A DNA stretch of 53,072 nt, from NCBI GenBank assembly GCA_964598185.1, contig CAZRAT010000002.1, positions 3,769-56,840 of the forward strand. Reading direction: 5' to 3'. The notes under the pieces are model-generated. The model worked only from the letters and a program-made list of their open reading frames with translations. It was not told the origin of the DNA and did no database searches. The stretch comes from Candidatus Woesearchaeota archaeon (GTDB taxonomy: Archaea; Nanobdellota; Nanobdellia; Pacearchaeales; GW2011-AR1). A program made the translations under genes and the position numbers. This document shows positions 1-53,072 of the stretch, one piece after another. Each line of letters opens with the position of its first letter. The first letter of the stretch is position 1.

Positions 1-2
1 CT

Positions 3-332
3 ATTGTGAACAAGCAAGAAACAAGAAAGTTAAAAGAGATGGTTGAAATAATTGACGTAACTTCTGATGGAATTGCGAGGACAAATACTCCTTTTGTTTG
101 GAATCCTTCTGATGACAGGTTTTATTTTAAAAAAGAGAGCAAAATATTCCAAAAAATTTCAAAAAGAACTGGCTTAAAAATTGAAGAAATTGATTTAGAA
201 TTCAGGAGAAGAATTCAACTAATCCATAAATTACATCAAAATAAAATTTTTAGTTTTAACAAAGTTCAAGGGATAATTAATGAATATTCTAAAAAACCAA
301 AAGAAGTCTTGCAAAAATTTGGAATTGAATAA
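3..332 (+). CDS. C-terminal fragment of an archaeal type IV pilus/archaellum assembly ATPase (FlaI/PilB-like), truncated by the window edge
   Basis: Open from the window start. The tail ...FVWNPSDDRFYFKKESKIFQKISKRTGLKIEEIDLEFRRRIQLIHKL...INEYSKKPKEVLQKF matches the recalled FlaI C-terminal pattern (FKWDP..D.F.Y.G.S..LEKIA.R.G.S.EE...EL.RR..IL..L). It lies directly upstream of T2SSF membrane genes. Confidence 0.6.
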   Translation: MVNKQETRKLKEMVEIIDVTSDGIARTNTPFVWNPSDDRFYFKKESKIFQKISKRTGLKIEEIDLEFRRRIQLIHKLHQNKIFSFNKVQGIINEYSKKPKEVLQKFGIE

Positions 333-387
333 TTTAGTAAATTCTCTTAATCAAAATATTTAATAATGTAACTTACTTGTTTTGGAG

Positions 388-558
388 ATGATAAAAAAAG
401 AGGAGATTGTATTTCTTAACCAATTAATTAATACTCTTGAAGAAGCTGATTTAAAACTTGAAGAGAGTTATAATGAAAAAAATTATGAGAACTTTAATAA
501 TATGAAGAAATTAATTATGCAAATTCAAAATAAAATTTCAGGTGTGTTGAATGAATGA
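388..558 (+). CDS. small coiled-coil protein (56 aa), hypothetical
   Basis: ATG at 388 preceded by GGAG. The stop overlaps the ATG of the next gene (ATGAATGA). It is below the ORF-track cutoff and was translated by hand: MIKKEEIVFLNQLINTLEEADLKLEESYNEKNYENFNNMKKLIMQIQNKISGVLNE. Confidence 0.3.
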   Translation: MIKKEEIVFLNQLINTLEEADLKLEESYNEKNYENFNNMKKLIMQIQNKISGVLNE

Positions 559-1831
559 AGAATTAAAAAAAATAATTTTAGAAAAGAAGAATATTCTCAA
601 AGAAATAAGTTCTTTTTCTGGAATATTAGAAAGAACCAAAGACCGTGAAGAAAGAAAAATGATTTCTTCGCAAATTTCTTTATTAGAGGATTTATTGAAG
701 AAAAAAAATAATGATCTCCCTAAAATATTAAAGGAAATGTCCTTGTTAAAACCATTAACTGCTAAAAAAGAAAATGAAAATATTGAATCGGATTTAAAAA
801 AAAGAAAACCTATTAAAGTTTCAAAAAAAGCCAAACTCCCTAGGGATTTTTTAGAACTTGAAAAAGAAACATTAAAACGGATTGGGCAAAAGGAAGAGAA
901 AATTGTAGAAAAGAAAGTGAAAAAACCAAGCAAATATGTCAAGATGGCTAATAAAATTTTTCAGAAGAAATCAAAAACTCTTTCTAAGAAAAAAATATTT
1001 GACTTATTGAAAGTATCTCTTATAAAATCAAATATGCAATTTATTCCTTCAAATTATCTTTCAATAATTTTATTCACTACCTTGCTATCTGTTATTTTTA
1101 GTATATTTATTTTTGTATTTTTTTTATTTTTTAATTTTGGACCTGCACTGCCAATCATAACAAATGTTACTGAAGATATTGGGACAAGATTCTTAAAAAC
1201 ATTCTGGATTTTGATTGTTATTCCTATTGGAACTCTCATCTTCATGTACTTTTATCCTTCACTAGAAAAAAGCTCTATCCAGAATAAAATCAATCGTGAA
1301 CTTCCTTTTGCAACAATTCATATGTCTGCGATTTCAGGCTCGATGGTTGAACCAAGTAAAATTTTTAGCATAATAAATTCAACAGGAGAATATCCTAACA
1401 TTTCAAAAGAATTTACAAAGTTGATAAATGAAACCCATGTTTATGGATATAATTTAGTTAGTGCGATGAGAAATCTTGCGTTTAATAGCCCAAGTTCAAA
1501 ACTCGCAGAATTATTTAATGGTTTAGCTTCCACAATAAGTTCAGGAGGAGACATTCAAGATTTTTTTGAAAAAAGGGCCCAAAGTTTACTCTTTGAATAT
1601 AAAATTGAAAATGAAAAACACACGAAAACTGCAGAAACATTTATGGACATTTACATAAGCCTTGTTATTGCCGCCCCAATGATTTTTATGCTTGTGTTGA
1701 TGATGATGAGAATAAGTGGATTAGGAATCTCTCTGAGCACGTCGATGATTAGTGTTATAATGGTCTCTGGAGTGGCATTAATAAATGTAGTCTTCCTGAC
1801 ATTTTTACATTTAAAACAACCAAACGAATAA
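551..1831 (+). CDS. T2SSF-domain membrane protein (FlaJ/TadB/PilC-like, first half) with a K/E-rich N-terminal extension
   Basis: One T2SSF-like domain (ELPFATIHMSAISGSMVEPSKIF...ELFNGLASTISSGGDIQDFFEKRAQSLL) flanked by TM segments. Confidence 0.7.
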   Translation: MNEELKKIILEKKNILKEISSFSGILERTKDREERKMISSQISLLEDLLKKKNNDLPKILKEMSLLKPLTAKKENENIESDLKKRKPIKVSKKAKLPRDFLELEKETLKRIGQKEEKIVEKKVKKPSKYVKMANKIFQKKSKTLSKKKIFDLLKVSLIKSNMQFIPSNYLSIILFTTLLSVIFSIFIFVFFLFFNFGPALPIITNVTEDIGTRFLKTFWILIVIPIGTLIFMYFYPSLEKSSIQNKINRELPFATIHMSAISGSMVEPSKIFSIINSTGEYPNISKEFTKLINETHVYGYNLVSAMRNLAFNSPSSKLAELFNGLASTISSGGDIQDFFEKRAQSLLFEYKIENEKHTKTAETFMDIYISLVIAAPMIFMLVLMMMRISGLGISLSTSMISVIMVSGVALINVVFLTFLHLKQPNE

Positions 1832-1875
1832 AATGAATAACCCCCCCTAAAGGGTGAGGTATCAATAACTAAAAA

Positions 1876-2463
1876 ATGTTAAAACTAACAAAACCAGGGT
1901 TGAGAAGAAGTAATGTAGTGCTGGACAGCTTCGGTGGTTGTGTTGCCGACGCTCCTAAAGAATTTTCCAGGGCTCCAAAAGTGTCCTTTTCTAAAGTGGT
2001 TTCTCAACCAAGGATGTTTTTTGAAAAGCTTAAAGGCGAAGTAGCCTTTAAACAATTGGAGAGTTTTGCTAACGCTCATGGTTGGGGGTATCTCAACAAA
2101 CAGATGGACATGGTCAACAGCGACGTGAAGTTCATAAATCTTGAATCCTCATCGGTAAGCGACTTGCCTCAAGAAAAATTCACAATCCATTCTGAGCCCG
2201 TAAAACTTGAAAGGGTCTTTGACGTATTTAATTTTCCACACAAAGTGGAATGCGTTTTGTCCGAAGCTATGCTTCCTGGATTTCAAATCCATTTTTTATC
2301 TCCTAAGTCAGCGACGAGAAAGAGAGCTCATGCTAACTTGAACGTTTATTTCGAAGAGCCGAGTATCTCGGCTTTTCCTAATAGTCAAACAAAAGAATTA
2401 AATTTATCGGGAACGGCGATTCCTCCCTGCTTTAAAGCAGTGGTATCCTCGCCGGAGATGTAA
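1876..2463 (+). CDS. hypothetical protein with strongly atypical (GC-rich) composition
   Basis: 195-codon ORF in a ~50% GC island (1841..2460) inside a ~25% GC neighbourhood. It shows a G-rich first codon position. Its stop overlaps the next ATG (TAATG). No family recognised. Confidence 0.5.
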   Translation: MLKLTKPGLRRSNVVLDSFGGCVADAPKEFSRAPKVSFSKVVSQPRMFFEKLKGEVAFKQLESFANAHGWGYLNKQMDMVNSDVKFINLESSSVSDLPQEKFTIHSEPVKLERVFDVFNFPHKVECVLSEAMLPGFQIHFLSPKSATRKRAHANLNVYFEEPSISAFPNSQTKELNLSGTAIPPCFKAVVSSPEM

Positions 2464-3275
2464 TGAAAAAAATATATTGGATCGGATTTACATTGTCGTT
2501 AATAGTCGTGATTTTTTCATTATTTTTTATTGGTACAAAATTTTTCTTTTTTATTTTTGGGGTTGGAATTTTATTAGGTGCTACTCCTTTTGTAATTTTA
2601 ACTATTTATGAAACAAGGGTTGCAAATGAAAAAAGAGAGATGTTCTTAGAGTTTGCTAGAAATCTGGTTGAAAGTGTCCAAACAGGAATACCAATAAGTA
2701 AAAGTATAATTAATGTTAAAGGCAAATCTTATGGTGTATTGAGCGGAAATGTTGAAAAATTAGCCAATCAGATTTCCTTGGGAATTCCATTGAATATTGC
2801 TTTAGAAATATTTTCAAAGGACGTTAATAATCAAAACATTTCAAGGGCATTAAAATTAATCGGACAGGCAGAAAAAGCAGGAGGGGACATTGGCGAGATA
2901 CTTGAAGCTGTTGCTGAAGCAGTTAATATGACAAATAAATTAAAAATAGAGAGAAAGGCAACAATATCAACATTAGTTGTTCAAGGTTATATTATTTTCT
3001 TTGTATTTATAGTGATTATTTTAATCATGCAATTCAAAATACTTCCGATGCTTTCTAATATAACTCTTGTTGAATCAATTGGGTCAGGTGAGACTATCGA
3101 TCAGGAGACAATAGCTAATTCATTTTTGTATCTGCTTTTGATTCAGGGGTTTTTTAATGGTTTAACAATTGGGAAACTTTCCGAGGGGAATGCTAAATCA
3201 GGGATAAAACATTCATTTGCTCTAATGATACTTTCTTTCTTTGTTTCTATAGGGTCAGGAATATTTTTTGGATAG
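2463..3275 (+). CDS. T2SSF-domain membrane protein (FlaJ/TadC/PilC-like, second half)
   Basis: T2SSF-like domain (GIPISKSIINV...LGIPLNIALEIFSKD...QAEKAGGDIGEILEAVAEAV) with N- and C-terminal TM helices. Confidence 0.7.
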   Translation: MKKIYWIGFTLSLIVVIFSLFFIGTKFFFFIFGVGILLGATPFVILTIYETRVANEKREMFLEFARNLVESVQTGIPISKSIINVKGKSYGVLSGNVEKLANQISLGIPLNIALEIFSKDVNNQNISRALKLIGQAEKAGGDIGEILEAVAEAVNMTNKLKIERKATISTLVVQGYIIFFVFIVIILIMQFKILPMLSNITLVESIGSGETIDQETIANSFLYLLLIQGFFNGLTIGKLSEGNAKSGIKHSFALMILSFFVSIGSGIFFG

Positions 3276-3305
3276 ATTAATAAAGATTAATTATTTCTTT
3301 AGAAA

Positions 3306-4055
3306 ATGAAGAGGATTTTTTTTCCAGAAAATAAAATAGGCTCACATGTTGGAGTTATTCTCTCTTTTGTAATCTTTGTAGTTTTTTTGACTTTTCTATA
3401 TTCAACTATGGAGCCTCTAATAACAGTTAATGAAGACAAAGAATTCATGATGGACTATTTAGAAGCAGCATTAATTGAAAAACTTAATACAAATATGACA
3501 ACACTTACAATAACTATTGCTAATTCGGTTAGCAAAGATTGTGTGGTTTTAGAGAACTTGATAAAAGACGACATAAATTTAAATTCCAAGATTATTGTAA
3601 AGGATTATTATAAAAATATTCTTTCTTCTTTTATTTCCGAAGAGAGCATTAGCAATTTAATAGTAAATAGAGATAGTTCGGATATTACTTTTTTGAAAAT
3701 ATATGGTTCAGAAGAATTGAAAAGTTTAACTCAGAATTCAGAAGGTTCATGTGCTTCATTAACACAAAATTATGAATATGAAATTAAATTATTAAAATCA
3801 AGTAAATATATTTCTAAAACAAAAGTTGAAGAATTAAATGAAGGTTATTCTGAAGCATATGAAACACTTAAAGATGAATTAAACCTTCCTGTGGGGAGTG
3901 ATTTTGGGTTTGGATTCATTTATGATGATGAAACTGTTATAGAAACAGAAAGTAAAAATGTATCCAGAAGTGTTTATGCTAAGGAAGTTCCAGTTAGATA
4001 TCTTGACCACGAGGCGAACATTTTATCAGGATATATAAAAATTAAACTATGGTAA
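3306..4055 (+). CDS. putative archaeal pilin-like/pilus-associated protein (class III signal-like N-terminus)
   Basis: Short charged N-terminus followed by a hydrophobic helix (NKIGSHVGVILSFVIFVVFLTFLY). Located in the pilus locus. Confidence 0.4.
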   Translation: MKRIFFPENKIGSHVGVILSFVIFVVFLTFLYSTMEPLITVNEDKEFMMDYLEAALIEKLNTNMTTLTITIANSVSKDCVVLENLIKDDINLNSKIIVKDYYKNILSSFISEESISNLIVNRDSSDITFLKIYGSEELKSLTQNSEGSCASLTQNYEYEIKLLKSSKYISKTKVEELNEGYSEAYETLKDELNLPVGSDFGFGFIYDDETVIETESKNVSRSVYAKEVPVRYLDHEANILSGYIKIKLW

Positions 4056-4134
4056 TAAATATAAGTTATCAAAAATTCTTATTATAAAATTTCTTAAAGA
4101 AAATATTATAAACTTAAAACATTAAATAAAGATT

Positions 4135-4617
4135 ATGAATAAAAGAGTAAAATTAAAAATCTTTCACTACACCTTTCTTCCAGAAAGTCGTAAAGCATGG
4201 ATAAAAATTTTTGAGGCGGTTATTGCAATATTACTAATAACAAGTGTTTTGCTTATAGTTATTGACCAAAGTATTGTTCAACAAAATGAAGATTCATTGG
4301 AAATTTATAAGGAAGAAATTTCAATTTTAAGAGAAGTTCAGTTGGATAACTCGCTTAGAGCAGACATTCTTGGTGTTGAATCCTTTCCAGTAAAGTGGGG
4401 GGATTTTAATTCAGCTGGTTTAACCTATGTTAAAGAAGAAATAATTTCAAATATTCCTGATTATCTTGATTGCAATGCAATGGTATGTGAAATGACTGAT
4501 AATTGTATTTTAGATGAAGACTCAGGAAAATCAATCTATGCTCAATCAATTGTAATCTCTTCTAATCTTACAAAATATAGTTTGAGGCAATTAAAATTGT
4601 TTTGTTGGAAGATTTAA
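4135..4617 (+). CDS. putative pilin-like protein
   Basis: N-terminal RKAWIKIFEAVIAILLITSVLLIVI hydrophobic helix. A TATA-like ATATTATAAA lies ~25 nt upstream. Confidence 0.35.
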   Translation: MNKRVKLKIFHYTFLPESRKAWIKIFEAVIAILLITSVLLIVIDQSIVQQNEDSLEIYKEEISILREVQLDNSLRADILGVESFPVKWGDFNSAGLTYVKEEIISNIPDYLDCNAMVCEMTDNCILDEDSGKSIYAQSIVISSNLTKYSLRQLKLFCWKI

Positions 4618-5021
4618 TGAAATTCAAATTTTTAGAACACACATCAGATATAAAGTTTCAGGCATTTGGGAAAAGTTTGGAAGAAGTTTTTGCGAATTCT
4701 GCGTTGGCAATGTTCAATTCAATGTTTGAGGGGAAAGTTAAGAGAACTGAAAAATTTAATGTTGAAGCTGAAGGAAAAGATAATGAAAGTTTACTTTATA
4801 ATTTTTTAGAGGAGTTGATAATTTTATTTGACGAGAAGCAATTTTTTTTAGCTGGAGTTGAAAAGGTTGAGATTAAAGATGGGAAATTGCAAGCAGAGGT
4901 GGTCGGAGACAAGGCAGAAAATTACAAAATTAGTCTTGATGTAAAAGCAATAACTTATAGTGAAATGTTTGTGAAGAAAATAAAAGATAAATTTGTTGCA
5001 CAAGTTGTGCTTGATGTTTGA
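4617..5021 (+). CDS. archease (RtcB activator)
   Basis: MKFKFLEHTSDIKFQAFGKSLEEVF...AITYSEM fits the recalled archease pattern. The ATG at 4617 overlaps the previous stop (TAATG). RtcB lies nearby. Confidence 0.85.
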   Translation: MKFKFLEHTSDIKFQAFGKSLEEVFANSALAMFNSMFEGKVKRTEKFNVEAEGKDNESLLYNFLEELIILFDEKQFFLAGVEKVEIKDGKLQAEVVGDKAENYKISLDVKAITYSEMFVKKIKDKFVAQVVLDV

Positions 5022-5116
5022 TTTTGGGATTTAGATAAGTTGCTGGGAGTGAAGCACCATTAGTTTAAAGTATCAAAGGCAAAAACTTTATAATATCTGA
5101 AATTTTATTAGTTATT

Positions 5117-5530
5117 ATGAAAGAGAAAGATAAAATTTTTATCAAAAAAATTAGTAACAATGAGAAATATAATGAATTGGATATTGAAAAATCTGAAATT
5201 TTTCTAAGAAATTTGCAAGAATTCATAGTTAATATTGGATTGGCTAAAGTTAGCAAAGGAGAATACGAATTTGATGGAAAATCATATGATATGGAAACAT
5301 ATTATACTTTATTTTATGAAGATCCAAAAGATGATTTTCAAACGAAAAAATTAACAATTGATAACTTTGGCGAAGGTGAAATTGTTAGATATTTTAATAA
5401 AGAACTTGAATTACTCATAATTTTTCTGAATAATAGAATAAAGCTAATTTTTTATTGTGATCTGAAAATTCGTGAAAAAATTATGAAGGCCTTATTGAAG
5501 TTCTGTAAGATTATGAATGTTGGTTCATAA
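5117..5530 (+). CDS. hypothetical protein
   Basis: 137-aa ORF with a TATA-like CTTTATAATA ~25 nt upstream. No motif recognised. Confidence 0.4.
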   Translation: MKEKDKIFIKKISNNEKYNELDIEKSEIFLRNLQEFIVNIGLAKVSKGEYEFDGKSYDMETYYTLFYEDPKDDFQTKKLTIDNFGEGEIVRYFNKELELLIIFLNNRIKLIFYCDLKIREKIMKALLKFCKIMNVGS

Positions 5531-5564
5531 AAAATAATAAAAACCCTTTCTTCTTCTTTATTAT

Positions 5565-6989
5565 ATGAAACCAAAAAAAATACAAAAGAATGTTTATGAA
5601 ATTCCAAAACAAGGGAAGATGTTGGTTCCTGGAAGAATTTTCATTTCTGAAAAAATGGTTATGGAAGAAGAAGCCCTGAAACAAATTTCAAATGTGGCGC
5701 AACTACCAGGTATTTTAAAATATTCTATTGGAGTTGCAGATATGCATGTTGGTTATGGTTTTCCAATTGGTGGAATTGCTGCTTTTGACATGGACAAAGG
5801 AATTATTTCTCCTGGAGGAGTTGGTTATGATATTAATTGTTCTGTAAGATTATTAAAAACAAATCTAAAGAAAAAAGATGTTCTTTTAAAACAAAAAGAA
5901 ATTGTGGAAAGTCTTTTTAGAAAGATTCCTTCTGGAGTTGGCAGGGGAAGCAGATTTCAAATTACTAGAAAAGAACTTGCAAAACTTTTAGAGCAGGGGG
6001 CAAAATATATGGTGGATAAAGGTTATGGGGAAAAACAGGATTATCTGCATACTGAAGAAGAGGGGTGTATGAAAGAGGCAGATGCTTCAAAAGTTTCAGA
6101 GCGTGCAATTAAAAGAGGTATTGGGCAACTTGGAACTTTGGGTGCAGGAAATCATTTTTTAGAAGTGCAATATGTTGATGAAATTTTTGATGAGAAAATT
6201 GCTAAAGTATTTGGGTTGGAAAAAAACCAAATTACGATAATGGTGCATTGTGGTTCTCGGGGTTTGGGGCATCAAGTTGCTTCTGATTATATTAAAAAAA
6301 TGGAAGACGAATATGGAATAAAGAATTTACCAGATAGAGAATTAATTAATGCTCCGATAAAAAGCAAGTTAGGGAAGGACTATTTTTCTGCTATGGCTGC
6401 TGCTGCGAATTTCGCTTTTGCAAACAAGCAATTAATTACACATTGGATAAGAGAAGAAATGAAATATCTTTTTCCAAAAATAAAAATTGATGTTGTTTAT
6501 GATGTTTGTCACAATATTGCAAAATTTGAAGAGCATGTTGTTAATACCATAAATGGCACGAGTGGGAAGAAAAAAATAGTTTGCGTTCATAGAAAAGGTG
6601 CGACGCGTAGTTTTGGTGCTGGACGAAAAGAAGTTCCTGAAAGGTATAGAAAAGTTGGGCAGCCAGTAATTGTTCCAGGGAGCATGGGAACGTCGAGTTA
6701 TGTCCTGGTTGGGACAAAAAAAGCAGAAGAATTAACTTGGGGTTCAACGGTTCATGGGGCTGGGAGAGTTTCGAGCAGAAAGGCTGCTCTAAAAAAATTA
6801 AGAGGTGAAGATGTAAAAAAGAAATTGAACAAAATGGGAATTGAAGTTAAATCAGGAAGTTATAAATCATTAGCACAAGAAGCACCAGAAGTTTACAAAG
6901 ATGTTGATGAAGTTGTAAAAGTTGTTGATGAATTAGGAATCAGTAAGAAAGTAGCGAGGCTGAAACCATTGTGTGTTGTTAAAGGGTGA
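5565..6989 (+). CDS. rtcB: RNA 3-prime-phosphate/tRNA-splicing ligase RtcB
   Basis: GYDINCSVR, GAGNHFLEVQ, HCGSRGLGHQ, HRKGATR and PGSMGTSSY motifs. 474 aa, no intein. Confidence 0.95.
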   Translation: MKPKKIQKNVYEIPKQGKMLVPGRIFISEKMVMEEEALKQISNVAQLPGILKYSIGVADMHVGYGFPIGGIAAFDMDKGIISPGGVGYDINCSVRLLKTNLKKKDVLLKQKEIVESLFRKIPSGVGRGSRFQITRKELAKLLEQGAKYMVDKGYGEKQDYLHTEEEGCMKEADASKVSERAIKRGIGQLGTLGAGNHFLEVQYVDEIFDEKIAKVFGLEKNQITIMVHCGSRGLGHQVASDYIKKMEDEYGIKNLPDRELINAPIKSKLGKDYFSAMAAAANFAFANKQLITHWIREEMKYLFPKIKIDVVYDVCHNIAKFEEHVVNTINGTSGKKKIVCVHRKGATRSFGAGRKEVPERYRKVGQPVIVPGSMGTSSYVLVGTKKAEELTWGSTVHGAGRVSSRKAALKKLRGEDVKKKLNKMGIEVKSGSYKSLAQEAPEVYKDVDEVVKVVDELGISKKVARLKPLCVVKG

Positions 6990-7122
6990 TATTAAATAAA
7001 ATTATCTACTTAAAGAAAGAGGGCGAGTTTTCTACGAAAACAAATAGTCGGCTTTGCCGAAGATTTATTTATTGGACACTTTTCGATAAATTATTAAATC
7101 CCTATTCTTTTACTTTTTTAAG

Positions 7123-7869
7123 ATGGGATTTTTTCAAAAAGTAAAAAACTTTTTTGCAGATGAAGAAGGAGAAGATTACTTTGGTAATCAATGGATTACT
7201 TTAGATATTTCTTTATGGTGTCCTTATTCAGAAATGGTTAGAATAAAAGAAGCGTTAAAACCTTATGCAGAGGAGTTAAATTGGAAAATTCATTCATGGG
7301 ATGACACTAAGGATTTTGATGAAGAATTTGAGGATTTCGGTAGCGAATTGTTTAAGGATTTCAAGAAAGAAAATTTCAAAGATAAAAAAAATACTAGCGT
7401 AAGTGTAAATATGTATCCTGATGGAAGACTAACTCCTGATGAATTTTCAAAACTTAGAGAGAAAATTGTGAGTTTGGTTTATGCAATGCATAGAGATTTA
7501 ATTTATGGAGGAGATGATAAAAAAGCTCAAAAAGAGTTCAGGGAAACAATTAACATGACTTATTCAAGAGCAGAAGGGCATACTCCCAAAAGAAGTGACT
7601 GGATTGTTAAACAATCTGTCGGTTTTTTAAATATAGGATATCCATTAAATAAGAGATTAAATTTTGAAAAGAAAGATAAAGAAAAGGCACTCAAAATTTT
7701 TGGTAGAACGATTGAAGAAGATGTTAAATCTATTTTTGCCGAAGAACCAAAGAAGAAAGCAAAAAAGAAGCCTTCTAAAAAATCAGAAGATGAAATGGAT
7801 AAAAGTTTTGAAGAGGCTCATAAAAACATGCGAAAAGAATTAAGAGATTTATTTGGATTTGACATTTAA
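7123..7869 (+). CDS. hypothetical acidic/lysine-rich protein
   Basis: 248-aa ORF, no motif recognised. Confidence 0.4.
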   Translation: MGFFQKVKNFFADEEGEDYFGNQWITLDISLWCPYSEMVRIKEALKPYAEELNWKIHSWDDTKDFDEEFEDFGSELFKDFKKENFKDKKNTSVSVNMYPDGRLTPDEFSKLREKIVSLVYAMHRDLIYGGDDKKAQKEFRETINMTYSRAEGHTPKRSDWIVKQSVGFLNIGYPLNKRLNFEKKDKEKALKIFGRTIEEDVKSIFAEEPKKKAKKKPSKKSEDEMDKSFEEAHKNMRKELRDLFGFDI

Positions 7870-7903
7870 TAAAATATATAAAATAAAAACCTTCTCTAAT
7901 GTT

Positions 7904-8179
7904 ATGTCAAATGCAAGATTAATATTATTTGTGCAAACATTAGTCTTTTTTGTTTTAGGGATTTATCTTTCTATTCAGGGAATTCCTTCTGATGAAAATT
8001 CTGCAACTCTTTATGCAGGAGAACAAATAATGGATTCTTTGGCAGACGTTTCGGATAGCCCAGAGGTAGACAAAATTACAAATGACATGAAAAGCAATTT
8101 TAGATTATTTGGGAATTTTCTAGTGATAGCAAGTATATTAGAATTAATTGGATTGTTTATTTCTTTATTTAAGCGATAG
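7904..8179 (+). CDS. small membrane protein
   Basis: ATG at 7904 sits ~25 nt after AAATATATAAAA. Two hydrophobic helices. The track start at 7853 is a TTG and is probably not used. Confidence 0.45.
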   Translation: MSNARLILFVQTLVFFVLGIYLSIQGIPSDENSATLYAGEQIMDSLADVSDSPEVDKITNDMKSNFRLFGNFLVIASILELIGLFISLFKR

Positions 8180-8267
8180 TTTATATATTTACAAAAGTGC
8201 CCAACTTCTTTTTTAGAAAAAAAGAAACAAAAAAACGCTCTCTTTCCAAAACTTCTTAACCTCTATT

Positions 8268-10154
8268 CTACCTTAATCTCAAAGTTTCTAATCCCCTCGG
8301 AACATTTGTTTCAACTCTGTTTAGTTTGTAAAGTGAAGAAGCCAAGTCTAATGATTTTGAAATTTCGCCGTGGTTGATTATTATTCTTTTTGGTTTTGGT
8401 CTCATGTTATTGAAAAAAGAAATTATCTCGTTTCTTCCAGCGTGAGGAGATAAACCTGTTAACAATTCTATTCTCATATTAACATCAACTGTTCTTTTTC
8501 CATCCTGGTCTTCAATCACAACTGTTCTTTCTCCATCTTGAAGTCTTCTTCCAAGAGAACCAGGTCCTTGATAACAACTCATTATCATTAAATTATTTTC
8601 ATTCTCTGAAAATTCTTTGAAATATTCAACTGATGCTCCGCCTACAAGCATACCTGAAGTTGCGATAACTATGCAAGGCCCGCCTTCTATAACTTCTTTT
8701 CTTTCTTGAGGAGAACCAACTCTCTTGAAAATATCTGATAGGAAGGGATTTTTATCTTGAAAGATTGATGATTTAATCTGACTACTTAAAAAATCAGGAT
8801 AAGCTGTATGAATTGCATTGATGTCCCAAATCATACCGTCGATATACATTGGCACGTTTGGCAGTTCGCCTTGTCTTATTGCTTCTTCAACTCTAAGAAT
8901 TGTTTCTTGCGCATGCCCTAATCCTAATTCTGGGATAAGCACTTTTCCTTTTCTTTCAATTGTATCTTTAACCATTTTAATAAAAGTTGCTTCTGTTTCT
9001 TTTCTTGGAGGAAGAATATCATCTTTTGAACCATAGGTTGATTCTGTAATTACTGACTCAACTCTTGGGAAAGTTGTTATTGCAGGGTCAAGCAACCTTG
9101 TTTTAGAATATTTATAATCTCCAGAATAAAGTAAATTATGTGCTCCGTTTCCTATATTTAGGTGCGCCATTGCACTACCAAGCACATGACCTGCATTATA
9201 AAAAGTTAATCTTATGTCGGGAGTTATATCTGTAACCTCGTTGTAGTTCAAGCAAATACTGTGCTTTACCATGTCCTTAATATGTGTTGAGTCAAACAAT
9301 GGCTGTGCTGCCTGCTTGTAAGCAACGCCAATAAAATCCAAAGATAACAATGCGGCAATATCTCTTGTTGGAGTTGTCATGTATACTGGTCCTTTGTAAC
9401 CCATTTTGTACAAGTAAGGCAAAAGCCCGACGTGGTCAAGGTGCGCGTGGCTTATTATTACTGCGTCAAGTTGTGCTATGTCAAATTCTGGGACATCTAA
9501 AACAGGAAATTTTTCTTGCCCATGTGAAGCAACATCTACTCCACAATCAAGAAGAACTTTTGAATTAGGTGTTTGCAAAAGAATACAGCTTCTTCCAACT
9601 TGCCTTGCCCCTCCTAAAAAAGTCAGTCTAACCCACTCGTTTGTTTTTTCAGGATTCCACTCCTTGTAAATTTTTTGCCCAACTGAATTAAGAAATTTCC
9701 TTCGATAATTATTATTTGCATAAAGCACTTCTCTAATATTCTCAGTTATTTTACTTTTTATTGCAGGAGACCTTTGAATTTGGGGAATCCATAAAGTTTT
9801 TTGTTTTATTTCTTCCAAAATAGAACCTTGCTTTCCTATAACCATTCCTGGTTTTTTTGCTTCTATTACAACTATGCTCCTATGAAAATCAAAAATGACA
9901 TTTGTTATTTCTGCTTCTTCTGGAACAATCTTTTTTATTTCTTGCTCGGTTAGCTCCTGGTCCATAAGAATTTTTTGGTCTGCTCTTAATTCAACTCTTT
10001 TTTTTATTTCGTTAACTATTTCTTTTATTTTTCCTCCATCTTCTTTGAAAAACTTTTCATTATTAGTATAAAGAACTATGTTTGCTCCTTCAAATCCAGC
10101 GTCGGTGATATCTCCATGAAGCTGTTCTATTATATTCTTTAGAATGTCTACCAT
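8268..10154 (-). CDS. aCPSF1 (KH-domain beta-CASP metallo-beta-lactamase ribonuclease)
   Basis: N-terminal KH region (VIGKQGSILEEIKQ), HAHLDHVG motif, 628 aa. Confidence 0.9.
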   Translation of the reverse strand: MVDILKNIIEQLHGDITDAGFEGANIVLYTNNEKFFKEDGGKIKEIVNEIKKRVELRADQKILMDQELTEQEIKKIVPEEAEITNVIFDFHRSIVVIEAKKPGMVIGKQGSILEEIKQKTLWIPQIQRSPAIKSKITENIREVLYANNNYRRKFLNSVGQKIYKEWNPEKTNEWVRLTFLGGARQVGRSCILLQTPNSKVLLDCGVDVASHGQEKFPVLDVPEFDIAQLDAVIISHAHLDHVGLLPYLYKMGYKGPVYMTTPTRDIAALLSLDFIGVAYKQAAQPLFDSTHIKDMVKHSICLNYNEVTDITPDIRLTFYNAGHVLGSAMAHLNIGNGAHNLLYSGDYKYSKTRLLDPAITTFPRVESVITESTYGSKDDILPPRKETEATFIKMVKDTIERKGKVLIPELGLGHAQETILRVEEAIRQGELPNVPMYIDGMIWDINAIHTAYPDFLSSQIKSSIFQDKNPFLSDIFKRVGSPQERKEVIEGGPCIVIATSGMLVGGASVEYFKEFSENENNLMIMSCYQGPGSLGRRLQDGERTVVIEDQDGKRTVDVNMRIELLTGLSPHAGRNEIISFFNNMRPKPKRIIINHGEISKSLDLASSLYKLNRVETNVPRGLETLRLR

Positions 10155-10172
10155 TTTATTTTAAAATTAAAT

Positions 10173-10802
10173 TTATTGGTCCTTATATTCAGGTTTTATT
10201 TCCTGACTAACTACTTTTTTTATTCCCTCTTTTGTTATTGTGAAAACATCTATTCCATCTCCGGATGCAGAATCTCTTTGAATCGAAGATTTTAAAGATT
10301 CTTTTGCAAGTTCAATTCCTTCTTTGATAGACAAACCTTTTTTGTATTGTCTTTCTAATAAACCTAAAACATAAGGCATTCCTGAGCCAATACTTGCAGT
10401 ATATTCTTCAACTTCTTTTAAGAATCCACCAGTTATCTCATATAATCCAACAGTTCCGTCTTCATCAAATCCTGCTAAAATAAATGCGCTATCTGTAACT
10501 TGAATATTTGAAAGTAAGGAGGCAGATTGTTTTATGCTTGGTCTTTTTCTTGATTTTAATTCTTTTAATTTTAATTCTGCAACTAATAATTTAGAAACTT
10601 TCTGGGTTTCTACAGCAGAACCACATCCTGCAAAAACAAGATAATCATTAATTGTTTCTACTTTTCTAGAGTCTTTATGAAAAATTAAACCATGTCCTAG
10701 AGAAGTTCTTCTATCTGCAGCCATCACAACTCCGTCTTTGCAAACAATTCCCAGAATAGTTGTTCCTGTTTTCAAGATTGATTTTTTTAATTCTTCATCC
10801 AT
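10173..10802 (-). CDS. psmB: proteasome beta subunit
   Basis: Propeptide followed by GTTILGIVCKDGVVMAADRR (Thr1 active site). Confidence 0.9.
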   Translation of the reverse strand: MDEELKKSILKTGTTILGIVCKDGVVMAADRRTSLGHGLIFHKDSRKVETINDYLVFAGCGSAVETQKVSKLLVAELKLKELKSRKRPSIKQSASLLSNIQVTDSAFILAGFDEDGTVGLYEITGGFLKEVEEYTASIGSGMPYVLGLLERQYKKGLSIKEGIELAKESLKSSIQRDSASGDGIDVFTITKEGIKKVVSQEIKPEYKDQ

Positions 10803-10912
10803 TTTTAATCAGAATAACCTAATAATTTATTAGAACTTTATGAAAATATTTAGGAAATGGGTTATTTAAAGTTTTTGGTTAGTTTTTTAAATTAAGCTTT
10901 CTAATAAAAATT

Positions 10913-12772
10913 ATGGAGATTCAAGAATTTGAAAAAAATCTTAGAGAAGTTTATGATATTTCAGATAGATATATGTTAGAAACAATGTCTTATTTTTCAG
11001 TAATTAAAAAGGAAAATGAAAAAAAAGCGTTTATTGATGAATTCCTTAAATCTCAAAATTTATCTATAAATAAAGAATCAAGATTTGCGATTGTTAAAAA
11101 ACTAGTTTTTTTGAAAAATGATTCTATTTTACAATTTTTAAAAAAAGAAAAAATTTCTGAAGAAAAAATTTCTGAAATTAAAGAAAATGCTTATCTTTGG
11201 GTAAAAGATTTTTATGAAAAAAATTTTAAAAAAATGATTGAAGAAATTGAAAACAAAAAATTATTAACGCCGTTTTATCTTGAAATTTTAAAAGGAGTCC
11301 ATGATGTTGGAAAAGAAATGAACCTATTTGAGATTTCTTGGAAAAAACAAATTCAAAAAATAAAGAAAGAATTAGAAGAAAAATTTGAAAACCAAGAAAA
11401 GATAATGAATTATTTAAGAGAAAATAACCTTTTAGACAAAGGGCATTATGGTCTTGAAGCAGACAGGTGTTATTCTGTTCTTGTAAGCAAAGAAGGAAAA
11501 TATTTAAGAAAATCTTATTTTGAAGCATTTGAAGAAGTGGAAAAAATTATTCTTGAACTGAAAAAATTCAAAGAGAAATTATTGAATTTAGAAGACAAAA
11601 TTTATCATAAAAAAAAAGAATACCTTGATTATCTTGAATCTTTAATTGTTGCTTTTTCAGAAAAAAATCCAGATAATTTAGTTGAAAAATGGTCAGAGGT
11701 GGATTTTTATTGGATGAAGATTACAACTCCTTTTCAAATTGGGCACCCTCTAGAATATTATGATGATAAATATAGAAAATCTGTTTCAATAGAATGGGAT
11801 TTGAGATTTCAAAATTTTGTTTTGCCTAAAAGTAAAGGAGTTAAAAAAATAAAAAAGATGTATGAACAATTTTTTGAAAAATTTGGAAAAGAAAATTATA
11901 AAGAAATTTATAAAAAATCCACGCAAAATTTAGAAAAAATTCAATTGTATTTATCTAAATATTTTTTATTTTATGGCTCTAATTTGGATGGGCTTTCTTT
12001 AGCACAAGTTGTTCCAAATGATTTAGAAATAAGCAATATTTATGGAAAGAAAATTTTTGGATTTTCAGATACAGCACTTAAACAAGCAAGAGAAACACCT
12101 TTTACAAAGTTAGCTAAAGAAGTTTTTGAAGAAGATTATATTAATGAATCTCGAAAATTTTTATTTAATGAAACAGAAAAATGGCATAAAGTTTATGATT
12201 TAGAAACAATCGGGCATGAATTTGGACATATTCTTTGGATAGATGATGACACTGAAATTTGTATGAACAAAACAGGGAATTTCAAAAATATTGAGGAATT
12301 CAAAGCAACAATGGGAGGATTATTGAGTTTTTTTATTAATGCAGAAGATAAAAATTTAAGAAAAGAATTTTTAAGAAATGTTCTTTCAAGAGCTATTGGA
12401 GTAATTGCTTGGAAAGAAAATGAAGAAACTCGTTCTTATTACTGCGAGGGGTTAATTCATTTAACTGGTTTTTTCGAAAGTGGAATTTTAAGTTTTAATG
12501 GAGAAAAAATTATTTTGGATTTTAATTCAGAAGAAAAATATCAAAAATTGAAAAAATGGCATTTTGAAACTTATGAAAAGTTAGCAAGGCATTATCTTGA
12601 GAAAAAAGATGCTTCTGATTTTTTAAATCAGTATTTAGAATATTTTGAAAAAACTTATGTTCCAAAGAATAAAAAAATTAGAGAAATGGCTGATTTCTTT
12701 TACAAAAAATATCAAGAATTTGGGAATATAATTGACGAGTCGGTTTCTAAAGAAGATTATATTGAAAAATAA
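10913..12772 (+). CDS. putative zinc metallopeptidase (HEXXH)
   Basis: IGHEFGHILW motif with a downstream EEFKATMGG. Family not recognised. Confidence 0.45.
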   Translation: MEIQEFEKNLREVYDISDRYMLETMSYFSVIKKENEKKAFIDEFLKSQNLSINKESRFAIVKKLVFLKNDSILQFLKKEKISEEKISEIKENAYLWVKDFYEKNFKKMIEEIENKKLLTPFYLEILKGVHDVGKEMNLFEISWKKQIQKIKKELEEKFENQEKIMNYLRENNLLDKGHYGLEADRCYSVLVSKEGKYLRKSYFEAFEEVEKIILELKKFKEKLLNLEDKIYHKKKEYLDYLESLIVAFSEKNPDNLVEKWSEVDFYWMKITTPFQIGHPLEYYDDKYRKSVSIEWDLRFQNFVLPKSKGVKKIKKMYEQFFEKFGKENYKEIYKKSTQNLEKIQLYLSKYFLFYGSNLDGLSLAQVVPNDLEISNIYGKKIFGFSDTALKQARETPFTKLAKEVFEEDYINESRKFLFNETEKWHKVYDLETIGHEFGHILWIDDDTEICMNKTGNFKNIEEFKATMGGLLSFFINAEDKNLRKEFLRNVLSRAIGVIAWKENEETRSYYCEGLIHLTGFFESGILSFNGEKIILDFNSEEKYQKLKKWHFETYEKLARHYLEKKDASDFLNQYLEYFEKTYVPKNKKIREMADFFYKKYQEFGNIIDESVSKEDYIEK

Positions 12773-12777
12773 AATTT

Positions 12778-14826
12778 CTATTCCCTCTGACTAATACCAT
12801 TAACTTTCTTAAACCGAATAACATTTTCAACAAAGCTTTCTATTTTTTGCTCGTGGCTCACAATTATTAATTGCTTGACATTTAATTGCTGCAAAACATC
12901 CCGAATTTTATCTAGTTGCTGTTCTGAAAATCCGTCTGTTGGCTCGTCGAGGATTACAATGTCTCTTGTTTTGATTTTGCTCATTAAAGAATTTATTACT
13001 TGATTTAATGCGAGCCTGTATGCAAGAGCGACAGCGGTTCTTTCCCCGCCTGAAAGATAAGCATAGTCAATTTCGTAATCTTGGTATTCTATTATTGGTG
13101 TGAAGTCGTCTGTTAAACTAACGTCAAATGAATCTGAAACTAGCATACAAAACCACTCGTCGAACAATTTTGAGAATTCTGCTTTAAGTTTAATCATTAC
13201 GTTTTTTTCAATAAGAGAAACAAAAGAAGAAAATTCTTTGGAGAGCCAGGTTTCAAGTTCAGTAAGATAATTCAACTGCCTTCTTACTTCCTCGGCTTTT
13301 TTTATTTTTTCTTTTGCCTCCTGTATCTGAGCGGAAAAAACTTCTATTTCCCTTTTCAATTCTGCAACTTTTATTTCTGAACTTCTTTCTTCTCTGAAAG
13401 CATCTTCAAATTGTTTTTGTTTGGAATCAAACAAACTATCAAACCTGCTTAATTCAAAAACAGACTGGTTCAAAATTTCAATATGCTTGTCCAAAATTTC
13501 AACATCTCTTTCAAAAGAAATATTTAAGTTTTTAACTTCGGCTAGCCGTAATTGTTTTTCGGTTATCCCTTGTAATTTTATTTCAATCATTTTTAATTCA
13601 GTGGTTTCTTTTTCTTTAGAATAAATTTCTAAATCAACTATTTTTATTTTTTCAGAAATTTGTTTTTTTCCTGATTCTAATAATTCTAATTTTTCCTTAT
13701 TCTGTGAAAAATCATTATGAATTTTGTTCAAAACATTTGCCCTATAAACAGCCTCAACTTCTTGTAAACATGTAGGGCACACCTCGAGACTTGAAATTTT
13801 TTGTTCTAATTTTCTTGACTCTTCATTTTTTAAGTTTAAAGAATTTATTTGTGAACTAATTAGTAAATTATCTTGATTGAATTTTTCTTTTTCTTGTTTT
13901 TTGAATTTTATTTCATTTTCAAGATTCAAGATTTTTGATTTGTCAAAAAATAATTTGTTCAATTCTTCAATTTGGTTCTCCAACCCCACAACTAACTTTT
14001 TATTTTCTGATAAATTTTCTCTCTTTGCAGAAATCATTAATTTTGTTTTTTCAACTTCTTGTTCAAATTTATTTTTTTCTTCTTTTTTTTCAGAAATCCC
14101 TTTTTTTTCTTCTTCAATTTTTTTCCGGTTTTCTTTTTTTAATAAAAGATCTTCTTCAATAAGCACAAGACTTTTTTGTTTTGATTCAAGTTCATTTTCT
14201 TTTGAAATTATATCTTGCTTATCTAATTCAAGGGCCTCTGTAAAACCCTGTTTTATTCTTTTTTCTTCTCTTATTTTCGAAGCCAAAATTGCCGTATTTT
14301 CCAAAACCGTTTTATATTTATCAATACCAAAAACATGCCTCAAAGTGTTCAACCTTGTTTCGGAATCCTGTAAAATTATTTGTTTCATCTCTTCTTGAGG
14401 AGTGTAAACCGTGAACTTATAAAGGATATTTTGTTTTTTGGAAAATTCTTTTGGGTAATCTAAAAGTTCGAGTATTCTATTTTTCAATTCTGTAACCGAT
14501 AGTTCTTTTTTTTTATTGTCGACGGTGATTGCACAATAATCTTGAGAAATTGATTTTGATGACTTTTTTAAAGTTCTTTCAACAATTACCTTTTTTCCGT
14601 CAACTTCAAATTCCATTATAACCCCTCCTTGTTTTTCTTGATTTCTTAAAAGTAAAGAACCTCTTTGTCCTGGCTGTAATCCAAATAATGCGAATTCTAT
14701 TCCTAATAAAATAGAAGTTTTTCCAGAACCAATATCTCCTGATAATAATGTTGAACCTTCTGTGAATTCTACTTCTTGGTGTTCGTAGCTTCTTATATTA
14801 TTTAATGTGATTTTTTTTAATATCAT
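12778..14826 (-). CDS. rad50: Rad50 ATPase
   Basis: Walker A GDIGSGKTS, long coiled coil with a CPTC zinc hook, signature LSGGER, Walker B IVILDEP. Confidence 0.9.
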   Translation of the reverse strand: MILKKITLNNIRSYEHQEVEFTEGSTLLSGDIGSGKTSILLGIEFALFGLQPGQRGSLLLRNQEKQGGVIMEFEVDGKKVIVERTLKKSSKSISQDYCAITVDNKKKELSVTELKNRILELLDYPKEFSKKQNILYKFTVYTPQEEMKQIILQDSETRLNTLRHVFGIDKYKTVLENTAILASKIREEKRIKQGFTEALELDKQDIISKENELESKQKSLVLIEEDLLLKKENRKKIEEEKKGISEKKEEKNKFEQEVEKTKLMISAKRENLSENKKLVVGLENQIEELNKLFFDKSKILNLENEIKFKKQEKEKFNQDNLLISSQINSLNLKNEESRKLEQKISSLEVCPTCLQEVEAVYRANVLNKIHNDFSQNKEKLELLESGKKQISEKIKIVDLEIYSKEKETTELKMIEIKLQGITEKQLRLAEVKNLNISFERDVEILDKHIEILNQSVFELSRFDSLFDSKQKQFEDAFREERSSEIKVAELKREIEVFSAQIQEAKEKIKKAEEVRRQLNYLTELETWLSKEFSSFVSLIEKNVMIKLKAEFSKLFDEWFCMLVSDSFDVSLTDDFTPIIEYQDYEIDYAYLSGGERTAVALAYRLALNQVINSLMSKIKTRDIVILDEPTDGFSEQQLDKIRDVLQQLNVKQLIIVSHEQKIESFVENVIRFKKVNGISQRE

Positions 14827-15990
14827 TTAAAATTTCAAAATTTTTTTACTTTCTTCTAAAATCCGATTTGTAAAACTCTCTGATGTTTCGCCTTCTTGTT
14901 TTTCAATGGAAAGAGAATCAATTAATTGAGGTATTAATTTATTAAAGTCCGACGGGTTTTGTTCTGAGTAAACTTTTATTGTTTCCTCTTCGATGTTTTC
15001 TGAATCCTTTATCTCTATTTCAAATTCAACTTCTTTTGCTTTCAAATCGTGTGTGTTTCTCAAAATAAAGTATGCATTTTTGGATTTTACAAATTCTTCT
15101 ATCTGTTGAAATTTTATGTCTGAATTTTTACCTGCTTCTAATTCCCCCTTAACCCTGAGAAGAATTATTTTGTCTTCTAAATCTTTCTCGTTTAATTCAG
15201 AAATTATCTTCTCTGTTGCAGTAATAGCATTTTTAATTTCAATGTCCAATAAAACGACTTCCTTAATTTTTAGTTCTATTTTTTGGAGAGGGTTTTGTGA
15301 TTCAGTGTCTACGATGTAGAAACTTCCGTATTTTAAATCTTCAAGTTCCTGAAAATTATTTGGGAAGATTGGACCAGGATAAACAAAATTTTGGTATTGA
15401 AAATCAATATGCAAATGCCCTAATGCGTAGTAATCTGCTTTTGGTAGTAATTCTGTTTCTATGGAATCAATAGGTAATGTTCCTTTTGCTTTGTCAATTG
15501 TTGTATGAAGCATAAAAATCTTGAACATTCCAGGGGCTTCGTTTAATTTTATTTTTCTTAAGTCAGGTATTTCTAAACTTGATTTTTTTCCGGGGTAACC
15601 ATAAAGAGCTATTCCTTCGTGAATTGTCGGGTTTAAGATTATTGAATTTTCTGTTTCCTCAAAGTCAGTTATGTTCTTGCAAAATCCTGCTCGTTCCAAA
15701 ACATCCAAAAAAGTTTTTCCAGAAATAGAGTAGTCGTGCGAACCAGCAATAAGAAAGCAGGGTATTTTTGCTTCTTTTAGTTTTCTAAATTCTGTAAATG
15801 TTTCTTTTAGAATTTCTATTGGAGGATAGGCAGAATCAAATAAATCTCCTGCGATTAAAACAAAATCCAATTTTGAATTTATGCAGGTTTGAATTGCTTT
15901 TCTAAACGACTCAAAATTTAAATCTTGCAATGGCTGTTGCTTCCATCCTCCTAAATGAACATCAGCTATATGTGCAAATCTAACCATCAA
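14827..15990 (-). CDS. mre11: Mre11 nuclease
   Basis: HIADVHLG, GDLFD, GSHD and GHLH phosphoesterase motifs. Abuts rad50. Confidence 0.9.
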   Translation of the reverse strand: MMVRFAHIADVHLGGWKQQPLQDLNFESFRKAIQTCINSKLDFVLIAGDLFDSAYPPIEILKETFTEFRKLKEAKIPCFLIAGSHDYSISGKTFLDVLERAGFCKNITDFEETENSIILNPTIHEGIALYGYPGKKSSLEIPDLRKIKLNEAPGMFKIFMLHTTIDKAKGTLPIDSIETELLPKADYYALGHLHIDFQYQNFVYPGPIFPNNFQELEDLKYGSFYIVDTESQNPLQKIELKIKEVVLLDIEIKNAITATEKIISELNEKDLEDKIILLRVKGELEAGKNSDIKFQQIEEFVKSKNAYFILRNTHDLKAKEVEFEIEIKDSENIEEETIKVYSEQNPSDFNKLIPQLIDSLSIEKQEGETSESFTNRILEESKKILKF

Positions 15991-16067
15991 AATTTTAGAG
16001 AGACGGAATATATAAAGATAATTGTGGTAAATTTAATAGATTGTAACAATTGGATAGTAGTTACAAT

Positions 16068-16082
16068 GGGAAGGTTTAAATA
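16068..16082 (+). promoter_or_regulatory. BRE/TATA promoter (GGGAAGGTTTAAATA)
   Basis: TATA centre ~26 nt upstream of the ATG at 16104. The same 15-mer core occurs at 32851. Confidence 0.55.
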
Positions 16083-16103
16083 GTTTTGATTCTCATGTAA
16101 TTT

Positions 16104-16463
16104 ATGAAAAAACTAAAAATATTGGTTGTAGATGATATGCCAGAAGTTTATCAACGAATAGAAAATTCACTAAACAAAGTTTGTAAACTTGGATATGCTA
16201 ATACGCTGGAAGGAGGGTTGGATGAGATTAGACAAAATTCTTATGATGGTGTTATTACTGATTTTGATTTAAATGGTTTTGATTCAATTGAAATAATAAA
16301 ATCTTCTAAGGATAAAGGATTACCAGTTATTGTTATGAGTAAAGAAAATGTTAAAGAAAAAGTAATGAAAGAAGGGGCAGATAAATTTATATTTAAGAAA
16401 GATTTATTTAAAGAACTTGAAACATGTGAATTAAATTTTTTTAAAAGTTACAATGAAAGATAA
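16104..16463 (+). CDS. stand-alone response-regulator receiver domain (CheY-like)
   Basis: ILVVDD, ITDFDL (phospho-Asp), VIVMS and ADKFIFK pattern. Confidence 0.6.
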   Translation: MKKLKILVVDDMPEVYQRIENSLNKVCKLGYANTLEGGLDEIRQNSYDGVITDFDLNGFDSIEIIKSSKDKGLPVIVMSKENVKEKVMKEGADKFIFKKDLFKELETCELNFFKSYNER

Positions 16464-16869
16464 AAAAGATATGTCAGAAAGGTTAAAGTATTTTAAAGAA
16501 CAACACAATCAACAATCTAATCGTAAAGAGTTTTATTCTGAACAACTTCTTGAAATTAAAAGATTATTGGAATTAAATGAAAAAGAAATAAAATATAATG
16601 AAGGCTGGATAAATTTTCATGCTAATTCAATCGACGATCATAAGAAAAAAATTGAAGAAATATCTGATTTGGATGAGAAGATATATCAAGAAGAAAAATT
16701 AAAATTTCATAAAGAACAAATAGATGAACACCATCAGAAAAATATTGAATACCATAATAAAGAAATAGAATCTTTGAAAAAAGAGATTGAAATATTTGGG
16801 GATGGAATTATGAGGTGTGAAAAACAGATTGAGTTTATCAATAAAAAAATAGAAGAAAATATTATATAA
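16453..16869 (+). CDS. coiled-coil protein, hypothetical
   Basis: K/E/H-rich heptad-like repeats. Overlaps the upstream gene by 11 nt. Confidence 0.4.
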   Translation: MKDKKDMSERLKYFKEQHNQQSNRKEFYSEQLLEIKRLLELNEKEIKYNEGWINFHANSIDDHKKKIEEISDLDEKIYQEEKLKFHKEQIDEHHQKNIEYHNKEIESLKKEIEIFGDGIMRCEKQIEFINKKIEENII

Positions 16870-17494
16870 ATAATTCCAAAACACACAACTTTTCAAAAAA
16901 CAATTTCTCACAACCAATTTCTTTTTCCTTGTAACCTAATTCCTTAAAATTAATTTCTTCTGAAAGTGAACTTGTAATTAAAAATATTTTTCCTTCTTGT
17001 TCGAGGTGATTCTTTGCCTGCTTAAGAAATTCATTTATTATTTCGTTTCCTTTTTTTCCTCCTGTTGTCTGAAGTTTAGAATCTTTTGGTTCTCTTTTAT
17101 CTTCAGGTAGATAAGGAGGGTTGAAAATAATTAAATCATATTTGCGAGGACACCCATGGTTTCCTTCGCTTAACCTTCCTTCTTTGTTCTGGTAAGCGAT
17201 TTCTTTATTGCAATCCGATTGAAATCGCGTATCAAAATTTTCAAAGAGATTAGATTGTGTACAATGAAGTCCAAGAAAATTACATTTGTCAACCGCTTTT
17301 TGATCAATATCTGATGAAAAAATGTTTTCTTTTTTGATTCCAGATTCAAGAGCTGTTTGTAAATTTATTCCTGAACCTACACCTATTTCTAAAAATTTCA
17401 AATCAGGCTTTTTTTCTAATAATTCTGGAAGTTGTTGTTTTAAAATTCTTGACATAAGAAAAGAATCTTCAGAAGGTTGGTAAATTTTAGACAT
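16862..17494 (-). CDS. SAM-dependent methyltransferase, HemK/Mtq2-like (NPPY)
   Basis: LEIGVGSGI (SAM motif I) and IIFNPPYLP. A ~30-aa GC-richer insertion precedes NPPY. Confidence 0.75.
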   Translation of the reverse strand: MSKIYQPSEDSFLMSRILKQQLPELLEKKPDLKFLEIGVGSGINLQTALESGIKKENIFSSDIDQKAVDKCNFLGLHCTQSNLFENFDTRFQSDCNKEIAYQNKEGRLSEGNHGCPRKYDLIIFNPPYLPEDKREPKDSKLQTTGGKKGNEIINEFLKQAKNHLEQEGKIFLITSSLSEEINFKELGYKEKEIGCEKLFFEKLCVLELFI

Positions 17495-17495
17495 T

Positions 17496-17933
17496 TTAGT
17501 TAAAAGAATTATTGAAAAACCCTATTAATTCTTCCTTAAATAAAAAAATGCCAATTAAAATTCCAAGCAAGATAATTAACAAAATGATCAGAAGGATTAC
17601 CATTATTCTATTGAATTTTTTTGGAGCACCATAATTTGAAACTTCTGGAGTAGTTTTTGGTTGTTGGAAATTTTTTTGGGCGCCGTAATTTGAAACTTGT
17701 TGGGTAGTTGTTAGTTGTGGAGGGGGTTTTTGTATAACTTTCTTTACTGGTTTTGCTACGGCAGTTTGTACTTGTGTAACAACTTTTTGAGCATTCATTT
17801 GCTGTAATGCTGCTGCAGCTTCTTCAATATCATTTTTTTTATAACCTGCATTATAAAAAGTCATCATTGCTTTTTTTAGAGTTTCCCCTCTAATTAATGC
17901 TAATCTTAATCCTCCAAGAATATCTTCTCTCAT
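17496..17933 (-). CDS. membrane-anchored protein with VSNYGA(Q/P)KxF repeats, hypothetical
   Basis: Two VSNYGAxKKF repeats and a C-terminal TM helix. Confidence 0.4.
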   Translation of the reverse strand: MREDILGGLRLALIRGETLKKAMMTFYNAGYKKNDIEEAAAALQQMNAQKVVTQVQTAVAKPVKKVIQKPPPQLTTTQQVSNYGAQKNFQQPKTTPEVSNYGAPKKFNRIMVILLIILLIILLGILIGIFLFKEELIGFFNNSFN

Positions 17934-17993
17934 TCAAAATAACCTCCAAAATTTTTTTTAATAAATGGGAAGTTTATATTCACTTTTACCATT

Positions 17994-19334
17994 TTATAAT
18001 TTCAACTTCTGACCGTCTTGCATCAAGTGACATTGTTTGCCTATATCATAACCCATTTCTCTTGCAAGTTCAATCATAGGAGTTAGTTGTTGTGTTGAAC
18101 CATGGGCAGGAATTATGTGCTCAGGATTTACTATTGAAATTAAATCTCTTAAATCTTCTTTTCCTCCATGTCCTGAAACATGAACCTTGTCAAAAATTCT
18201 AACCCCTGATTTTTTTAATCTTTTATCCAACTGTCCTTTGCTTGCTATGTTTACTGGTACAGGAATTGTTTTTGACGCGAAAATTATATTATCATTTTGT
18301 GTAAATTCAAAAGGTAATTGTTTTCTTGAAAGCCGGTCCAAAATACTTCCTGACTCTCCTTGATGACCTGTACAAATAACTAAAGAATTTTCCCTATCTT
18401 TGCTGACTTTTTTTAAAATTGCTTCCACTTGTCTTTTATAACTTCCAATATAAATATCTTTATGGTAAGGACACATATTAACTTCTTTTGCAGCTGAAAG
18501 ATATTTATTCATGCTTCTCCCAATAACATAAACTTTTCTGTTAAGTTTTTTTGCATAATCAACTATGCTTTTTATCCTTGCTATATGTGAAGAAAATGTT
18601 GCGACAAAAATTGCGGATTTCTGGTTTTCGACTGTCATTAAAACTTCTTCTACCATTGCTCTTGCGATTTTCTCGCTTGGAGTTTTTCCCTCTGAACCAG
18701 AATAAAGTGAATCCACCACCAAAGCCTTTACACCTTGTTTTGCAATTCTTTTTAGTGCTTGATAATTTGGAGGTAACCCCATAACAGGAGTGTTGTCCAT
18801 TTTGAAATCATTTGCATACAAAACAATTCCTTCTGGAGTGTGCAAAGCCATCATTGAAGTTTGTATTGTAGAGTGCGTGGCATTAATGAATTCAACTTCG
18901 TAGTTCCTTTTTCCTTTTATAGTATAAGTAGAATTAGGGTTAACTGCTTTTATCTGATTTGGAATTTTTATTTTATCGTCCTGCAGGATTTTTTTCAGGA
19001 CAGTTGTTGTGAAAGGTGTTCCAACAACAGGGGCTTTATACCTATAACCTAAATATGGAATTGCCCCAATGTGATCTAAATGCGCGTGCCCTAAAAGAAT
19101 TGCCCTAACTTTGTTTCTTATTCCAAATTTATCTAAAATTAAATCATTTGGTAGTGCTCCAATGTTCCTTAATTTTTTTTCAGAGGGTATTGTTTGTCTT
19201 TCTTCTTGTTCTTGTAATTCAATAAGTGCAGGCAAGTGAACTCCTGCATCAAACATAACTGCATCATCCCCCATATCTACTACAGTCATATTTTTTCCTA
19301 CCTCATTAAATCCACCAATAGTATGTATTTCCAA
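17994..19334 (-). CDS. beta-CASP metallo-beta-lactamase ribonuclease, archaeal RNase J-like
   Basis: IGGFNEVGKNMTVV, LLGHAHLDHIGAIPYL, ~446 aa. Confidence 0.7.
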   Translation of the reverse strand: MEIHTIGGFNEVGKNMTVVDMGDDAVMFDAGVHLPALIELQEQEERQTIPSEKKLRNIGALPNDLILDKFGIRNKVRAILLGHAHLDHIGAIPYLGYRYKAPVVGTPFTTTVLKKILQDDKIKIPNQIKAVNPNSTYTIKGKRNYEVEFINATHSTIQTSMMALHTPEGIVLYANDFKMDNTPVMGLPPNYQALKRIAKQGVKALVVDSLYSGSEGKTPSEKIARAMVEEVLMTVENQKSAIFVATFSSHIARIKSIVDYAKKLNRKVYVIGRSMNKYLSAAKEVNMCPYHKDIYIGSYKRQVEAILKKVSKDRENSLVICTGHQGESGSILDRLSRKQLPFEFTQNDNIIFASKTIPVPVNIASKGQLDKRLKKSGVRIFDKVHVSGHGGKEDLRDLISIVNPEHIIPAHGSTQQLTPMIELAREMGYDIGKQCHLMQDGQKLKL

Positions 19335-19428
19335 TTTTTATTTTCCTCTTTTAATTAATTAGAATGTTTGGTTTAAAAATGTTTCAAGAGAACAATAAAA
19401 ATATAAAGTCCTCTTGAGATAAATAATT

Positions 19429-19707
19429 ATGAAATCACTTAAACCATCTGCTCGGGAAAAGAAAAGATATCTTCTTATTAAAGGAAAGAATTTGAAAACA
19501 AATATTCAGAATGCGATTTTGGATTTTATTGGGTTTTTGGGAATGTCAAAATGCGGTTTGAGTTGGATTAAAAGTGGAAAGGATTCAGCGGTTATTTGTA
19601 TAAATCGCGAGATGGTTGATTCTGTTCGTGCTGGGCTTTGTGTTTTTCCTGAAAAAATAAGTGTTGAGAAAGTTAGTGGGACCTTAAAGGGGTTGAGGAA
19701 GAAATAA
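19429..19707 (+). CDS. RNase P protein component 2 (Pop5/Rnp2)
   Basis: LKPSAREKKRYLLI and C-terminal KVSGTLKGLRKK resemble the recalled Pyrococcus Pop5 (LRDKKRYIAF...GVSGTIKRLKRK). First gene of the exosome superoperon. Confidence 0.65.
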   Translation: MKSLKPSAREKKRYLLIKGKNLKTNIQNAILDFIGFLGMSKCGLSWIKSGKDSAVICINREMVDSVRAGLCVFPEKISVEKVSGTLKGLRKK

Positions 19708-19799
19708 AGTTTTTCCACCAAAAACCTTTTAAATTGATAATATTTCTAAATTTGGTAGAGAAAAAACAAGATTAAATATTATAATTTCTCAATAATAAA

Positions 19800-20519
19800 A
19801 TGGATATGCCAATAGATATGCAACATCAAGCAATGGGTTATGACAGAACTGCGACTATGTTTTCGCCAGAAGGTCATTTGCTCCAAGTAGAATATGCAGA
19901 GAAAACAGTGCGACTTGGGAGTTCAAGTGTTGGAATGAAATGTTCTGACGGGGTGTTTATAATTGCTGACAAGAGAATAAAGGATAAATTAGTTGTTCAG
20001 GCGTCTGCGAATAAGATTCACGAAATTGATTCTCATATTATTGTAAGTGTCGCGGGAATTATTGCAGATGCGCGGGTTTTGATTGAAAGAACGCAGGTTT
20101 TGGCACAGCAACACAGAATAACTTATGATTCTGCTATAGAACCTGAATTAATTATCAAAGAAATTTCAAATATACAACAGCAGTTCACGCAATATGGTGG
20201 CGCAAGGCCATTCGGGGTTTCCCTAATGGTTGCAGGAGTTAATAATGGAACGCCTATGCTTTATGTGAGCGATATTACAGGGAATTATTTTTCTTACTAT
20301 GCAAATGCCATTGGAGAAAATGATGATAAGCTGAGAGAGAAATTAAGAGAAACATACAAACAAGACCTGACAATTAAGAAAGGCATAAAACTTGTTTTGG
20401 AAATATTTGAAGAAATTCAAGGAAAAGATTTTGACATTGAAAGATTTGAATTAGGTTATATTGAAGGCGAGGAAGGTAAATTAAAAAAATTAGAAGGGGA
20501 AAAGATAAAGGAAATTTAA
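19800..20519 (+). CDS. psmA: proteasome alpha subunit
   Basis: GYDRTATMFSPEGHLLQVEYA. Confidence 0.9.
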   Translation: MDMPIDMQHQAMGYDRTATMFSPEGHLLQVEYAEKTVRLGSSSVGMKCSDGVFIIADKRIKDKLVVQASANKIHEIDSHIIVSVAGIIADARVLIERTQVLAQQHRITYDSAIEPELIIKEISNIQQQFTQYGGARPFGVSLMVAGVNNGTPMLYVSDITGNYFSYYANAIGENDDKLREKLRETYKQDLTIKKGIKLVLEIFEEIQGKDFDIERFELGYIEGEEGKLKKLEGEKIKEI

Positions 20520-20520
20520 A

Positions 20521-20694
20521 ATGAGAGAAGAGATAAATGAACATCATTTTAAAATAACTTATGAAGATATCTTGGGAAACAGAAAATATATTAGAGAAGA
20601 AATATATAATCCTCTTGGGTTGGCCTGGGTAAATCTTTTTTTTGAAGATAATTCTCCAAAAATTTTTAAAAAATTATCTAAGAAATTAAATTAA
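20521..20694 (+). CDS. small hypothetical protein (57 aa)
   Basis: ATG one nt after the psmA stop. Hand translation: MREEINEHHFKITYEDILGNRKYIREEIYNPLGLAWVNLFFEDNSPKIFKKLSKKLN. Confidence 0.3.
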   Translation: MREEINEHHFKITYEDILGNRKYIREEIYNPLGLAWVNLFFEDNSPKIFKKLSKKLN

Positions 20695-20757
20695 AATGAC
20701 ACAAAGTAAATATAAAATTTTCATTGCACAATTATGTAAATTAATTGGAGTGGCATA

Positions 20758-21429
20758 ATGACGCAAACATTAGCAAGAATAAAACAAGCAGGAAAGAACT
20801 TTGAGATATTGGTTAATTTAGATGATGCCTTGAAATTTAAGAAAGGTGAATCTGATTTTATTGAGGCTGAGGGAGACAAAATTTTTACTGATTCAAAAAA
20901 AGGCGAGGTTGCGTCTGGTGCTGATTTGCAAAGTGCGTTTGCCACAAAAGATGTTAAGGAAATTGTTGAAAAGATAATTAAGAATGGTGAGGTTCTTGTT
21001 ACGCAGGAGCAAAGGAGTGCTGAGCAGGAGCAAAGGTTTAAACAAGTTGTTGATTTTCTTGTGAGTAATTCTGTGGATCCTCAAACTGGGAATCCACACA
21101 CAAGCGAAAGAGTTAAAAACGCTCTGAAACAATCTCATGTTAACATAAAGAATACAAACGTAGAAAACCAAATTAAAGATATTCTTTTAGAAATAAGTAA
21201 AATTATTCCGATTAAACTTGAAACAAAGAAAGTCAAGATAACTGTTCCTGCAATTCACACAGGAAAAGCTTATGGAATAATAAGTCAATACAAAGACCAA
21301 GAAAAATGGCTTGACGACGGAAGTTTGGAAGTTGTTGTCGAGGTTCCTTCGGGAATAATCATGGACTTTTATGACAAACTAAATTCAGTTACGCATGGAA
21401 GTGCAATAACAGAAGATATAAAACAATAA
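20758..21429 (+). CDS. SBDS/Sdo1 family ribosome maturation protein
   Basis: LARIKQAGKNFEILVNLDDALKFKKGE. Its position matches the conserved superoperon order. Confidence 0.8.
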   Translation: MTQTLARIKQAGKNFEILVNLDDALKFKKGESDFIEAEGDKIFTDSKKGEVASGADLQSAFATKDVKEIVEKIIKNGEVLVTQEQRSAEQEQRFKQVVDFLVSNSVDPQTGNPHTSERVKNALKQSHVNIKNTNVENQIKDILLEISKIIPIKLETKKVKITVPAIHTGKAYGIISQYKDQEKWLDDGSLEVVVEVPSGIIMDFYDKLNSVTHGSAITEDIKQ

Positions 21430-21433
21430 TAAA

Positions 21434-22099
21434 ATGACAGAAAGAAAAATAATAATACCTGGAGAAAAGATTGTTGATAGCGGAGATTTTTTGCCGGGCG
21501 AGGGAACAGAAAAGAGGGATGACGGGATTTATGCTTTGAGATTTGGGCTTGCTGAAACATTGGATAAATTAGTTAAAGTTATTCCGTTGTCAGGAGTTTA
21601 TAGTCCGCGAAGAGGAAATGTTGTTATTGGTAAAGTTGAAGAAATTACTTTTAATGGATGGATAATTAATATTAATGCTTCTAGGACTGCGTTTTTGTCT
21701 TTGATGGAAGTTCCGCGATATGTGAATAAGGACGAGCTTGATGAAGTTATGGATATCGGGGACATGGCAGTTGTTAAAATTTGGGGAATAAATAAACGAG
21801 GAATTGATGTGAGTCTTAAATCACGGGGGCTTGGTAAGATTGAAGATGGAATAATTATAGAAGTAAATCCGCACAAAGTTCCGAGGATTATTGGTAAAGA
21901 AGGTAGCATGATAAAATTAATAAAAGATAATACAAAATGCGATATTGTTGTTGGACAAAATGGTTTGATTTGGATAAGTGGCGATAAAGTAGAAGAAGAA
22001 TTGTCGGCCAAAGAAGCAATTTTGCATGTGGCTGAAAAATGTTTTGTGAGTGGTTTGACAGAAGAAATGGAGAAATATTTTAAGGGGGGGAAGAAATGA
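21434..22099 (+). CDS. rrp4: exosome RNA-binding subunit Rrp4 (S1 + KH)
   Basis: S1-like GNVVIGKVEEI...W.ININ and KH IIGKEGSMIKLIK. Confidence 0.85.
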   Translation: MTERKIIIPGEKIVDSGDFLPGEGTEKRDDGIYALRFGLAETLDKLVKVIPLSGVYSPRRGNVVIGKVEEITFNGWIININASRTAFLSLMEVPRYVNKDELDEVMDIGDMAVVKIWGINKRGIDVSLKSRGLGKIEDGIIIEVNPHKVPRIIGKEGSMIKLIKDNTKCDIVVGQNGLIWISGDKVEEELSAKEAILHVAEKCFVSGLTEEMEKYFKGGKK

Positions 22100-22117
22100 C
22101 TTGTTTAGAAAATTCAT

Positions 22118-22933
22118 GTGGAGAGTGTTCAGGATACCAAACCTCTGGGACAAATTATGGATCCCAATACGAAGATGAAGAAGATACAAATAAATATGCA
22201 AGAAAACAAACACAATATTAAAATGGCAGAAATAAAAAGACAAAGTGGAAGAAAAGCCGACGAGATAAGACCGATTAGTGCAAAAGTTGGAATTATTCCG
22301 AATGCAAATGGAAGTGCAATGTTTCAATCAGGAAACACAATTGCGATTGCAGCGGTTTATGGGCCAAAAGAGCACCATCCTAGAAATCAGAGAAATCCAG
22401 CAAAGGGAACTTTGAGATGCACTTACAACATGATGAGTTTTTCTGTAACAGACAGGATAAGACCTGGACCAAACAGAAGAAGTACTGAAATAAGTAAGAT
22501 TACAGAATGGGCTTTGGAGCCTGTTGTGATGTTAGAAGATTATCCTGGAATGGTTGTTGATGTTCATATTCACATGACTCAGGCCGACGCTGGAACAAGA
22601 TGCGCAGGAATTAACGCGGCTGCAATGGCTTTGGCACACGCAGGAATCCCAATGAAAAACATGGTTTCAAGTATTGCTGCAGGAAAACTTGACAAAACAA
22701 TTGTTTTGGACTTGGACAAATACGAAGATTCAGAGTTTGAAGACGGCGAGGGTTCAACAGACATTCCAATTACTTTTACAAATGATGGAAAGTTAACTCA
22801 TATTCAAGTTGATGGGCATATTACAACAGAGCAATTAAAACAAGCTATGAAAATGGCAAGAGAAGCAAGCAAGAAAATTTATGAAGTCCAGAAACAGGCT
22901 TTGAAAGATAGTTTAGTAGGAGATTTAAAATGA
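22118..22933 (+). CDS. rrp41: exosome RNase PH subunit Rrp41 (start uncertain; in-frame ATGs at 22157 and later)
   Basis: GRKADEIRPI..KVG, NGSAMFQSGNT, ADAGTRCAGINAA. Confidence 0.85.
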   Translation: MESVQDTKPLGQIMDPNTKMKKIQINMQENKHNIKMAEIKRQSGRKADEIRPISAKVGIIPNANGSAMFQSGNTIAIAAVYGPKEHHPRNQRNPAKGTLRCTYNMMSFSVTDRIRPGPNRRSTEISKITEWALEPVVMLEDYPGMVVDVHIHMTQADAGTRCAGINAAAMALAHAGIPMKNMVSSIAAGKLDKTIVLDLDKYEDSEFEDGEGSTDIPITFTNDGKLTHIQVDGHITTEQLKQAMKMAREASKKIYEVQKQALKDSLVGDLK

Positions 22934-23736
22934 TTGAACAAACAACATCAAATATAACAAAGAAAAGAATTCAAGAATATTTAGAACAAGGTAAAAGATT
23001 TGATGGTCGAGAACTTAATGAATTTAGAGATTTAAGTATTGAAACAGGTGTTTCAAAAAATGCTGATGGTTCTGCGAGAGTAAAAATTGGAAACACAGAA
23101 GTTTTGGTTGGGGTTAAGATGAATGTTGGAACTCCTTATTCTGACTCTCCTGGAAAAGGAAACATGATGGTAACTTCTGAATTGCTTCCATTGAGTTCTC
23201 CAAGGTTTGAAAATGGCCCGCCTAAATTTCCTGCAATTGAGGTTGCAAGAGTTATTGATAGAGGAATAAGGGAATGTGGATTTATTGATTTTGATAAGTT
23301 ATGCATTAAAGAAGGGGAGAAGGTTTGGACAGTTTTCATAGACATTTATTCAATAAACGACGACGGAAACTTATTAGATGCTGCCGGGATTGGAGCAGTT
23401 GCTGCTTTAAGAAATGCAAAAATTCCAAAGTATGATGAAGAAGAAGAGAAAGTTTTATTTGGTGAATTGACTGATAAGAGTTTGCCTATAAAAAAGGACT
23501 TTCCAATTTCAATTACTTTTCATAAAGTTGGGAAGAATATAATTGTTGATCCAACAAGAGAAGAAGAAGATGTTGGGGAAACAAGAATCACAATTGGAAG
23601 TTCAAATGGCATTATCTCTTCAATGCAAAAAGGAAATTCAGAAGCAATTGAAGTCGAAGAGTTTGAAAAAGTTTTAGATATGTTGGATAAGACTTGGAAG
23701 GATATATTTAAAAAAATTGAAAAGGCAGTTAAGTAA
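22930..23736 (+). CDS. rrp42: exosome RNase PH-like subunit Rrp42
   Basis: RFDGRELNEFRD, ADGSARVKIGNTEV. 4-nt overlap with rrp41. Confidence 0.85.
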   Translation: MIEQTTSNITKKRIQEYLEQGKRFDGRELNEFRDLSIETGVSKNADGSARVKIGNTEVLVGVKMNVGTPYSDSPGKGNMMVTSELLPLSSPRFENGPPKFPAIEVARVIDRGIRECGFIDFDKLCIKEGEKVWTVFIDIYSINDDGNLLDAAGIGAVAALRNAKIPKYDEEEEKVLFGELTDKSLPIKKDFPISITFHKVGKNIIVDPTREEEDVGETRITIGSSNGIISSMQKGNSEAIEVEEFEKVLDMLDKTWKDIFKKIEKAVK

Positions 23737-23737
23737 G

Positions 23738-24112
23738 ATGACACAAAAACAAGAATTTACAAAATATGAACAAGCAAGAATTCTTGGAGCAAGAGCTTTA
23801 CAGATTGCGACAAATGCTCCTCTATTAATTAAAATTAGTAATGAAGATTTGGAAAAAATTAAGTTCGATGCGTTGAAAATTGCAGAAGTTGAGTTGAATT
23901 CGAACATTCTTCCTATTTCTGTTAAAAAACCTTTTCCTGAAAGAAAAGATGAAAAGTTAAAAAGATTTAAGGAACAAAAAATAGATGATAGGAAAATTGA
24001 AGAAATAGACGCAAAAGAAGAAGAAGAGATTGCTAAGGAAGGAGAGATTATGGCTTTGGCAAATCCTGAGGATGAAAAAGATGAAGAAAGTGGAAGTGGA
24101 GAAGAGGAATAA
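23738..24112 (+). CDS. rpoK: RNA polymerase subunit K (Rpo6) with a long acidic/lysine-rich C-terminal tail
   Basis: TKYEQARILGARALQIATNAPLLI. The ATG at 23738 follows the rrp42 stop. Confidence 0.8.
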   Translation: MTQKQEFTKYEQARILGARALQIATNAPLLIKISNEDLEKIKFDALKIAEVELNSNILPISVKKPFPERKDEKLKRFKEQKIDDRKIEEIDAKEEEEIAKEGEIMALANPEDEKDEESGSGEEE

Positions 24113-24142
24113 TTTTATAAAAACAAATTTCTTTTATTATTT

Positions 24143-25336
24143 ATGAATATAAAAGGTGTGTCTGCGTGCGAGATTTTGGATTCTAGAAAAGAGAAGACAA
24201 TTTTAATTTCAATTAAAACAAATGTCGGAGAGTTTTCTGCCTCTGCTCCGAATGGAAAGTCAACAGGAAAGCATGCGAAAAAGACTTATAAAAAAAATCT
24301 TGAGGGAGATATTGAAACAATAAAAAAATTTAGTGATTATTTTTCCGAAGAGGTTTTTGAGAAGTTTGATGATTTAAAAAGAACTGAAGATATTGTGGAT
24401 AGGCATATTGGGGCGAACACTCTTTTTGCATTAGAGTCTGCGATTTTGAAAGCAATTGCATCTGAACAAAAAAAACAGGTTTGGGAATTAATTAATAGCT
24501 CGGCTAAACTATCTCCAAGATTAGTTGGAAATTGTATTGGTGGAGGAGCACATTCTTCTTCAGACAAAAAACCCGATTTTCAGGAATTCTTATTGATTCC
24601 AAAATCAAAATCTGTAAAAGAATCTTTTGAAATAAATAAAAAATTAAAAAAGGGTGCTGAAAAAATTTTGGGAGAAGAAGATAAAAAGTTTAATAGTAAA
24701 AAAAATGACGAGAATGCTTGGATGACTTCTTTGAATGAAAAAGAAGTTTTGGATATTTTGAAGAAGTTAAAAACTCCCTTGGGGTTGGATGTTGCAGGTT
24801 CAAGTTTTTACAAAAGAAAAAATTACCAGTACAAAAATCCTCTGTTAAGAAGAAATGAAAAAGAGCAGTTAGGATATTTGAGTAATTTGATTAAGAATTT
24901 TAATTTGTTTTATATTGAAGATGCTTTTGAAGAAAATGATTTCGAGTCTCATGCTAAGTTGTTACGCCTCCTGGCGTACCTCTCTATACAGCGTACTGGG
25001 GCAAAGAAATTTCCTGGAATTTTAATTGTTGGTGATGATTTAATTGTAACAAATCATAAAAGACTTGAGAAAGCCATTCAAATGAAGAGCATTAATGCTG
25101 TGATTGTAAAACCAAATCAAATTGGTTCCTTGCTTGATGTGAAAAAAGTTTGTGTGTTGGCTAAGGAAAATAATATTAAAATAGTTTTTTCTCATCGTAG
25201 TGGCGAGACAGAAGAAAATATTTTGGCGGATTTAGCTTTTGGTTTTCAGGCTGATTTTTTTAAATGTGGAATTGATGGAGATGTTAGAGAAGGGAAAATA
25301 AAAAGGCTGATAGAGATTGAAAAGAGTTTGAAGTAG
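24143..25336 (+). CDS. eno: enolase (divergent)
   Basis: ACEILDSRKE, APNGKSTGKHA, IEDAFEE, VGDDLIVTN, VKPNQIGS, SHRSGETEE. Confidence 0.85.
   Translation: MNIKGVSACEILDSRKEKTILISIKTNVGEFSASAPNGKSTGKHAKKTYKKNLEGDIETIKKFSDYFSEEVFEKFDDLKRTEDIVDRHIGANTLFALESAILKAIASEQKKQVWELINSSAKLSPRLVGNCIGGGAHSSSDKKPDFQEFLLIPKSKSVKESFEINKKLKKGAEKILGEEDKKFNSKKNDENAWMTSLNEKEVLDILKKLKTPLGLDVAGSSFYKRKNYQYKNPLLRRNEKEQLGYLSNLIKNFNLFYIEDAFEENDFESHAKLLRLLAYLSIQRTGAKKFPGILIVGDDLIVTNHKRLEKAIQMKSINAVIVKPNQIGSLLDVKKVCVLAKENNIKIVFSHRSGETEENILADLAFGFQADFFKCGIDGDVREGKIKRLIEIEKSLK
24961..25003 (+). repeat. GC-rich in-frame insertion in enolase, possibly related to the 49-nt element
   Basis: GTTACGCCTCCTGGCGTACCTCTCTATACAGCGTACTGGGGCA. 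Shares the 10-mer GGCGTACCTC with the L31e copy. Contains GCGTAC twice. Confidence 0.4.
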
Positions 25337-25350
25337 GAAGGTTTAAAAAA
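25336..25350 (+). promoter_or_regulatory. BRE/TATA promoter (GGAAGGTTTAAAAAA)
   Basis: ~25 nt upstream of the ATG at 25371. Confidence 0.5.
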
Positions 25351-25370
25351 TAATTTCCCTTTAGTTATAC

Positions 25371-25637
25371 ATGAGAAATCAATGGATGGCAATTACTTCT
25401 TTAATAGTCGCAATATTAGGAGGATTATTTATATTTTTAGGAGGCATTGGCCTTCTTTTAAGTTTTCTAGCTTCAATTTTAGCAATAATTTTTGGTTGGA
25501 TTTTTTTAGCAAATAAAGAAAATAAAGAAAAGAGAGGGTTAGCAATAACAGGGATTATTATTGGAGGAGCAGTTTTACTTTTTTCTATTCTGATATTCAT
25601 AGTTGCTCTTTCTTTTGAATTTCCTTTTTTATCTTAG
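25371..25637 (+). CDS. small membrane protein (DUF4190-like)
   Basis: Two glycine-rich hydrophobic hairpins separated by a basic loop. Confidence 0.5.
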   Translation: MRNQWMAITSLIVAILGGLFIFLGGIGLLLSFLASILAIIFGWIFLANKENKEKRGLAITGIIIGGAVLLFSILIFIVALSFEFPFLS

Positions 25638-25679
25638 AACTAACACAACTTTTATAAATCAATTTTCATCTGGTTTCTT

Positions 25680-26657
25680 ATGGTAGATGTTATAAAAACT
25701 ATTGCACCACAGGCGTACCCTGAAGAATCTTCCAAGAAGATTCTTACTAAGGGCAAAGAAAATGTTGAAGAAGTCTTAGATGAAGTTGTTGAGAATTTGG
25801 CACCCAACCAAGTAGGTCCAGGGGAGGGTGTACCCTCTGTAAAAGAAGATATAAATACAGAGGGCAAAGATTTAACAAAGGAAGCTGAGCAGATTTCTTT
25901 AGATACAGAACAAGAAGAATCAAAATCAATAGCAAAAGAGAAAGCTGACGCTCTTTCCTCAACAGATATTGAGAAAAAGAAAAAAGAACTTTTGAAAAAG
26001 GTTAAGAAACTTTCTGAAAAGGTTGATGTTGTTGCAACAAAGGATTTGAAAGAGCAGGTTAAGTTAAAGAAAAGGGCAGATATGCTGATTCCTCTTGAAG
26101 ATTATATTAAGACAGGTATTTATTTGGGAACAAAAGTTGTTACGCCGAACATGAAGCCGTTTGTTTACCGAAGAAGAGCAGATGGTTTGGCTATTTTTAA
26201 TACTGACTTAATTGACGAAAAATTAAAAGAAGGAATTGAATACTTATCAAAATTTGCGCCAGAAGATGTTATTCTTGCCTGTAAAAGACAAGCAGGATGG
26301 AAAGCAGCGAAGATGTTTTCTAAATATACCGGAATACAAGTATTCACAAAAAAATATCCTGCAGGAATTTTAACAAACACAGATTTACCTAACTTTTTTG
26401 AAAATGAGTTGACAATTGTTTGTGATTCGTGGCTTGACAGAAATGCTTTGAATGATACAGTAAATGTAAGGAAAAAAGTTTTGATGGTTAGCGACACAAA
26501 TAATTTTACAAAAGGAGCAGACCAAATTATTATTGGGAATAATAAATCTGAAAAAAGTTTGGGCGTGATTTTTTATTTATTAGCAAGAGGATATTGTAAG
26601 GCGAGAAAAATTGAAACAAATATCCCTGATTTGGAAATTTGGACTGGGGAAGAATAA
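25680..26657 (+). CDS. rps2: ribosomal protein S2 (uS2) with a ~125-aa K/E-rich N-terminal extension
   Basis: The core starts near LIPLEDYIKTGIYLGTK. TTTATAAA lies 25 nt upstream of the ATG at 25680. Confidence 0.9.
   Translation: MVDVIKTIAPQAYPEESSKKILTKGKENVEEVLDEVVENLAPNQVGPGEGVPSVKEDINTEGKDLTKEAEQISLDTEQEESKSIAKEKADALSSTDIEKKKKELLKKVKKLSEKVDVVATKDLKEQVKLKKRADMLIPLEDYIKTGIYLGTKVVTPNMKPFVYRRRADGLAIFNTDLIDEKLKEGIEYLSKFAPEDVILACKRQAGWKAAKMFSKYTGIQVFTKKYPAGILTNTDLPNFFENELTIVCDSWLDRNALNDTVNVRKKVLMVSDTNNFTKGADQIIIGNNKSEKSLGVIFYLLARGYCKARKIETNIPDLEIWTGEE
25800..25866 (+). repeat. in-frame palindromic element, S2 copy (49-nt core plus an 18-nt internal extra)
   Basis: GCACCCA[ACCAAGTAGGTCCAGGGG]AGGGTGTACCCTCTGTAAAAGAAGATATAAATACAGAGGGCA. 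The 9-bp inverted repeat is 25833..25841 / 25856..25864. Confidence 0.8.
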
Positions 26658-26687
26658 AGTTTATTAATTCTCAAGTGATAACAAAAC

Positions 26688-26701
26688 AAAAGGTTTAAAT
26701 A
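26688..26701 (+). promoter_or_regulatory. BRE/TATA promoter (AAAAGGTTTAAATA)
   Basis: ~25 nt upstream of the ATG at 26723. Confidence 0.5.
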
Positions 26702-26722
26702 GTCCAAATTAATAAAAGAATT

Positions 26723-26896
26723 ATGGAAAACACTAATTTAGAATTAAAAAAAGTTCCAAGGACAAATGAATCAGTTGATAAACAATTTGTTAGAAAAACA
26801 ATAGAAGATTTTAGAGATAATCTTGTTGTATCAATAAATCCTTTTCAAGAAATAGATAAATATAATAAATCTGAAAAAATTATTGAAAACATTTGA
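26723..26896 (+). CDS. hypothetical protein, probable 5-prime part of a frame-split gene
   Basis: The ATG has a well-placed promoter. This 57-codon ORF overlaps the next ORF, which has no ATG start. Confidence 0.4.
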   Translation: MENTNLELKKVPRTNESVDKQFVRKTIEDFRDNLVVSINPFQEIDKYNKSEKIIENI

Positions 26897-27707
26897 AAAA
26901 ATTTCTAAAAATTACAGAACAGAATTAGAAGAAATATCCCCGGATTACCATGAGAATGTTTTAAACTTGCTAGGAGATTCGCTTAGTGCTTTTTATCACT
27001 TGAGAAACAGCGAAGCAAGTAGAGGGTTAGATCGGTGTTCAGGTTTTTCAGAATTTTTGAAAGTTCCTGACTTTGAATATATTGATACTGTTTTAGAAAA
27101 CACTCCTTTAGGACATCATCAAAAAGAATTAGAAGACCAACTTATAGATAAAGAACTTTCAACAGAAGAAATAGACTCTTTATCACAAAAATATAATTTG
27201 GAACCTCATAAAGAAATATTAAATGAACAACCTACCTTGTTGCTTGGAAATGATTTACAATTAGAGGGAGATGGGGGAAGAAGACAAAGAAATAGAAATG
27301 ATAGTTATGTTGGGTTTACTGAAGAAATAAATAAAATTGTAAAAAAATCATTCGGCCTTTTTTATAGAGGAGATTATATGGTTGTTGGAGGAATAGATGG
27401 TTCTTTATCTAAAACCAATAGATTAGAATTTATTGCTCGCCCATCATTTCTAGATCCTCAATTTGGGTGTGGTGTAGCAGGTTTGCTTGGAGATGGAGGA
27501 CGAAATAAATCAGATGGGTCTGTTATTATAATAAGAGGAGATAAAAAGAAATATCTAAATTCTGCAAAAAAATATGCTGAGATTTACCAACATGAATTTG
27601 GAAAAGAAGTGCAAATAAAAAAGGTTCAAAGTTTCGAGGATTTAATCTTGGGGGTTGGAGTTGGCTCAATGTGTCCTTTTCCAAAAAACTTTGGCTTTAA
27701 ATCTTAA
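26883..27707 (+). CDS. hypothetical protein (GDGGR repeats), probable 3-prime part of a frame-split gene
   Basis: 274-codon ORF opening at 26856 with only a TTG start. No family recognised. Confidence 0.45.
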   Translation: MKTFEKISKNYRTELEEISPDYHENVLNLLGDSLSAFYHLRNSEASRGLDRCSGFSEFLKVPDFEYIDTVLENTPLGHHQKELEDQLIDKELSTEEIDSLSQKYNLEPHKEILNEQPTLLLGNDLQLEGDGGRRQRNRNDSYVGFTEEINKIVKKSFGLFYRGDYMVVGGIDGSLSKTNRLEFIARPSFLDPQFGCGVAGLLGDGGRNKSDGSVIIIRGDKKKYLNSAKKYAEIYQHEFGKEVQIKKVQSFEDLILGVGVGSMCPFPKNFGFKS

Positions 27708-27751
27708 AAAAGTAAATCAAAGATTTTCATTTCCTCAATTTAATTTTATTT

Positions 27752-28120
27752 TTATTCTACTTTAAAAAATAACCAATTCTTTTTGTCTTTGCCCATTTTT
27801 GCGTTGATTAAAACATATTTTCCTTTGAGTTTTTTTCCAAAAAGTTCAAATTCTATTTTATCTTTTCCTTTGTAAAGCAAATCATATTGTCCTTCATCCC
27901 AGATTTTTACTTTTCCTTTTCCATAACCTTCTTTTATTATCCCTTCAAATTTTGCATATTCTAAATCATGGTCTGGAACTTGGATTGCGAGCCGTTTTAT
28001 TTTTTTTCTTGTCGGCGGAATTTTCGGAAGTGCCCATGATTTTAATTTTTTATTAATCTCTAATCTAAAATCATAATGAAGATTTGTTGCTCTATGTTCT
28101 TGGATAACGAAGATTGGCAT
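27752..28120 (-). CDS. stand-alone LigD-type 3-prime-phosphoesterase (LigD_N) domain protein
   Basis: FVIQEHRATNLHYDFRLEINKKLKSWALPK matches the recalled LigD PE signature (FVIQKH.A..LHYDFRLE..G.L.SWAVPKG). Confidence 0.8.
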   Translation of the reverse strand: MPIFVIQEHRATNLHYDFRLEINKKLKSWALPKIPPTRKKIKRLAIQVPDHDLEYAKFEGIIKEGYGKGKVKIWDEGQYDLLYKGKDKIEFELFGKKLKGKYVLINAKMGKDKKNWLFFKVE

Positions 28121-28210
28121 GAAAGAAAAAAGAAAGGGAATTTTAAATATGTTTTGGAATATGTTTTAGAGAACAACTATTTTTATAAAGATCTCCGTTG
28201 TAAAGTTGTT

Positions 28211-28564
28211 ATGTCAAGAGATTGTTGGGAAACAAGTAAAACTTTGGTAACACCTCATGTTGAAATTGAATTTATTAAAGATTACAAACTGGTTGGTTCT
28301 GCAGGAGTTAATGTTTCTGCATTTGAAGATGCTTTGACTAGTGTTTTACCTGCAAGTACCCGTGAAAAAGGTCCCATGATTACAAAAGAACCTCACTATC
28401 TAATTTATGGGGTTGTTGGACGTATAGTTAATAATCATGGATGGGCTTATCTTAATATTTCTGAACCGCCAATTTCAAGAACTTTGATGGGATATCTAAC
28501 TAAAGAAAATTTAGAAAAGACATTACCAAAAACTTTCACAGGTCTTAAAAATATAATAGATTAA
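28211..28564 (+). CDS. hypothetical protein
   Basis: ATG at 28211 lies ~25 nt after TTTTTATAAA. The upstream part of the track ORF overlaps the opposite-strand gene and is probably not coding. Confidence 0.4.
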   Translation: MSRDCWETSKTLVTPHVEIEFIKDYKLVGSAGVNVSAFEDALTSVLPASTREKGPMITKEPHYLIYGVVGRIVNNHGWAYLNISEPPISRTLMGYLTKENLEKTLPKTFTGLKNIID

Positions 28565-28596
28565 TCTCAAACCGACGACAAAAATTAATCTTTCAA

Positions 28597-28611
28597 CGAA
28601 AGATTTATATA
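28597..28611 (+). promoter_or_regulatory. probable rRNA operon promoter (CGAAAGATTTATATA)
   Basis: Consensus-like BRE/TATA ~70 nt upstream of the 16S processing-stem strand. Confidence 0.5.
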
Positions 28612-28680
28612 CCAAAATTTTCTGAAAAGGATATTAAGATGAGTACTTTAATTATATTCGGATTCACGTTAAGGTATGAG

Positions 28681-28698
28681 GTATGTAGAAGTAGTTTG
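28681..28698 (+). other. 16S processing stem, 5-prime strand (pairs with 30401..30418)
   Basis: GTATGTAGAAGTAGTTTG is complementary (16/18) to CAAATTATTTCTACATAC just 3-prime of the 16S. Confidence 0.6.
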
Positions 28699-28926
28699 TT
28701 GTAGTTCTAATATTTATAGCCGTTGAATTCTATTCAACATCGTTAAATGAATTTAATCAATATCTTTTATAGATATTGAATATCAAATAATTCGTCTTTA
28801 GACGAAATATTTCTGATAGTACTTATTTGACCTAAGCCAATAGTTAGGAATTGTGTGAAGTGTAATTTTTCTTACAAAAATTATGCGCTGAGATTATTTT
28901 TTTAAATTATAATCAATGAAGTTTAA

Positions 28927-30376
28927 ATCCAGTTGATCCTGCTGGCGGCTGCGGCTCTCTGGTTTGCACTTAGACATGCAAGTTTTTTTGTTTGGTTCTT
29001 CGGAATTAAGTGAAAGGCGAACTGCTCAGTAACACGTAGCTAACCTACCCTTAGGTCAAGGATACCCTCGAGAAATTGAGACTAATACTTGATAAGAGAT
29101 ATACCCTGGAATGATTTATCTCTGAAACTCGCGCCTAAGGATGGGGCTGCGGCAGATTAGGTTGTTGGCGGGGTAATAGCCCACCAAGCCTATGATCTGT
29201 AAGGGCTCTTAGCGGAGAGGCCCTGAGAGGGAATCTGAGACACTATTCCCAGCCCTACGGGGTGCAGCAGTTAGGAATAATCTACAATGCGCGCAAGCGT
29301 GACAGTTTGAGCCAGAGTGTTTTCCAATTTGGAAAGCTTTTGTGAAATGTAAAAAGTTTTTCGAATAAGGACTGGGTAAGACTAGTGCCAGCCGCCGCGG
29401 TAATACTAGCGGTCCAAGTCGCAGCCATTTTTATTGGGTCTAAAACATCCGTAGCTTGTTTGATAAGTTTCTTGTGAAATTTTGCATCTTAAATGTAGAG
29501 CGCGCAAGAAATACTGTCAAGCTAGAGACTGGAAGACGTGAGAAGTATGTTCAAAGTAGCGGTAAAATGTGTTAATCTTGAGCAGACTAACAATAGCGAA
29601 GGCATCTCACGAGGACAGTTCTGACAGTAAGGGATGAAGGCTAGGGGCGCAAAACGGATTAGATACCCGTGTAGTCCTAGCAGTAAACACTGCACACTAA
29701 ACATTAGTACCTCCTCGAGAGGTATTGGTGCTGAAGGGAAGCCGAAGAGTGTGCTACCTGGGAAGTATAGTCGCAAGGCCGAAACTTAAAGGAATTGGCG
29801 GGGAGACACTACAACGAGTGACGCGTGCGGTTCAATTAGATTTTACACCGTGAACCTCACCAGGAGCGACAGCAGGATGAAGGTCAGTCTAAAGGGCTTA
29901 CCTGACACGCTGAGCGGAGATGCATGGCCGACGTCAGCCTGTGCTGTGAAGTGACCTGTTAAATCAGGTAACAGGCAAGACCCACATGTATATTTATCAT
30001 TACAATATACAGATTGCCTTGGTAACAAGGATGAAAGTGTGGGCTACGTTAGGTGGGTACAGCCCGACCGCCCTGGGCAACACGCGCGCGTCAATGGTGA
30101 ATACAATGGGATGCAACACCGAAAGGTGAAGCCAATCTCTTAAAGTTCATCTCAGTCCAGATTGAGGTTTGTAACTCAGCCTCATGACGCTGGAATTCGT
30201 AGTAATCGGATGTTATCAACGTCCGGTGAATAAGTCACTGTCTCTTGCACACACTGCCCGTCAAACCAACCAAGTTTATTTATGATGAAACTTTTCGAAG
30301 GAGAATCTTGGGTAAGCGAGGTAGGTTAAGTCGTCACAAGGTATCTGTAGGGGAACCTGCAGATGGATCACCTCCT
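28927..30376 (+). rRNA. 16S rRNA (about 1450 nt, ends approximate)
   Basis: 5-prime AATCCAGTTGATCCTGCTGGCGG, GTGCCAGCCGCCGCGGTAATAC, GGATTAGATACCCG, AAACTTAAAGGAATTGGCGGGG, 3-prime GGATCACCTCCT. Confidence 0.95.
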
Positions 30377-30472
30377 AAAAATTATTATAATATTAACTTG
30401 CAAATTATTTCTACATACATCTTATAATCAAAAAACAAAACTTAAAAAACTAAAATTCATTAATTGAACTAT

Positions 30473-30588
30473 GGGCCCATAGTCCAATGGCTTAAGATAC
30501 TTCCCTTGCACGGAATAAGATGTGGAACATTATCACGTCTTTATTCCAAAGAACGGAAGAGGTCCGTGTTCGATTCACGGTGGGTCCA
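30473..30588 (+). tRNA. tRNA-Ala(UGC) with a 43-nt intron at 37/38 (30511..30553)
   Basis: Acceptor GGGCCCA/TGGGTCC with G3:U70, anticodon stem CTTCC/GGAAG, loop CTTGCA-C, T arm CCGTG-TTCGATT-CACGG. The intron forms a GGAATAAGA/TCTTTATTCC hairpin. Confidence 0.9.
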
Positions 30589-30701
30589 TATATGTGTTCG
30601 TTAGTTAGTCATTAAACAAGAACATACATTACCGAGAGACATCGGACAAAGTAGTTTAAATGTCAAGGGAAGATAAAAAGAAACCGCTTAGGTGTCTTTT
30701 A

Positions 30702-30723
30702 TGTTCGAATTACGGTGGGTCCA
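30702..30723 (+). pseudogene. degenerate duplicate of the tRNA-Ala 3-prime end
   Basis: GTTCGAATTACGGTGGGTCCA versus GTTCGATTCACGGTGGGTCCA (19/21). The T stem can no longer pair and there is no 5-prime half. Confidence 0.6.
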
Positions 30724-30769
30724 TTTTATTTTTTAGGAAATTGAAGTTATTATAAAATGGTAACAGATA

Positions 30770-30784
30770 GAAAGGTTTAAAAAA
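30770..30784 (+). promoter_or_regulatory. BRE/TATA promoter inside the rRNA spacer (GAAAGGTTTAAAAAA)
   Basis: ~25 nt upstream of the ATG at 30805. Confidence 0.5.
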
Positions 30785-30804
30785 TCAAATATGATATAAG
30801 AATT

Positions 30805-31182
30805 ATGACAGATAAAGATTTAGGAAATTTATTAAATCAAACTTCTAAAAAAAGAGTTAGCAATATAGATGTAATAAAATCATTTGGAAATAATTTTAAG
30901 AACATAGCAATAAATCTTCCTGGAGCTTTTTATGCTGCTCCAACATGGGTTAGAAAAAACTGTCCTGAAGAAGTAGAAGGGATAGTGGCTTGGTTAAGTA
31001 TGGCTGGGGCAGGAGTTCATGGTTTAGCATATTTATTACTTGGAAATGAGATAATAAATAATATATTTAATACAGATACTTCAAATCCTATTCATCTTCC
31101 ATTATATCTCTTACCTCTTGTCACAAATAGTCTTTCTTGGGGATATGAAACCTTCAGGAATAGAAAAGAAGATTTGGAATAA
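30805..31182 (+). CDS. hypothetical membrane-associated protein encoded in the tRNA-Ala/23S spacer
   Basis: 125-aa ORF with its own promoter and hydrophobic segments (IVAWLSMAGAGVHGLAYLLLG). No family recognised. Confidence 0.45.
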   Translation: MTDKDLGNLLNQTSKKRVSNIDVIKSFGNNFKNIAINLPGAFYAAPTWVRKNCPEEVEGIVAWLSMAGAGVHGLAYLLLGNEIINNIFNTDTSNPIHLPLYLLPLVTNSLSWGYETFRNRKEDLE

Positions 31183-31465
31183 TTAATCTTATTAACCTCT
31201 ATTGTATATTTTTCGCAAATCATATTCAATTTTTCTTTAACAACTTTGTGTTCTAGCAAAAAGTTTTTCTAAGACTACCGAACATTTTAAATACTGAAAT
31301 TTCACTTTAATATTAAATAAAAAATTATTATTATAAAATCGTAATAAAAAATATTCAAAATCATACTCTTTCCCAAGTTTCGTCGGGAAACGAGTTTCCT
31401 ACTCATTCACGAGATGGTGCGGCAACTATGTTGTTGTATCGTAATGAGAACTTTACGTTCAATGA

Positions 31466-31480
31466 AATAAGCAGTAGAAG
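31466..31480 (+). other. 23S processing stem, outer 5-prime strand (pairs with 34974..34988); the inner stem 31556..31565 pairs with 34963..34972
   Basis: AATAAGCAGTAGAAG / CTTCTACTGCTTATT is a perfect 15 bp. AATTCTTAGA / TCTAAGAATT is a perfect 10 bp. Confidence 0.65.
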
Positions 31481-32850
31481 AATCCCACTAGTTTGTATTA
31501 AAATACAAACTAATGACGGAAGGTTTTCAATTTATTGAAAACTTTTAAACAAATTAATTCTTAGACATACTACTAATTTATACTGTTAGACAGATAGCTT
31601 GGTTTTGGTTATGATGAAGGACGTGGCAAGCTGCGATAAGCTTGGGGGAGCTGCATGCAAGCTTTGATCCCAAGATTTCTGAATTATTCCGAGAGGAAAA
31701 AATACGCCGGGAATTGAAACATCTTAGTACCGGCAGGAAAAGAAAACAATAGTGATGCCCTTATTAGCAGCGAGCGAAAAGGGCCCGGGGCAATCTGAAT
31801 CTTCTCTTGAAAGAGAGATAGAAATGTGGTGAGGATAAACAGCTAAGTCGACGAGTCAAAGTGAACTGGAAAGTTCCACCTTAGAAGGTGATAGTCCTGT
31901 AGACTAAATCGATACACTGTTCCTCGACGAGTAGGGCTTCCTGGATTGGAGGTCTGAATACGGCGGGATTAACCGCCAACCCTAAATAAAACCAAAGTCC
32001 GATAGCGCACTAGTACCGCGAGGGAAAGCTGAAAAGTACTCTTAACAGAGGTTGAAAAGACTTGAAATCTAACAGTTACAGTTTGTTACTGCTCTATTCA
32101 CTTTAGTGTGGAAGGGTTGTAACGTACGTTTTGAAGAACGGGCCAGGGAGTTTTTCTATATGGCGAGGCTAATCAATTATATTGAGTAACCGAAGCGAAA
32201 GCAAGTGTGAAAGCGCGCGAGTCATATGGATAAGACCTGAAGCCAGATGATCTATTTATGGGCAAGCTGAAGTCTTTCGAAAGGAGGATGGAGGGCTGAA
32301 CCGGTGTTGTGGACATGCACTCGAATGACCTGTGAATAGGGGTGAAAAGCTTATCTAATCTGGCGATGGCTGGTTCCTGCTGAAATATGCCTACGTATAG
32401 TCTTGTGTAGTTTGTTGGCGGTGTAAAGTACGGATAAATCTTGCAGGAGCTAATGCTTACGGAGATTTTTCCAACTCAGAAACTGTTAACTGCGTAGCAC
32501 AAGAATCAGGTGCAGTATGTAAGATACTGTTCCGAGAGTGGAACAACACAGACCAGAGTTAAGGTCCCAAAATTTATGCTAAGTGTATCAAAAGGCGTCT
32601 TGAACCTGAGACACCGGGGATGTAAGCTTAGAAGCAGCTATCATTTAAAGAAAGCGTAACAGCTCACCCATCGAGGTTCAGGGCCCTGAAAATGGACGGG
32701 GCTAAGCATAATACCGATACTTTGGAGGCATTCGGTTTAAAATTAATATAGGTAAAATAAAAATTTTATCTGTCGTATAAAAAAGATATTTAATACGAGT
32801 GGGATTTTGATGTTGAGGATTTTTGTTTTAACTTAGAAGTTAAGACCAAT

Positions 32851-32866
32851 GGGAAGGTTTATAAAT
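32851..32866 (+). promoter_or_regulatory. BRE/TATA promoter inside the 23S insertion (GGGAAGGTTTATAAAT)
   Basis: ~25 nt upstream of the ATG at 32887. Confidence 0.5.
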
Positions 32867-32886
32867 GTTATAGATTAAGAGAAGTT

Positions 32887-33162
32887 ATGGAAAATAAAGA
32901 TGAACTAAGTCACCTTCGTTGTTATTGGACACGACCGTTTGGACATATCTGGAAAGAAGGCCAAACTTCTTATGAAAGAAATTGTGTACTTTGCAACCAA
33001 GATAGTATTAAAGGAAATTATGATGGAGGCTGGCATTATGACTTAGATGTTCATTATGATGAACTAACAGGAGGTCAAAAAGCTAGAACCTTGACTGAAA
33101 AACATCAGGCAAGAGCACTAAGAGCTTTAGACAAAAAGAAAAAAAGACTAAAAATTTCTTGA
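32887..33162 (+). CDS. small Cys/His-containing basic protein encoded in the 23S insertion (not LAGLIDADG)
   Basis: 91 aa. HLRC...H...CVLC pattern and a basic tail KKKKRLKIS. Followed by the hairpin TTCGTCAAAAACGAA. Confidence 0.45.
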   Translation: MENKDELSHLRCYWTRPFGHIWKEGQTSYERNCVLCNQDSIKGNYDGGWHYDLDVHYDELTGGQKARTLTEKHQARALRALDKKKKRLKIS

Positions 33163-33993
33163 AGACCCTTTTAAAATAATTCTTCACACTCACTCAAATT
33201 CGTCAAAAACGAATTTTCACAAATCATATTCAATTTTTCTCAACATCAAAATCTAATATTATTAATATAGAATGTTCTAGTAAGCAGGCGTACTATTTGC
33301 GCAGAAGTTTTTTCGAGAGAAAGAGTGGAGCGAATAGTAATGAGAATCCTGGTAAGAGTAGGATGTGATTATTCTGAGAATGAATAAGGTCGAAAGGGTA
33401 AGGTTTCCTTGGCAATATCGTTTAGCTAAGGGTTAGTCAGCACCTAAGTCGTATCTTAACTGAGTACGACGATGGATATCAGGTTAATATTCCTGGACTA
33501 ATTAAATCTTATATAATATAATTTGCTTTCGGATAGGCATGCAGGTGAAAGCCTGTTTTAACGAGAAATCTGTTGAGGGTAATCCTAAGATGCAGATGAA
33601 TTTTTGAATTGCTGCTGACTCCAAGAGCCAGTGAAAAGATTATACTAATGTTTCTTGCTTGCAAGAGACGTCCCAAAAAGTTGCAAAACTTTTTGGTGTT
33701 GATTTAATTAGCTGTACCCACAACCGACACTGGTGCCCAGGCTTAGTAGGCCAAGACCTGAAAGGTAAAACCAATTAAGGGAATTCGGCAAGTTAGTCCT
33801 GTAGCTTCGGCTGAAGGGATGTCTACCTTTGTGTGCTTAGTAATATGTGTGCATTGTTAGATCTCAGTAACAAGGATGGCCCGACTGTTTACCAAAAACG
33901 TAGCCAAGTGCTAATCTGAAAAGACTTGTATACTTGGTGAGACCTGCCCAGTGGTGGTGTCTAAAACTCCTTTTCAAGGGAGCTAAGGTCCAT

Positions 33994-34028
<35 letters not shown>

Positions 34029-35021
34029 ACGTAATACCTTGTCGTATGAATTGCGACTTGCATGAATGGTTTAACGAGGTTGTCACTGTCCCTAATTGGA
34101 GCCTTCCGAACATATCTTCCGGTGAATAGACCGGAGACACCTAGTGGGAAGCGTAGACCTTGTGGAACTTTACTGCAACTTGTTGTTGTAATTTTATAAG
34201 AAATGCATAGCATAGGTAGGAGCGTCGAAGTCGTCATTTTGGTGACGATGGAGCGAACTTGTAATACTACCCATTTTTTATAGAATTGCTTACCATTTAT
34301 GGGACAGCAGCAGGCGGGCAGTTTGGCTGGGGCGGCACCCTGTCGAAAAGATATCGATAGGACCCAAAGACAAGCTCATCCAGCTTGGAAATCTGGAGTT
34401 GAGTGCGAAGGCAAAAGCTTGTCTGACTGTTTTTTGAAAAGCAAGAAAAGCAGGAGCGAAAGCTGGGCTTAGTGAACCCACGTGCTTTTTTAATAGAAGC
34501 CGTGTCTGATAGAAAAGTTACCCCAAGGATAATTGGCTTGTCTCCCCCGATAGTCCGAATTGACGGGGAGGTTTGGTACACCGCTGTCGGCTCTCCCTAT
34601 CCTGCGCGTGCAGAAGCGTGCAAGGGTGCCGGAGTTCACGTATTAAAAGGGATCGTTAGCTGGGTTAAGAACGTCGCGAGACAGTTTGTATGATATCTAC
34701 TAGGTGTGTTATTGTCTGAGTGGAACAAGTTTCCAGTACGAGAGGAACGGAACTTGGTTGCCTCTGGTGAGCAGTTGTCAATTGGCAGGCTGCATAGCTA
34801 CGCAATGTGTGGATAAGAGCTGAATGCATCTAAGCTCGAAGCCATCCGCAAAACGAGACAATTAAGGCCGTCAAAGAAGATGACGTTGATAGAGTTCTTG
34901 TGTAAGATTGAAGGTTCGCCGACAATTTCAGCATAGAACTACTAATAGCCTCCATGTATTATTCTAAGAATTACTTCTACTGCTTATTTTGTTTGATTTA
35001 ATCTTAAAGTAGTTACATCAT

Positions 35022-35037
35022 AGAAAGATTTATAAAA
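35022..35037 (+). promoter_or_regulatory. BRE/TATA promoter-like box just 3-prime of the 23S (AGAAAGATTTATAAAA)
   Basis: Consensus-like box. The next ATG (35101) is ~65 nt downstream, which implies a leader. Confidence 0.35.
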
Positions 35038-35100
35038 CTTAAAATTTTTAAAACACAATAATTACATTCAGATACAGATGTAAGGAAGTATAAACAACAA

Positions 35101-35412
35101 ATGGAAAATGATAAATTAAGAAAAATTGCAGGAAAAATATTTAATTATAATCCGTCTTCTTTAAAAGAAGAATTTGCATGTACTGTTGGTCCAATTTTAT
35201 CTTTGCTTGGATTAAATAATTTAATGCCTAATGTTTCTAAACCATTAAGTAAAAAAGATATTTCTCAAAAATTAGAAGATGGAGGTTTTGAATTATCTGC
35301 TGAAAACATTATTGATTTGAAACCATGGTATATGGAGAGAAGTTCTCATATGAGATCAATTGCTCGTCTTAATGACGGGAATTATGCTTTAGGTTCTTAT
35401 TTCTTTGATTAA
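35101..35412 (+). CDS. hypothetical protein
   Basis: 103-aa ORF, no family recognised. Confidence 0.4.
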   Translation: MENDKLRKIAGKIFNYNPSSLKEEFACTVGPILSLLGLNNLMPNVSKPLSKKDISQKLEDGGFELSAENIIDLKPWYMERSSHMRSIARLNDGNYALGSYFFD

Positions 35413-35436
35413 ATTTATATTCAAAAACTTTTGCTC

Positions 35437-35643
35437 TCAACCAACCTTCTCCTCAATAATCTGTGAAATTGGTTTCCCTGTTTTTTCTTTTATTGCTTTT
35501 AGTTTGTTTATAGTTGCTACTGATAAAGTTATGTCAATTCTTTTTCTTTGGAACGGAAGCTCGTGAGTTTTGTCGTAGTTTTCGAGGATTTCAAAAGCTT
35601 CTTTGTTCTCTTTCAAAATTTGTTTGATTTCATTTGATTGCAT
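35437..35643 (-). CDS. putative antitoxin (ribbon-helix-helix-like) of a Doc-type TA pair
   Basis: 68 aa. C-terminal RIDITLSVATINKLKAIKEKTGKPISQIIEE. Overlaps the toxin gene by 14 nt. Confidence 0.55.
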   Translation of the reverse strand: MQSNEIKQILKENKEAFEILENYDKTHELPFQRKRIDITLSVATINKLKAIKEKTGKPISQIIEEKVG

Positions 35644-35971
35644 TTTTCATTCTCCACTCAATGTTTCTTATTTCCTGAATATTGTTTTTTGCTATTGAAG
35701 TTATATGATGTATTAGTAAATCCCTTTCTACTTGCTTTTTGTTTTCTTTTGCAAAAGCAAAAGTTAAGAACATTGCAGTTCTTTTATTTCCGTCTGAAAA
35801 TGGGTGGTCAACTAAAATTGCCCTTAAGAGATATGCCAATTTTTTGTAATCTCCAAGTTTCTTGTCTTCTAATTTATCAAACGCAAAGTCAAGACTTGAA
35901 TCGCTTCTGAGGTTTCCCCCAAATCCATGATTGATTCTCAATAAGTCTTTCTTACTAATATTCATACACAT
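35630..35971 (-). CDS. doc: Fic/Doc family toxin
   Basis: HPFSDGNKRTAM fits the Doc-type Fic motif (H.F.D.NKR). Confidence 0.75.
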   Translation of the reverse strand: MCMNISKKDLLRINHGFGGNLRSDSSLDFAFDKLEDKKLGDYKKLAYLLRAILVDHPFSDGNKRTAMFLTFAFAKENKKQVERDLLIHHITSIAKNNIQEIRNIEWRMKNAIK

Positions 35972-36105
35972 AGATAATGGTAAGATGTATTTAAATGTTC
36001 CTATCTTTTTTCAAATTAGAAACATTTAAAAGGAATTCTTATTTTTTATTTTAGACTTAGGATAGAAAACTATTTCTAAGATATAGATGCAAGGAGGAAA
36101 ATAAT

Positions 36106-36411
36106 ATGAAAGTATATGTAGGCAATTTGCCTTGGAGTGTTGATCACGCGAAGTTGACAGAAATGTTCTCATCTTATGGTGAGATTGAAGAAGCAATCGT
36201 TATTTCAGATAAGCATTCAGGCAGGTCAAAAGGATTCGGTTTTGTAACTTTTAAAGAAGACGAGAGTGCAAAGAAAGCAATTTCTGAAATGAATGAAAAA
36301 GAAATTGAAGGAAGAAATCTTAAGGTTAATGAAGCACAACCATTTGACCCAGATAAAAAACCACAAAGACCAAGAAGTAACAATAACTTTAGTCGTGAAA
36401 GAAGATTCTAA
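36106..36411 (+). CDS. RRM-domain RNA-binding protein
   Basis: RNP-2 VYVGNL and RNP-1 KGFGFVTF. A clear AGGAGG Shine-Dalgarno sits 8 nt upstream, unlike its leaderless neighbours. Confidence 0.85.
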   Translation: MKVYVGNLPWSVDHAKLTEMFSSYGEIEEAIVISDKHSGRSKGFGFVTFKEDESAKKAISEMNEKEIEGRNLKVNEAQPFDPDKKPQRPRSNNNFSRERRF

Positions 36412-36549
36412 ATTAACCTTCTTCGTTTTCTAAGGAAAACGTCGTAAGGAGATTCTAAATTAACCTTCTTCGTTTTCTAAGGAAAACGTCGTAAGGAGAT
36501 TCTAAATTAACCTTCTTCGTTTTCTAAGGAAAACGTCGTAAGGAGATTT
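36404..36549 (+). repeat. 3 x 47-bp perfect tandem repeat (plus a 5-nt partial), each unit carrying a hairpin
   Basis: Unit GATTCTAAATTAACCTTCTTCGTTTTCTAAGGAAAACGTCGTAAGGA. The first unit includes the RRM gene stop codon. Hairpin CGTTTTC-TAAG-GAAAACG with an outer CCTT/AAGG. Confidence 0.9.
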
Positions 36550-36591
36550 TAGTTAGAGAGATTTAATCTCAATTTTTATTTTTTTTAATTT

Positions 36592-36729
36592 TTATTTTTT
36601 CATCAACTCTTTCTGATTCAAATACAAAAGAATTACTGCTCCGATTATAAATATCCAATCAACTAAAAAAGTTAGAGCAAGGAATCCAAGTGCGATTAAA
36701 GAAAACAAAACGACTTTTGGGTTTTTCAT
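36592..36729 (-). CDS. small membrane protein (45 aa)
   Basis: ATGA start/stop overlap with the upstream gene. Hand translation: MKNPKVVLFSLIALGFLALTFLVDWIFIIGAVILLYLNQKELMKK. Confidence 0.35.
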   Translation of the reverse strand: MKNPKVVLFSLIALGFLALTFLVDWIFIIGAVILLYLNQKELMKK

Positions 36730-37427
36730 TTTTCTAAATTAACTGCTTTGATAACCTTTGTATTATCTTTAACGAAAAATTTCAAGCCCGAAGCTGATTT
36801 AGGAATTTCAAAAACATAATAAAATTTTTTCTCTAGATTTGGCTGAAAACCTTCAACCCTGGTGTTTGTTGCAATAGGAACATATATGTTATCTTGGGCA
36901 TCTTTTAATTCTGAAATAAATTTTACACCAAAAAGGTTTGTGTTATGAACAGTTATTTTTCCCAAGTTTGTTATTTCTCCATTTACAAAAAGATAAAATC
37001 CAGAAGTTGTCAAATTTTGTCCGTTGTCAACCATTATTTGAGTCTCTTTAGTAATATTATTTATCTTCATTGAAAAAATTTCTTTTTCATAATCCAAATT
37101 AAATAAATCTCCTAAATTATAATATTCATATTGTTGTTCAGGTGTTGGAGCATTAAGTCCGCTGATTATTAGAAGGACAAAATAAACTACGATAAATATA
37201 ATTACTTTTAATGTTCTGCTAATTCTAAGATATTTTTTTGGGACCGTTGCAAAAATTCCTGGAATAAAGAAAAGAAGCCCGATAAATATTTGTCCTGCTT
37301 TAATTGTTACAACTGCTGAAAAAAAAGACATTAATACTGCTAAACCTGCAGATATCCAACAAGTTACATCCCAAACCCCAATTTCTTTTATGGATTTTTT
37401 ATCCTCTTTTTTCATTTTAATTTTCAT
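36726..37427 (-). CDS. membrane protein with a DUF4352-like extracellular domain (start probably ATG 37427 or 37415)
   Basis: Three TM helices followed by a beta-rich domain (FYLFVNGEITNLGKITV...KFYYVFEIP). Confidence 0.5.
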   Translation of the reverse strand: MKIKMKKEDKKSIKEIGVWDVTCWISAGLAVLMSFFSAVVTIKAGQIFIGLLFFIPGIFATVPKKYLRISRTLKVIIFIVVYFVLLIISGLNAPTPEQQYEYYNLGDLFNLDYEKEIFSMKINNITKETQIMVDNGQNLTTSGFYLFVNGEITNLGKITVHNTNLFGVKFISELKDAQDNIYVPIATNTRVEGFQPNLEKKFYYVFEIPKSASGLKFFVKDNTKVIKAVNLEK

Positions 37428-37619
37428 CACCAGGTCCTGGTTCTCCAGTTCCCTCAATAACTCCTACAATTCCGTCTGGTCCTGGATCTACTCCTGCAAC
37501 ATCATTGCTACCTGAATCATCATCTGTTGCTACATCATTATTAATTCCAACATCTTGCCCATCTCCATCTACAACAGTTGCAATATCATTATCAACAATA
37601 TTCCCTACATCATCATTTG

Positions 37620-39041
37620 TTATAGTTCCTTTTGTTTATCTCCATCTACAACAACTCCTCCATCACCATTTGTTACAACCCCTGGTTCATCTCCATCTAT
37701 AACAACTCCCCCATCACCATCAACAACTCCAGGTTCTCCAGGACCTGTTCCCGGAGCATAAGTTCTCGCTACAATTTGAATTTGAATTTGATTCATATCT
37801 TGTTTTATTTCTCTTACTTTATCACTTACTGTCCATTCTCCTTCATCCACAGTCCAAATTTCTTCGCCTATTGGCCCTTCGGTTCCATTAGCAGAAGTCC
37901 CGGGAGCGTATCTACGCTGTGCTGATTTATTTTCAAAATCATCAATGATACCATCAATTTCTTTTTCAATTAGATAATTAACTAATCCTTCTTCATTTCT
38001 AACAACCTTAATTTTACCACATTTTTCTTCTAAGAAATTATTATTCTCATCAAAACATTCTGGAACTGATTCTTGCATTGTTGGTTCTTTCTTTTTGGGT
38101 CTTTTTCCTATAAAGTTTCCATATTCATCCCAATCATCCTTTGTTTCTTTTAGATGATCATATTGTCTGCATTCTGGTTTCTCATTCCAATCCCAACATT
38201 CTTCAGGAACTCCGTCTGAAGGTTGTGAATCATATCCTATCATACTCCCCTCTTTTTCTCTAAATAAATTCATTAAATAATCAGGGACAAAACTTTCTGC
38301 AAAACTATCTCCTTTTTTAGGTTCCATAGCTTTTAATTCATTACAAGAAGTTTCGTCTTCTTTATACTCACACTTAAGTGCTAAAGCAACCATTTTTTCG
38401 CATTTTGCTTTTTGCTCCACATCAACATTAGCCTCGCAATTACAAGTCCCGGGGTCGTCCATACAACTTCTAATCTCTAACATTAATTGAACAAACATTC
38501 TTAATTGAAGGTCTTTTAATTTTTCTAATTCTTTTTCAAGCCCAGGAGGAGCAGTATCTGGATTGCATTCTTTTTCTTTTAGCATTAAAGCAAAATCCTC
38601 TTTTGCAAGTTCTGTGCAATACTCAAAAGTTTTTTCAGTGAGTTCTGCAGTAAGTTGTGTTTTTTCTTCTTCTAAAATGTAATCGTCAAATTCATCTGGT
38701 AAATCATCTTCTTCATTTATTTTGTCTATGATTTCATCAACGCTTGTTTGAATTTCTTCTGAAGTTTCTAATGAAACTTTTTCTTGCACAATCTGAAGTT
38801 TTTGTTTTGCTTTTTCTAAATTTTTAATTGCCTTGTCTTCTCCTTGGTTTTGAATATTGTTAATCGCAGACTCTACTTCTTTTTCTCTAATTGCTAAAGC
38901 AGTCATTACTTTGTTATCTCCAGAAGAAAAAAATAATTTTACGTCGTCGGTAAATCGATTTAATCCAGAATATGTTTGGGCTTGAATTAATGGAGAAATT
39001 AACAAGATTGCTACAAGTAATACTATCACACTCTTTTTCAT
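37620..39041 (-). CDS. secreted acidic Cys-rich protein with C-terminal G/D/V repeats; probably continues to 37417 after a frameshift
   Basis: Signal peptide MKKSVIVLLVAILLISPLIQA. Repeats GEPGVVDGDGGVVIDGDEPGVVTNGDGGVVVDGD. The same repeat type continues in another frame. Confidence 0.6.
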   Translation of the reverse strand: MKKSVIVLLVAILLISPLIQAQTYSGLNRFTDDVKLFFSSGDNKVMTALAIREKEVESAINNIQNQGEDKAIKNLEKAKQKLQIVQEKVSLETSEEIQTSVDEIIDKINEEDDLPDEFDDYILEEEKTQLTAELTEKTFEYCTELAKEDFALMLKEKECNPDTAPPGLEKELEKLKDLQLRMFVQLMLEIRSCMDDPGTCNCEANVDVEQKAKCEKMVALALKCEYKEDETSCNELKAMEPKKGDSFAESFVPDYLMNLFREKEGSMIGYDSQPSDGVPEECWDWNEKPECRQYDHLKETKDDWDEYGNFIGKRPKKKEPTMQESVPECFDENNNFLEEKCGKIKVVRNEEGLVNYLIEKEIDGIIDDFENKSAQRRYAPGTSANGTEGPIGEEIWTVDEGEWTVSDKVREIKQDMNQIQIQIVARTYAPGTGPGEPGVVDGDGGVVIDGDEPGVVTNGDGGVVVDGDKQKEL

Positions 39042-39079
39042 AAATGATTAGAGATATAAGAGAATTTAAATGTTTTGGA

Positions 39080-39649
39080 TTACAAAATACTTGCCTTAAT
39101 TATTTTGACTTCTTCTAAAGGTCTATCATTCGCGTCTGTTTGAACTTTTGCAATTTTGTCGACTATATCCATTCCTTCAATTACTTTTCCAAAAGCAGGA
39201 TGTTTTGTGTCAAGAAAATTATTATCATTTAGATTTATGAAGAACTGGCTTGAACCAGTGTTTGGGCCTGCGTTTGCCATGGAAATTGTTCCTCTACTAT
39301 TTCTATTTCCACCAGCATGAGTAAATTCGTCTTGAATATTATTTGAACCACCTGTTCCCCAAAGTTCTTTTTTAGTTGAATCTTTTGTTAGAGGGTCTCC
39401 TGCCTGAATCATAAAACCATTCATTATTCTATGAAATAAAATTTCGTTGTAAAAACCTTCTTCAACTAATTTTTTAAAATTTCCAGACGTAATTGGCATA
39501 TCACTATAAAGATTAATTACAATGTCTCCTTGATTTGTTTCAAGTTTTACTTTTACTGGATTATTTATTATATTTCCTGTCATTTTATAAGTTCCTACTG
39601 CTAAAACTAAAATCACTGCTATTATAAAGATTACTAATTTCTTATTCAT
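39080..39649 (-). CDS. cyclophilin-type peptidyl-prolyl isomerase, membrane-anchored/secreted
   Basis: FHRIMNGFMIQAGDP, GTISMANAGPNTGSSQFFI, N-terminal TM helix. Confidence 0.9.
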   Translation of the reverse strand: MNKKLVIFIIAVILVLAVGTYKMTGNIINNPVKVKLETNQGDIVINLYSDMPITSGNFKKLVEEGFYNEILFHRIMNGFMIQAGDPLTKDSTKKELWGTGGSNNIQDEFTHAGGNRNSRGTISMANAGPNTGSSQFFINLNDNNFLDTKHPAFGKVIEGMDIVDKIAKVQTDANDRPLEEVKIIKASIL

Positions 39650-39673
39650 AAGATAAAAAATGAATTTTAGTTT

Positions 39674-42334
39674 TTAATTATTTCTATACCTTACAAACTT
39701 ATAAATTTCTCCAGCAATAAAAACTGACGACGCTATTAAACTTATTATTAGAAATTCTTTCATACTCAATGGAACAAATTGAAAAATATTTTGAAGATAA
39801 GGCAAATAAATTACAGCCAGCATTGCTAATAAAGTTACTATTAAACCCCAAGTTACCCATTTGTTTGAAAAGATTCCTATTTTAAATAAAGATTTTTTCA
39901 AAGAACGCATATTAAATACGTTGAACAATTGAAACATAGACATTGAAACAAACGCGACGGTTCTGGCTTTTTCTAAATCTGGTAGGAAATATTTGAAGAG
40001 AGGTATTGTTCCTAAAACCATTAACCCTGACATTAAAATTAGAAACGGCATTAATTCTTTGTTTAAAATTTTTTCATCTTTGTCCCTCGGTGATTGATTT
40101 AAAACATCGTGGTGTCCTGGTTCCATTGCAAGAGCAACGTCAACTACTCCTCCTGTAACTAAATTCAAATAAAGCAACTGTATTGGGAGCATTGGCAAAG
40201 GAAAGCCCATCGCCATGGAAGAAATAATTGTAACGTCCTCGGCAACATTTGTTGTCACAAGAAAAAAACTTGTTTGTCGAACATTCTGAAAAACAATTCG
40301 CCCTTCTTCAATTGCATTTACTATTGACGTGAAATTATCGTCTGTCAAAATAATTTCGCTTGATTCTCTTGCAACATCTGTTCCAATAATTCCCATAGCA
40401 ATTCCGATGTCTGCTCTTTTTAATGCAATAGCATCATTAACCCCGTCGCCAGTCATAGCAACAATTTCCCCTTGCTCTTGTAAAGATTGGACAATTCTTG
40501 ATTTCATCTTAGGGGTTACCCTTGCAAAAATATCTGTGTTTTTTACAGCATCATTAAATTCTTGTTTGGATAAATTTTCCAAATCATTTTCAGTTAGGGC
40601 CTTTATATTTCCCTTTGCCAAACCAATTTCTTTTGCTATTGCAATAGCTGTTTCTTTATGGTCGCCGGTTTTCATAATAATTCTTATGCCGGCATTTCTT
40701 GCTTTTTCAATAGATTGTTTTATCTGTGGACGAGGAGGATCTTTCATTCCAACAAACCCTACAAAAATTAAATTATGAACTAAATCTTTAGAAACAGAAT
40801 TTGTTAAATTGGGCAAATCTCTGTAAGCTAAGGCTAAAACCCTCATTCCTTTTTTTGCTAATGTTTCTGCATCTGTTAAAAATTTCTCTTTTGTTTTATT
40901 ATCTAATTTTATTTTTTTATTTGATTCAATAACGTATGAAGAATTTTTTAATATCGTCTCAAAAGCCCCAACAGAATAAAGTTGTTTTTTATTTTGAGAT
41001 ACTTTAACTAAGCTTGCCCTGAATTTTAAATCTGAACTGAACGCAAAGTCATCGATTATTTCTTCTGGCAATTTTTGTTTGTCCATGCCTGCTTTTTTTG
41101 CTAGAACCAGCAATGCGACTTCTGTTGGGTCTCCAACAATTTCATAACCTCCATCTTTTCTTAAGAGATTTCCTTTGTTACAAAGCGCAGAGATAGATAA
41201 TAATTTTTGTATAGAAGGTATTTTCAATGGGTTGATTGCAGTTTTATTTTGGAAAAATCTTCCTATTGGTTCCCAGCCATTTCCAGTTATACTTAATTCA
41301 GCGTCGGGAGTTATTATTTTTTCTACGGTCATTGAGTTTTGAGTTAGTGTTCCTGTTTTATCTGTTGCGATTATTGTTGCAACACCGAGAGTTTCTACAG
41401 CTGGGAGATGCCTTATAACCGCATTCCTCTTCGCCATCCGTCTTGCTCCTATTGCTAAAACAATAATTAAAACCGCGGGCAAACCCTCTGGGATTCCTGA
41501 AACAAGTGAAGCAATCGTGAATAAAAATATCTCAAAGAACTCTAATTTGTTAAAAAAATATCCGATAATAAATGTTAATGCCGCCCCAACTCCTGCAAAG
41601 ATTGCCATTTGCATAGCGAGTTGATTTACTTTTTTGTTGAAGTGCATTTTCGGCTGGACTATTTCTTGGATGGATTCTGCCACATTACCGATTGCTGTTT
41701 TGTTTGCTATTCCGACGACGACGGCTTTTGCTTGTCCAGAAACAACAAGTGTGCTCATAAACACCATATTTGTTCTATCTGATAAAACAACAGACTTCTC
41801 AAGAATTTTCAAATTTTTTTCTTCAGGAAATGATTCGCCTGTTAATGAAGACTCTTGTGTTCTAAAATTCTTCATTTCAAACAGGCGGGCATCGGCTGGT
41901 ACCTTGTCTCCTTCTTCTAATAAAATAATATCACCAAGAACAATTTCCTTAGAAGGAATTTTTAAAAGTTTATCGTCCCTGTAAACTTTTGCATAAGATA
42001 CAACGAGTTTTTTTAACGCGTCAATTGCTCTTTCTGCTTTTCTTTCTTGAACAAAACCAATAATCGCATTAATTAAAACAACCGCGAGAATAACATATGC
42101 GTCAATAACATGGTCAAAAATAAAAGAGATAATCATAGCGACGAACAAAATGTAAATTAAAGGGCTATTAAATTGTCTAAGGAAAACAAAAATTTTGGGG
42201 GTTTTCTTTTTTTTGGAAATTTCATTTAATCCTGTTTTTGCTAACCTAGTTTTTGCTTGTTCTTGAGTTAATCCTTTTTCAGAAGTTTTCAATTCTTTAA
42301 AAATTTCTTTAACCTCTTTTGTATGGGAATCCAT
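39674..42334 (-). CDS. P-type cation-transporting ATPase (type II, Ca2+/cation-like)
   Basis: TGES, DKTGTLT, KTGD, TGDGVNDA, 886 aa. Confidence 0.9.
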   Translation of the reverse strand: MDSHTKEVKEIFKELKTSEKGLTQEQAKTRLAKTGLNEISKKKKTPKIFVFLRQFNSPLIYILFVAMIISFIFDHVIDAYVILAVVLINAIIGFVQERKAERAIDALKKLVVSYAKVYRDDKLLKIPSKEIVLGDIILLEEGDKVPADARLFEMKNFRTQESSLTGESFPEEKNLKILEKSVVLSDRTNMVFMSTLVVSGQAKAVVVGIANKTAIGNVAESIQEIVQPKMHFNKKVNQLAMQMAIFAGVGAALTFIIGYFFNKLEFFEIFLFTIASLVSGIPEGLPAVLIIVLAIGARRMAKRNAVIRHLPAVETLGVATIIATDKTGTLTQNSMTVEKIITPDAELSITGNGWEPIGRFFQNKTAINPLKIPSIQKLLSISALCNKGNLLRKDGGYEIVGDPTEVALLVLAKKAGMDKQKLPEEIIDDFAFSSDLKFRASLVKVSQNKKQLYSVGAFETILKNSSYVIESNKKIKLDNKTKEKFLTDAETLAKKGMRVLALAYRDLPNLTNSVSKDLVHNLIFVGFVGMKDPPRPQIKQSIEKARNAGIRIIMKTGDHKETAIAIAKEIGLAKGNIKALTENDLENLSKQEFNDAVKNTDIFARVTPKMKSRIVQSLQEQGEIVAMTGDGVNDAIALKRADIGIAMGIIGTDVARESSEIILTDDNFTSIVNAIEEGRIVFQNVRQTSFFLVTTNVAEDVTIISSMAMGFPLPMLPIQLLYLNLVTGGVVDVALAMEPGHHDVLNQSPRDKDEKILNKELMPFLILMSGLMVLGTIPLFKYFLPDLEKARTVAFVSMSMFQLFNVFNMRSLKKSLFKIGIFSNKWVTWGLIVTLLAMLAVIYLPYLQNIFQFVPLSMKEFLIISLIASSVFIAGEIYKFVRYRNN

Positions 42335-42383
42335 AAATATTTCTAAACAATAAACCTTAAAAACTCTTTCTTCGAAGTATTTT

Positions 42384-42775
42384 TGTAAGTCAGGTAGTTA
42401 ACTTCGGGACTTTGATATTAGATTATCAAGAAGTCAAGATATGATTTCTAAGCCCTGCGGAAGGTCCGGACACTATAAAGACTGTCAGGGAAATCCTGGT
42501 TGCTGTGAAGCAAAGCTCTGTTACAGAAACGCCACAGCCTTATCATGGCAAGAGGGAAACCTCAAGCCGTCGTCCGAAATTTCAGTTTCGAACGAGAGTA
42601 ATGAACCTTGCGGGGAACGTCGACGATAAGGATTTGATGAAACGGGCATCTCGGTCAGTGCAAGTCTAAGACGCATAGTTGAATGTTAACACGTTTGGTC
42701 TGGCCCCTTTTTGGGGCATGACATCCTAAAGGAGGCCTCAGCGAACGACAGAATCTGGCCTATTCCTGACTTACA
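42384..42775 (+). ncRNA. rnpB: RNase P RNA
   Basis: P1 TGTAAGTCAGG / CCTGACTTACA. GCGGAAGGTCCGGACAC (CR-I-like), GTTACAGAAACGCCACAGCC, AGAGGGAAACC, GACAGAATCTGGCCTAT (CR-V-like). GC-rich island. Confidence 0.8.
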
Positions 42776-42870
42776 ACTTTTATTTTTAATCCATACCACG
42801 AAATCGTATGTAAACCACATTACAAATATTTAAAAAAGATTTCTTGTTCAATTGTTTTATAGGATGTGAA

Positions 42871-42942
42871 GGGGTCCTAGCTCAGCGGGAGAGCACATGA
42901 CTGAAGATCATGGTGTCCCGGGTTCGACTCCCGGGGACCCCA
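42871..42942 (+). tRNA. tRNA-Phe(GAA)
   Basis: GGGGTCC/GGACCCC acceptor, GCTC-AGCGGGA-GAGC D arm, CATGA-CTGAAGA-TCATG anticodon arm, CCGGG-TTCGACT-CCCGG T arm. No encoded CCA. Confidence 0.92.
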
Positions 42943-43018
42943 TTTAATAAATTGTAAATCCATTCGGACGTTGTTCTCACTTCAAAACATTTATAAAACA
43001 AAAACTATTAATTAATTT

Positions 43019-43306
43019 ATGGCAAAAAAGAGTGGTGAAAAATCTAATAAGGAATCTTTTGGTATTATAGGGCTTACACTTGGAATATCAAGCATTATTT
43101 TTATGGGAAACAATGGAATTCTTCTTGGAATTGTTGGACTTATATTTTCAATGATTCAGCAAAAAAAGAATCCGAATAAAATTGGAAAAGCTGGAATTAT
43201 TGTGAATGTCGTCGGAATAATTTTAGCAATTGTATTTCTTGTAGTATTTATTAAATATCTTATTCCAATAGTGCAAGATCAAATTCAAAATTTCCCAGCA
43301 ATTTAA
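43019..43306 (+). CDS. small membrane protein (DUF4190-like)
   Basis: Two Gly/Ile-rich hydrophobic hairpins. Promoter-like ATTTATAAAA ~25 nt upstream. Confidence 0.5.
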   Translation: MAKKSGEKSNKESFGIIGLTLGISSIIFMGNNGILLGIVGLIFSMIQQKKNPNKIGKAGIIVNVVGIILAIVFLVVFIKYLIPIVQDQIQNFPAI

Positions 43307-43307
43307 A

Positions 43308-43868
43308 ATGATTAATGAAAAAAAAGGGGCGATGGAAATGAGCATTGGAACTATTGTTACTATAGCTATTCTTATGGTTGTATTAATTATGGGTATGTAT
43401 TTGGTTAGAACTATTATGTGTTCTGGAATAACTCTAACTGAAGAGATGAGTGAAAATGTTAAAAATGAAGTAAAGGGTTTATTTGGCGTAAATGATTATG
43501 GAGTAAAATGCATTGGAGAAGGAGGTCATGAAGTGACTTTGGGGGATGGAGGAAGAAGACAAGTTATATGCATAATAAATACAGATACTCAAACAGATTA
43601 TAAATTGAGAATAAAAAATATAGAAAGTTTAAAAGGAACTCCAACAAATATTGTTGAGGATTGGATTTTAGATGAAGATTGGGAAGGGACTGTTTCTCCA
43701 GGACAAACAACAGTAACTATTTTACTTTTAAACATTCCAAGAGAAACTTCTGACACAAGTTTAAAGATAGAAATGGAAGAAAATAATGAGGTAACTGGGA
43801 TTACAAAAACACATATTTCTTATATTGATATAAAACACATCGGGACATTGAATTCTGCGATTTGTTGA
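43308..43868 (+). CDS. putative archaeal type IV pilin-like protein
   Basis: KKGAMEMSIGTIVTIAILMVVLIMG class III signal-like N-terminus. Confidence 0.45.
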   Translation: MINEKKGAMEMSIGTIVTIAILMVVLIMGMYLVRTIMCSGITLTEEMSENVKNEVKGLFGVNDYGVKCIGEGGHEVTLGDGGRRQVICIINTDTQTDYKLRIKNIESLKGTPTNIVEDWILDEDWEGTVSPGQTTVTILLLNIPRETSDTSLKIEMEENNEVTGITKTHISYIDIKHIGTLNSAIC

Positions 43869-43902
43869 TTAGATTTTTAAATTAAGTTTTCCTATATTTA
43901 TC

Positions 43903-45267
43903 ATGTTGAAACTATATAATACATTGACTAGGAAGAAAGAAGTTTTCAAGCCAATTGAAAAAGGGGAGGTTGGGATGTATGGGTGCGGTCCTACGGTTTA
44001 TTGGCATCAGCATATTGGAGGGATGAGAAGATACATTTTTGAGGACACTCTTTATCGGGTATTAAAGTATGAGGGATTTAAAATTAAACACATCATTAAT
44101 GTGACTGATGTTGGGCATTTGACTTCTGATGCTGATGAAGGAGAAGACAAGATTGAAGTGGCTGCGAAAAAAGAAGGCAAGAGTGCTAAAGAAATAACTC
44201 ATTATTATTTTGATGATTTTGAAAAAGATTTAAAAAAATTGAATATAATTATGCCCGACAAATGGACATGGGCATCAAATTATATTAAAGAACAGATTGA
44301 ATTGGTAAAAATTTTGGAAAAGAAAGGTTATACTTACAAAACCTCAGATGGCATTTATTTTGACACTTCTAAAGTTGAGAACTATGGGAAATTAGCAAGG
44401 ATAAATGTTGCCGGTTTACAAGCAGGAAAAAGAATAAAGATGGGGGAGAAAAAAAATAAGACGGATTTTGCTTTGTGGAAATTTTCTGAAAAACCAGGAG
44501 AAAGACAACAAGAATGGGCTTCTCCGTGGGGGATTGGTTTTCCAGGATGGCATATTGAATGTTCAACTATGTCTTCTAAATATCTAGGAGAACAATTTGA
44601 TATTCACACAGGGGGTATTGACAATATGAACCCGCACCACATAAATGAAATTGCGCAATCAGAAACTGCGTTTGGAAAAAGACCTTGGGTAAAATATTGG
44701 TTGCATAATAATCATCTTAATCTTAAAGAAGGTAAAATGTCAAAGTCAACCGGACAAATTATCCGTTTAAAAAACTTGGAAGAAAAAGGTTATTCGCCGA
44801 TGGAGTTTAGGTATTTGTGTTTGTTAACTCATTACAGAAAAATAATTAGATTTGATTTTAAAGAACTTGCTTCTGTAAAAGAATCTTATCAAAGATTAAA
44901 AAATATTATTTCTGGTTTTAAAGAGGATAAGAAAACTCATGGGGATTATTTGAAAGAATTTGAAGAGGCGATTGAAGATGATTTGAATATGCCTCGGGCT
45001 TTGCAAGTTTTATGGAAATTGGTTCGTGATAAAAAAGCTCAAGGAAAAATTAAGACAATTAAAAAGATGGATGAAGTTTTTGGTTTGGATTTATTGAAAG
45101 TAGAAAAAATTAAAATTCCTGAAGAGGTTAAAAAGTTGGTTAAGGAAAGAGAAGATTCTCGGAAGAAAAAAGATTTTAAAAAAGCAGATGAGTTAAGAGA
45201 TAAGATTAAGAAAAAAGGTTTTATTGTTGAGGATGTTGATGGAAAGAGTAAAATTATAAAAGTTTGA
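43903..45267 (+). CDS. cysS: cysteinyl-tRNA synthetase
   Basis: CGPTVYWHQHIGGMRRY (HIGH), GWHIECS, KMSKS. Confidence 0.95.
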   Translation: MLKLYNTLTRKKEVFKPIEKGEVGMYGCGPTVYWHQHIGGMRRYIFEDTLYRVLKYEGFKIKHIINVTDVGHLTSDADEGEDKIEVAAKKEGKSAKEITHYYFDDFEKDLKKLNIIMPDKWTWASNYIKEQIELVKILEKKGYTYKTSDGIYFDTSKVENYGKLARINVAGLQAGKRIKMGEKKNKTDFALWKFSEKPGERQQEWASPWGIGFPGWHIECSTMSSKYLGEQFDIHTGGIDNMNPHHINEIAQSETAFGKRPWVKYWLHNNHLNLKEGKMSKSTGQIIRLKNLEEKGYSPMEFRYLCLLTHYRKIIRFDFKELASVKESYQRLKNIISGFKEDKKTHGDYLKEFEEAIEDDLNMPRALQVLWKLVRDKKAQGKIKTIKKMDEVFGLDLLKVEKIKIPEEVKKLVKEREDSRKKKDFKKADELRDKIKKKGFIVEDVDGKSKIIKV

Positions 45268-45305
45268 AATAGTTTTATAAAGATGAGGATTATTCTAAAA
45301 TAAAG

Positions 45306-46022
45306 ATGGTGAAAAAAGCAATTTTATTTGATTTGGATGATACTCTATATGATTATCATTATGCACATAGTAAAGCACTCGATGCCATTTATCCTCTTTT
45401 AGCAAAATATATTAAAATCTCAAAGAAAAAATTTCTCGCATTATATAAGATGGCAAATGATGAAATAAAAAATGAACTTGCAGGAACAGCGTCGTCGCAT
45501 AATCGTGTTTTATATTTTCAAAGAGTTATTGAAAAAACCCATAATACTGTTGAACCAAAAATTATTTTAAAAATGTATAAAACTTATTGGGACACATTTC
45601 TAAATAATATGAAAATTGGAAAAGGAGTTGAACAAACATTAAAACTATTACAAAAAATGAAAATTAAAATAGCAATTGTAACTGATTTAACAGCACATAT
45701 TCAACTGAGAAAAATAGATAAATTAAAATTGACCAAATATGTTGATTATCTTGTTACTTCAGAAGAAGCAGGAGGTGAAAAACCAAATGCGATTATATTT
45801 TTATTAGCATTGAATAAATTAAATATTCTTCCTAATGAAGCAATTATGGTAGGAGATAATTTAGTAGCGGATATTGAAGGAGCTAATTCTTTGGGGATTG
45901 ATAGTGTAGCAATTACTAATAAAAAAATAAAAGCAGATAAAGAAGATTATAAAAAACCTAATTATATTATTAAAACAATTCCAGAAGTATTGGATATAAT
46001 AAAAGATGGTGAAAAAATTTGA
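45306..46022 (+). CDS. HAD-superfamily hydrolase/phosphatase
   Basis: ILFDLDDTLYD (DxDxT), VTDL, GGEKP, VGDNLVADIEGA. Confidence 0.75.
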   Translation: MVKKAILFDLDDTLYDYHYAHSKALDAIYPLLAKYIKISKKKFLALYKMANDEIKNELAGTASSHNRVLYFQRVIEKTHNTVEPKIILKMYKTYWDTFLNNMKIGKGVEQTLKLLQKMKIKIAIVTDLTAHIQLRKIDKLKLTKYVDYLVTSEEAGGEKPNAIIFLLALNKLNILPNEAIMVGDNLVADIEGANSLGIDSVAITNKKIKADKEDYKKPNYIIKTIPEVLDIIKDGEKI

Positions 46023-47274
46023 ATTCATAAAATTAAAATATTTACCAAAAAAAACAGATGTAATTTGTCAATATAAAATTACTCCTGCGAGAGGTAAAAA
46101 TTTTAGAGAAGTTATTAATGCTGTTGCAGGTGAAAGTTCTATTGGAACATGGACTGAAATTTCTACTCTGAAAAAAAATATTCATAAAAAACTTGCTCCA
46201 AAAATTTATTATATTGACAAAAAAAATTATAGGGTTAGAATTGCCTATCCTATTGAATTATTTGAATTAGGAAATTTGCCTGAGATTTTATCTTCTATTG
46301 GAGGGAATATTTTTGGAATGAAATCTGTTAAAGGATTATTATGGGAAGATATAAAAATCCCTAAGAAAATGTTGAAAAGTTTTAAGGGACCAAGATTTGG
46401 AATTGAGGGATTAAGGAAAAAATTTAATGTAAAAGACAGACCTTTTATTGGAACTATTGTAAAACCAAAGGTTGGATTAGATGAAAGAGAGCATGCTAAA
46501 GTTGCATATGAGGCTTGGAAAGGAGGTTGTGATATTGTTAAGGATGATGAGAATTTAACAAGCCAAAATTTTAATAAATTTAAGAAAAGATTTTTACTAA
46601 CAAATAAGCTGAGGAAAAAAGCAGAAAAAGAAACAGGAAAGAAAAAAGCTTACTTGGTTAATTGCACAGCTGAAACAAATACTATGAAAAGAAGAATTAA
46701 GTTTGTTGAAGAAAATGGAGGGAATTATATTATGTTAGATATCTTGACTTTGGGTTGGGCAGCTTTACAAACAGCAAGGGATTTTACAAAACTTCCGATT
46801 CATGCACATCGTGCAGGACATGCAATGTTTGACAGAAATTCAAGTCATGGAATGAATATGGAAGTAATTGCGCAATTCGCAAGAATGGTAGGAGTTGATA
46901 CTTTACATATTGGAACTGTTGTAGGAAAAATGGTTGGAGGAAAAGATGAAGTTTTACATATTGAACAAGATATTGAACAAGAATTCACAAAAGAAACAAG
47001 AAAAAATCTTTCTCAAAAGTGGTATAAAACAAAACCTGTTTTGGCTGTAGCTTCTGGAGGAGTTCATCCTGGAATAGTTGGTAAAATTATGAAGAACCTG
47101 GGAAAGGATATTGTCATTCAAGCAGGAGGAGGAATTCACGGACATAAATTTGGAACAGAAGCTGGCGCAATTGCAATGTGTCAAGCAGTTGATGCTGTCT
47201 TGAAAAAAAAGAGTTTGAAAGAATATGCAAGGACGCATGTTGAATTAGAAGAGGCTTTAAAGAAATGGGGGTGA
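46006..47274 (+). CDS. rbcL: RuBisCO large subunit, form III-like
   Basis: GTIVKPKVGL, GGCDIVKDDENL, IHAHRAGHAMFDR, HIGTVVGKM, VASGGVHPG, QAGGGIHGH. Confidence 0.85.
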   Translation: MVKKFEFIKLKYLPKKTDVICQYKITPARGKNFREVINAVAGESSIGTWTEISTLKKNIHKKLAPKIYYIDKKNYRVRIAYPIELFELGNLPEILSSIGGNIFGMKSVKGLLWEDIKIPKKMLKSFKGPRFGIEGLRKKFNVKDRPFIGTIVKPKVGLDEREHAKVAYEAWKGGCDIVKDDENLTSQNFNKFKKRFLLTNKLRKKAEKETGKKKAYLVNCTAETNTMKRRIKFVEENGGNYIMLDILTLGWAALQTARDFTKLPIHAHRAGHAMFDRNSSHGMNMEVIAQFARMVGVDTLHIGTVVGKMVGGKDEVLHIEQDIEQEFTKETRKNLSQKWYKTKPVLAVASGGVHPGIVGKIMKNLGKDIVIQAGGGIHGHKFGTEAGAIAMCQAVDAVLKKKSLKEYARTHVELEEALKKWG

Positions 47275-47705
47275 AAAAAATAAGAAGAGCTATTTTTATT
47301 GTTGTATATACACAAACAAAACAAGGAATAAAATATTTAATTTTGAAAAGAAAACTTCATTGGAAAGGTTGGGAATTTCCAAAAGGTGGAATAAAAAAAT
47401 ATGAATTAAGAAGGTTTGCTATAAGGAGAGAATTAAAAGAAGAAACAGGATTAAAGCCTTTGAAGATAAAAAGTTTTAGAAAAAAAGGAGTTTACAAATA
47501 TAAAAAAGAATGTCTAGACAGGCCAAAAGTTGCAGGCCAAACATACAAATTATACGCTGTTGAAGTAGAGAAAAAGAAAATAATATTGGATAAACTAGAA
47601 CATTCTGATTTTAAATGGGTTGGTTTTTCTGATGCCATGAAAAAATTAACTTGGAAAAATCAAAAAGATTGTTTGAAAATTGTAAATGAGAAATTAAATA
47701 AATAG
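47265..47705 (+). CDS. Nudix hydrolase
   Basis: Nudix box GGIKKYELRRFAIRRELKEETGL. 10-nt overlap with rbcL. Confidence 0.75.
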   Translation: MGVKKIRRAIFIVVYTQTKQGIKYLILKRKLHWKGWEFPKGGIKKYELRRFAIRRELKEETGLKPLKIKSFRKKGVYKYKKECLDRPKVAGQTYKLYAVEVEKKKIILDKLEHSDFKWVGFSDAMKKLTWKNQKDCLKIVNEKLNK

Positions 47706-47735
47706 ATTTAAAATACTCTTCTTCTTTAAGTAAAT

Positions 47736-48110
47736 ATGAAATTTAGAGAGATGATTACAGACAGAGGAACTATGATTTTTTGTGGCAAAAGTGCGCCGAA
47801 TAACGAGGAACTTATTACACAGGTAAGAAAAAATGAGGAAGTTTTTCATACTGCGGCTGTTGGAAGCGGGTTTGTAAATATTAAAGGGCGAGCAAAAAAA
47901 GGAGACATAAAAAATGCGGCGATTTTTTGTGCGGCATTTTCAAAAGATTGGAAAAAAAATAAAAAAGATGTTATTGTTCATCGCTTTAAAGGAAAAGATA
48001 TTTGTAAAAAAGCCGGAATGAAGATTGGAACATTTGGAGTTGATAAAATCAAAAAAATTAAAATAAAAAAAGAAGAAATTCAGAGGTTTTTGAAAGAATG
48101 GGAAGAATAG
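47736..48110 (+). CDS. DUF814/NFACT-R domain protein
   Basis: RGTMIFCGKSAPNNEELI...EVFHTAAVGSGFVNIKG fits the recalled DUF814 pattern. Confidence 0.6.
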   Translation: MKFREMITDRGTMIFCGKSAPNNEELITQVRKNEEVFHTAAVGSGFVNIKGRAKKGDIKNAAIFCAAFSKDWKKNKKDVIVHRFKGKDICKKAGMKIGTFGVDKIKKIKIKKEEIQRFLKEWEE

Positions 48111-48343
48111 GAAGCATACAATTAGGAAAGCAGGGTTTGACAGAAAATTTTTTGAAAACTTTGCAGGACCATTTTAAAAAATTGTCAAATGTGAAGATTT
48201 CTGTTTTGAAAAGTTGTTGTAGGGATAAAAAAGAATTGGAAAAAATCTCAGAGGAGATTTTGGAAAAATTAGGAAAATATTATACTGCGCGGAATATTGG
48301 TTATACAATTATTTTGAAAAAGTGGCGGAAGGCGAGAAAATAA
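48098..48343 (+). CDS. YhbY/CRM-domain RNA-binding protein
   Basis: LGKQGLTENFLKTLQDHF...VKISVL...IGYTIILKKWR. Confidence 0.65.
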   Translation: MGRIGSIQLGKQGLTENFLKTLQDHFKKLSNVKISVLKSCCRDKKELEKISEEILEKLGKYYTARNIGYTIILKKWRKARK

Positions 48344-48396
48344 CATGTATTTTTGAAGACAGATATTAATAAAAAGACATTGTCAGTTAAAATTGA

Positions 48397-48723
48397 ATGA
48401 TAAGTTATGACCAATGGAAAATTATTATAGAAGATGATGAATTAGATGTAAGATTAGATCCTCAAGAAATAGAAGGATATGGATTAAATGTAAGAGAAAC
48501 TGAAAAATATCTTCTTTTTCCAAGAGGAACATTAAAAGAACTTGCAAATGCAAATAGACAAAGAGGAAAAGGAATTATTGAAAGATGGTTGCCAGTTCAT
48601 CAAAGAGAAGGAGAGTTTTTTAGAGGAACTGATTTAAACTATGATTCTATAAGGGCTATAGTAATTCAAGCCTATTTAAAAGAAGAGGAAGAATACCGAG
48701 AACATTTAAGCAAAAATTTATAA
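48397..48723 (+). CDS. hypothetical protein
   Basis: 108-aa ORF, no family recognised. Confidence 0.4.
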   Translation: MISYDQWKIIIEDDELDVRLDPQEIEGYGLNVRETEKYLLFPRGTLKELANANRQRGKGIIERWLPVHQREGEFFRGTDLNYDSIRAIVIQAYLKEEEEYREHLSKNL

Positions 48724-48796
48724 ACCTAAATACTTCTTTATTTTTAGTTAAATAACTCTATGAGTTATTCTATTGCTGTAGAGCAAGACAAATAAA

Positions 48797-49222
48797 ATGG
48801 CAAGCATATATGAATTTAATGCACAGGAATATAATTTAAAATTAGCTGAAGCACTGAAAAAAGTTGCTGAGTTTGAAATGCCAGAGTGGGCAGGGTTTGT
48901 GAAATCTGGTTCTGCAAAAGAGAGGCCAATTGACGACGAGGATTTTTGGCACAAGAGGGCTGCAAGTATTTTAAAACAAATTTACAAAAAAGAGATTGTT
49001 GGGGTAAATCGTTTAAGGACAAAATATGGTTCTAAAAAAAATAGGGGTTACAAACCAGAGAAATTCAAAAAAGCTGGTGGGAAAATAATTCGAACAATTC
49101 TTCAGCAAGCAGATGCGGCAGGTTTTACAGAAATTGCAAAAGTGGTTAAAGGTGTTCGAAGTAAAAAACCTGGACGGCAATTAACTGCTAGAGGAAAAGA
49201 ATTTATGGAGGATTTGAAATGA
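48797..49222 (+). CDS. rps19e: ribosomal protein S19e
   Basis: EWAGFVKSGSAKERP..DEDFWHKRAASILKQIY, RLRTKYGSKKNRG. Confidence 0.85.
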   Translation: MASIYEFNAQEYNLKLAEALKKVAEFEMPEWAGFVKSGSAKERPIDDEDFWHKRAASILKQIYKKEIVGVNRLRTKYGSKKNRGYKPEKFKKAGGKIIRTILQQADAAGFTEIAKVVKGVRSKKPGRQLTARGKEFMEDLK

Positions 49223-49557
49223 AATCAATAGCAAACAAACTATTTATCCCAGAAAAAATGTTAAAAAAAAGAATTAGTGAACAATTATCCGAAAACCTAG
49301 AAAATGTTGATAAAAAAGTTGAAGAATTAAGAAAGTTTATAAAAAATTATTCTAACGCCTCATCAATAAAAATTGTGGACGGGACATTAAAGAAAAATAA
49401 TTATGTTAAATATTTTGAGGGGCTTACTCAAGGAGAACAAGCGTTGCTTCTTTCTTATATAGAAGATAAATATTGTGAATTTATTAAAAAAAGATGGGAT
49501 TATTATAATTCACATAAACATGAAATAAAATTGTTTTGGTCAAGAAATAAAGATTAA
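49219..49557 (+). CDS. hypothetical protein
   Basis: 112-aa ORF coupled to both neighbours by 4-nt and 1-nt overlaps. Confidence 0.4.
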   Translation: MKSIANKLFIPEKMLKKRISEQLSENLENVDKKVEELRKFIKNYSNASSIKIVDGTLKKNNYVKYFEGLTQGEQALLLSYIEDKYCEFIKKRWDYYNSHKHEIKLFWSRNKD

Positions 49558-49760
49558 TGGGAATAAAAAATCAAGCTAAAAAAACAAAACTTGCGAAAGA
49601 AGGCAGGAAGACAAAGTGGGCACCTGTTTGGGCTGTTATTAAAAAATATGGTATGGGAAAAAAGGTTCATCCGTCTACTATGACAAAAAACAGACGTTCA
49701 TGGAGAAGAACTAAATTACATATTAAACCTAGACGACAGAGAAAGTCACATTTTGGATAA
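49557..49760 (+). CDS. rpl39e: ribosomal protein L39e
   Basis: KTKLAKEGRKTKWAPVWAVIKK...RRSWRRTKL. Confidence 0.85.
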   Translation: MGIKNQAKKTKLAKEGRKTKWAPVWAVIKKYGMGKKVHPSTMTKNRRSWRRTKLHIKPRRQRKSHFG

Positions 49761-50363
49761 ATGGCAAAAAAAATAGAACCTAAAACAGAAAAAATTGAAA
49801 GAGAATATATTATCCCGCTTAGATATAAAGGGAGGGCTGTTCCGCGTTATAAAAAAACTCCAAAGGCTATTAAGACAATTAAAGAGTTTTTAGCAAAACA
49901 TATGAAAATTAAAAATCGGGATTTGAAAAAAATTAAGATTGATAAATATTTGAATGAGCAGATGTGGTTCAGGGGAATTAAAAAGCCGCCTGTGAAAATT
50001 AAAGTTAAGGCTGTTAAGGAAAAAGGTGTTGTTAAGGTTGAACTTGTAGATTATTCTGATAAATTAAAGTTTAAAAAATTAAGAGAAGAGAAAAAAGAAA
50101 AAGCGGCTGAAGAAGTTGGGAAGAAGAAAATAGCACCCAAGGGCGTACCTCCTGTAGAAAGAGATTTAAATACAGAGGGCAAAAAACTTGCTGAAGAAGA
50201 AATAAATACAGAAGGCAAGAAAAAGATTGAGTCGGCAAAAATAAAAGCTGGTGCAGAGGTTATGAAACAAATTGAAAAATCAGCAGCTAAAGAATTAAAG
50301 CAAAGTGTTGGTGGGAAGAAAAAGCAAAAGACTCAGCCTGTTAGAAAAGCTTTGGCGAAGTAA
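49761..50363 (+). CDS. rpl31e: ribosomal protein L31e with a ~100-aa K/E-rich C-terminal extension
   Basis: EREYIIPLRY...PRYKKTPKAIKTIKEFLAKHMK...IDKYLNEQMWFRGIKKPPVKIKVKA. Confidence 0.8.
   Translation: MAKKIEPKTEKIEREYIIPLRYKGRAVPRYKKTPKAIKTIKEFLAKHMKIKNRDLKKIKIDKYLNEQMWFRGIKKPPVKIKVKAVKEKGVVKVELVDYSDKLKFKKLREEKKEKAAEEVGKKKIAPKGVPPVERDLNTEGKKLAEEEINTEGKKKIESAKIKAGAEVMKQIEKSAAKELKQSVGGKKKQKTQPVRKALAK
50133..50181 (+). repeat. in-frame palindromic element, L31e copy (a partial right-half copy follows at 50202..50217)
   Basis: GCACCCAAGGGCGTACCTCCTGTAGAAAGAGATTTAAATACAGAGGGCA, 43/49 identical to the cbf5 copy. The partial copy reads ATAAATACAGAAGGCA. Confidence 0.8.
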
Positions 50364-50678
50364 TTATTTTAACTCAAATCTATTTTTATCCCGGCTAGTT
50401 AATTTATCCATATGTTTTTTCCATGCTTCATCTAAATTAATATTATGTGAATTTGCCAGACAAACTACGGCAAATAAAATGTCTGCCATTTCAGAACTAA
50501 TGTCTGCTGTATCTTTTGGAGATTTTTTAATGCGAGGACCATATCGGTTATTTAATTCTCTAGACAATTCTCCTACTTCCTCAACCATTTGAGCTAAAAT
50601 TTCTAATGGTTTGTAATATCCTATTTTCAATTTGCTAATCCATTCATCTACTTGGTTTTGAATTTCTTTTAGAGACAT
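50364..50678 (-). CDS. MazG-like nucleotide pyrophosphohydrolase
   Basis: LAQMVEEVGELSREL....EMADILFAVVCLAN..NINLDEA. Confidence 0.75.
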   Translation of the reverse strand: MSLKEIQNQVDEWISKLKIGYYKPLEILAQMVEEVGELSRELNNRYGPRIKKSPKDTADISSEMADILFAVVCLANSHNINLDEAWKKHMDKLTSRDKNRFELK

Positions 50679-50710
50679 GCTTTAATTAATTAAGATAAAT
50701 ATATAAATTT

Positions 50711-51430
50711 ATGTGGGCAGGAAATTGTATGTTGCAAAAATTACTTAAGGAACTTGAAGTGGCAGGAAATCCTGAGCAAGCAGAGATTCTTCAGCGGTTT
50801 TTCAAAACAGGGCCAGGAGAATATGGTGAAGGAGATATTTTTTTTGGGATTAAATCTAAACAGATACATGACATTGCAAAAAAATATTATGGGATTGGTT
50901 TGCCAAAAATTAAAGAATTGTTAAAAAGTAAAATTCATGAACAGCGTGTTTGTGCTTTGAGAATTTTAGATAAAAAATTCAAAATCGCAGATGAAGAAGA
51001 AAAAGAAAATATTTTTAATTTTTATTTACAAAATATAAAATGCGTGAATAACTGGGATTTAGTTGACTTAAGTGCTCCAAATATTGTTGGTGATTTTTTG
51101 TTTAAGCGTGATAAAAAGATTTTGTATAAGTTGGTTCGTTCTGAAAATCTTTGGGAAAGAAGAATTGCGATTGTTTCTACTTTTAATTTTATTAGAAAAG
51201 ATGAATTTGGTGATGCTCTTGCAATTTCAGAATTGTTGCTTCAAGACACACATGATTTAATCCATAAAGCAGTCGGTTGGATGTTAAGGGAAATTGGAAA
51301 ACGTAATGAAGAAGTTGAAGAGAATTTTTTAAAACAGCATTATAAGGAAATGCCGAGGACCATGTTGCGTTATGCGATTGAGAGATTTGAAGAAGAAAAG
51401 AGAAAGAAATATTTGAAAGGAGAAGTTTAA
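50711..51430 (+). CDS. DNA alkylation repair protein (AlkD-like HEAT repeat)
   Basis: QRFFKTGPGEYGEGDIFFGI, NNWDLVDLSAPNIVG, NLWERRIAIVSTF, HDLIHKAVGWMLREIGKR, MPRTMLRYAIERF. Confidence 0.85.
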   Translation: MWAGNCMLQKLLKELEVAGNPEQAEILQRFFKTGPGEYGEGDIFFGIKSKQIHDIAKKYYGIGLPKIKELLKSKIHEQRVCALRILDKKFKIADEEEKENIFNFYLQNIKCVNNWDLVDLSAPNIVGDFLFKRDKKILYKLVRSENLWERRIAIVSTFNFIRKDEFGDALAISELLLQDTHDLIHKAVGWMLREIGKRNEEVEENFLKQHYKEMPRTMLRYAIERFEEEKRKKYLKGEV

Positions 51431-51483
51431 AGTATATTTTATAATGAATAAAAACTTATAAATAAAAGAAATTCTCCTTAATT

Positions 51484-51783
51484 ATGGTTAGGGAATCTAT
51501 TTTCGGAACAGAAAGACCAGAGGTTAAAATTATGATATTTGATACCCCTGGCGAGAATGAAACACAATTAAATGAAGACTTGTTTGAAACCCAAATATTA
51601 GAGCACTTTAAAGAAAATAGATTTTTATGTAAAAGAAAGATAGCATATATGGCTTTTAAAAATATGGGAAGTGGGGAGCTTTCTAAAGGGTTTGATGGAG
51701 TAGCCAGAGCAAATGTATTGATGGAAAATATTTCTTATGATATAGCTAAAAAATTTTCTAGAGGGTATAGAAGGACAAATTAA
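51484..51783 (+). CDS. hypothetical protein
   Basis: 99-aa ORF, no family recognised. Confidence 0.35.
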   Translation: MVRESIFGTERPEVKIMIFDTPGENETQLNEDLFETQILEHFKENRFLCKRKIAYMAFKNMGSGELSKGFDGVARANVLMENISYDIAKKFSRGYRRTN

Positions 51784-51823
51784 TTAAAGTTAATCTTTTA
51801 AAGTTTTAATTCTTAAAATCATA

Positions 51824-52798
51824 ATGAACCTTCAAAGACTAAAACAAGAAAAAAGCATAAAAGAACTTTTAGAGTTTGGAATTATAAATATTGATAAGTC
51901 TTCTGGACCGACGAGTTTTAATGTTTCTGATTTTGTGAGAAAAAGTTTGGGTTTAAGAAAAACTTCTCATTTTGGAACACTTGACCCAAAAGTTACAGGA
52001 GTTTTGCCTATTGCCTTGAATCGTGGTTGCAAACTTACAGGATATTTTTTAGGAGAAGATAAAGAATATGTTGGAATAATGAGAATCCATGATGAGGTTG
52101 AGTTAAAAAAAATTAAAGAAGTTATTAAAAAGAAATTTACTGGGGTGATAAAACAAACTCCGCCTGTAAAATCTCGTGTGAAAAGACAGGAGCGTGAAAG
52201 AGAAGTTAAAGCATTTGAATTAATTGAGAGGGGCGAGGCAAAGCCTCTAACTACTTCGTCCAAGCTTGGCCAAAGTAAGGAAGGAAAGAATATTTTGTTT
52301 AGGGCAGAAGTTCAGGGCGGGACTTATATTAGAAAATTAATTGATGATTTAGGAAAAGAGTTGGGGGTTGGGGCGCATATGTTAGAATTGCGGAGAGTTA
52401 GGGCAGGAATTTTTAAAGAGAATGATAAGGAATATCCTAGTGTAAATTTGTATGATTTTGAAAAGGCTGTTAATGCGTACTTCGCACCCAAGGGTGTACC
52501 CTCTGTAGATGGAGATATAAATACAGAGGGCAGAAATGATAAATTGTTAAGAGATATGATAATTCCTGGGGAAATTGTTTCTGAACTGCATTCTGTTGTT
52601 AAAATAAAAAAGGACAATTTAAAAGCTATTTTCACAGGCAAACCGATTCAAGAAAAAGATTTAGTAAAAAAACCAGATGTTAAAAAAGATGAGACAATTG
52701 TTGTTTTTTGTGAAAATAAATTTGTTGGAATTTACAAAACAATTTTAAGTGAGCATGTTTTTGCAAAGTCTGAGTTTGTTATACAACCTTTGGCATAA
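51824..52798 (+). CDS. cbf5: tRNA/rRNA pseudouridine synthase Cbf5 (TruB family, with PUA domain)
   Basis: NIDKSSGPTS, HFGTLDPKVTGVLPI (catalytic Asp), GTYIRKLIDDLG, GAHMLELRRVRAG. Confidence 0.9.
   Translation: MNLQRLKQEKSIKELLEFGIINIDKSSGPTSFNVSDFVRKSLGLRKTSHFGTLDPKVTGVLPIALNRGCKLTGYFLGEDKEYVGIMRIHDEVELKKIKEVIKKKFTGVIKQTPPVKSRVKRQEREREVKAFELIERGEAKPLTTSSKLGQSKEGKNILFRAEVQGGTYIRKLIDDLGKELGVGAHMLELRRVRAGIFKENDKEYPSVNLYDFEKAVNAYFAPKGVPSVDGDINTEGRNDKLLRDMIIPGEIVSELHSVVKIKKDNLKAIFTGKPIQEKDLVKKPDVKKDETIVVFCENKFVGIYKTILSEHVFAKSEFVIQPLA
52484..52532 (+). repeat. in-frame palindromic element, cbf5 copy
   Basis: GCACCCAAGGGTGTACCCTCTGTAGATGGAGATATAAATACAGAGGGCA with a perfect 9-bp inverted repeat CCCTCTGTA / TACAGAGGG. 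Confidence 0.8.
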
Positions 52799-52802
52799 CA
52801 TT

Positions 52803-52965
52803 GAGATTAAGAGAAGTTCGACGAAGTCGAATTTGGGAAATTTCAGCAGGAAATTTCCTCTTAATCGCTGTTAAACGTCCCGACGACTGAAAGGAGGAGA
52901 GCCTGCAAGGCGGTATAGAGGATTTGCGTAGCAAACCGGAGACGTTTTTTCGGGGGCGTTACATT
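52803..52965 (+). ncRNA. candidate structured RNA (unclassified) downstream of cbf5
   Basis: GC-rich island with no ORF. Three-way junction (GATTAAGAG/CTCTTAATC enclosing TTCGAC-GAA-GTCGAA and GGAAATTTC-AGCAG-GAAATTTCC). A second domain is closed by AACGTCCC/GGGGGCGTT and followed by ACA. Confidence 0.3.
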
Positions 52966-52995
52966 AAAAGAACGAAGTGATACATCAAAGACAAC

Positions 52996-53072
52996 ATGAT
53001 AAAGGCGAACTACTATTTAGAACTTCCAAAATATAAATGGTTGGATAATATTGTTACTTTTTCAAATATAAG
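52996..53072 (+). CDS. 5-prime fragment of an unidentified ORF running off the window
   Basis: ATG at 52996, open to the window end (MIKANYYLELPKYKWLDNIVTFSNI). Confidence 0.25.
   Translation, partial: MIKANYYLELPKYKWLDNIVTFSNI

Follow-up and report, generated by a model that had tools for sequence, protein, structure and literature searches.

An IS200-group insertion sequence at the start codon of a pilus gene in a DPANN archaeon, and its open antisense frame

IS608 and ISDra2 serve as the mechanistic paradigms of the IS200/IS605 family of insertion sequences (ISs). In the IS200 group of this family (TnpA subclass 1.1), the transposase is a Y1 HUH enzyme whose catalytic signature comprises the HuH motif (DH[VI]H), a W[TS] motif, and the tyrosine motif Y[IV]ENQ; the architecture of the family, including its subterminal hairpins, has been described (Quentin et al. 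2018, PMC6006769). Members of the group carry tnpA only, have subterminal hairpins at both ends without inverted repeats, insert 3' of a short fixed target at the left end without duplicating it, and occur in multiple and in tandem copies. The archaeal representatives include the IS200-type transposases of Sulfolobales with solved structures (PDB 2EC2 and 2F4F). The bacterial element ISGst5 of Geobacillus stearothermophilus, which comes with an IscB nuclease and a guide RNA, has the target/TAM 5'-TTCAT-3' flanking its left end (Meers et al., bioRxiv 10.1101/2023.03.14.532601). In the literature, no precedent was found for start-codon targeting or for antisense frames in IS200 elements, and only the TTCAT target of ISGst5 proved relevant.

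The stretch of DNA analysed here (the window; 53,072 nt from a Candidatus Woesearchaeota archaeon) carries a GC-rich island between two host genes of a pilus locus, each of which encodes exactly one T2SSF domain according to domain searches. The first-pass annotation had read this island as a foreign 195-codon gene. The DNA between the two T2SSF genes is indeed foreign and inserted, but the plus-strand reading frame is not the gene; the actual gene lies on the minus strand and codes for a transposase of the IS200 type. Positions 1833 to 2462 are very probably an IS200-group IS that sits at a start codon and carries tnpA on the minus strand, between T2SSF genes that were already separate, with an antisense frame that does not serve as a protein. 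The features of the element and its neighbours are as follows.

1833..2462, minus strand: complete IS200-group insertion sequence, 630 bp, tnpA only (nhmmer and empty sites)
1885..2292, minus strand (read 2292..1885): tnpA, a Y1 HUH transposase gene of 135 codons, a pseudogene in this copy (Pfam, NCBIfam, and PDB)
2298..2303, minus strand: Shine-Dalgarno-like GGAGAT, 5 nt upstream of the tnpA ATG (conserved in the 18-copy alignment)
1876..2463, plus strand: 195-codon antisense ORF, its codon position 2 facing tnpA codon position 2 (frame open across the family)
551..1831, plus strand: host gene, N-half-like FlaJ/TadB-type, one T2SSF domain (domain searches and empty sites)
2463..3275, plus strand: host gene, C-half-like FlaJ/TadC-type, one T2SSF domain, intact, its ATG being the IS target (domain searches and homologues)

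An nhmmer profile made from 15 copies aligns with 2462..1833, covering model positions 1–617 (E=3e-195), and the junction found in the relatives L110–L112 is regained when 1833–2462 is excised, so that the island limits of 1841..2460 given earlier have to be moved outward. The compositional island is present at the earlier coordinates, but its GC content is 41.8% over 1841..2460 rather than about 50%, against 28.4% and 30.5% in the flanking genes and 32.1% in the whole window. The G+C counts of 31 and 13 in two 60-nt lines were correct on recount, and the C7 run lies at 1841–1847.

When the ORFs of two further loci were listed, a minus-strand ORF of 135 aa came to light that bears the marks of an IS200 transposase, and in the window this frame runs antisense to the flanking host genes. 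It matches Pfam Y1_Tnp (PF01797) with E=1.4e-26 and NCBIfam transpos_IS200 (NF033573) with 107 bits against a cut-off of 55, and has relatives in the PDB (2EC2, 2F4F, 2XM3, and 2A6M). The best solved-structure matches are the Sulfolobales transposases 2EC2 and 2F4F, which align over the full length (E=7e-14 and 1e-12) with moderate sequence similarity, in a comparison made on protein only. The motifs DHVH, DHIH, and WS are present, and the catalytic tyrosine resides in HYITSSQ, where the glutamine lies one residue further from the tyrosine than in Y[IV]ENQ. Hardly anything else speaks against the IS identification. The GGAGAT upstream of the start codon may function as a Shine-Dalgarno sequence. 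Averaged over 3003 pairs of copies, the nucleotide sequences are 80.7% identical, the TnpA proteins 86.6%, and the antisense proteins 59.3%, and variability by tnpA codon position is 0.29/0.17/0.91 bits; together these values identify tnpA as a gene under purifying selection. The tnpA frame is intact in 75 of 78 copies. As a member of the IS200 group, the element is predicted to move as single-stranded DNA.

Apart from the tyrosine motif, the element shares with the IS200 group the traits listed above, and homologous TnpA proteins have already been named by NCBI; it is of an ordinary kind, a new IS200-group member that resides in DPANN archaea. It differs from the group in being at the small end of the family (606–640 bp among 81 unique full-length copies), in its tyrosine motif YITSSQ in place of Y[IV]ENQ, in its DPANN archaeal hosts, in its insertion site, which is almost always a host start codon, and in the antisense frame that runs along the whole element. 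With ISGst5 it has in common the TTCAT pentanucleotide at the left end, but neither tnpB nor iscB is seen in its longest frames, which are tnpA and the antisense ORF and beside which it has eight further frames of 20–44 codons.

The anatomy of the element was derived from an alignment of 18 copies with their flanks, and 80 more loci were gathered with a TnpA query, which is blind to the antisense ORF, followed by a search with the nhmmer profile. The first 23 genomic loci, mostly at contig ends and two or three per metagenome-assembled genome (MAG), show 73–90% nucleotide identity and 44–77% protein identity in the plus-strand ORF. The proteins neighbouring the element in the window gave no tblastn match in these 23 loci, which indicates that the element is not tied to the pilus locus. 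Its mobility is apparent from 81 unique flank pairs in Pacearchaeota, Woesearchaeota, and Nanoarchaeota, with 2–3 copies in single MAGs; the occurrence of the same element in 81 unrelated loci disposes of the suggestion that a foreign gene had been recruited as a pilus accessory. Within the window itself, neither further copies nor MITE-like derivatives were found (blastn with word size 7; nhmmer --max, E<=100), and the other short GC-rich patches of the window show no similarity to the element ends; the kinship proposed earlier with short GC-rich in-frame insertions thus finds no support even in a sensitive profile search.

The closest relatives of the window's proteins are named Pacearchaeota or Nanoarchaeota. 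In the left-end flank of locus L082, two copies are arranged in direct tandem, and the right-end TTCAT of one copy is the target of the next. In a Woesearchaeota MAG (L007:5447-7076), a copy lies between rpS13 and rpS4, antisense to the operon, with both genes intact. A bin whose name, Candidatus Magasanikbacteria, refers to a CPR bacterium (L119) contains a TnpA 76% identical to that of the element family, which reflects either cross-domain spread or a binning error.

The ends of the element and the adjoining target comprise the following features.

1833..1837, minus strand: right-end terminal pentanucleotide TTCAT (ATGAA on the plus strand), the predicted right cleavage site (the last 5 nt in 70 of 81 copies)
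1841..1863, minus strand: right-end subterminal hairpin with GATACC before it (covariation)
2414..2454, minus strand: left-end bipartite hairpin (compensatory changes in both stems, 66 distinct rows)
2458..2462, minus strand: left-end terminus TACAT (the first 5 nt in 99% of 81 copies)
2463..2467, minus strand: host target TTCAT, outside the IS; on the plus strand it reads ATGAA, with which the downstream T2SSF gene starts (flanks and empty sites)

Read in the orientation of tnpA, the element starts with TACATCC and finishes with ...GGGGTTATTCAT, after which TTT follows; the ends TACATCC... and ...TTATTCAT are devoid of terminal inverted repeats. The left-end hairpin consists of an outer stem, CGGCGA/TCGCCG, and an inner stem with a TTTAAA loop. 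The right-end hairpin is supported by covariation, including CG/GC swaps, across 69 distinct rows, and the sole gapped pair is that of the window copy. Two end motifs at 1850–1863 and 2442–2453, which had been noted as weakly similar, are real and related: both hold GATACC on the minus strand, a sequence that precedes the hairpins of both the right and the left end and at the left end lies inside the bipartite structure. No convincing rule for guide pairing between GATACC and TTCAT could be discerned by eye.

Positions -3 to -1 of the left-end flank read CAT in 99–100% of copies, TTCAT is present in 54 of 75 flanks, and TTCAT or YCAT precedes the left end in all 75. A host ORF of at least 50 codons begins at the target ATG in 50 of 62 copies, and independent gene calls bear out the start-codon position in three more loci; among the ATGAA sites of the window, 18 of 260 are ORF starts. 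On the other side, the three host bases 3' of the right end (window 1830–1832) are TTT in 94–97% of copies. By a rough estimate, AAA precedes about 40–50% of host ATGAA starts (50/137 raw; about 44% after adjustment for element junctions), and as the flanking TTT is commoner than this, the target preference may extend past TTCAT. The right-end flanks often read GGAG-N-AAA, a ribosome-binding site that now faces the element's right-end ATGAA.

Empty sites reveal a clean 630-bp insertion without target duplication, and they also settle the state of the host genes before the insertion. In relatives, the site reads ...GAATAAT/ATGAAAAAA... (the slash marks the insertion point); element-free relatives, whose T2SSF proteins are 84–91% identical, read ...CAACCAAGTGAATAAT/ATGAAAAAAATATATTGG..., and the window without 1833–2462 reads ...CAACCAAACGAATAAA/ATGAAAAAAATATATTGG.... 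The two T2SSF genes were separate before the insertion, the site being the 1-nt gap between them, and both host reading frames are intact after it. Synteny of the pilus locus in these relatives, which had been proposed as a check, thus bears directly on the earlier suggestion that an insertion had split an ancestral fused two-domain FlaJ/PilC gene. The two halves do align to positions 11–249 and 267–541 of the 555-position ArlJ model, as a split would lead one to expect, but the element-free relatives have two genes, with TAA, 1 nt, and ATG at the same point; the upstream TAA (1829–1831) is host DNA that falls outside the element by the nhmmer bounds and the empty sites; and the best 120 homologues of the downstream protein are all single-domain proteins of 264–289 aa. 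A chimeric assembly junction, the other way in which the arrangement could be artefactual, draws on the fact that contigs often break inside the element, yet such breaks are expected from a multicopy repeat, and the IS and its junction are identical in 5 retrieved spanning contigs of 24 contigs read, which excludes a chimeric junction. Either a split gene or a chimera has virtually no chance of being correct. Further along the window, the RtcB gene (5565-6989; 474 aa) is free of an intein, and in a close relative it contains one (L112:5151-5816; 960-aa product).

The copy in the window is a decaying relic and, judging from its sequence, is probably non-autonomous. Its tnpA frame is interrupted by one feature.

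2149..2151, minus strand: tnpA codon 48, here a TGA in frame, the nonsense mutation being derived (CGA, Arg, in L107)

The same population also contains a sister copy that is intact (contig L107), and at codon 48 it has CGA (Arg), while the other copies have K, Q, or R. Compared with L107 and the family consensus, the TnpA of the window carries the substitutions A24V, S85F, and V134F, and Ser85 is invariant in the other copies. The right-end hairpin of the window copy has lost one base pair, which gave rise to the C7 run, whereas the right-end stem of the sister copy is intact, with the arms CCCCGCCC and GGGCGAGG. The two copies differ by nine substitutions, and at eight of these the window has A/T and L107 has G/C. 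In contig L107 (1-1443), the IS copy, whose tnpA is intact and whose upstream gene is a different one, is joined to the downstream T2SSF gene of the window; the contig is either an assembly chimera formed across the repeat or the product of a genuine recombination between two copies.

The plus-strand ORF at 1876..2463 exists as described earlier, with 195 aa and a TAA that overlaps the ATG of the downstream gene (TAATG at 2461–2465), but the protein-like periodicity ascribed to it is a property of the minus-strand tnpA, since the most variable site of the plus-strand ORF is its codon position 1. At least 261 database clusters carry this ORF with 55–76% identity, all of them unnamed; the frame is open in all 78 copies, with stops avoided; and source pipelines annotate it instead of tnpA. 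All of this is what a genuine protein gene, whether a pilus accessory or an overlapping IS-encoded protein, would display, but such a gene is very improbable on the remaining evidence. The identity of the ORF product (59%) is far below nucleotide identity (81%) in 99.8% of pairs, and codon position 1 varies most. Beyond tnpA, 3-periodicity is absent (0.70/0.70/0.65 bits by codon position), and the C-terminus is read in different frames between copies. Many of the changes among homologues resemble frameshifts or single transitions, and conservation extends upstream of the ATG. The product has no match at or above the curated cut-offs in Pfam, NCBIfam, or PHROGs; a structure prediction, suggested earlier as a check, yielded no confident fold (AlphaFold2 with a 23-row alignment; pLDDT 30.8, pTM 0.15); and the 81 loci that carry the ORF have no link to a pilus. 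The 195-codon ORF is the antisense frame of tnpA, and it does not encode a protein whose amino acids are under selection.

The island was also considered as the gene of a structured non-coding RNA, rich in GC like the rRNAs and RNase P RNA of this AT-rich genome, given that the GC content of the island is similar to that of rRNA, that nucleotide identity exceeds the protein identity of the plus-strand ORF, and that folding of both strands gives z-scores of -3.2 and -2.5. The tnpA reading frame and the purifying selection on it refute this reading, the probability of which is negligible: substitutions are 3-periodic as tnpA coding predicts, tnpA is intact in nearly all copies, no Rfam match is found even at E<=10, and the stable hairpins are situated at the ends and in the 5' leader, in accordance with IS200/IS605 architecture.

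Elsewhere, the window contains an rRNA operon and a gene for RNase P RNA. The LSU rRNA (31566-34963, especially 32400-33700) measures 3398 nt against a 2987-nt model, and some 490 additional bases, richer in AT, fall between model positions 957 and 1768; these bases contain a 91-aa ORF (32887-33162) without a Pfam match, and the extra segment may be an insertion or an intron. Between the 16S and 23S genes, a 116-nt Rfam tRNA match (30473-30588; 46 bits), absent from the ARAGORN output, is probably an intron-containing spacer tRNA. The RNase P RNA (42389-42770) is 382 nt long against a 288-position model, scores 95.5 bits, just above the gathering threshold of 84, and may be an expanded or divergent form.

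Although the antisense frame does not encode a protein under selection, it is kept stop-free and in phase across the subfamily, as shown statistically. In the overlap with tnpA, none of the 78 copies of the TnpA-selected sample has a stop in this frame, whereas the two remaining antisense frames contain 8 and 12 on average. TTA, CTA, and TCA are the only sense codons that yield antisense stops, and these three are absent from 26 codon columns comprising 934 codons; of 51 control NYN columns, 29 contain A-ending codons (Fisher p=1.5e-7), as do all 40 columns of the other R-ending families (p=2e-11 in comparison with TTR). In the left-end region, which lies outside tnpA and spans 146–176 nt, the frame is stop-free in 59 of 78 copies and the other two frames never are; stops in it are 5–10 times rarer here than would be expected from the column frequencies, with which the other frames agree. 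The length of this region is 2 mod 3 in 66 of 78 copies, distributed over nine length classes, and the right-end region of the same copies exhibits no such periodicity. The antisense ORF ends in TA/A on the host ATG (the slash marking the element boundary) in 59 of 78 copies and ends within 29 nt of it in all 78. The absence of 3-periodicity in the left-end region, together with the low AlphaFold2 confidence, indicates that it is the frame that is constrained and not the protein.

A further short frame starts at the right end.

1833..1850, plus strand: five-codon mini-ORF from the right-end terminal ATG (cut short by the 1-nt hairpin deletion)

In 72 of 78 copies, this mini-ORF either is the main antisense ORF or ends no more than 10 nt from its ATG; in the window copy, which is an exception, the gap measures 25 nt. 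Such a relay is judged to be largely forced by the short AT-rich spacer, and it is given little weight.

Long antisense ORFs in which codon position 2 faces position 2 are a known statistical phenomenon, and like other "shadow" ORFs the frame described here lies opposite a real gene, is longer than that gene, and is called for this reason. The open frame could accordingly be a by-product of GC content, avoidance of TA, T-rich third positions, and common descent, with neither selection nor function behind it. The GC content of the IS above that of the host in 64 of 65 copies and the rarity of ATA and GTA in tnpA are in line with such a by-product, and the latter suggests that the avoidance of stops may partly be a general avoidance of TA. 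This explanation is nevertheless unlikely in the face of the column-wise tests against matched control codon families, of a phase held across nine length classes in a region that does not code for TnpA, and of the deficit of stops confined to one frame of that region. The sample, moreover, amounts to 68 clusters at 95% identity with variable third positions, and sister subfamilies of the same architecture do have stops: in those whose TnpA is 65–67% identical and which share target and ends, the open stretch of the antisense frame amounts to no more than 76 or 126 codons. What sets the frame described here apart from an ordinary shadow ORF is that it continues for some 170 nt past the real gene, stays in phase despite indels, and shows a stronger avoidance of stops than the matched controls.

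We propose tentatively, from the sequence comparisons, that such a constrained frame might serve as a translational pass-through, by which expression of the host gene downstream would be maintained. The element would target the start-codon motif ATGAA and form this motif anew with its own right end, beside the displaced ribosome-binding site of the host gene. Ribosomes would load at this displaced site and the right-end ATGAA, translate through the element along the antisense frame into a product unconstrained in its amino acids, terminate at TAATG on the host ATG, and then re-initiate, so that the insertion would be nearly non-polar and tolerated in compact genomes. Translational coupling at TAATG or ATGA is found in prokaryotic operons, and the antisense ORF ends in just this way in most copies; unlike the usual coupling of two host genes, the upstream "gene" would here be the antisense frame of an IS. 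Two conserved runs of T5–6 on the host-sense strand, which could terminate archaeal transcription, argue against the pass-through, as do the sister subfamilies, which use the start-codon target without an open antisense frame and from which it follows that the open frame is not indispensable. Alternatively, the TTTAAA loop of the left-end hairpin, some 29 nt upstream of the host ATG, could serve as an outward-facing TATA box and give rise to a leaderless host mRNA. With these points weighed, it is possible, though somewhat doubtful, that this IS200 subfamily of DPANN archaea has evolved to be translationally transparent.

The identification of the element removes a false "novel pilus gene" and leaves the pilus locus intact apart from a decaying IS between two of its genes. 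At least 261 clusters of "hypothetical" proteins turn out to be antisense shadows of an IS200 transposase, annotated on the wrong strand because gene finders pick the longer frame, and in the contigs of the window's organism the transposase is not called at all. The combination of an antisense frame that is conserved but unconstrained in its product with the targeting of start codons is worth following up. If the pass-through proposal is true, selection would act on the openness of the frame rather than on its product, and a mobile element would limit its own harm by start-codon targeting and read-through by host ribosomes, lowering the cost of insertion in very compact genomes; this would help to explain the persistence of ISs in the operons of streamlined DPANN genomes, including a ribosomal-protein operon.

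Follow-up and report, generated by a model that had tools for sequence, protein, structure and literature searches.

The window analysed in this work is a stretch of 53,072 nt of archaeal DNA carrying a 16S gene, a tRNA-Ala gene and a 23S gene. The spacer between tRNA-Ala and 23S measures 977 nt from the Rfam boundaries and encloses a reading frame of 125 codons (ORF125). A second frame (ORF91) lies inside an insertion in helix 45 (H45) of the 23S gene, and a third (ORF103) follows the 23S gene. Each is carried by a cassette, composed of a 5' module of about 60 nt with a strong predicted BRE/TATA promoter, a single small ORF or at times more than one, and a 27-nt 3' box. Loci in relatives, which are DPANN archaea of the Nanoarchaeota/Woesearchaeota/Pacearchaeota type, are given L numbers. 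The features are as follows.

28926-30376, 16S rRNA gene (Rfam placement)
30473-30588, + strand, tRNA-Ala (UGC), interrupted by a 45-nt intron (46.1 bits with the Rfam tRNA model); bounds the spacer on its 5' side
30590-30629, + strand, hairpin directly 3' of tRNA-Ala, ATATGTGTTC ... GAACATACAT (read by eye)
30702-30734, + strand, tRNA-Ala 3'-end copy (30702-30723), then TTTTATTTTTT; conserved spacer feature
30735-30804, + strand, 5' module of the ORF125 cassette: AGGAAATTGAAG, GAAGTTATTA and predicted promoter ACAGATAGAAAGGTTTAAAAA (30763-30783)
30805-31182, + strand, ORF125, small conserved protein
31210-31236, + strand, 27-nt 3' box of the ORF125 cassette, TTTTCGCAAATCATATTCAATTTTTCT
31242-31269, + strand, terminator-like hairpin AACTTT/AAAGTT followed by TTTTTC (read from the sequence)
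31278-31294, + strand, BRE/TATA-like box CCGAACATTTTAAATAC; conserved at this position in L025, L031 and L070-73
31353-31368, + strand, spacer-native version of the 27-nt box, ATTCAAAATCATACTC, where the conserved 23S leader begins
31465-31480, + strand, 5' strand of the 23S processing stem, pairing with 34974-34989
31566-34963, 23S rRNA gene (Rfam placement)
about 32735-33270, + strand, insertion in the 23S H45 loop (533-nt insert in the Rfam alignment)
32803-32817 with 33239-33253, + strand, closing stem of the insertion, a 15-bp perfect inverted repeat
32845-32865, + strand, predicted promoter within the insertion
32887-33162, + strand, ORF91 within the insertion; homologues 61-99% identical
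33214-33240, + strand, 27-nt box within the insertion
35009-35432, + strand, third cassette, immediately downstream of the 23S 3' processing stem (from sequence and module alignment)
35009-35041, 35101-35412 and 35413-35432, + strand, promoter module, ORF103 and degenerate box AATTTATATTCAAAAACTT of the third cassette

Judged by its coding signature and its homologues, ORF125 is a genuine protein-coding gene with its own BRE/TATA promoter, as a first, sequence-only reading of this DNA had proposed. The codon score was 0.336 per codon (mean of the window genes, 0.30), with the other frames negative or near zero. Three full-length homologues (P0009, P0010 and P0011; 52, 47 and 42% identical) have invariant motifs in common, and the BRE/TATA element AGAAAGGTTTAAAAA (30769-30783) is located 22 nt upstream of the ATG. 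The protein has one hydrophobic segment (about residues 57-79); it had no match in Pfam, NCBIfam or PHROG, and its AlphaFold model, with a pLDDT of 48.7, was uninformative. Contig L001, from another sample, is identical to the window save for four homopolymer indels; since substitutions are absent, the resulting frameshifts were attributed to sequencing errors and gene decay was rejected. The ORF125 mRNA would start from its own promoter, be leaderless or nearly so, and end at the box or at the hairpin and T-run beyond it.

When the spacer was aligned locally with the 23S insertion and with the tRNA, only the 27-mer and the copy of the tRNA 3' end were recovered, the rest being within the shuffle range. 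As similarity is limited to these two repeats, a tandem duplication of the tRNA unit and a decayed second copy of the 23S gene are ruled out. A permissive Rfam scan of the spacer gave sub-threshold noise alone, and the whole spacer folded as RNA showed no unusual stability (z = -0.6). Several of its elements are found in relatives. The hairpin next to the tRNA has an equivalent in L031 (ATATGTTTTC ... GAAAACATAT) with a compensatory change from G-C to U-A (by eye), and the tRNA-Ala intron has a homologue in L025. Counterparts of the spacer-native box align with it in L025 (ATCACAAATCATGCTC) and in the spacers of ten or more relatives (ATCACAAATCATAYTCAA). The 23S processing stem is a 16-bp perfect inverted repeat. 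The BRE/TATA-like box at 31278-31294 resembles the 16S promoter CGAAAGATTTATATAC (28597-28611) and is a candidate promoter of the 23S gene.

The copy of the tRNA 3' end (30702-30724) is identical to 30567-30589 at 21 of 23 positions, and these are the sole two copies in the window (0 expected). It had been regarded as a flank carried along by the cassette. Elements resembling a tRNA 3' end, with T-runs, occupy the same place in L031, which has a different cassette, and in L025, which has none (the L025 tRNA is 89% identical, with a closely matching 23S leader). Because the cassette-less locus retains it, the copy is, by its distribution, not part of the cassette. The T-run after it is likely the terminator of the 16S-tRNA unit. 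The operon would effectively consist of two units, 16S-tRNA-Ala ending at this T-run and 23S starting at the 31278-31294 box; we infer the promoters, the terminators and the separate 23S transcription from sequence. ORF125 may thus simply sit between two transcription units.

The 27-mer is identical to the 3' end of the H45 insertion at 26 of 27 positions, and the homology first noticed between them holds. The window has two copies only at up to three mismatches (0 expected) and none in reverse complement; a general terminator was rejected on this count. The box core is CACAAATCATATTCAAT(WW)TTCT. The 21 nt of the core came up in 62 public loci, of which 7 were from genomes, 51 from metagenomes and 4 from viral collections; most copies end a 23S H45 insertion on its 3' side, and in about 30 of the 62 loci the 23S exon ATAGAATGTTCTRGTAAGCAGGCG comes next. 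These loci were gathered by exact match to the box, so that its apparent invariance and its rRNA association are inflated. The 21-nt core is identical in about 50 contigs with 23S exons that differ by 10-18%, which points to a selected element and not to a recent private duplication or relic. Selection may have kept the box as an RNA-level 3'-end or processing signal. An antisense partner for the box was rejected, as its duplex energies with the leaders, the trailer, 16S, 23S and RNase P RNA were no better than those of shuffled boxes.

An exon-like 11-mer (TGTTCTAGCAA) does follow the 27-mer, at 31249-31259, one base away from where it was first placed, in the loop of the 31242-31269 hairpin. 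It is identical to the exon TGTTCTAGTAA (33273-33283) at 10 of 11 positions. There are six near-matches to it in the window (1.2 expected), and the post-hoc chance of finding one within 50 nt of the 27-mer is about 0.002. The 11-mer in the window could be of chance origin.

Next, we analysed the 23S insertion. It takes the place of the H45 apical loop, where the insertion-less L023 has the tetraloop GTAT, and the last bases of its box start the 3' strand of the long closing stem. Compensatory changes affect 11 of the 22 pairs of the H45 stem plus closing stem across relatives. Among 27 distinct H45 insertions (about 200-1200 nt), the ends are conserved and the cargo is unrelated. The first reading had spoken of intron or cassette mobility; for the insertion, the label intron is unproven. 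BHB motifs have two 3-nt bulges on opposite strands, 4 bp apart, at the exon-intron junctions. In the consensus fold of eight relatives, a 5' loop of 8-10 nt past the H45 stem faces a 3-nt bulge (AUA) in the 3' strand, followed by the closing stem; staggered bulges, and with them a canonical BHB motif, were absent from this fold, and a relaxed motif at the junctions is still conceivable. A scan of the window with Rfam 15 at gathering thresholds reported rRNAs, tRNAs and RNase P RNA only, and no group I intron. ORF91 and ORF103, like ORF125, had no Pfam, NCBIfam or PHROG match, to homing endonucleases (LAGLIDADG, GIY-YIG, HNH or His-Cys box) or otherwise. Homing endonucleases were also absent from 20 cargo ORFs of relatives (H45, spacer and ectopic cassettes), in which the sole significant match was a ParE toxin, with a weak DUF6290 match on the ParE partner. 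An insert in the H45 loop with an extended, covarying closing stem is the position of the bacterial-type helix-45 IVS, which RNase III excises without re-ligation, leaving a fragmented 23S rRNA. No Pfam match to the S23p/23S_rRNA_IVP family was obtained for ORF91 or the other cargo ORFs.

In relatives, cassettes occupy a few slots: the H45 apical loop, the spacer separating tRNA-Ala from 23S, the 3' flank of 23S, the RNase P RNA-tRNA-Phe gap, and some ordinary intergenic sites. The box follows different small ORFs in the spacers of ten relatives (L007, L013, L017, L018, L020, L031, L032, L033, L035 and L059). At the other end, the 5' module of ORF125 aligns with those of H45, spacer, 23S 3'-flank and ectopic cassettes (17/23 identical, counted by eye, to GGGAAATTGATTTAATTATCAAAA of L053), and its AGGAAATTGAAG is related to the inner 5' strand of the H45 closing stem. 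On these alignments the 5' modules are homologous across slots, and the promoter module may partly represent a promoter consensus general to the lineage.

Each of three ORF families was found in two or more slot types, and corresponding empty sites are present. The ORF125 family is in the spacer slot in the window and in L070-73 (four assemblies). It is in the 23S 3' flank of L074, which is syntenic with window positions 34752-35053 and 35443-35474, an ORF125 homologue replacing ORF103 at the site of that cassette. It also lies between rpoK and enolase in L068/69 (no clear box in L068), a site that is empty in the window. The ORF91 family is in H45 (window, L004, L005 and L063), after rpS2 (L002) and beside tRNA-Phe in L003, syntenic with the slot between RNase P RNA and tRNA-Phe. 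The PDWKQWIPIYG family is in H45 (L042 and L059) and in the RNase P RNA-tRNA-Phe gap (L062). Some ectopic copies carry 11-41 nt of 23S exon (15-41 nt in L003, L010, L051, L053 and L056), and in L053 an entire helix-45 unit, flanked by about 20 nt of each exon, sits between protein genes. Together, the presence of ORF families in several slots, the empty sites and the exon carried to ectopic positions support relocation of the cassettes, whose positions differ between genomes, on contigs that are mostly short metagenomic assemblies and of which at least L011 looks chimeric. Movement between structured-RNA contexts, as first suggested, is thus borne out by the ORF125 family.

The spacer holds a real small gene, ORF125, probably built as a member of a lineage-specific family of cassettes associated with stable RNAs. 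Movement could proceed by DNA recombination between the conserved 5' modules and 3' boxes, with occasional imprecise events copying pieces of the adjoining RNA gene. A recombinase, reverse transcriptase or homing endonuclease was not found among 40 ORFs scanned across the 53-kb window. More tentatively, these genomes may possess a dedicated cassette-exchange system with stable-RNA landing pads (H45 loop, spacer, and the regions flanking 23S, RNase P RNA and tRNA genes), the box being its recombination site, its RNA-processing site or both.

The spacer might also be an ordinary one, with 16S-tRNA and 23S separately transcribed, an unremarkable gene in between and the 27-mer a terminator or 3'-UTR motif of the lineage. 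We consider this improbable. In its favour are the T-run after the tRNA-like element and the conserved BRE/TATA-like box upstream of the 23S leader; the 23S genes of L031 and L070 lack a 16S immediately upstream, and homologues of ORF125 and ORF91 also reside at ordinary chromosomal sites. However, in a window of roughly 50 genes, the two full boxes and the degenerate one are all in or directly beside the rRNA operon. The box forms the 3' end of the 23S insertion, where it joins a covarying stem, in 27 distinct insertions, and ectopic copies contain 23S exon fragments. Its AATTCT variant is unlike an intrinsic archaeal terminator because it has no T-run.

A one-off relic of intron mobility, the original interpretation, would require a jump from the 23S insertion into the spacer, the cassette bringing along a tRNA fragment at one end and an insertion/exon fragment at the other. 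The near-identity of the two 27-mers, the 11-mer following in the same order and the insertion ends with exon fragments at ectopic sites of other loci all agree with such a jump, but we regard it as unlikely. The box is equally conserved in distant relatives, so the 26/27 identity dates no recent copy, and the 52%-identical ORF125 homologue in the same slot of L070-73 indicates an old or recurrent arrangement. The tRNA-like element is independent of this cassette (L025 and L031), and a BHB motif, a group I match and a homing endonuclease are missing. Of the original interpretation, the gene, the box homology and the movement were retained, but the tRNA flank was not; a recent private copy finds no support, and the intron is unproven. 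The tRNA repeats invite another explanation, in which they are attL and attR of an integrase-type element in tRNA-Ala and the ORF is leftover cargo. Integration into a tRNA gene classically leaves a direct copy of the tRNA 3' end, and here 21 of 23 positions agree. Nevertheless, the two copies bracket only 112 nt of conserved spacer hairpins, with no ORF between them and the cassette outside; no integrase was found among the 40 window ORFs scanned, and L025 keeps the element without a cassette. This origin is very improbable. Membership of ORF125 in a stable-RNA-associated cassette family remains the preferred reading.

Protein genes are not usually expected in rRNA operons, homing endonucleases inside introns excepted. 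In these DPANN archaea, promoter-bearing small accessory genes appear inside 23S, in the spacer and beside other stable-RNA genes, bounded by common sequence modules and varying in position between related genomes. If this is correct, small genes of very reduced genomes have a new habitat and possibly a route of exchange, and the question arises of how the ribosome tolerates or removes a promoter-bearing helix-45 insert. The box would also give annotators a sequence tag for genes that are now missed or mislabelled in MAGs. Should the cassette-exchange system itself exist, accessory small-protein genes would be shuffled and expressed from within the rRNA operon, and the 23S rRNA would be made in pieces or with an mRNA-coding expansion. 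Full-text literature searches turned up no account of ORF cassettes in helix 45 or in the rRNA spacers of archaea, and the family is apparently undescribed.

The cassettes resemble those of integrons in their small, variable, co-oriented ORFs, conserved end site, defined platforms and arrays (L023, L029 and L051), but each has its own predicted promoter and the platforms are stable-RNA genes. Integron attC sites are imperfect inverted repeats (R''-L''/L'-R') of 55-140 nt; the box has 27 nt and, on inspection of its sequence, no internal inverted repeat, and the 40 window ORFs scanned include no IntI-type tyrosine recombinase. The tRNA 3'-end duplications of integrative elements find a likeness in the direct repeat of the tRNA-Ala end, but here the copy persists with or without the cassette.

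Group I introns are reported in the LSU genes of Woesearchaeota and Pacearchaeota (positions 1923, 1931 and 2593; PMC6125680), and archaeal rRNA introns (BHB and group I) often carry LAGLIDADG homing endonucleases. The cassettes share with them the rRNA genes of the same archaeal groups, the carriage of ORFs and signs of mobility; they differ in having no canonical BHB, no Rfam group I match and no homing endonuclease (0 of 20 cargo ORFs), and the helix-45 loop is not among the group I positions listed in that study. CPR bacteria, also ultra-small and uncultured, have many rRNA insertions too, some of unknown type and 500-1000 bp long, in which ORFs are mainly homing endonucleases or are absent; promoter-bearing cassettes common to spacer and tRNA-flank slots are not reported there (PMC11270868). 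Bacterial IVSs in helix 45 occur in Campylobacter 23S rRNA (PMC2801512) and, with an S23p ORF, in Coxiella burnetii (PMC4990558). Like the insertion described here, they are apical in helix 45, have a long closing stem, may contain an ORF and are present or absent among relatives. By contrast, the insertion here is archaeal; its cargo varies greatly between relatives and includes many unrelated small ORFs as well as ParE-type toxin pairs, but no S23p; a separate BRE/TATA promoter is predicted for each ORF; and the cassette ends are also found outside 23S, both in the spacer and next to the genes for tRNA and RNase P RNA.

ORF125, the small ORF at 30805-31182 in the spacer between the tRNA-Ala and 23S genes, is a real gene. 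In-frame codon usage was 0.336 per codon (mean of 29 long window genes 0.30), and the other five frames of the locus scored negative or near zero. A word-indexed search gave matches from the same organism only; HMMER, run in full over 1.8 billion cluster representatives, recovered the homologues P0009 (112 aa, 52% identity), P0010 (125 aa, 47% identity, full length) and P0011 (146 aa, 42% identity). The motifs APT..R, H72, Y76 and LP..TN..S..YE.F..R are invariant in the family alignment. ORF125 had no match in Pfam, NCBIfam or PHROG, and its AlphaFold model was helical and unreliable (pLDDT 48.7). The related contig L001, from another JGI sample, carries the window sequence save for four homopolymer indels; since it differs by these alone, its frameshifts are sequencing errors. 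The stable-RNA genes of the window are as follows:

28926-30376, 16S rRNA gene (Rfam)
30473-30588, tRNA-Ala gene, anticodon UGC, with a 45-nt intron (Rfam)
31566-34963, 23S rRNA gene (Rfam)
42389-42770, RNase P RNA gene
42871-42942, tRNA-Phe gene

The intron-containing tRNA was missed by ARAGORN and detected by Rfam alone; its UGC anticodon and G3:U70 pair identify it as tRNA-Ala. The related contig L025 has a homologous 45-nt intron, and the tRNA of another, L031, is intronless. The neighbours in the window are archaeal core genes (RtcB, FttA, proteasome, Rad50/Mre11, RNase J, exosome Rrp4/41/42, RpoK, enolase, S2, form III RuBisCO and Cbf5), and none of the 40 window ORFs scanned was an integrase, transposase, reverse transcriptase or homing endonuclease. 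Identity to MAG contigs labelled Woesearchaeota, Nanoarchaeota or 'archaeon' was 87-94% for the 16S and 80-90% for the 23S, which places the source in this group as an AT-rich DPANN archaeon.

The sequence-only reading had taken the spacer cassette for an apparent relic of mobility carrying pieces of its former tRNA and 23S flanks. All the features that it listed are present; its interpretation is supported in part. The copy of the tRNA-Ala 3' end (30702-30724 vs. 30567-30589) is identical at 21 of 23 positions, and the 27-nt box at the cassette 3' end (31210-31236) matches a second copy within the 23S gene (33214-33240) at 26 of 27; each pair is unique in the window, with none expected. The 11-mer resembling 23S exon lies at 31249-31259, one base from the position first reported, and matches at 10 of 11 positions (post hoc chance of falling there ~0.002). 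Local alignment of the spacer against the 23S insertion and the tRNA returned the tRNA 3'-end and 27-nt repeats and no further similarity.

The spacer was compared with 15 spacers from relatives and with that of L031. In many, tRNA-Ala and the 23S leader are separated by a small ORF other than ORF125 (among them L007, L013, L017, L018, L020, L031, L032, L033, L035 and L059). A ATCACAAATCATAYTCAA box follows the ORF; its TTCAAC often folds locally into a small hairpin, which covaries from lineage to lineage. The ORF-less spacers (L021, L025, L034 and L063) retain this box where the 23S leader begins. In L025, the nearest spacer to that of the window (tRNA 89% identical, leader closely matching), the cassette is absent and almost nothing separates the tRNA-like element, TGTTCGATGAACCAGGTCCAttt, from the promoter-like box. 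The L031 spacer, with an unrelated ORF of 93 aa, shares the order of the window: tRNA-Ala, conserved hairpin, tRNA-3'-like element, T-run, 5' module, ORF, 27-mer, CCGAAGATTTTAAATACC and 23S leader. From this comparison, the cassette (~30735-31270) is a presence/absence unit and the tRNA 3'-end copy is a feature of the spacer outside it. The proposal that the copy is a flank carried by the cassette is therefore not supported, since cassette-less L025 keeps the tRNA-like element. A spacer-native box lies at 31353-31368, and the window holds this box plus the cassette 27-mer. The spacer hairpin GGGAAG..AAACCGCNNGGTG.. (30667-30701) recurs in the L059, L063 and L033 spacers with compensatory changes in its stem between lineages; L059 has two copies, one abutting the 23S processing stem.

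The second copy of the box belongs to an insertion (32735-33270) that takes the place of the apical loop of 23S helix 45 and is widespread in related archaea. The relative L023, without this insertion, reads GGCATTC-GTAT-GAATGTTC there, GTAT being the tetraloop. Public collections were scanned for the 21-nt core of the 27-mer, CAAATCATATTCAATWWTTCT, giving 7 loci in genomes, 51 in metagenomes and 4 in viral collections; at about 30, the 23S exon ...ATAGAATGTTCTRGTAAGCAGGCG follows the core after 10-60 nt. We delimited 27 distinct helix-45 insertions in relatives (~200-1200 nt each), with conserved 5' ends (G-TTTAAAATT-GTGTTGGGAG-AAGATTGAT) and 3' ends (ATCA-CAAATCATATTCAATAATTCT-CCCAACAC-AATATA). 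Their cargo is unrelated from one insertion to another and consists of one to three small rRNA-sense ORFs, many preceded by BRE/TATA-like boxes. Among them are the family of ORF91 (the ORF in the window insertion), toxin pairs of the ParE type, small hydrophobic proteins and numerous orphan ORFs. In the consensus fold of 8 relatives, the helix-45 stem is accompanied by a closing stem of 14 bp, and 11 of the 22 pairs in the two show compensatory changes; in the window the closing stem is a perfect 15 bp (32803-32817 with 33239-33253). Relatives' 23S genes (L007, L013, L027, L032, L033, L042, L059 and L063) carry further 400-800-nt insertions at two other sites (window equivalents ~34020-34030 and ~34675), which the window lacks.

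The 27-mer ends in TTCT, and with these four bases the closing stem's 3' strand begins; the remainder of the box is unpaired. Neither the rRNAs nor RNase P RNA is significantly complementary to the box. Its invariance is partly a product of gathering loci by exact box match, and L005 has a variant sequence. One box variant without a T-run makes a plain intrinsic terminator unlikely; our best guess is an RNA 3'-end or processing signal.

The cassettes have a conserved anatomy and differ in position between genomes. In four independent assemblies (L070-73), P0009 is encoded directly upstream of the 23S promoter-like box and leader, in a cassette with a helix-45-type 5' module and the box TTTTACAATTCATATTCAATTTTTCT. 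P0011 lies immediately 3' of the 23S 3' processing stem in L074, with flanks syntenic with window 34752-35053 and 35443-35474; there the window has the ORF103 cassette (35009-35432), placed directly after that stem, which shares the promoter module and has a box in degenerate form. P0010 lies between an rpoK-like gene and enolase in L068/69, and these are neighbours 30 nt apart in the window, an empty site. The ORF91 family occupies helix 45 in the window, L004, L005 and L063, adjoins the L003 tRNA-Phe (in synteny with the RNase P RNA-tRNA-Phe slot of the window), and lies 3' of rpS2 in L002 and of an RRM-protein gene in the P0004 contig. A PDWKQWIPIYG family is found in helix 45 (L042, L059) and in the RNase P RNA-tRNA-Phe gap (L062); this gap is filled also in L010 and empty in the window. 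In L053, two protein genes flank a whole helix-45 unit that includes ~20 nt from each 23S exon, and L056, L010, L051 and L003 carry the insertion 3' end with 15-41 nt of exon. Downstream of the 23S, L023 (no helix-45 insertion) and L029 (only the 3' end of its 23S visible) have co-oriented arrays of 9 or 10 small ORFs with boxes. The 5' modules align across all slot types; the window spacer module, AGGAAATTGAAGTTATTATAAAAT, is identical at 17 of 23 positions to the inner strand of the L053 closing stem.

Several other features were observed. The position 3' of the rpS2-like gene, occupied by an ORF91 homologue in L002, holds in the window a 57-aa ORF (26681-26897) whose promoter module is cassette-like. 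Convergent with ORF103 on the minus strand (35437-35971) are the gene of a Fic/DOC-family protein (PF02661) and, immediately upstream of it, a 68-aa ORF; this pair beside a cassette slot is a possible toxin-antitoxin pair. In L023 (11960-12113), ~100 nt spanning the promoter of tRNA-Phe and the initial 13 nt of the tRNA are directly duplicated where the enlarged RNase P RNA-tRNA-Phe gap has its edge, a second partial stable-RNA duplication at a slot boundary. In L003 the tRNA-Phe (498-570; window 42871-42942) is inverted relative to its neighbours and adjacent to the ORF91 cassette. L011, from a MAG labelled Proteobacteria, joins the 27-mer and archaeal 23S exon to genes unlike this AT-rich archaeal lineage and is therefore probably chimeric; L006, labelled Paceibacterota, carries an archaeal 23S and is probably misbinned.

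ORF125 is probably transcribed from its own promoter, and, as the TATA box ends 22 nt upstream of the ATG, its mRNA would be leaderless or nearly so, with a putative 3' end at the box or at the hairpin and T-run at 31242-31269. The 16S-tRNA unit may end in the T-run (30724-30734) that follows the tRNA-like element, and the 23S unit may begin from the conserved box CCGAACATTTTAAATAC (31278-31294); ORF125 would then sit between two transcription units. The simplest route of relocation would be recombination or gene conversion between common 5' modules and 3' boxes. Imprecise events may copy adjacent RNA-gene sequence, which would explain the exon fragments and the partial tRNA-Phe duplication of L023, and perhaps the tRNA-Ala 3' copy.

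Known mobile elements were considered as alternatives. The helix-45 insertion failed the tests run for a BHB intron, a group I intron and a homing-endonuclease intron: no canonical BHB motif was found at the insertion junctions, Rfam gave no group I match in the window, and none of 20 cargo ORFs scanned from helix-45, spacer and ectopic cassettes was a homing endonuclease. The tests for an integron and for a tRNA-integrating element also failed, and a full-text literature search returned no description of such cassettes in archaea. The ORF125 cassette is best described as belonging to a family, not recognised before, of small-gene cassettes that are associated with genes for stable RNAs. The helix-45 insertion resembles the ORF-bearing helix-45 IVSs of bacteria (PMC4990558), but it is set apart by the domain of its host, by its cargo and promoters, and by its spread to other slots.

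Follow-up and report, generated by a model that had tools for sequence, protein, structure and literature searches.

A family of stem-closed inserts in the tip of 23S rRNA helix 45 of Pacearchaeota-like archaea carries exchangeable small genes

The region analysed, hereafter the window, is a stretch of 53,072 nucleotides from Candidatus Woesearchaeota archaeon (GCA_964598185.1, contig CAZRAT010000002.1, positions 3,769 to 56,840 of the forward strand) and contains an intact 16S-tRNA-23S operon. Homologues of the RtcB encoded in it point to Pacearchaeota/Nanoarchaeota. The 23S rRNA gene is a full-length match to the Rfam archaeal LSU model (LSU_rRNA_archaea, 2061 bits), and the alignment places a 533-nt unaligned block inside the terminal loop of the hairpin at model positions ~1289-1316. 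This hairpin lies just 3' of the GTPase-centre helices and, from this position on the 23S map, is taken to be helix 45. Relatives without an insert have the same stem capped by a loop of only 4-5 nt, e.g., GGCATTC-AGTT-GAATGTTC, and the insert therefore spans exactly 32734-33269. The features of the locus, all on the forward strand, are as follows.

31566-34963 (+), 23S rRNA gene that hosts the insert
32724-32733 (+), helix 45, 5' strand (GGAGGCATTC), of which the top five nucleotides CATTC pair with GAATG at 33270-33274
32734-33269 (+), the 536-nt insert that replaces the helix-45 loop
32734-32741 (+), unpaired 5' junction loop GG-TTTAAA (family consensus R-N-UUUAAA)
32742-32748 (+), basal closing helix P1, 5' strand (ATTAATA), pairing with 33260-33266
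32749-32798 (+), 50-nt side branch of two small hairpins, specific to this lineage
32799-32819 (+), P1 continuation, 5' strand, in which GTG pairs with TAT at 33257-33259 and the 18-nt GGATTTTGATGTTGAGGA pairs with 33237-33254
32822-32849 (+), conserved small hairpin (TTTTAACT-N-AGTTAAGAC) ahead of the promoter
32849-32865 (+), BRE/TATA-like promoter ATGGGAAGG-TTTATAAA, with the TATA octamer at 32858-32865
32887-33162 (+), ORF of 91 aa with Cys/His (CHCC) residues, the cargo of this copy
33196-33217 (+), hairpin AAATTCG-N7-CGAATTT followed by T4, terminator-like (function inferred)
33220-33240 (+), conserved 3' box CAAATCATATTCAATTTTTCT
33237-33266 (+), P1, 3' strand: TTCTCAACATCAAAATCT, AA bulge, TAT, TATTAAT
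33267-33269 (+), 3' junction bulge ATA (family consensus A-Y-A)
33270-33279 (+), helix 45, 3' strand (GAATGTTCTA)

The initial annotation, which described an insertion of about 536 nt in a 23S hairpin tip with paired exon edges, repeats, a promoter and an ORF, was correct in its observation on every point checked. The exon edges GGCATTC (32727-32733) and GAATGTT (33270-33276) pair as claimed, and in 17 related alleles the five top pairs are 100% paired, with compensatory changes in three of them. The direct repeat ATTAATATAG occurs at 32742-32751 and 33261-33270, and the perfect 15-bp inverted repeat, which lies within the continuation of P1, is found at 32803-32817 and 33239-33253 and extends to 18 bp when G.U pairs are allowed. 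The TATA octamer lies exactly 21 nt before the ATG at 32887 and matches a recurrent promoter-like motif of the window, which is also found at other gene starts and upstream of 16S. Nor is the insert an assembly artefact, as independent metagenome assemblies carry the same insert at the same site (related alleles are denoted by L-numbers), i.e., L004 with 99% protein identity, L003 with 81% and L005-L008 with 71%.

In a sample of 119 related 23S genes, 95 have the plain hairpin and 22 have an insert of 356-911 nt at this site. All inserts share one RNA scaffold. In an anchored alignment of 20 alleles the junction is an invariant asymmetric internal loop, 8 nt (R-N-UUUAAA) opposite 3 nt (A-Y-A), followed by the long closing helix P1, which in the window comprises 7 + 3 + 18 bp according to the inverted repeats and the MFE fold. 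All 10 basal pairs of P1 show compensatory changes across the family. For P1 and helix 45 together, 93.7% of cells are paired and 13 of 15 pairs show changes on both sides, whereas slid controls give 31-50% paired and 0 of 500 shuffles reach the observed covariation score. G.U pairs occur 11 times and A.C never, which indicates selection on the sense RNA rather than on DNA repeats. The small hairpin ahead of the promoter, also present in the MFE fold, is found in L003, L033, L084, L106 and L126, while the 50-nt side branch seen in the MFE fold of the window is absent from L003 and present in L028 and L106. A TATA octamer lies 20-22 nt from the ATG in 25 of 26 related cassettes, and the 3' box is present at the 3' end of the cargo in all inserts. 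Other cargos have different GC-rich hairpins at the place of the terminator-like hairpin.

The ORFs between these conserved parts are unrelated, as the ORFs of 26 cassettes fall into 21 similarity groups. Only one has a Pfam domain (a receiver domain), no nuclease, LAGLIDADG, integrase or transposase gene was found among the cassettes, and none of the 20 cargos other than that of the window has an endonuclease domain. The window and L028 share near-identical scaffolds with unrelated interiors, and the same holds for L005 and L091. Conversely, the same CHCC ORF sits in two different scaffold types (window/L003 versus L005), although only 7 of about 29 inserts carry it. L049 and L118 are 99.4% identical over about 2.1 kb of 23S and differ by the insert, demonstrating that it was gained or lost recently, and insert-bearing alleles are scattered over the 23S tree.

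The 91-aa protein belongs to a new small C-x7-H...C-x2-C family (CFWTWPFGHIW...CxxC) that is shared by DPANN archaea and Patescibacteria and is also found free-standing, outside rRNA genes, in archaea and in Patescibacteria, in the latter once directly after a 23S-5S operon. Homologues have 61-99% identity with in-frame indels only, and C12, H20, C33 and C36 are invariant across the wider family. Its dN/dS is however fairly high, 0.34-0.94, so that constraint on the protein is modest outside its N-terminal domain. Searches of Pfam (even at E <= 10), NCBIfam, PHROGs and PDB sequences gave no match, including to the 23S_rRNA_IVP/S23p family or to LAGLIDADG, HNH, His-Cys box or GIY-YIG endonucleases. 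An HNH or His-Cys box nuclease was considered but has no profile support, and the second His of a putative HNH motif is not conserved. AlphaFold prediction was poor with 6 sequences (pLDDT 54) and moderate with 29 sequences (pLDDT 72.6, pTM 0.65), the latter showing a small beta-hairpin zinc-ribbon-like N-domain and a long basic C-terminal helix. A Foldseek search of this model against the PDB gave no match with E <= 0.001; the best hit had E = 0.63 and TM about 0.2, and the weak top hits were zinc-ribbon ribosomal proteins.

The interpretation offered in the initial annotation is only partly supported by these data. It was right that the ORF is not a LAGLIDADG endonuclease and that the inverted repeat encloses a promoter and an ORF, and of its three proposals for the ORF (a different kind of nuclease, a nucleic-acid-binding protein or an unrelated passenger), the last is favoured. 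That the protein is the nuclease of the element is not supported, as most inserts of the family lack it and none carries a recognisable endonuclease. The framing as a classical archaeal bulge-helix-bulge (BHB) intron is not supported either. A scan for two 3-nt bulges on opposite strands separated by a 4-bp helix recovered the BHB of the tRNA-Ala intron in the same operon (CTTCC CTTG [CAC] GGAATAAG / TTTATTCC AAAG [AAC] GGAAG), but found none at the helix-45 junction in any of 20 alleles. Finally, ATTAATATAG, seen near both ends of the insert, is not supported as an element terminus; ATTAAT is self-complementary and the two copies are the two strands of basal P1, which also rules out a target-site duplication. 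A K-turn at the junction was rejected because the exon G-A that follows the A-Y-A bulge is Watson-Crick paired and covaries, and UUUAAA as a general signal for processing of 23S ends was rejected because it lies near the 23S 5' end in only 11 of 60 relatives. No intron family was detected in the window by covariance models at the Rfam gathering threshold, and the insert alone gave only chance-level hits at E <= 10, so that there is no evidence for a group I or group II ribozyme.

The best explanation rests on two layers. The analysis itself demonstrates the family of elements replacing the terminal loop of helix 45 in a clade of AT-rich, Pacearchaeota-like archaea, their common scaffold, the self-contained module of BRE/TATA, 21-nt spacer, ATG, small ORF and hairpin within it, and the status of the CHCC gene as a real and conserved gene that is the cargo of this copy but is not needed for the element. 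The mechanism, in contrast, is inferred from sequence alone, including processing of the RNA, expression of the cargo, zinc binding by the protein and exchange of cassettes. In this view the element would be transcribed within the pre-23S rRNA, and P1 would zip its ends together so that helix 45 and the rest of domain II can fold. The element would then be removed at the conserved junction (GGTTTAAA and ATA in this copy) by an endonuclease other than the BHB splicing enzyme, leaving a 23S in two pieces of about 1.17 and 1.69 kb, as bacterial helix-45 intervening sequences (IVSs) do. Independently, the internal promoter would produce a leaderless mRNA starting at or next to the ATG at 32887, to be translated into a small, putatively zinc-binding protein with a basic tail. 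At the DNA level the element would be gained or lost as a unit and its cargo module exchanged by recombination between the conserved flanks. The probability of this reading as a whole is put at about 0.5, with about 0.95 for the family, the scaffold and the passenger and about 0.45 for excision without ligation as the fate of the RNA. In agreement with processing at a stem, the 16S and 23S processing stems of this operon are themselves long uninterrupted duplexes, and the Coxiella IVS, which carries an ORF, is cut out of helix 45 by RNase III without ligation (PMC4990558). On the other hand, no RNase III gene was found among the ORFs of the window that were scanned, which include RtcB, FttA/aCPSF1, an RNase J-like protein, exosome subunits, SBDS and proteasome genes, and archaea generally lack RNase III; the proposed nuclease is hypothetical. 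An internal promoter and a terminator-like hairpin in the sense strand of an rRNA gene should moreover interfere with rRNA transcription, and the model offers no explanation of how this is avoided.

It is possible, but less likely, that the insert stays in the mature 23S rRNA as a long, surface-exposed extension of helix 45, with junction and P1 serving only to keep it folded and out of the way. Helix 45 tolerates extra RNA in bacteria and eukaryotes (PMC4990558), P1 covariation fits a purely structural role equally well, no recognisable cleavage motif exists at the junction and, again, no RNase III gene was found in the window. However, length and interior sequence are hypervariable between close relatives and nearly identical 23S alleles lack the insert altogether, so that it is dispensable for the ribosome, while a strictly conserved, single-stranded 8-nt UUUAAA loop points to recognition by a factor rather than to mere folding, and every known helix-45 IVS that has been tested is excised (PMC4990558). 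More doubtful is splicing by the tRNA-splicing endonuclease at a relaxed, non-canonical BHB-like motif, with exons rejoined by RtcB and release of a circular intron serving as mRNA. A BHB-dependent pathway exists in this organism, RtcB is encoded 27 kb away (5565-6989) although this is not specific to the insert, the A-Y-A bulge next to the exon helix resembles half of a BHB, and some archaeal endonuclease types accept relaxed motifs (PMC5829648). A splicing endonuclease of relaxed specificity cannot be ruled out. A purine-rich Shine-Dalgarno-like run also precedes most ATGs, which would matter only on a longer RNA such as an excised intron. Against this, the A-Y-A bulge faces an 8-nt loop on the same side of the 4-bp segment and not a second 3-nt bulge 4 bp away, P1 is continuous where that bulge should be in L003, L005 and others, the only strict BHB hits at other places in the window, apart from the tRNA-Ala intron, are weak, lie away from the junction and are not conserved in L003, and there is no homing endonuclease.

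A purely DNA-level MITE- or IS-like element, in which the repeats are transposase or recombinase sites and the RNA structure is irrelevant, is very unlikely. It would account for the terminal inverted repeats, the presence/absence polymorphism between near-identical alleles, the cassette-like cargo and a similar module in the spacer, but not for the G.U versus A.C asymmetry, the lack of a target-site duplication, the absence of a transposase or integrase from the 26 cassettes, or the fact that all members sit at exactly one rRNA position. That the interrupted 23S is an assembly chimera or pseudogene is most improbable. Beyond the general risk with metagenome assemblies there is only the observation that L004 ends inside the insert at the repeated 3' box, whereas the same insert appears at the same site in at least seven independent contigs from different samples and related inserts in about 20 more, and the flanking 23S is full length.

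The closest known analogues are the IVSs in helix 45 of bacterial 23S rRNA (Coxiella burnetii, Leptospira, Salmonella, Campylobacter), which replace the same loop, are of similar size (428-444 nt in Coxiella), have complementary termini forming a long stem (28 bp in Coxiella, about 28 bp here), in some cases carry an ORF whose relatives also occur free-standing, are sporadic among close relatives and are regarded as selfish elements (PMC4990558; PMC2801512). In Coxiella, excision gives fragments of ~1.2 and ~1.7 kb. The present family differs in its archaeal host, in the invariant UUUAAA/AYA junction that has no bacterial counterpart, and in ORFs that are hypervariable between members and have their own BRE/TATA promoter, whereas ORF-bearing bacterial IVSs carry one family. 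The archaeal BHB rRNA introns of Desulfurococcus, Pyrobaculum, Aeropyrum and Thermoproteales likewise interrupt an rRNA gene by a few hundred nt, may carry an ORF and are patchy among relatives; when an ORF is present it typically encodes a LAGLIDADG enzyme, and helix 45 was not among the intron positions listed in the papers examined (PMC6125680). Insertions are also frequent in rRNA genes of CPR bacteria, which are likewise ultra-small with reduced genomes, and a fraction of these match no intron class and have no known domain (PMC11270868), but most of their ORFs with a Pfam domain are LAGLIDADG or GIY-YIG endonucleases within group I/II-like introns, in contrast to the conserved non-intron scaffold with swapped cargo observed here. 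The eukaryotic expansion segment ES15L emerges from the same helix at the subunit surface; expansion segments are retained, carry no promoter or ORF and are not polymorphic between near-identical alleles. A resemblance to integron gene cassettes, i.e., conserved flanks around exchangeable, mostly orphan small ORFs, is functional only and inferred; no integrase or attC-type site was identified, each module brings its own promoter and the platform is a structured RNA inside an rRNA gene.

It is nevertheless tempting to speculate, although this is unlikely on present evidence, that helix 45 and the tRNA-Ala/23S spacer of Pacearchaeota-like archaea serve as a dedicated landing pad and expression platform for exchangeable small-protein cassettes, a kind of rRNA-operon 'integron'. 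The UUUAAA/AYA junction and the 3' box would then be signals for a new, non-BHB and non-RNase III processing or recombination machinery, and the released RNA or the leaderless transcript would supply hypervariable small proteins, among them a new zinc-binding family shared with CPR bacteria, that act on the ribosome or at the host-symbiont interface.

IVSs in helix 45 have been known for 35 years, but only in bacteria where RNase III removes them, and no description of helix-45 inserts in archaea was found in the literature that could be searched. The present family would be an archaeal counterpart whose strictly conserved junction fits neither the BHB nor the RNase III rule, pointing to a possible third route for archaeal rRNA interruptions and an unrecognised way of handling interrupted rRNA. 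The variable, promoter-equipped cargo shows that rRNA operons of ultra-small archaea harbour fast-turning-over small-protein genes, which gene callers and rRNA masking systematically hide. Inserts of this kind can also mislead rRNA-based binning and primer design, and they lengthen and break 23S assemblies because the 3' box is repeated in the spacer: an exact second copy lies at 31216-31230, and the box is also a conserved element of the tRNA-Ala/23S spacer in relatives.

The window carries an archaeal rRNA operon, and the features relevant to the insert are located as follows:

28926-30376, 16S rRNA
30473-30588, intron-containing tRNA, tRNA-Ala(UGC)
31566-34963, 23S rRNA
32734-33269, full extent of the insert
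32742-32751 and 33261-33270, 10-nt direct repeat
32803-32817 and 33239-33253, perfect 15-bp inverted repeat
32887-33162, ORF of 91 aa

The Rfam LSU model aligns continuously up to ...ACCGAUACUUUGGAGGCAUUC and resumes at GAAUGUUCUAGUAAGCAGGCG, leaving 533 nt unaligned inside the loop of the hairpin at model positions ~1289-1316. This hairpin follows the GTPase-centre helices and precedes the long helix that starts GGCG, and from its place on the 23S map it is helix 45. The direct repeat, the inverted repeat and the ORF listed in the initial annotation were all found, and the observation of an insertion in a 23S hairpin tip holds. The insert is real, and its boundaries are exact. The ORF has five close homologues in a collection of 5.8 billion proteins. 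Two metagenome contigs, L004 (99% identity) and L003 (81%), hold it at the same 23S position, as do contigs L005-L008 (71%), which come from four further samples. A metagenome scan with a 20-mer from the 23S just upstream of helix 45 returned 119 related genes, of which 95 have a plain helix 45, e.g., GGCATTC-AGTT-GAATGTTC in L029 and GGCATTC-ATTA-GAATGTTC in L081, and 22 have an insert of 356-911 nt at exactly this place. The insert therefore replaces a loop of 4-5 nt. The nearest named relatives of the RtcB encoded in the window are from Pacearchaeota and Nanoarchaeota MAGs, at 78-84% identity. The 23S of L005 (positions 4650-8364) is 3,715 nt, about 320 nt longer than that of the window, and as an ORF of 67 aa is called inside it at 7321-7524, it probably has at least one more insertion at another site.

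When the inserts are lined up they show the same order of parts. On the 5' side of the junction the helix-45 stem is followed by two variable nucleotides and an invariant UUUAAA, although one allele has UCUAAA. Then follows a helix, P1, of which the basal 10 bp differ in sequence between subfamilies but remain complementary, for example ATTAATAGTG/TATTATTAAT, ATTGTGTTGG/CCAACACAAT and GTGATGTGGG/CCCACATCAC. On the 3' side P1 is followed by an invariant A-Y-A and then by the 3' strand of helix 45. In an anchored alignment of 17 distinct alleles 93.7% of the cells are paired, and all 10 P1 pairs as well as 3 of 5 helix-45 pairs show changes on both sides. None of 500 shuffles reached the observed covariation score, and sliding the partners by 1-3 columns reduced pairing to 31-50%. 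Non-Watson-Crick pairs are G.U 11 times and A.C never, an asymmetry that is expected for pairing in the sense-strand RNA and not for DNA inverted repeats. In the window P1 consists of 7 bp (32742-32748 / 33260-33266), followed by a lineage-specific side branch of 50 nt, 3 bp, an AA bulge, and an 18-bp helix that contains the 15-bp inverted repeat. The ATTAATATAG that the initial annotation placed near both ends of the insert is simply the two strands of the palindromic base of P1.

The interior of the insert is an expression module with exchangeable cargo. In 25 of 26 cassettes a TATA-like octamer, preceded by a purine-rich ATAGAAAAG, lies 20-22 nt upstream of the ATG of a plus-strand ORF of 60-211 codons, and the spacing is 21 nt in 21 cases. 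The same motif occurs upstream of 16S and of other genes in the window. It is therefore the ordinary strong promoter of the host, and the spacing predicts leaderless mRNAs. Another strong promoter-like motif (ATAGAAAGATTTATAAA) lies at 35020-35036, about 60 nt after the 23S 3' end, and may belong to a further small gene downstream of the operon. Downstream of each ORF there is usually a GC-rich hairpin of varying sequence, followed by a conserved box, (CACAAA)TCATATTCAA(T). The ORFs themselves are unrelated, as 26 cargos fall into 21 similarity groups. Only one has a Pfam domain, and none has a nuclease, integrase or transposase domain. The exception is the largest cargo, a protein of 211 aa in the 850-nt insert of L098, which has a response-regulator receiver domain (36.5 bits, above the Pfam cut-off) and shows that ordinary cellular domains can be carried inside helix 45. 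The window and L028 have near-identical scaffolds on both sides but unrelated interiors, and the same holds for L005 and L091. Conversely, the Cys/His ORF sits in two different scaffold subfamilies (window/L003 versus L005). Cargo and scaffold are thus shuffled independently.

A second cassette of the same build is located at 30763-31236 in the spacer between tRNA-Ala and 23S. It has the promoter-like ACAGATAGAAAGG-TTTAAAAA, a 21-nt spacer and an ATG at 30805, its ORF encodes 125 aa (MTDKDLGNLL..., no Pfam hit), and an exact copy of the 3' box, CAAATCATATTCAATTTTTCT, follows at 31216-31236. Just before this cassette, 115 nt after the real tRNA end, a partial duplicate of the 3' end of tRNA-Ala (TGTTCGAATTACGGTGGGTCCA) lies at ~30702-30724, which is reminiscent of an integration scar. 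In related loci (e.g., L045, L087, L121, L017, and L044) the box TCATATTCAA-(loop)-TTGAA is found about 100-350 nt upstream of 23S. It is a conserved element of the tRNA-Ala/23S spacer in this clade, with or without a small ORF in front of it, and the helix-45 inserts therefore end with a copy of a spacer element.

All homologues of the Cys/His protein keep the frame, with only in-frame indels. Pairwise dN/dS is 0.34-0.94, so constraint is concentrated in the N-terminal half. A profile search of 1.84 billion representatives found 41 proteins, most of which are 60-165 aa and share CFWTWPFGHIW...SYDR.C..C...G.YD..W.DL, with C12, P17, H20, C33, and C36 as the invariant residues. The family has no match in Pfam, NCBIfam, PHROG or PDB sequences. 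With 29 sequences AlphaFold gave a model of moderate quality (pLDDT 72.6), in which three short predicted strands are followed by a basic helix of 24 residues, and a structure search with this model returned no significant neighbour. Members also occur in other contexts, i.e., in a protein-coding neighbourhood (the family member P0003), after an rpS2-like gene (contig L001), next to a tRNA (contig L002), and in Patescibacteria, where one member (P0006, at 524-820 of L009/L010, Patescibacteria MAG JBDRMC010000004.1) is encoded directly after a 23S-5S rRNA operon, about 150 nt downstream. L001 and L002 keep the CATATTCAATAATTCT box after the gene. In L002 (408-470) the box is followed by ATATAGAGTGTTATGTTAAGCAAGCG, and these 26 nt match the junction plus the 23S 3' exon at 22 of 26 positions, which hints that such free-standing copies derive from rRNA-borne ones. 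By inference, the protein may be a small zinc-binding and nucleic-acid-binding passenger, and nothing ties it to mobility of the insert.

The insert is not a ribozyme intron, as no covariance-model match was found, and it is not a classical archaeal intron either. With the correct bulge-helix-bulge (BHB) geometry the scan recovers the near-canonical BHB of the 44-nt intron at the canonical 37/38 position of the tRNA-Ala in this very operon, a gene that was found by Rfam but missed by ARAGORN, whereas it finds nothing at the helix-45 junction. The conserved junction is an 8 x 3 internal loop, and P1 is continuous where a second bulge would have to be. The interpretation in the initial annotation was only partly supported: it had viewed the insert against archaeal rRNA introns that are excised at BHB motifs, which does not fit the junction, but among the options it named for the ORF (a different kind of nuclease, a nucleic-acid-binding protein or an unrelated passenger) the last is the one that the data favour. 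The closest known kind is the bacterial helix-45 intervening sequence (IVS). The Coxiella element is 428-444 nt, is closed by a 28-bp stem and carries an ORF, and it is removed by RNase III without ligation into fragments of ~1.2 and ~1.7 kb (PMC4990558). Cutting at the junction here would give 1.17 and 1.69 kb. In contrast to the bacterial case, the host is an archaeon, the junction is invariant, the module has its own promoter, the cargo is hypervariable, and the ORF is not of the 23S_rRNA_IVP family. Full-text literature searches retrieved helix-45 IVSs in bacteria, BHB and group I introns in archaea at other positions (LSU 1923, 1931, 2500, and 2593), and uncharacterised insertions in CPR rRNA genes, but no description of helix-45 inserts in archaea.

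While the position of the insert, its shared anatomy and the exchange of its cargo are demonstrated by the comparisons, the leaderless transcripts, the binding properties of the Cys/His protein and the fate of the RNA are inferred. It is conceivable that the RNA is removed at the junction as in a bacterial IVS, without religation, and this reading is tentatively preferred with a probability of about 0.45. The strict conservation of a single-stranded junction argues for a reader, every tested helix-45 IVS is excised, and the insert is dispensable and hypervariable. Retention as an expansion segment appears less likely, and relaxed BHB splicing with ligation less likely still.

On a neighbour-joining tree of about 700 nt of flanking 23S the insert-bearing alleles are scattered among insert-less ones. 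L049 (with insert) and L118 (without) differ at 13 of about 2,114 aligned positions plus the 386-nt insert, and the element was therefore gained or lost very recently and cleanly.

The processing stems of the operon fold as uninterrupted duplexes of 20 bp for 23S (31461-31480 / 34974-34993) and 19 bp for 16S (28681-28699 / 30400-30418) without an evident BHB, which is unusual for an archaeon. This lineage may therefore process long duplexes in some other way. No RNase III gene was found among the ORFs scanned in the 53 kb of the window. The genes for RNA metabolism near the operon are those for the RtcB ligase, FttA/aCPSF1, an RNase J-like protein and the exosome subunits Rrp4/Rrp41/Rrp42. Together with a form III-like RuBisCO, which fits a DPANN-type archaeon, they are found at 5565-6989, 8268-10154, 17994-19334, 21434-23736, and 46006-47274.

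Follow-up and report, generated by a model that had tools for sequence, protein, structure and literature searches.

A 48-nt double-hairpin repeat located in frame in unrelated protein-coding genes of DPANN archaea

Introduction

An archaeal family of palindromic repeats, the MJREs of M. jannaschii, was reportedly described by Suyama, Lathe and Bork in 2005; 3 of its 141 copies are said to lie in genes, and the repeats are said to be longer than the element presented here and to come from one genome. In Rickettsia and Wolbachia, RPE-1 and related elements are 105-150 bp long, according to published accounts (PMC2229807, PMC10969869; Ogata et al. 2000, 2002). Yeast GC42 elements are mostly intergenic and show an AG target duplication (PMC4478555), and the DHEs of Allomyces are presented, in the summary of Paquin et al. 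2000 given by the same source, as double-hairpin elements. REPs are extragenic by definition, and MITEs are characterized by terminal inverted repeats (TIRs), TSDs and a related IS (PMC12306157, PMC10969869).

A first-pass annotation of a 53,072-nt stretch of DNA from a Candidatus Woesearchaeota archaeon (hereafter, the window) had noted a 49-nt palindromic element in three unrelated housekeeping genes. No description of this element was found in the searchable literature. We analyzed its copies, its distribution and its evolution in host genes.

Results

Copies of the element in the window

The three copies were located where the first-pass annotation had placed them, and Pfam agrees with the host identities it had proposed: cbf5 (51824-52798, TruB_N/TruB_C_2), the L31e gene (49761-50363) and the S2 gene (25680-26657), all on the + strand. 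All three copies (3/3) are sense, on the + strand and in frame. A recount gave the same identities to the cbf5 49-mer as before, namely 43/49 for L31e (six mismatches) and 46/49 for S2 once an 18-nt block is taken out, and the reported GC contrast was reproduced (49% in the cbf5 49-mer against 32% in the window). The element is indeed a repeat, but its unit is 48 nt rather than 49 nt and comprises two hairpins: a 5' CACC-CAAG-GGTG hairpin and a 9-bp stem that encloses a loop of 14 nt, the latter corresponding to the inverted repeat noted earlier.

The copy in cbf5 (52485-52532, +; CACCC..GGGCA) is an intact 48-nt member of what we call family A, with a covariance model (CM) score of 78.4 bits, and it encodes (A)PKGVPSVDGDINTEG(R). 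Its helix 1 pairs 52485-52488 with 52493-52496, its helix 2 pairs 52499-52507 with 52522-52530, and its fold energy is -22.1 kcal/mol (z = -4.05). The S2 copy, located in an N-terminal extension (25801-25866, +; CM 58.6 bits), folds at -26.3 kcal/mol (z = -3.4) and carries the 18-nt block, CCAAGTAGGTCCAGGGGA, at 25808-25825, exactly in the loop of helix 1. This block, reported as an extra in S2, is more than a one-off, as the same 18-nt unit recurs in two other loci, L004 and L114. The L31e copy, located in a C-terminal extension (50134-50181, +; CM 62.7 bits), is degenerate, with one defect in helix 1 and two in helix 2 (fold z = -1.3). It is followed by a 36-nt partial tandem duplication (50182-50217, +; family D1, spacing 36), which repeats its 3' half and encodes a second ..INTEGK. 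No match was obtained in 100 dinucleotide-preserving shuffles. The 5' end of the element, CACCCAAGGG, and the reverse complement of its 3' end, TGCCCTCTGT, have only CCC in common; TIRs are thus absent from the element ends, and the palindromic character is due to the two internal hairpins. One predicted tryptic peptide of the element is GVPSVDGDINTEGR.

Other insertions in the window

A family B/C-type copy of the wider superfamily is found at the N-terminus of S2 (25705-25755, +; CM 12.3 bits, E = 0.16). It shows a degenerate 5' module, CACCACAGGCGTACCC, a 10-bp stem and a TACTAAGGGCA end, encodes APQAYPEESSKKILTKG and folds at -18.4 kcal/mol (z = -3.2); it is missing from P0131, an S2 orthologue with the same MVDVIK start. 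A weak candidate for a related element lies in enolase (24965-25003, +; CM 8.9 bits), with an ACGCC-TCCT-GGCGT hairpin and a TACTGGGGCA end, and its peptide, ..AYLSIQRTGAK, resembles the AYPSIRRTGAK insert of L011. The cbf5 gene holds another GC-rich double-hairpin insertion, of family D (52229-52279, +), the sequence of which is unrelated to family A. Its hairpins, GAGGC-AAA-GCCTC and CCAAGCTTGG, correspond to residues about 136-152, where the alignment with PDB Cbf5 has a gap and the AlphaFold pLDDT is below 50. This insertion is missing in most Cbf5 orthologues, and the same site sometimes holds an alternative family, D'. The family-A insert of Cbf5 falls in residues 221-240 (pLDDT about 65), between the helices 209-220 and 235-245, and the fold of the AlphaFold model is otherwise intact. 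No copies were found in the rRNA operon, either by covariance model or by module pattern.

Distribution across genomes and host proteins

In database scans, 8 DPANN MAGs (Pacearchaeota, Woesearchaeota, Nanoarchaeota) and 112 metagenome stretches proved to contain this nucleotide sequence; as the scans required an intact sequence, the conservation among these matches is partly by construction. One contig, L009, is labelled Patescibacteria. The hosts confirmed by Pfam are S2, L31e, Cbf5, a tRNA-binding domain protein, Kae1, TrxR-like and Elp3-like proteins, L22, L24, L32e, PolD-DP2, a helicase and a Toprim protein, and DnaG is also named among the hosts. The hosts are therefore unrelated, as had been proposed, but they are not limited to housekeeping genes. 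Beyond translation, surface proteins, enolase, TrxR and PolD are also among them. No matches to the superfamily pattern were found in viral contigs (IMG/VR), and Rfam 15 gave none at the gathering threshold or at a permissive E-value (best score 15.9 bits, where the gathering score is 70). A protein search with a concatenated peptide query returned three weak matches.

Family A was found only inside ORFs, only in sense orientation and in a single frame (about 32/32 copies), with five of its six frames free of stops. This element forms one family within a larger superfamily, which also has intergenic members and members read in other frames. About 90% of the superfamily copies are within ORFs and about 8% look intergenic; they are read in all three sense frames and are antisense or intergenic now and then. 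The frame depends on the family, yielding the peptides PKGVP, TQGCTP and HPRVYP. In families A and B, every genic copy is open in its frame and 3n long, and secondary indels (the 18-nt block, nested elements) are also 3n.

Filled and empty sites

With regard to Cbf5, 101 of the 120 closest homologues are without a recognized element and 7/120 carry family A; the seven filled alleles are scattered over an NJ tree which, with 286 columns, is not robust. The first-pass annotation had put the Pyrococcus-type Cbf5 at about 13-16 residues shorter in this region; relative to close orthologues, the insert amounts to exactly 16 codons. The S2 element is absent from 117/120 homologues and present in the window and two close relatives: P0125 and P0126 have the same copy without the 18-nt block, and the other sites are empty. 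In L31e, the element is essentially confined to the window and was found in no other of the 150 representatives. Given that most orthologues of Cbf5, S2 and L31e are without the segment, an ancestral protein motif, which had been raised as an alternative, does not hold.

At least 20 distinct insertions have an element-free orthologue (49 junction-spanning matches). Compared with the empty site, family A adds exactly 48 nt net, family B 51 nt and the class termed '53-nt' 54 nt, with no duplicated flank, although a duplication of 1-3 nt (CA, GCA) could hide between orthologues that are 70-84% identical. The flank consensus is R before the element and AR after it, which accounts for the (A/T)P...GK ends of the peptides. 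Sites of the R, AR type are enriched on the sense strand in codon phase 1 (44-60%). The filled Cbf5 alleles all have identical junctions, TAC TTC G before and AG GGT after the element.

The same Cbf5 sites are taken by different families, elements are nested in elements (P0002, P0005, P0006, L004), copies have decayed (window L31e, P0136, P0142) and P0017 retains a TEGK remnant. In clusters of the window's Cbf5, S2 and L31e at ≥90% identity, every member covering the site has the element, and these clusters yielded no near-isogenic insertion polymorphism of the kind that would indicate recent activity, and with it no exact boundary or TSD.

Conservation of stems and peptide

That the repeat exists at the DNA level, rather than through protein convergence, was already suggested by the first-pass annotation. 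A back-translated peptide scan in which every synonymous codon was permitted returned only near-identical nucleotides, CACCCAAGGGTGTACCCTCTGT.., which bears this out. The stems of family A are 98.5% paired, and both sides have changed in 5/13 pairs, a result reached by 0/500 shuffles; in family B pairing stands at 97.9%, and 26 cells are doubly changed. The compensatory changes alter residues (V/T to M/I, L/K etc.), and peptide variants with compensated stems include SM..NIEG, SL..NKEG and FV..NTKG. The loop GAU-N-UAAA is invariant even though the amino acid varies (I/V/L), and a few sense-strand G-U pairs are tolerated. Between lineages whose cbf5 genes are 84% identical (74% at synonymous third positions), the element is identical at 48/48 positions. 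By simple arithmetic, the chance of such identity is 0.84^48, or about 2e-4, and it could reflect nucleotide-level selection instead of neutrality.

Discussion

Repeat identity, conserved structure, in-frame genic location, presence and absence in orthologues, nesting and decay were all observed directly. Together they argue for a mini-element that is mobile or selfish but not autonomous, whose transcript would be translated to give a hydrophilic loop on the protein surface and which would be RPE-like in function; to this reading we assign a probability of roughly 0.68. Its mobility mechanism, target preference and translation are what we infer from the patterns described above. Family A (48 nt) belongs to a superfamily of 42-54 nt GC-rich non-autonomous repeats at home in AT-rich genomes of Pacearchaeota/Woesearchaeota-type DPANN, built from a CACCC-AA-GGGTG-TA-CCC 5' module, a family-specific stem-loop and a TAC-nnR-GGGCA end. 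Copies would spread to new sites at the nucleic-acid level, probably with a preference for purine-rich R^AR targets, that is, split Glu/Lys codons, and the 5' module together with the maintained hairpin may be the feature recognized by a mobilizing or copying machinery. The element would be kept in the mRNA and translated. Its persistence in genes would follow from its 3n length, from stop-free frames owed to its GC-richness, and from a frame that gives a hydrophilic, Gly/Pro-rich loop of 16-18 residues, tolerated in surface loops and terminal extensions. The use of three frames by the superfamily fits filtering by peptide tolerance.

Several observations count against this mobile reading. Neither TIRs nor TSDs were seen, no parent IS or transposase was encountered among the contigs examined, viral contigs gave no matches, and a near-isogenic insertion polymorphism did not turn up. 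A single frame is used in about 32/32 family-A copies, and target preference alone would lead to only 44-60%. The intergenic fraction is low for a purely selfish element, and the cbf5 element is identical between diverged lineages. A tentative possibility is a mobile class, possibly the smallest known, that targets a codon phase and is compatible with translation, or a sense mRNA hairpin tag domesticated in DPANN translation genes, or both. Insertion in such a class may be strand-specific and directed to split Glu/Lys codons in genes that are transcribed, and the intermediate may be a hairpin of RNA or ssDNA, recognized through the invariant CACCCAAGGGTGTACCC module. Either version, if true, would cover the sense-only use of one frame, the scarcity of intergenic copies and a conservation exceeding that of the host gene, for which simple selfish DNA plus selection accounts only partly. 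A replication-strand bias was considered as a source of the sense orientation and is probably insufficient, gene-strand bias in archaea being modest.

A selected cis-acting RNA appears rather unlikely. The sense double hairpin would act as a binding site for a protein or sRNA, or as a brake on ribosomes or exonucleases, and would give a set of mRNAs, most of them related to translation, a shared tag for regulation, stability or localization, with the peptide as a by-product. The compensatory upkeep of the stems with a few sense-strand G-U pairs tolerated, the sense-only use of family A although antisense frames are open, the constant loop and an element more conserved than its surrounding gene all speak for it, as does the number of ribosomal proteins and RNA-modification enzymes among the hosts. 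This host bias may nevertheless be trivial, because DPANN genomes consist largely of information-processing genes, and hosts outside translation are also used. Moreover, in all hosts examined the element is distributed unevenly over close orthologues, its copies decay, families replace one another at one site and Rfam has no match. Spread by homologous or microhomology recombination and gene conversion between copies and strains, with hairpins as hot spots of recombination or replication slippage and no dedicated transposition machinery, is unlikely. It would suit the unseen TIRs, TSDs and transposase, the identity of the element between diverged genes, the partial tandem duplication, the recurring 18-nt sub-units within copies and the shared junctions of Cbf5 alleles scattered on the tree, whose limited robustness weakens this last point. 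First insertions in non-homologous genes are, however, beyond gene conversion, and an insertion step is required at over 20 independent sites, which lie in unrelated genes.

The remaining explanations give more weight to the peptide, remove it or question the sequence itself. We regard a functional peptide module, PKGVPSVxxDINTEGK, recruited repeatedly for a common partner or as a flexible linker, as very unlikely: the frame is always open and always the same, and the peptide is hydrophilic, Gly/Pro-rich and placed in a lower-confidence inter-helix segment or in terminal extensions, but synonymous positions do not vary whereas changes that compensate the stem do alter residues, other families translate the same DNA module in three frames and most orthologues lack it. 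It is equally hard to believe that the segment is untranslated, through intron-like excision by the archaeal splicing endonuclease or programmed ribosome bypass. GC-rich hairpin inserts in AT-rich coding sequence do resemble the mitochondrial byp elements reportedly described by Lang et al. in 2014, and in Crenarchaeota cbf5 is the host of an archaeal mRNA intron. The boundaries of archaeal BHB introns are marked by two 3-nt bulges with a 4-bp helix between them, and no such motif was found, the structure being two uninterrupted hairpins in both the MFE and the consensus fold. Programmed bypass, as in T4 gene 60 and mitochondrial byps, involves a take-off codon matched by the landing codon, with a stop or a hungry codon following take-off, and the gap need not be an open frame. 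Here, the flanking codons vary from one site to the next and do not form matched pairs, no stop follows a take-off site, and the genic A and B copies are all open and 3n, which an excised or bypassed segment has no need to be. K-turn, box C/D-like motifs, a CRISPR repeat, a DGR target and an intein remnant were likewise set aside: the structure amounts to two simple hairpins, the frames are open and 3n, and their defining motifs are absent. An assembly or binning artefact, from chimeric reads or a contaminating repeat, is close to negligible. Chimerism, the other alternative raised at first, fails because the exact element-bearing proteins occur on 47 (Cbf5), 53 (S2) and 49 (L31e) independently assembled contigs (NCBI, JGI, ENA, Logan), and the element is also present in more than 100 other assemblies.

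If the preferred reading of a mobile mini-element is true, selfish DNA within protein-coding genes reaches DPANN archaea, having previously been attributed to Rickettsia-type bacteria and organelles. A mere 48 nt would suffice to remodel essential conserved proteins (ribosomal proteins, Cbf5, Kae1, Elp3, PolD, DnaG) under strong genome reduction. This would explain some of the variation in length among DPANN proteins and of their odd terminal extensions, and it would add noise to alignments and orthology assignments in the phylogenomics of Pacearchaeota/Woesearchaeota-type lineages. The insertions would also mark naturally permissive sites in conserved enzymes, and the invariant 17-nt module would offer a sequence handle for finding the mobilizing enzyme.

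REPs and MITEs share with the element that they are short, repeated, of non-coding size and non-autonomous and form stem-loops. A REP assignment fails, given that about 90% of superfamily copies and all of family A are in ORFs, as does a MITE assignment by its TIR criterion, the ends sharing CCC alone. The MJREs are likewise an archaeal palindromic family in which a few copies are coding without disruption, but they are said to be overwhelmingly extragenic, whereas this element is typically intragenic, in frame and distributed over several DPANN orders. The likeness to Rickettsia palindromic elements, proposed at the outset, is well founded in behavior: hairpin repeats are inserted in many unrelated conserved ORFs of a reduced AT-rich genome with the frame kept, the extra peptide is compatible with the fold and patchy in orthologues, and several families exist. 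In contrast, RPEs occur in an alphaproteobacterium, measure 105-150 bp with TIRs of about 12 bp and are common in intergenic DNA and also found in RNA genes, whereas the element is three times shorter, has two short hairpins and no TIR, shows no sequence relationship and, in family A, is restricted to ORFs. At 48 nt and on DPANN archaeal contigs only, it does not belong to any of the RPE families; this assignment was made by size and host as taken from PMC2229807, not by alignment. As to GC42, the DPANN elements differ in that they mostly lie within genes, in frame, and show no duplication, and in residing in a free archaeal genome rather than an organelle. Nevertheless, the element is of the same kind as GC clusters and double-hairpin elements, a likeness of kind and not of sequence homology: all are GC-rich hairpins of about 40-50 nt in very AT-rich genomes, with the hairpin under constraint, sporadic between strains and merged or nested in one another, and the two-hairpin layout fits the DHE concept.

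Results

The three window copies of family A, a 48-nt hairpin repeat, were found where the first-pass annotation had placed them, in cbf5 (52485-52532), in the L31e gene (50134-50181) and in the S2 gene (25801-25866), and Pfam agrees with the three host assignments. Relative to the 49-mer of the cbf5 copy (52484-52532), the L31e copy is identical at 43/49 positions and the S2 copy at 46/49 once an 18-nt block (CCAAGTAGGTCCAGGGGA, 25808-25825, + strand) is taken out, as had been counted. The GC contrast, previously put at about 50% against 30%, is 49% for the 49-mer and 32% for the window, and no match to the 49-mer arose in 100 dinucleotide-preserving shuffles. All three copies are indeed sense and in frame. 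The S2 copy occupies a long N-terminal extension, the L31e copy a C-terminal extension, and the cbf5 copy lies between the catalytic and PUA domains, in agreement with its earlier placement before the latter. The window is archaeal, since it contains an SSU-tRNA-LSU operon together with an RNase P RNA of archaeal type. An assembly chimera is ruled out because the exact host proteins, insert included, occur on 47-53 contigs from NCBI, JGI, ENA and Logan.

The family-A unit, CACCCAAGGGTGTACCCTCTGTA-N14-TACAGAGGGCA, folds into two adjacent hairpins. The 9-bp stem with a 14-nt spacer described earlier is the second hairpin with its loop, in the 3' half of which GAT-N-TAAA is nearly invariant. The description as a single 49-nt palindrome therefore holds for the inverted repeat, but the unit is 48 nt long and has an additional short 5' hairpin, in which CACC/GGTG closes CAAG. 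Folding energies are -22.1 kcal/mol (z = -4.05) for the cbf5 copy and -26.3 kcal/mol (z = -3.4) for the S2 copy, 18-nt block included; this block is placed exactly within the first-hairpin loop and leaves both helices intact. The L31e copy (z = -1.3) has three stem defects, and its second INTEGK comes from a partial tandem duplication of 36 nt. The 18-nt block (CCAAGTAGGTCyrrrGA) is also present inside family-A copies of other genomes, at loci L004 (5374-5441, twice) and L114 (2286-2302), and seems, from this recurrence, to be a repeated unit of even smaller size. An Rfam search with the element returned no matching family.

One genome per GTDB species was scanned with the back-translated peptide pattern GGNGTNCCNNCNGTN7GANNTNAAYACNGARGG, which permits any synonymous codon. 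Matches came from 14 contigs belonging to 8 MAGs, whose labels are Pacearchaeota, Woesearchaeota, Nanoarchaeota or 'archaeon', and one labelled Patescibacteria. All 17 matches had virtually identical nucleotides, even in the upstream CACCCAAG that the pattern left unconstrained, which settles that conservation is at the nucleotide level and bears out the earlier reading as a DNA-level repeat rather than convergent protein evolution. All 17 were sense, in frame and within ORFs. The copy assigned to Patescibacteria by bin label alone (JAHJTR010000176.1, 3383-3430) is C-terminal in a truncated ORF of 47 aa that follows a nucleotidyltransferase gene, and reflects either mis-binning or an inter-domain occurrence.

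The wider search extended to metagenomes, where the pattern CACCCAAGGGTGTACCC-N20-50-GGGCA returned 112 stretches and revealed a superfamily whose members have a common 5' module and GGGCA end and differ in their internal stem-loops. It comprises family A (48 nt), family B (51 nt, PKGVPRDISKEMSTRGK), a 54-nt family and AT-rich-stem families of 49-53 nt; the same pattern had no match in IMG/VR. Pfam-confirmed hosts include a tRNA-binding-domain protein, Kae1/TsaD, thioredoxin-reductase-like proteins, an Elp3-like radical SAM protein, L22, L24, L32e, PolD DP2, a helicase and a Toprim protein. The hosts are unrelated, as proposed, but not exclusively housekeeping genes, with large surface proteins and also membrane proteins of small size among them.

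Pairing holds in 98.5% of cells across 25 distinct family-A copies (the metagenome pattern itself fixed the helix-1 bases and three outer helix-2 pairs), and both sides have changed in 5/13 pairs, for instance from GTA/TAC to ATG/CAT, TTG/CAA or GTG/CAC and from TCT/AGA to TCG/CGA, TCA/TGA or TTT/AAA. None of 500 shuffles matched any of five pairing measures, and pairing falls to 25-58% in slid registers. Family B is 97.9% paired, with 26 doubly changed cells. The compensatory variants alter the peptide (SM..NIEG, SL..NKEG, FV..NTKG), and the loop codon ATA/GTA/TTA varies at its first position and is fixed at its third, so it is the nucleic acid, rather than a peptide motif, that is constrained or shared by descent. 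Because the scan fixed its bases, helix 1 is supported indirectly, by one compensatory variant (CACCT-AA-AGGTG), by the location of the 18-nt block in its loop and by an enolase candidate with a different 5-bp helix at the equivalent place. This candidate is a GC-rich segment of superfamily-like architecture (ACGCC-TCCT-GGCGT ... TACTGGGGCA, 24965-25003); it also resembles the insert AYPSIRRTGAK at locus L011.

The non-redundant superfamily set numbers 119 copies. A spanning ORF contains 76 of them in the PKGVP frame; another 17 are in a different sense frame and 10 in no ORF. For the remaining 16 an antisense ORF is the best explanation, several being tied with a sense frame that is just as open. 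Copies of non-3n length make up most of the intergenic and other-frame cases. Depending on the family, the 5' module is read as PKGVP, TQGCTP or HPRVYP. All of the approximately 32 family-A copies use one frame, although five of six frames lack stops in the 48-nt class. The frame in use is hydrophilic (mean hydropathy -0.82); the antisense frames range from +0.1 to +0.9.

The unit is preceded by R (G 75%, A 17%) and followed by A-R-R. When filled and empty sites are compared, the pattern fits insertion into R^AR, which is a split Glu or Lys codon and from which the Ala/Thr first codon (GCA/ACA) and the Lys (AAR) after ..GGC would arise. No TIR is visible, nor is a TSD at the compared sites, where the orthologues are only 70-84% identical, and no candidate enzyme emerged. 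Of the G^ARR sites in the window genes, 44% are sense with codon position 1 and 23% are antisense; for G^AAG the sense, position 1 share is 60%. Target preference could therefore bias insertions towards the observed phase and strand. Alone, it is insufficient for 32/32 single-frame copies, and a further contribution is required from peptide selection or a strand-specific mechanism.

Alignment with orthologues, which supplies the chief evidence for mobility, revealed that relatives of Cbf5, S2 and L31e are mostly empty at the element sites. The 120 closest homologues of Cbf5 are nearly all Pacearchaeota-type; no element was recognised in 101 of them (median 294 aa versus 324 aa in the window), and seven carry family A at the window's site, interleaved with empty alleles in a neighbour-joining tree. 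Empty sites read TAT AAA GAA GGC AAT and filled sites TAC TTC G[48 nt]AG GGT AAT, so that the filled sites are longer by a net 48 nt. This site holds a different element in one orthologue, family A with other elements nested inside it in three, and only a TEGK remnant in one more. In S2, family A is limited to the window and two 88%-identical homologues, both without the 18-nt block; close relatives are empty or have a B/C-type element or decayed copies (APKGVLSGKEDVNPESK; EPNQVGLKEGVPSIDESEGK). Among 150 L31e representatives, family A was found only in the window's own sequence, and family B in one other. When the 120-nt flanks of 121 copies were joined and searched against the fetched loci, 49 junction-spanning matches identified element-free orthologues for at least 20 distinct insertions, the clear cases differing by net +48, +51 and +54 nt. 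As judged from these alignments, gain and loss are demonstrated on the scale of evolutionary time only, since every sequence of the species-level Cbf5 cluster (at least 90% identity) carries the element.

Cbf5 contains a second in-frame GC-rich insert, family D ('RGEAKPLTTSSKLGQSKE', 52229-52279, residues about 136-152), with two small palindromes (GAGGC-AAA-GCCTC and CCAAGCTTGG) and a sequence unrelated to family A. This site is empty in most orthologues; others hold a different insert, 'EMQGQEPLRTSPKRGQS', and the two insert families are unrelated and of the GC-rich double-hairpin type. The AlphaFold model of the window Cbf5 (pLDDT 81, pTM 0.76) matches Pyrococcus H/ACA Cbf5 structures (TM about 0.7). 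In the model, the family-A insert (residues 221-237) lies between helices 209-220 and 235-245 (mean pLDDT about 65 over 221-240), and the family-D insert forms a loop between two strands (pLDDT below 50). In three thioredoxin-reductase-like orthologues (L008, L090, L091), the element appears near the same point, between the conserved segments ..L(E/D)xV/I.. and ..(V/L)DGLF...

Other insertions and repeats were also observed. A near-perfect 47-nt tandem repeat (36399-36548, 3.2 copies, 99% identity) overlaps the 3' end of ORF 36106-36411 and extends beyond it, and a 54-nt tandem duplication (17614-17718, 1.9 copies, 84% identity) lies in ORF 17496-17933 (- strand). The RNase P RNA (42387-42772) exceeds the Rfam archaeal model by about 95 nt, with insertions of about 42 nt close to the 5' end and about 53 nt close to the 3' end; the latter is GC-rich and hairpin-like (..GGCCCCUUUUUGGGGCA..) and does not contain the CACCCAAGGGTG module. 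RNase P RNA is a known location of palindromic elements in Rickettsia. The LSU rRNA (31566-34963) measures 3398 nt versus 2987 nt in the model, about 400 nt extra, and the 116-nt tRNA between SSU and LSU (30473-30588), reported by Rfam and not by ARAGORN, presumably contains an intron. In-frame GC-rich inserts with other recurring peptides (for example ..QAPKDF.KKSLQGA.., ..GCTPPHYVPSARTCK..) at loci L011/L003, L014 and L073 suggest that these genomes hold many more element families.

Discussion

The best-supported reading is that of a non-autonomous mobile or selfish mini-element which is carried in mRNAs and translated. It would be tolerated in host proteins because its length is 3n, it lacks stops and it encodes a flexible hydrophilic loop. 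This reading incompletely explains three observations: family A is used exclusively in sense and in a single frame; the share of intergenic copies is low (about 8%); and the element is 48/48 identical between Cbf5 genes that are only 84% identical (74% at synonymous third positions), for which 0.84^48 is about 2e-4. These observations allow for selection at the nucleotide level, with the element serving as an mRNA hairpin, for gene conversion or for recurrent site-specific insertion. Both scans demanded intact sequence, which bears on the unexplained conservation; among second copies at the fetched loci, which no scan had selected, roughly half carry 1-3 changes within the 16-nt module.

Full-text searches on DPANN, Pacearchaeota, Woesearchaeota and archaea found no such elements, in keeping with the first-pass annotation, which knew of no equivalent in DPANN archaea. 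M. jannaschii has a few in-frame palindromic repeat copies. A 2024 MITE review lists archaeal MITEs only in Sulfolobus, Halobacterium, Haloquadratum, Desulfurococcus and a few others, and in-frame palindromic repeats are already known from Rickettsia, Wolbachia and enterobacteria (PMC2229807). The suggested resemblance to Rickettsia palindromic elements (PMC10969869, PMC2229807) stands as regards the way of working, with in-frame insertion in unrelated genes and patchiness among orthologues; nevertheless, the present element does not belong to those families: it has no sequence relationship to them, is three times shorter and has no TIR. REPs (PMC12306157) differ in that the present element is intragenic. 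Mitochondrial GC clusters and double-hairpin elements (PMC4478555) are alike in size, GC contrast and two-hairpin layout, although the element described here is unrelated to them in sequence and is not a member of that group.
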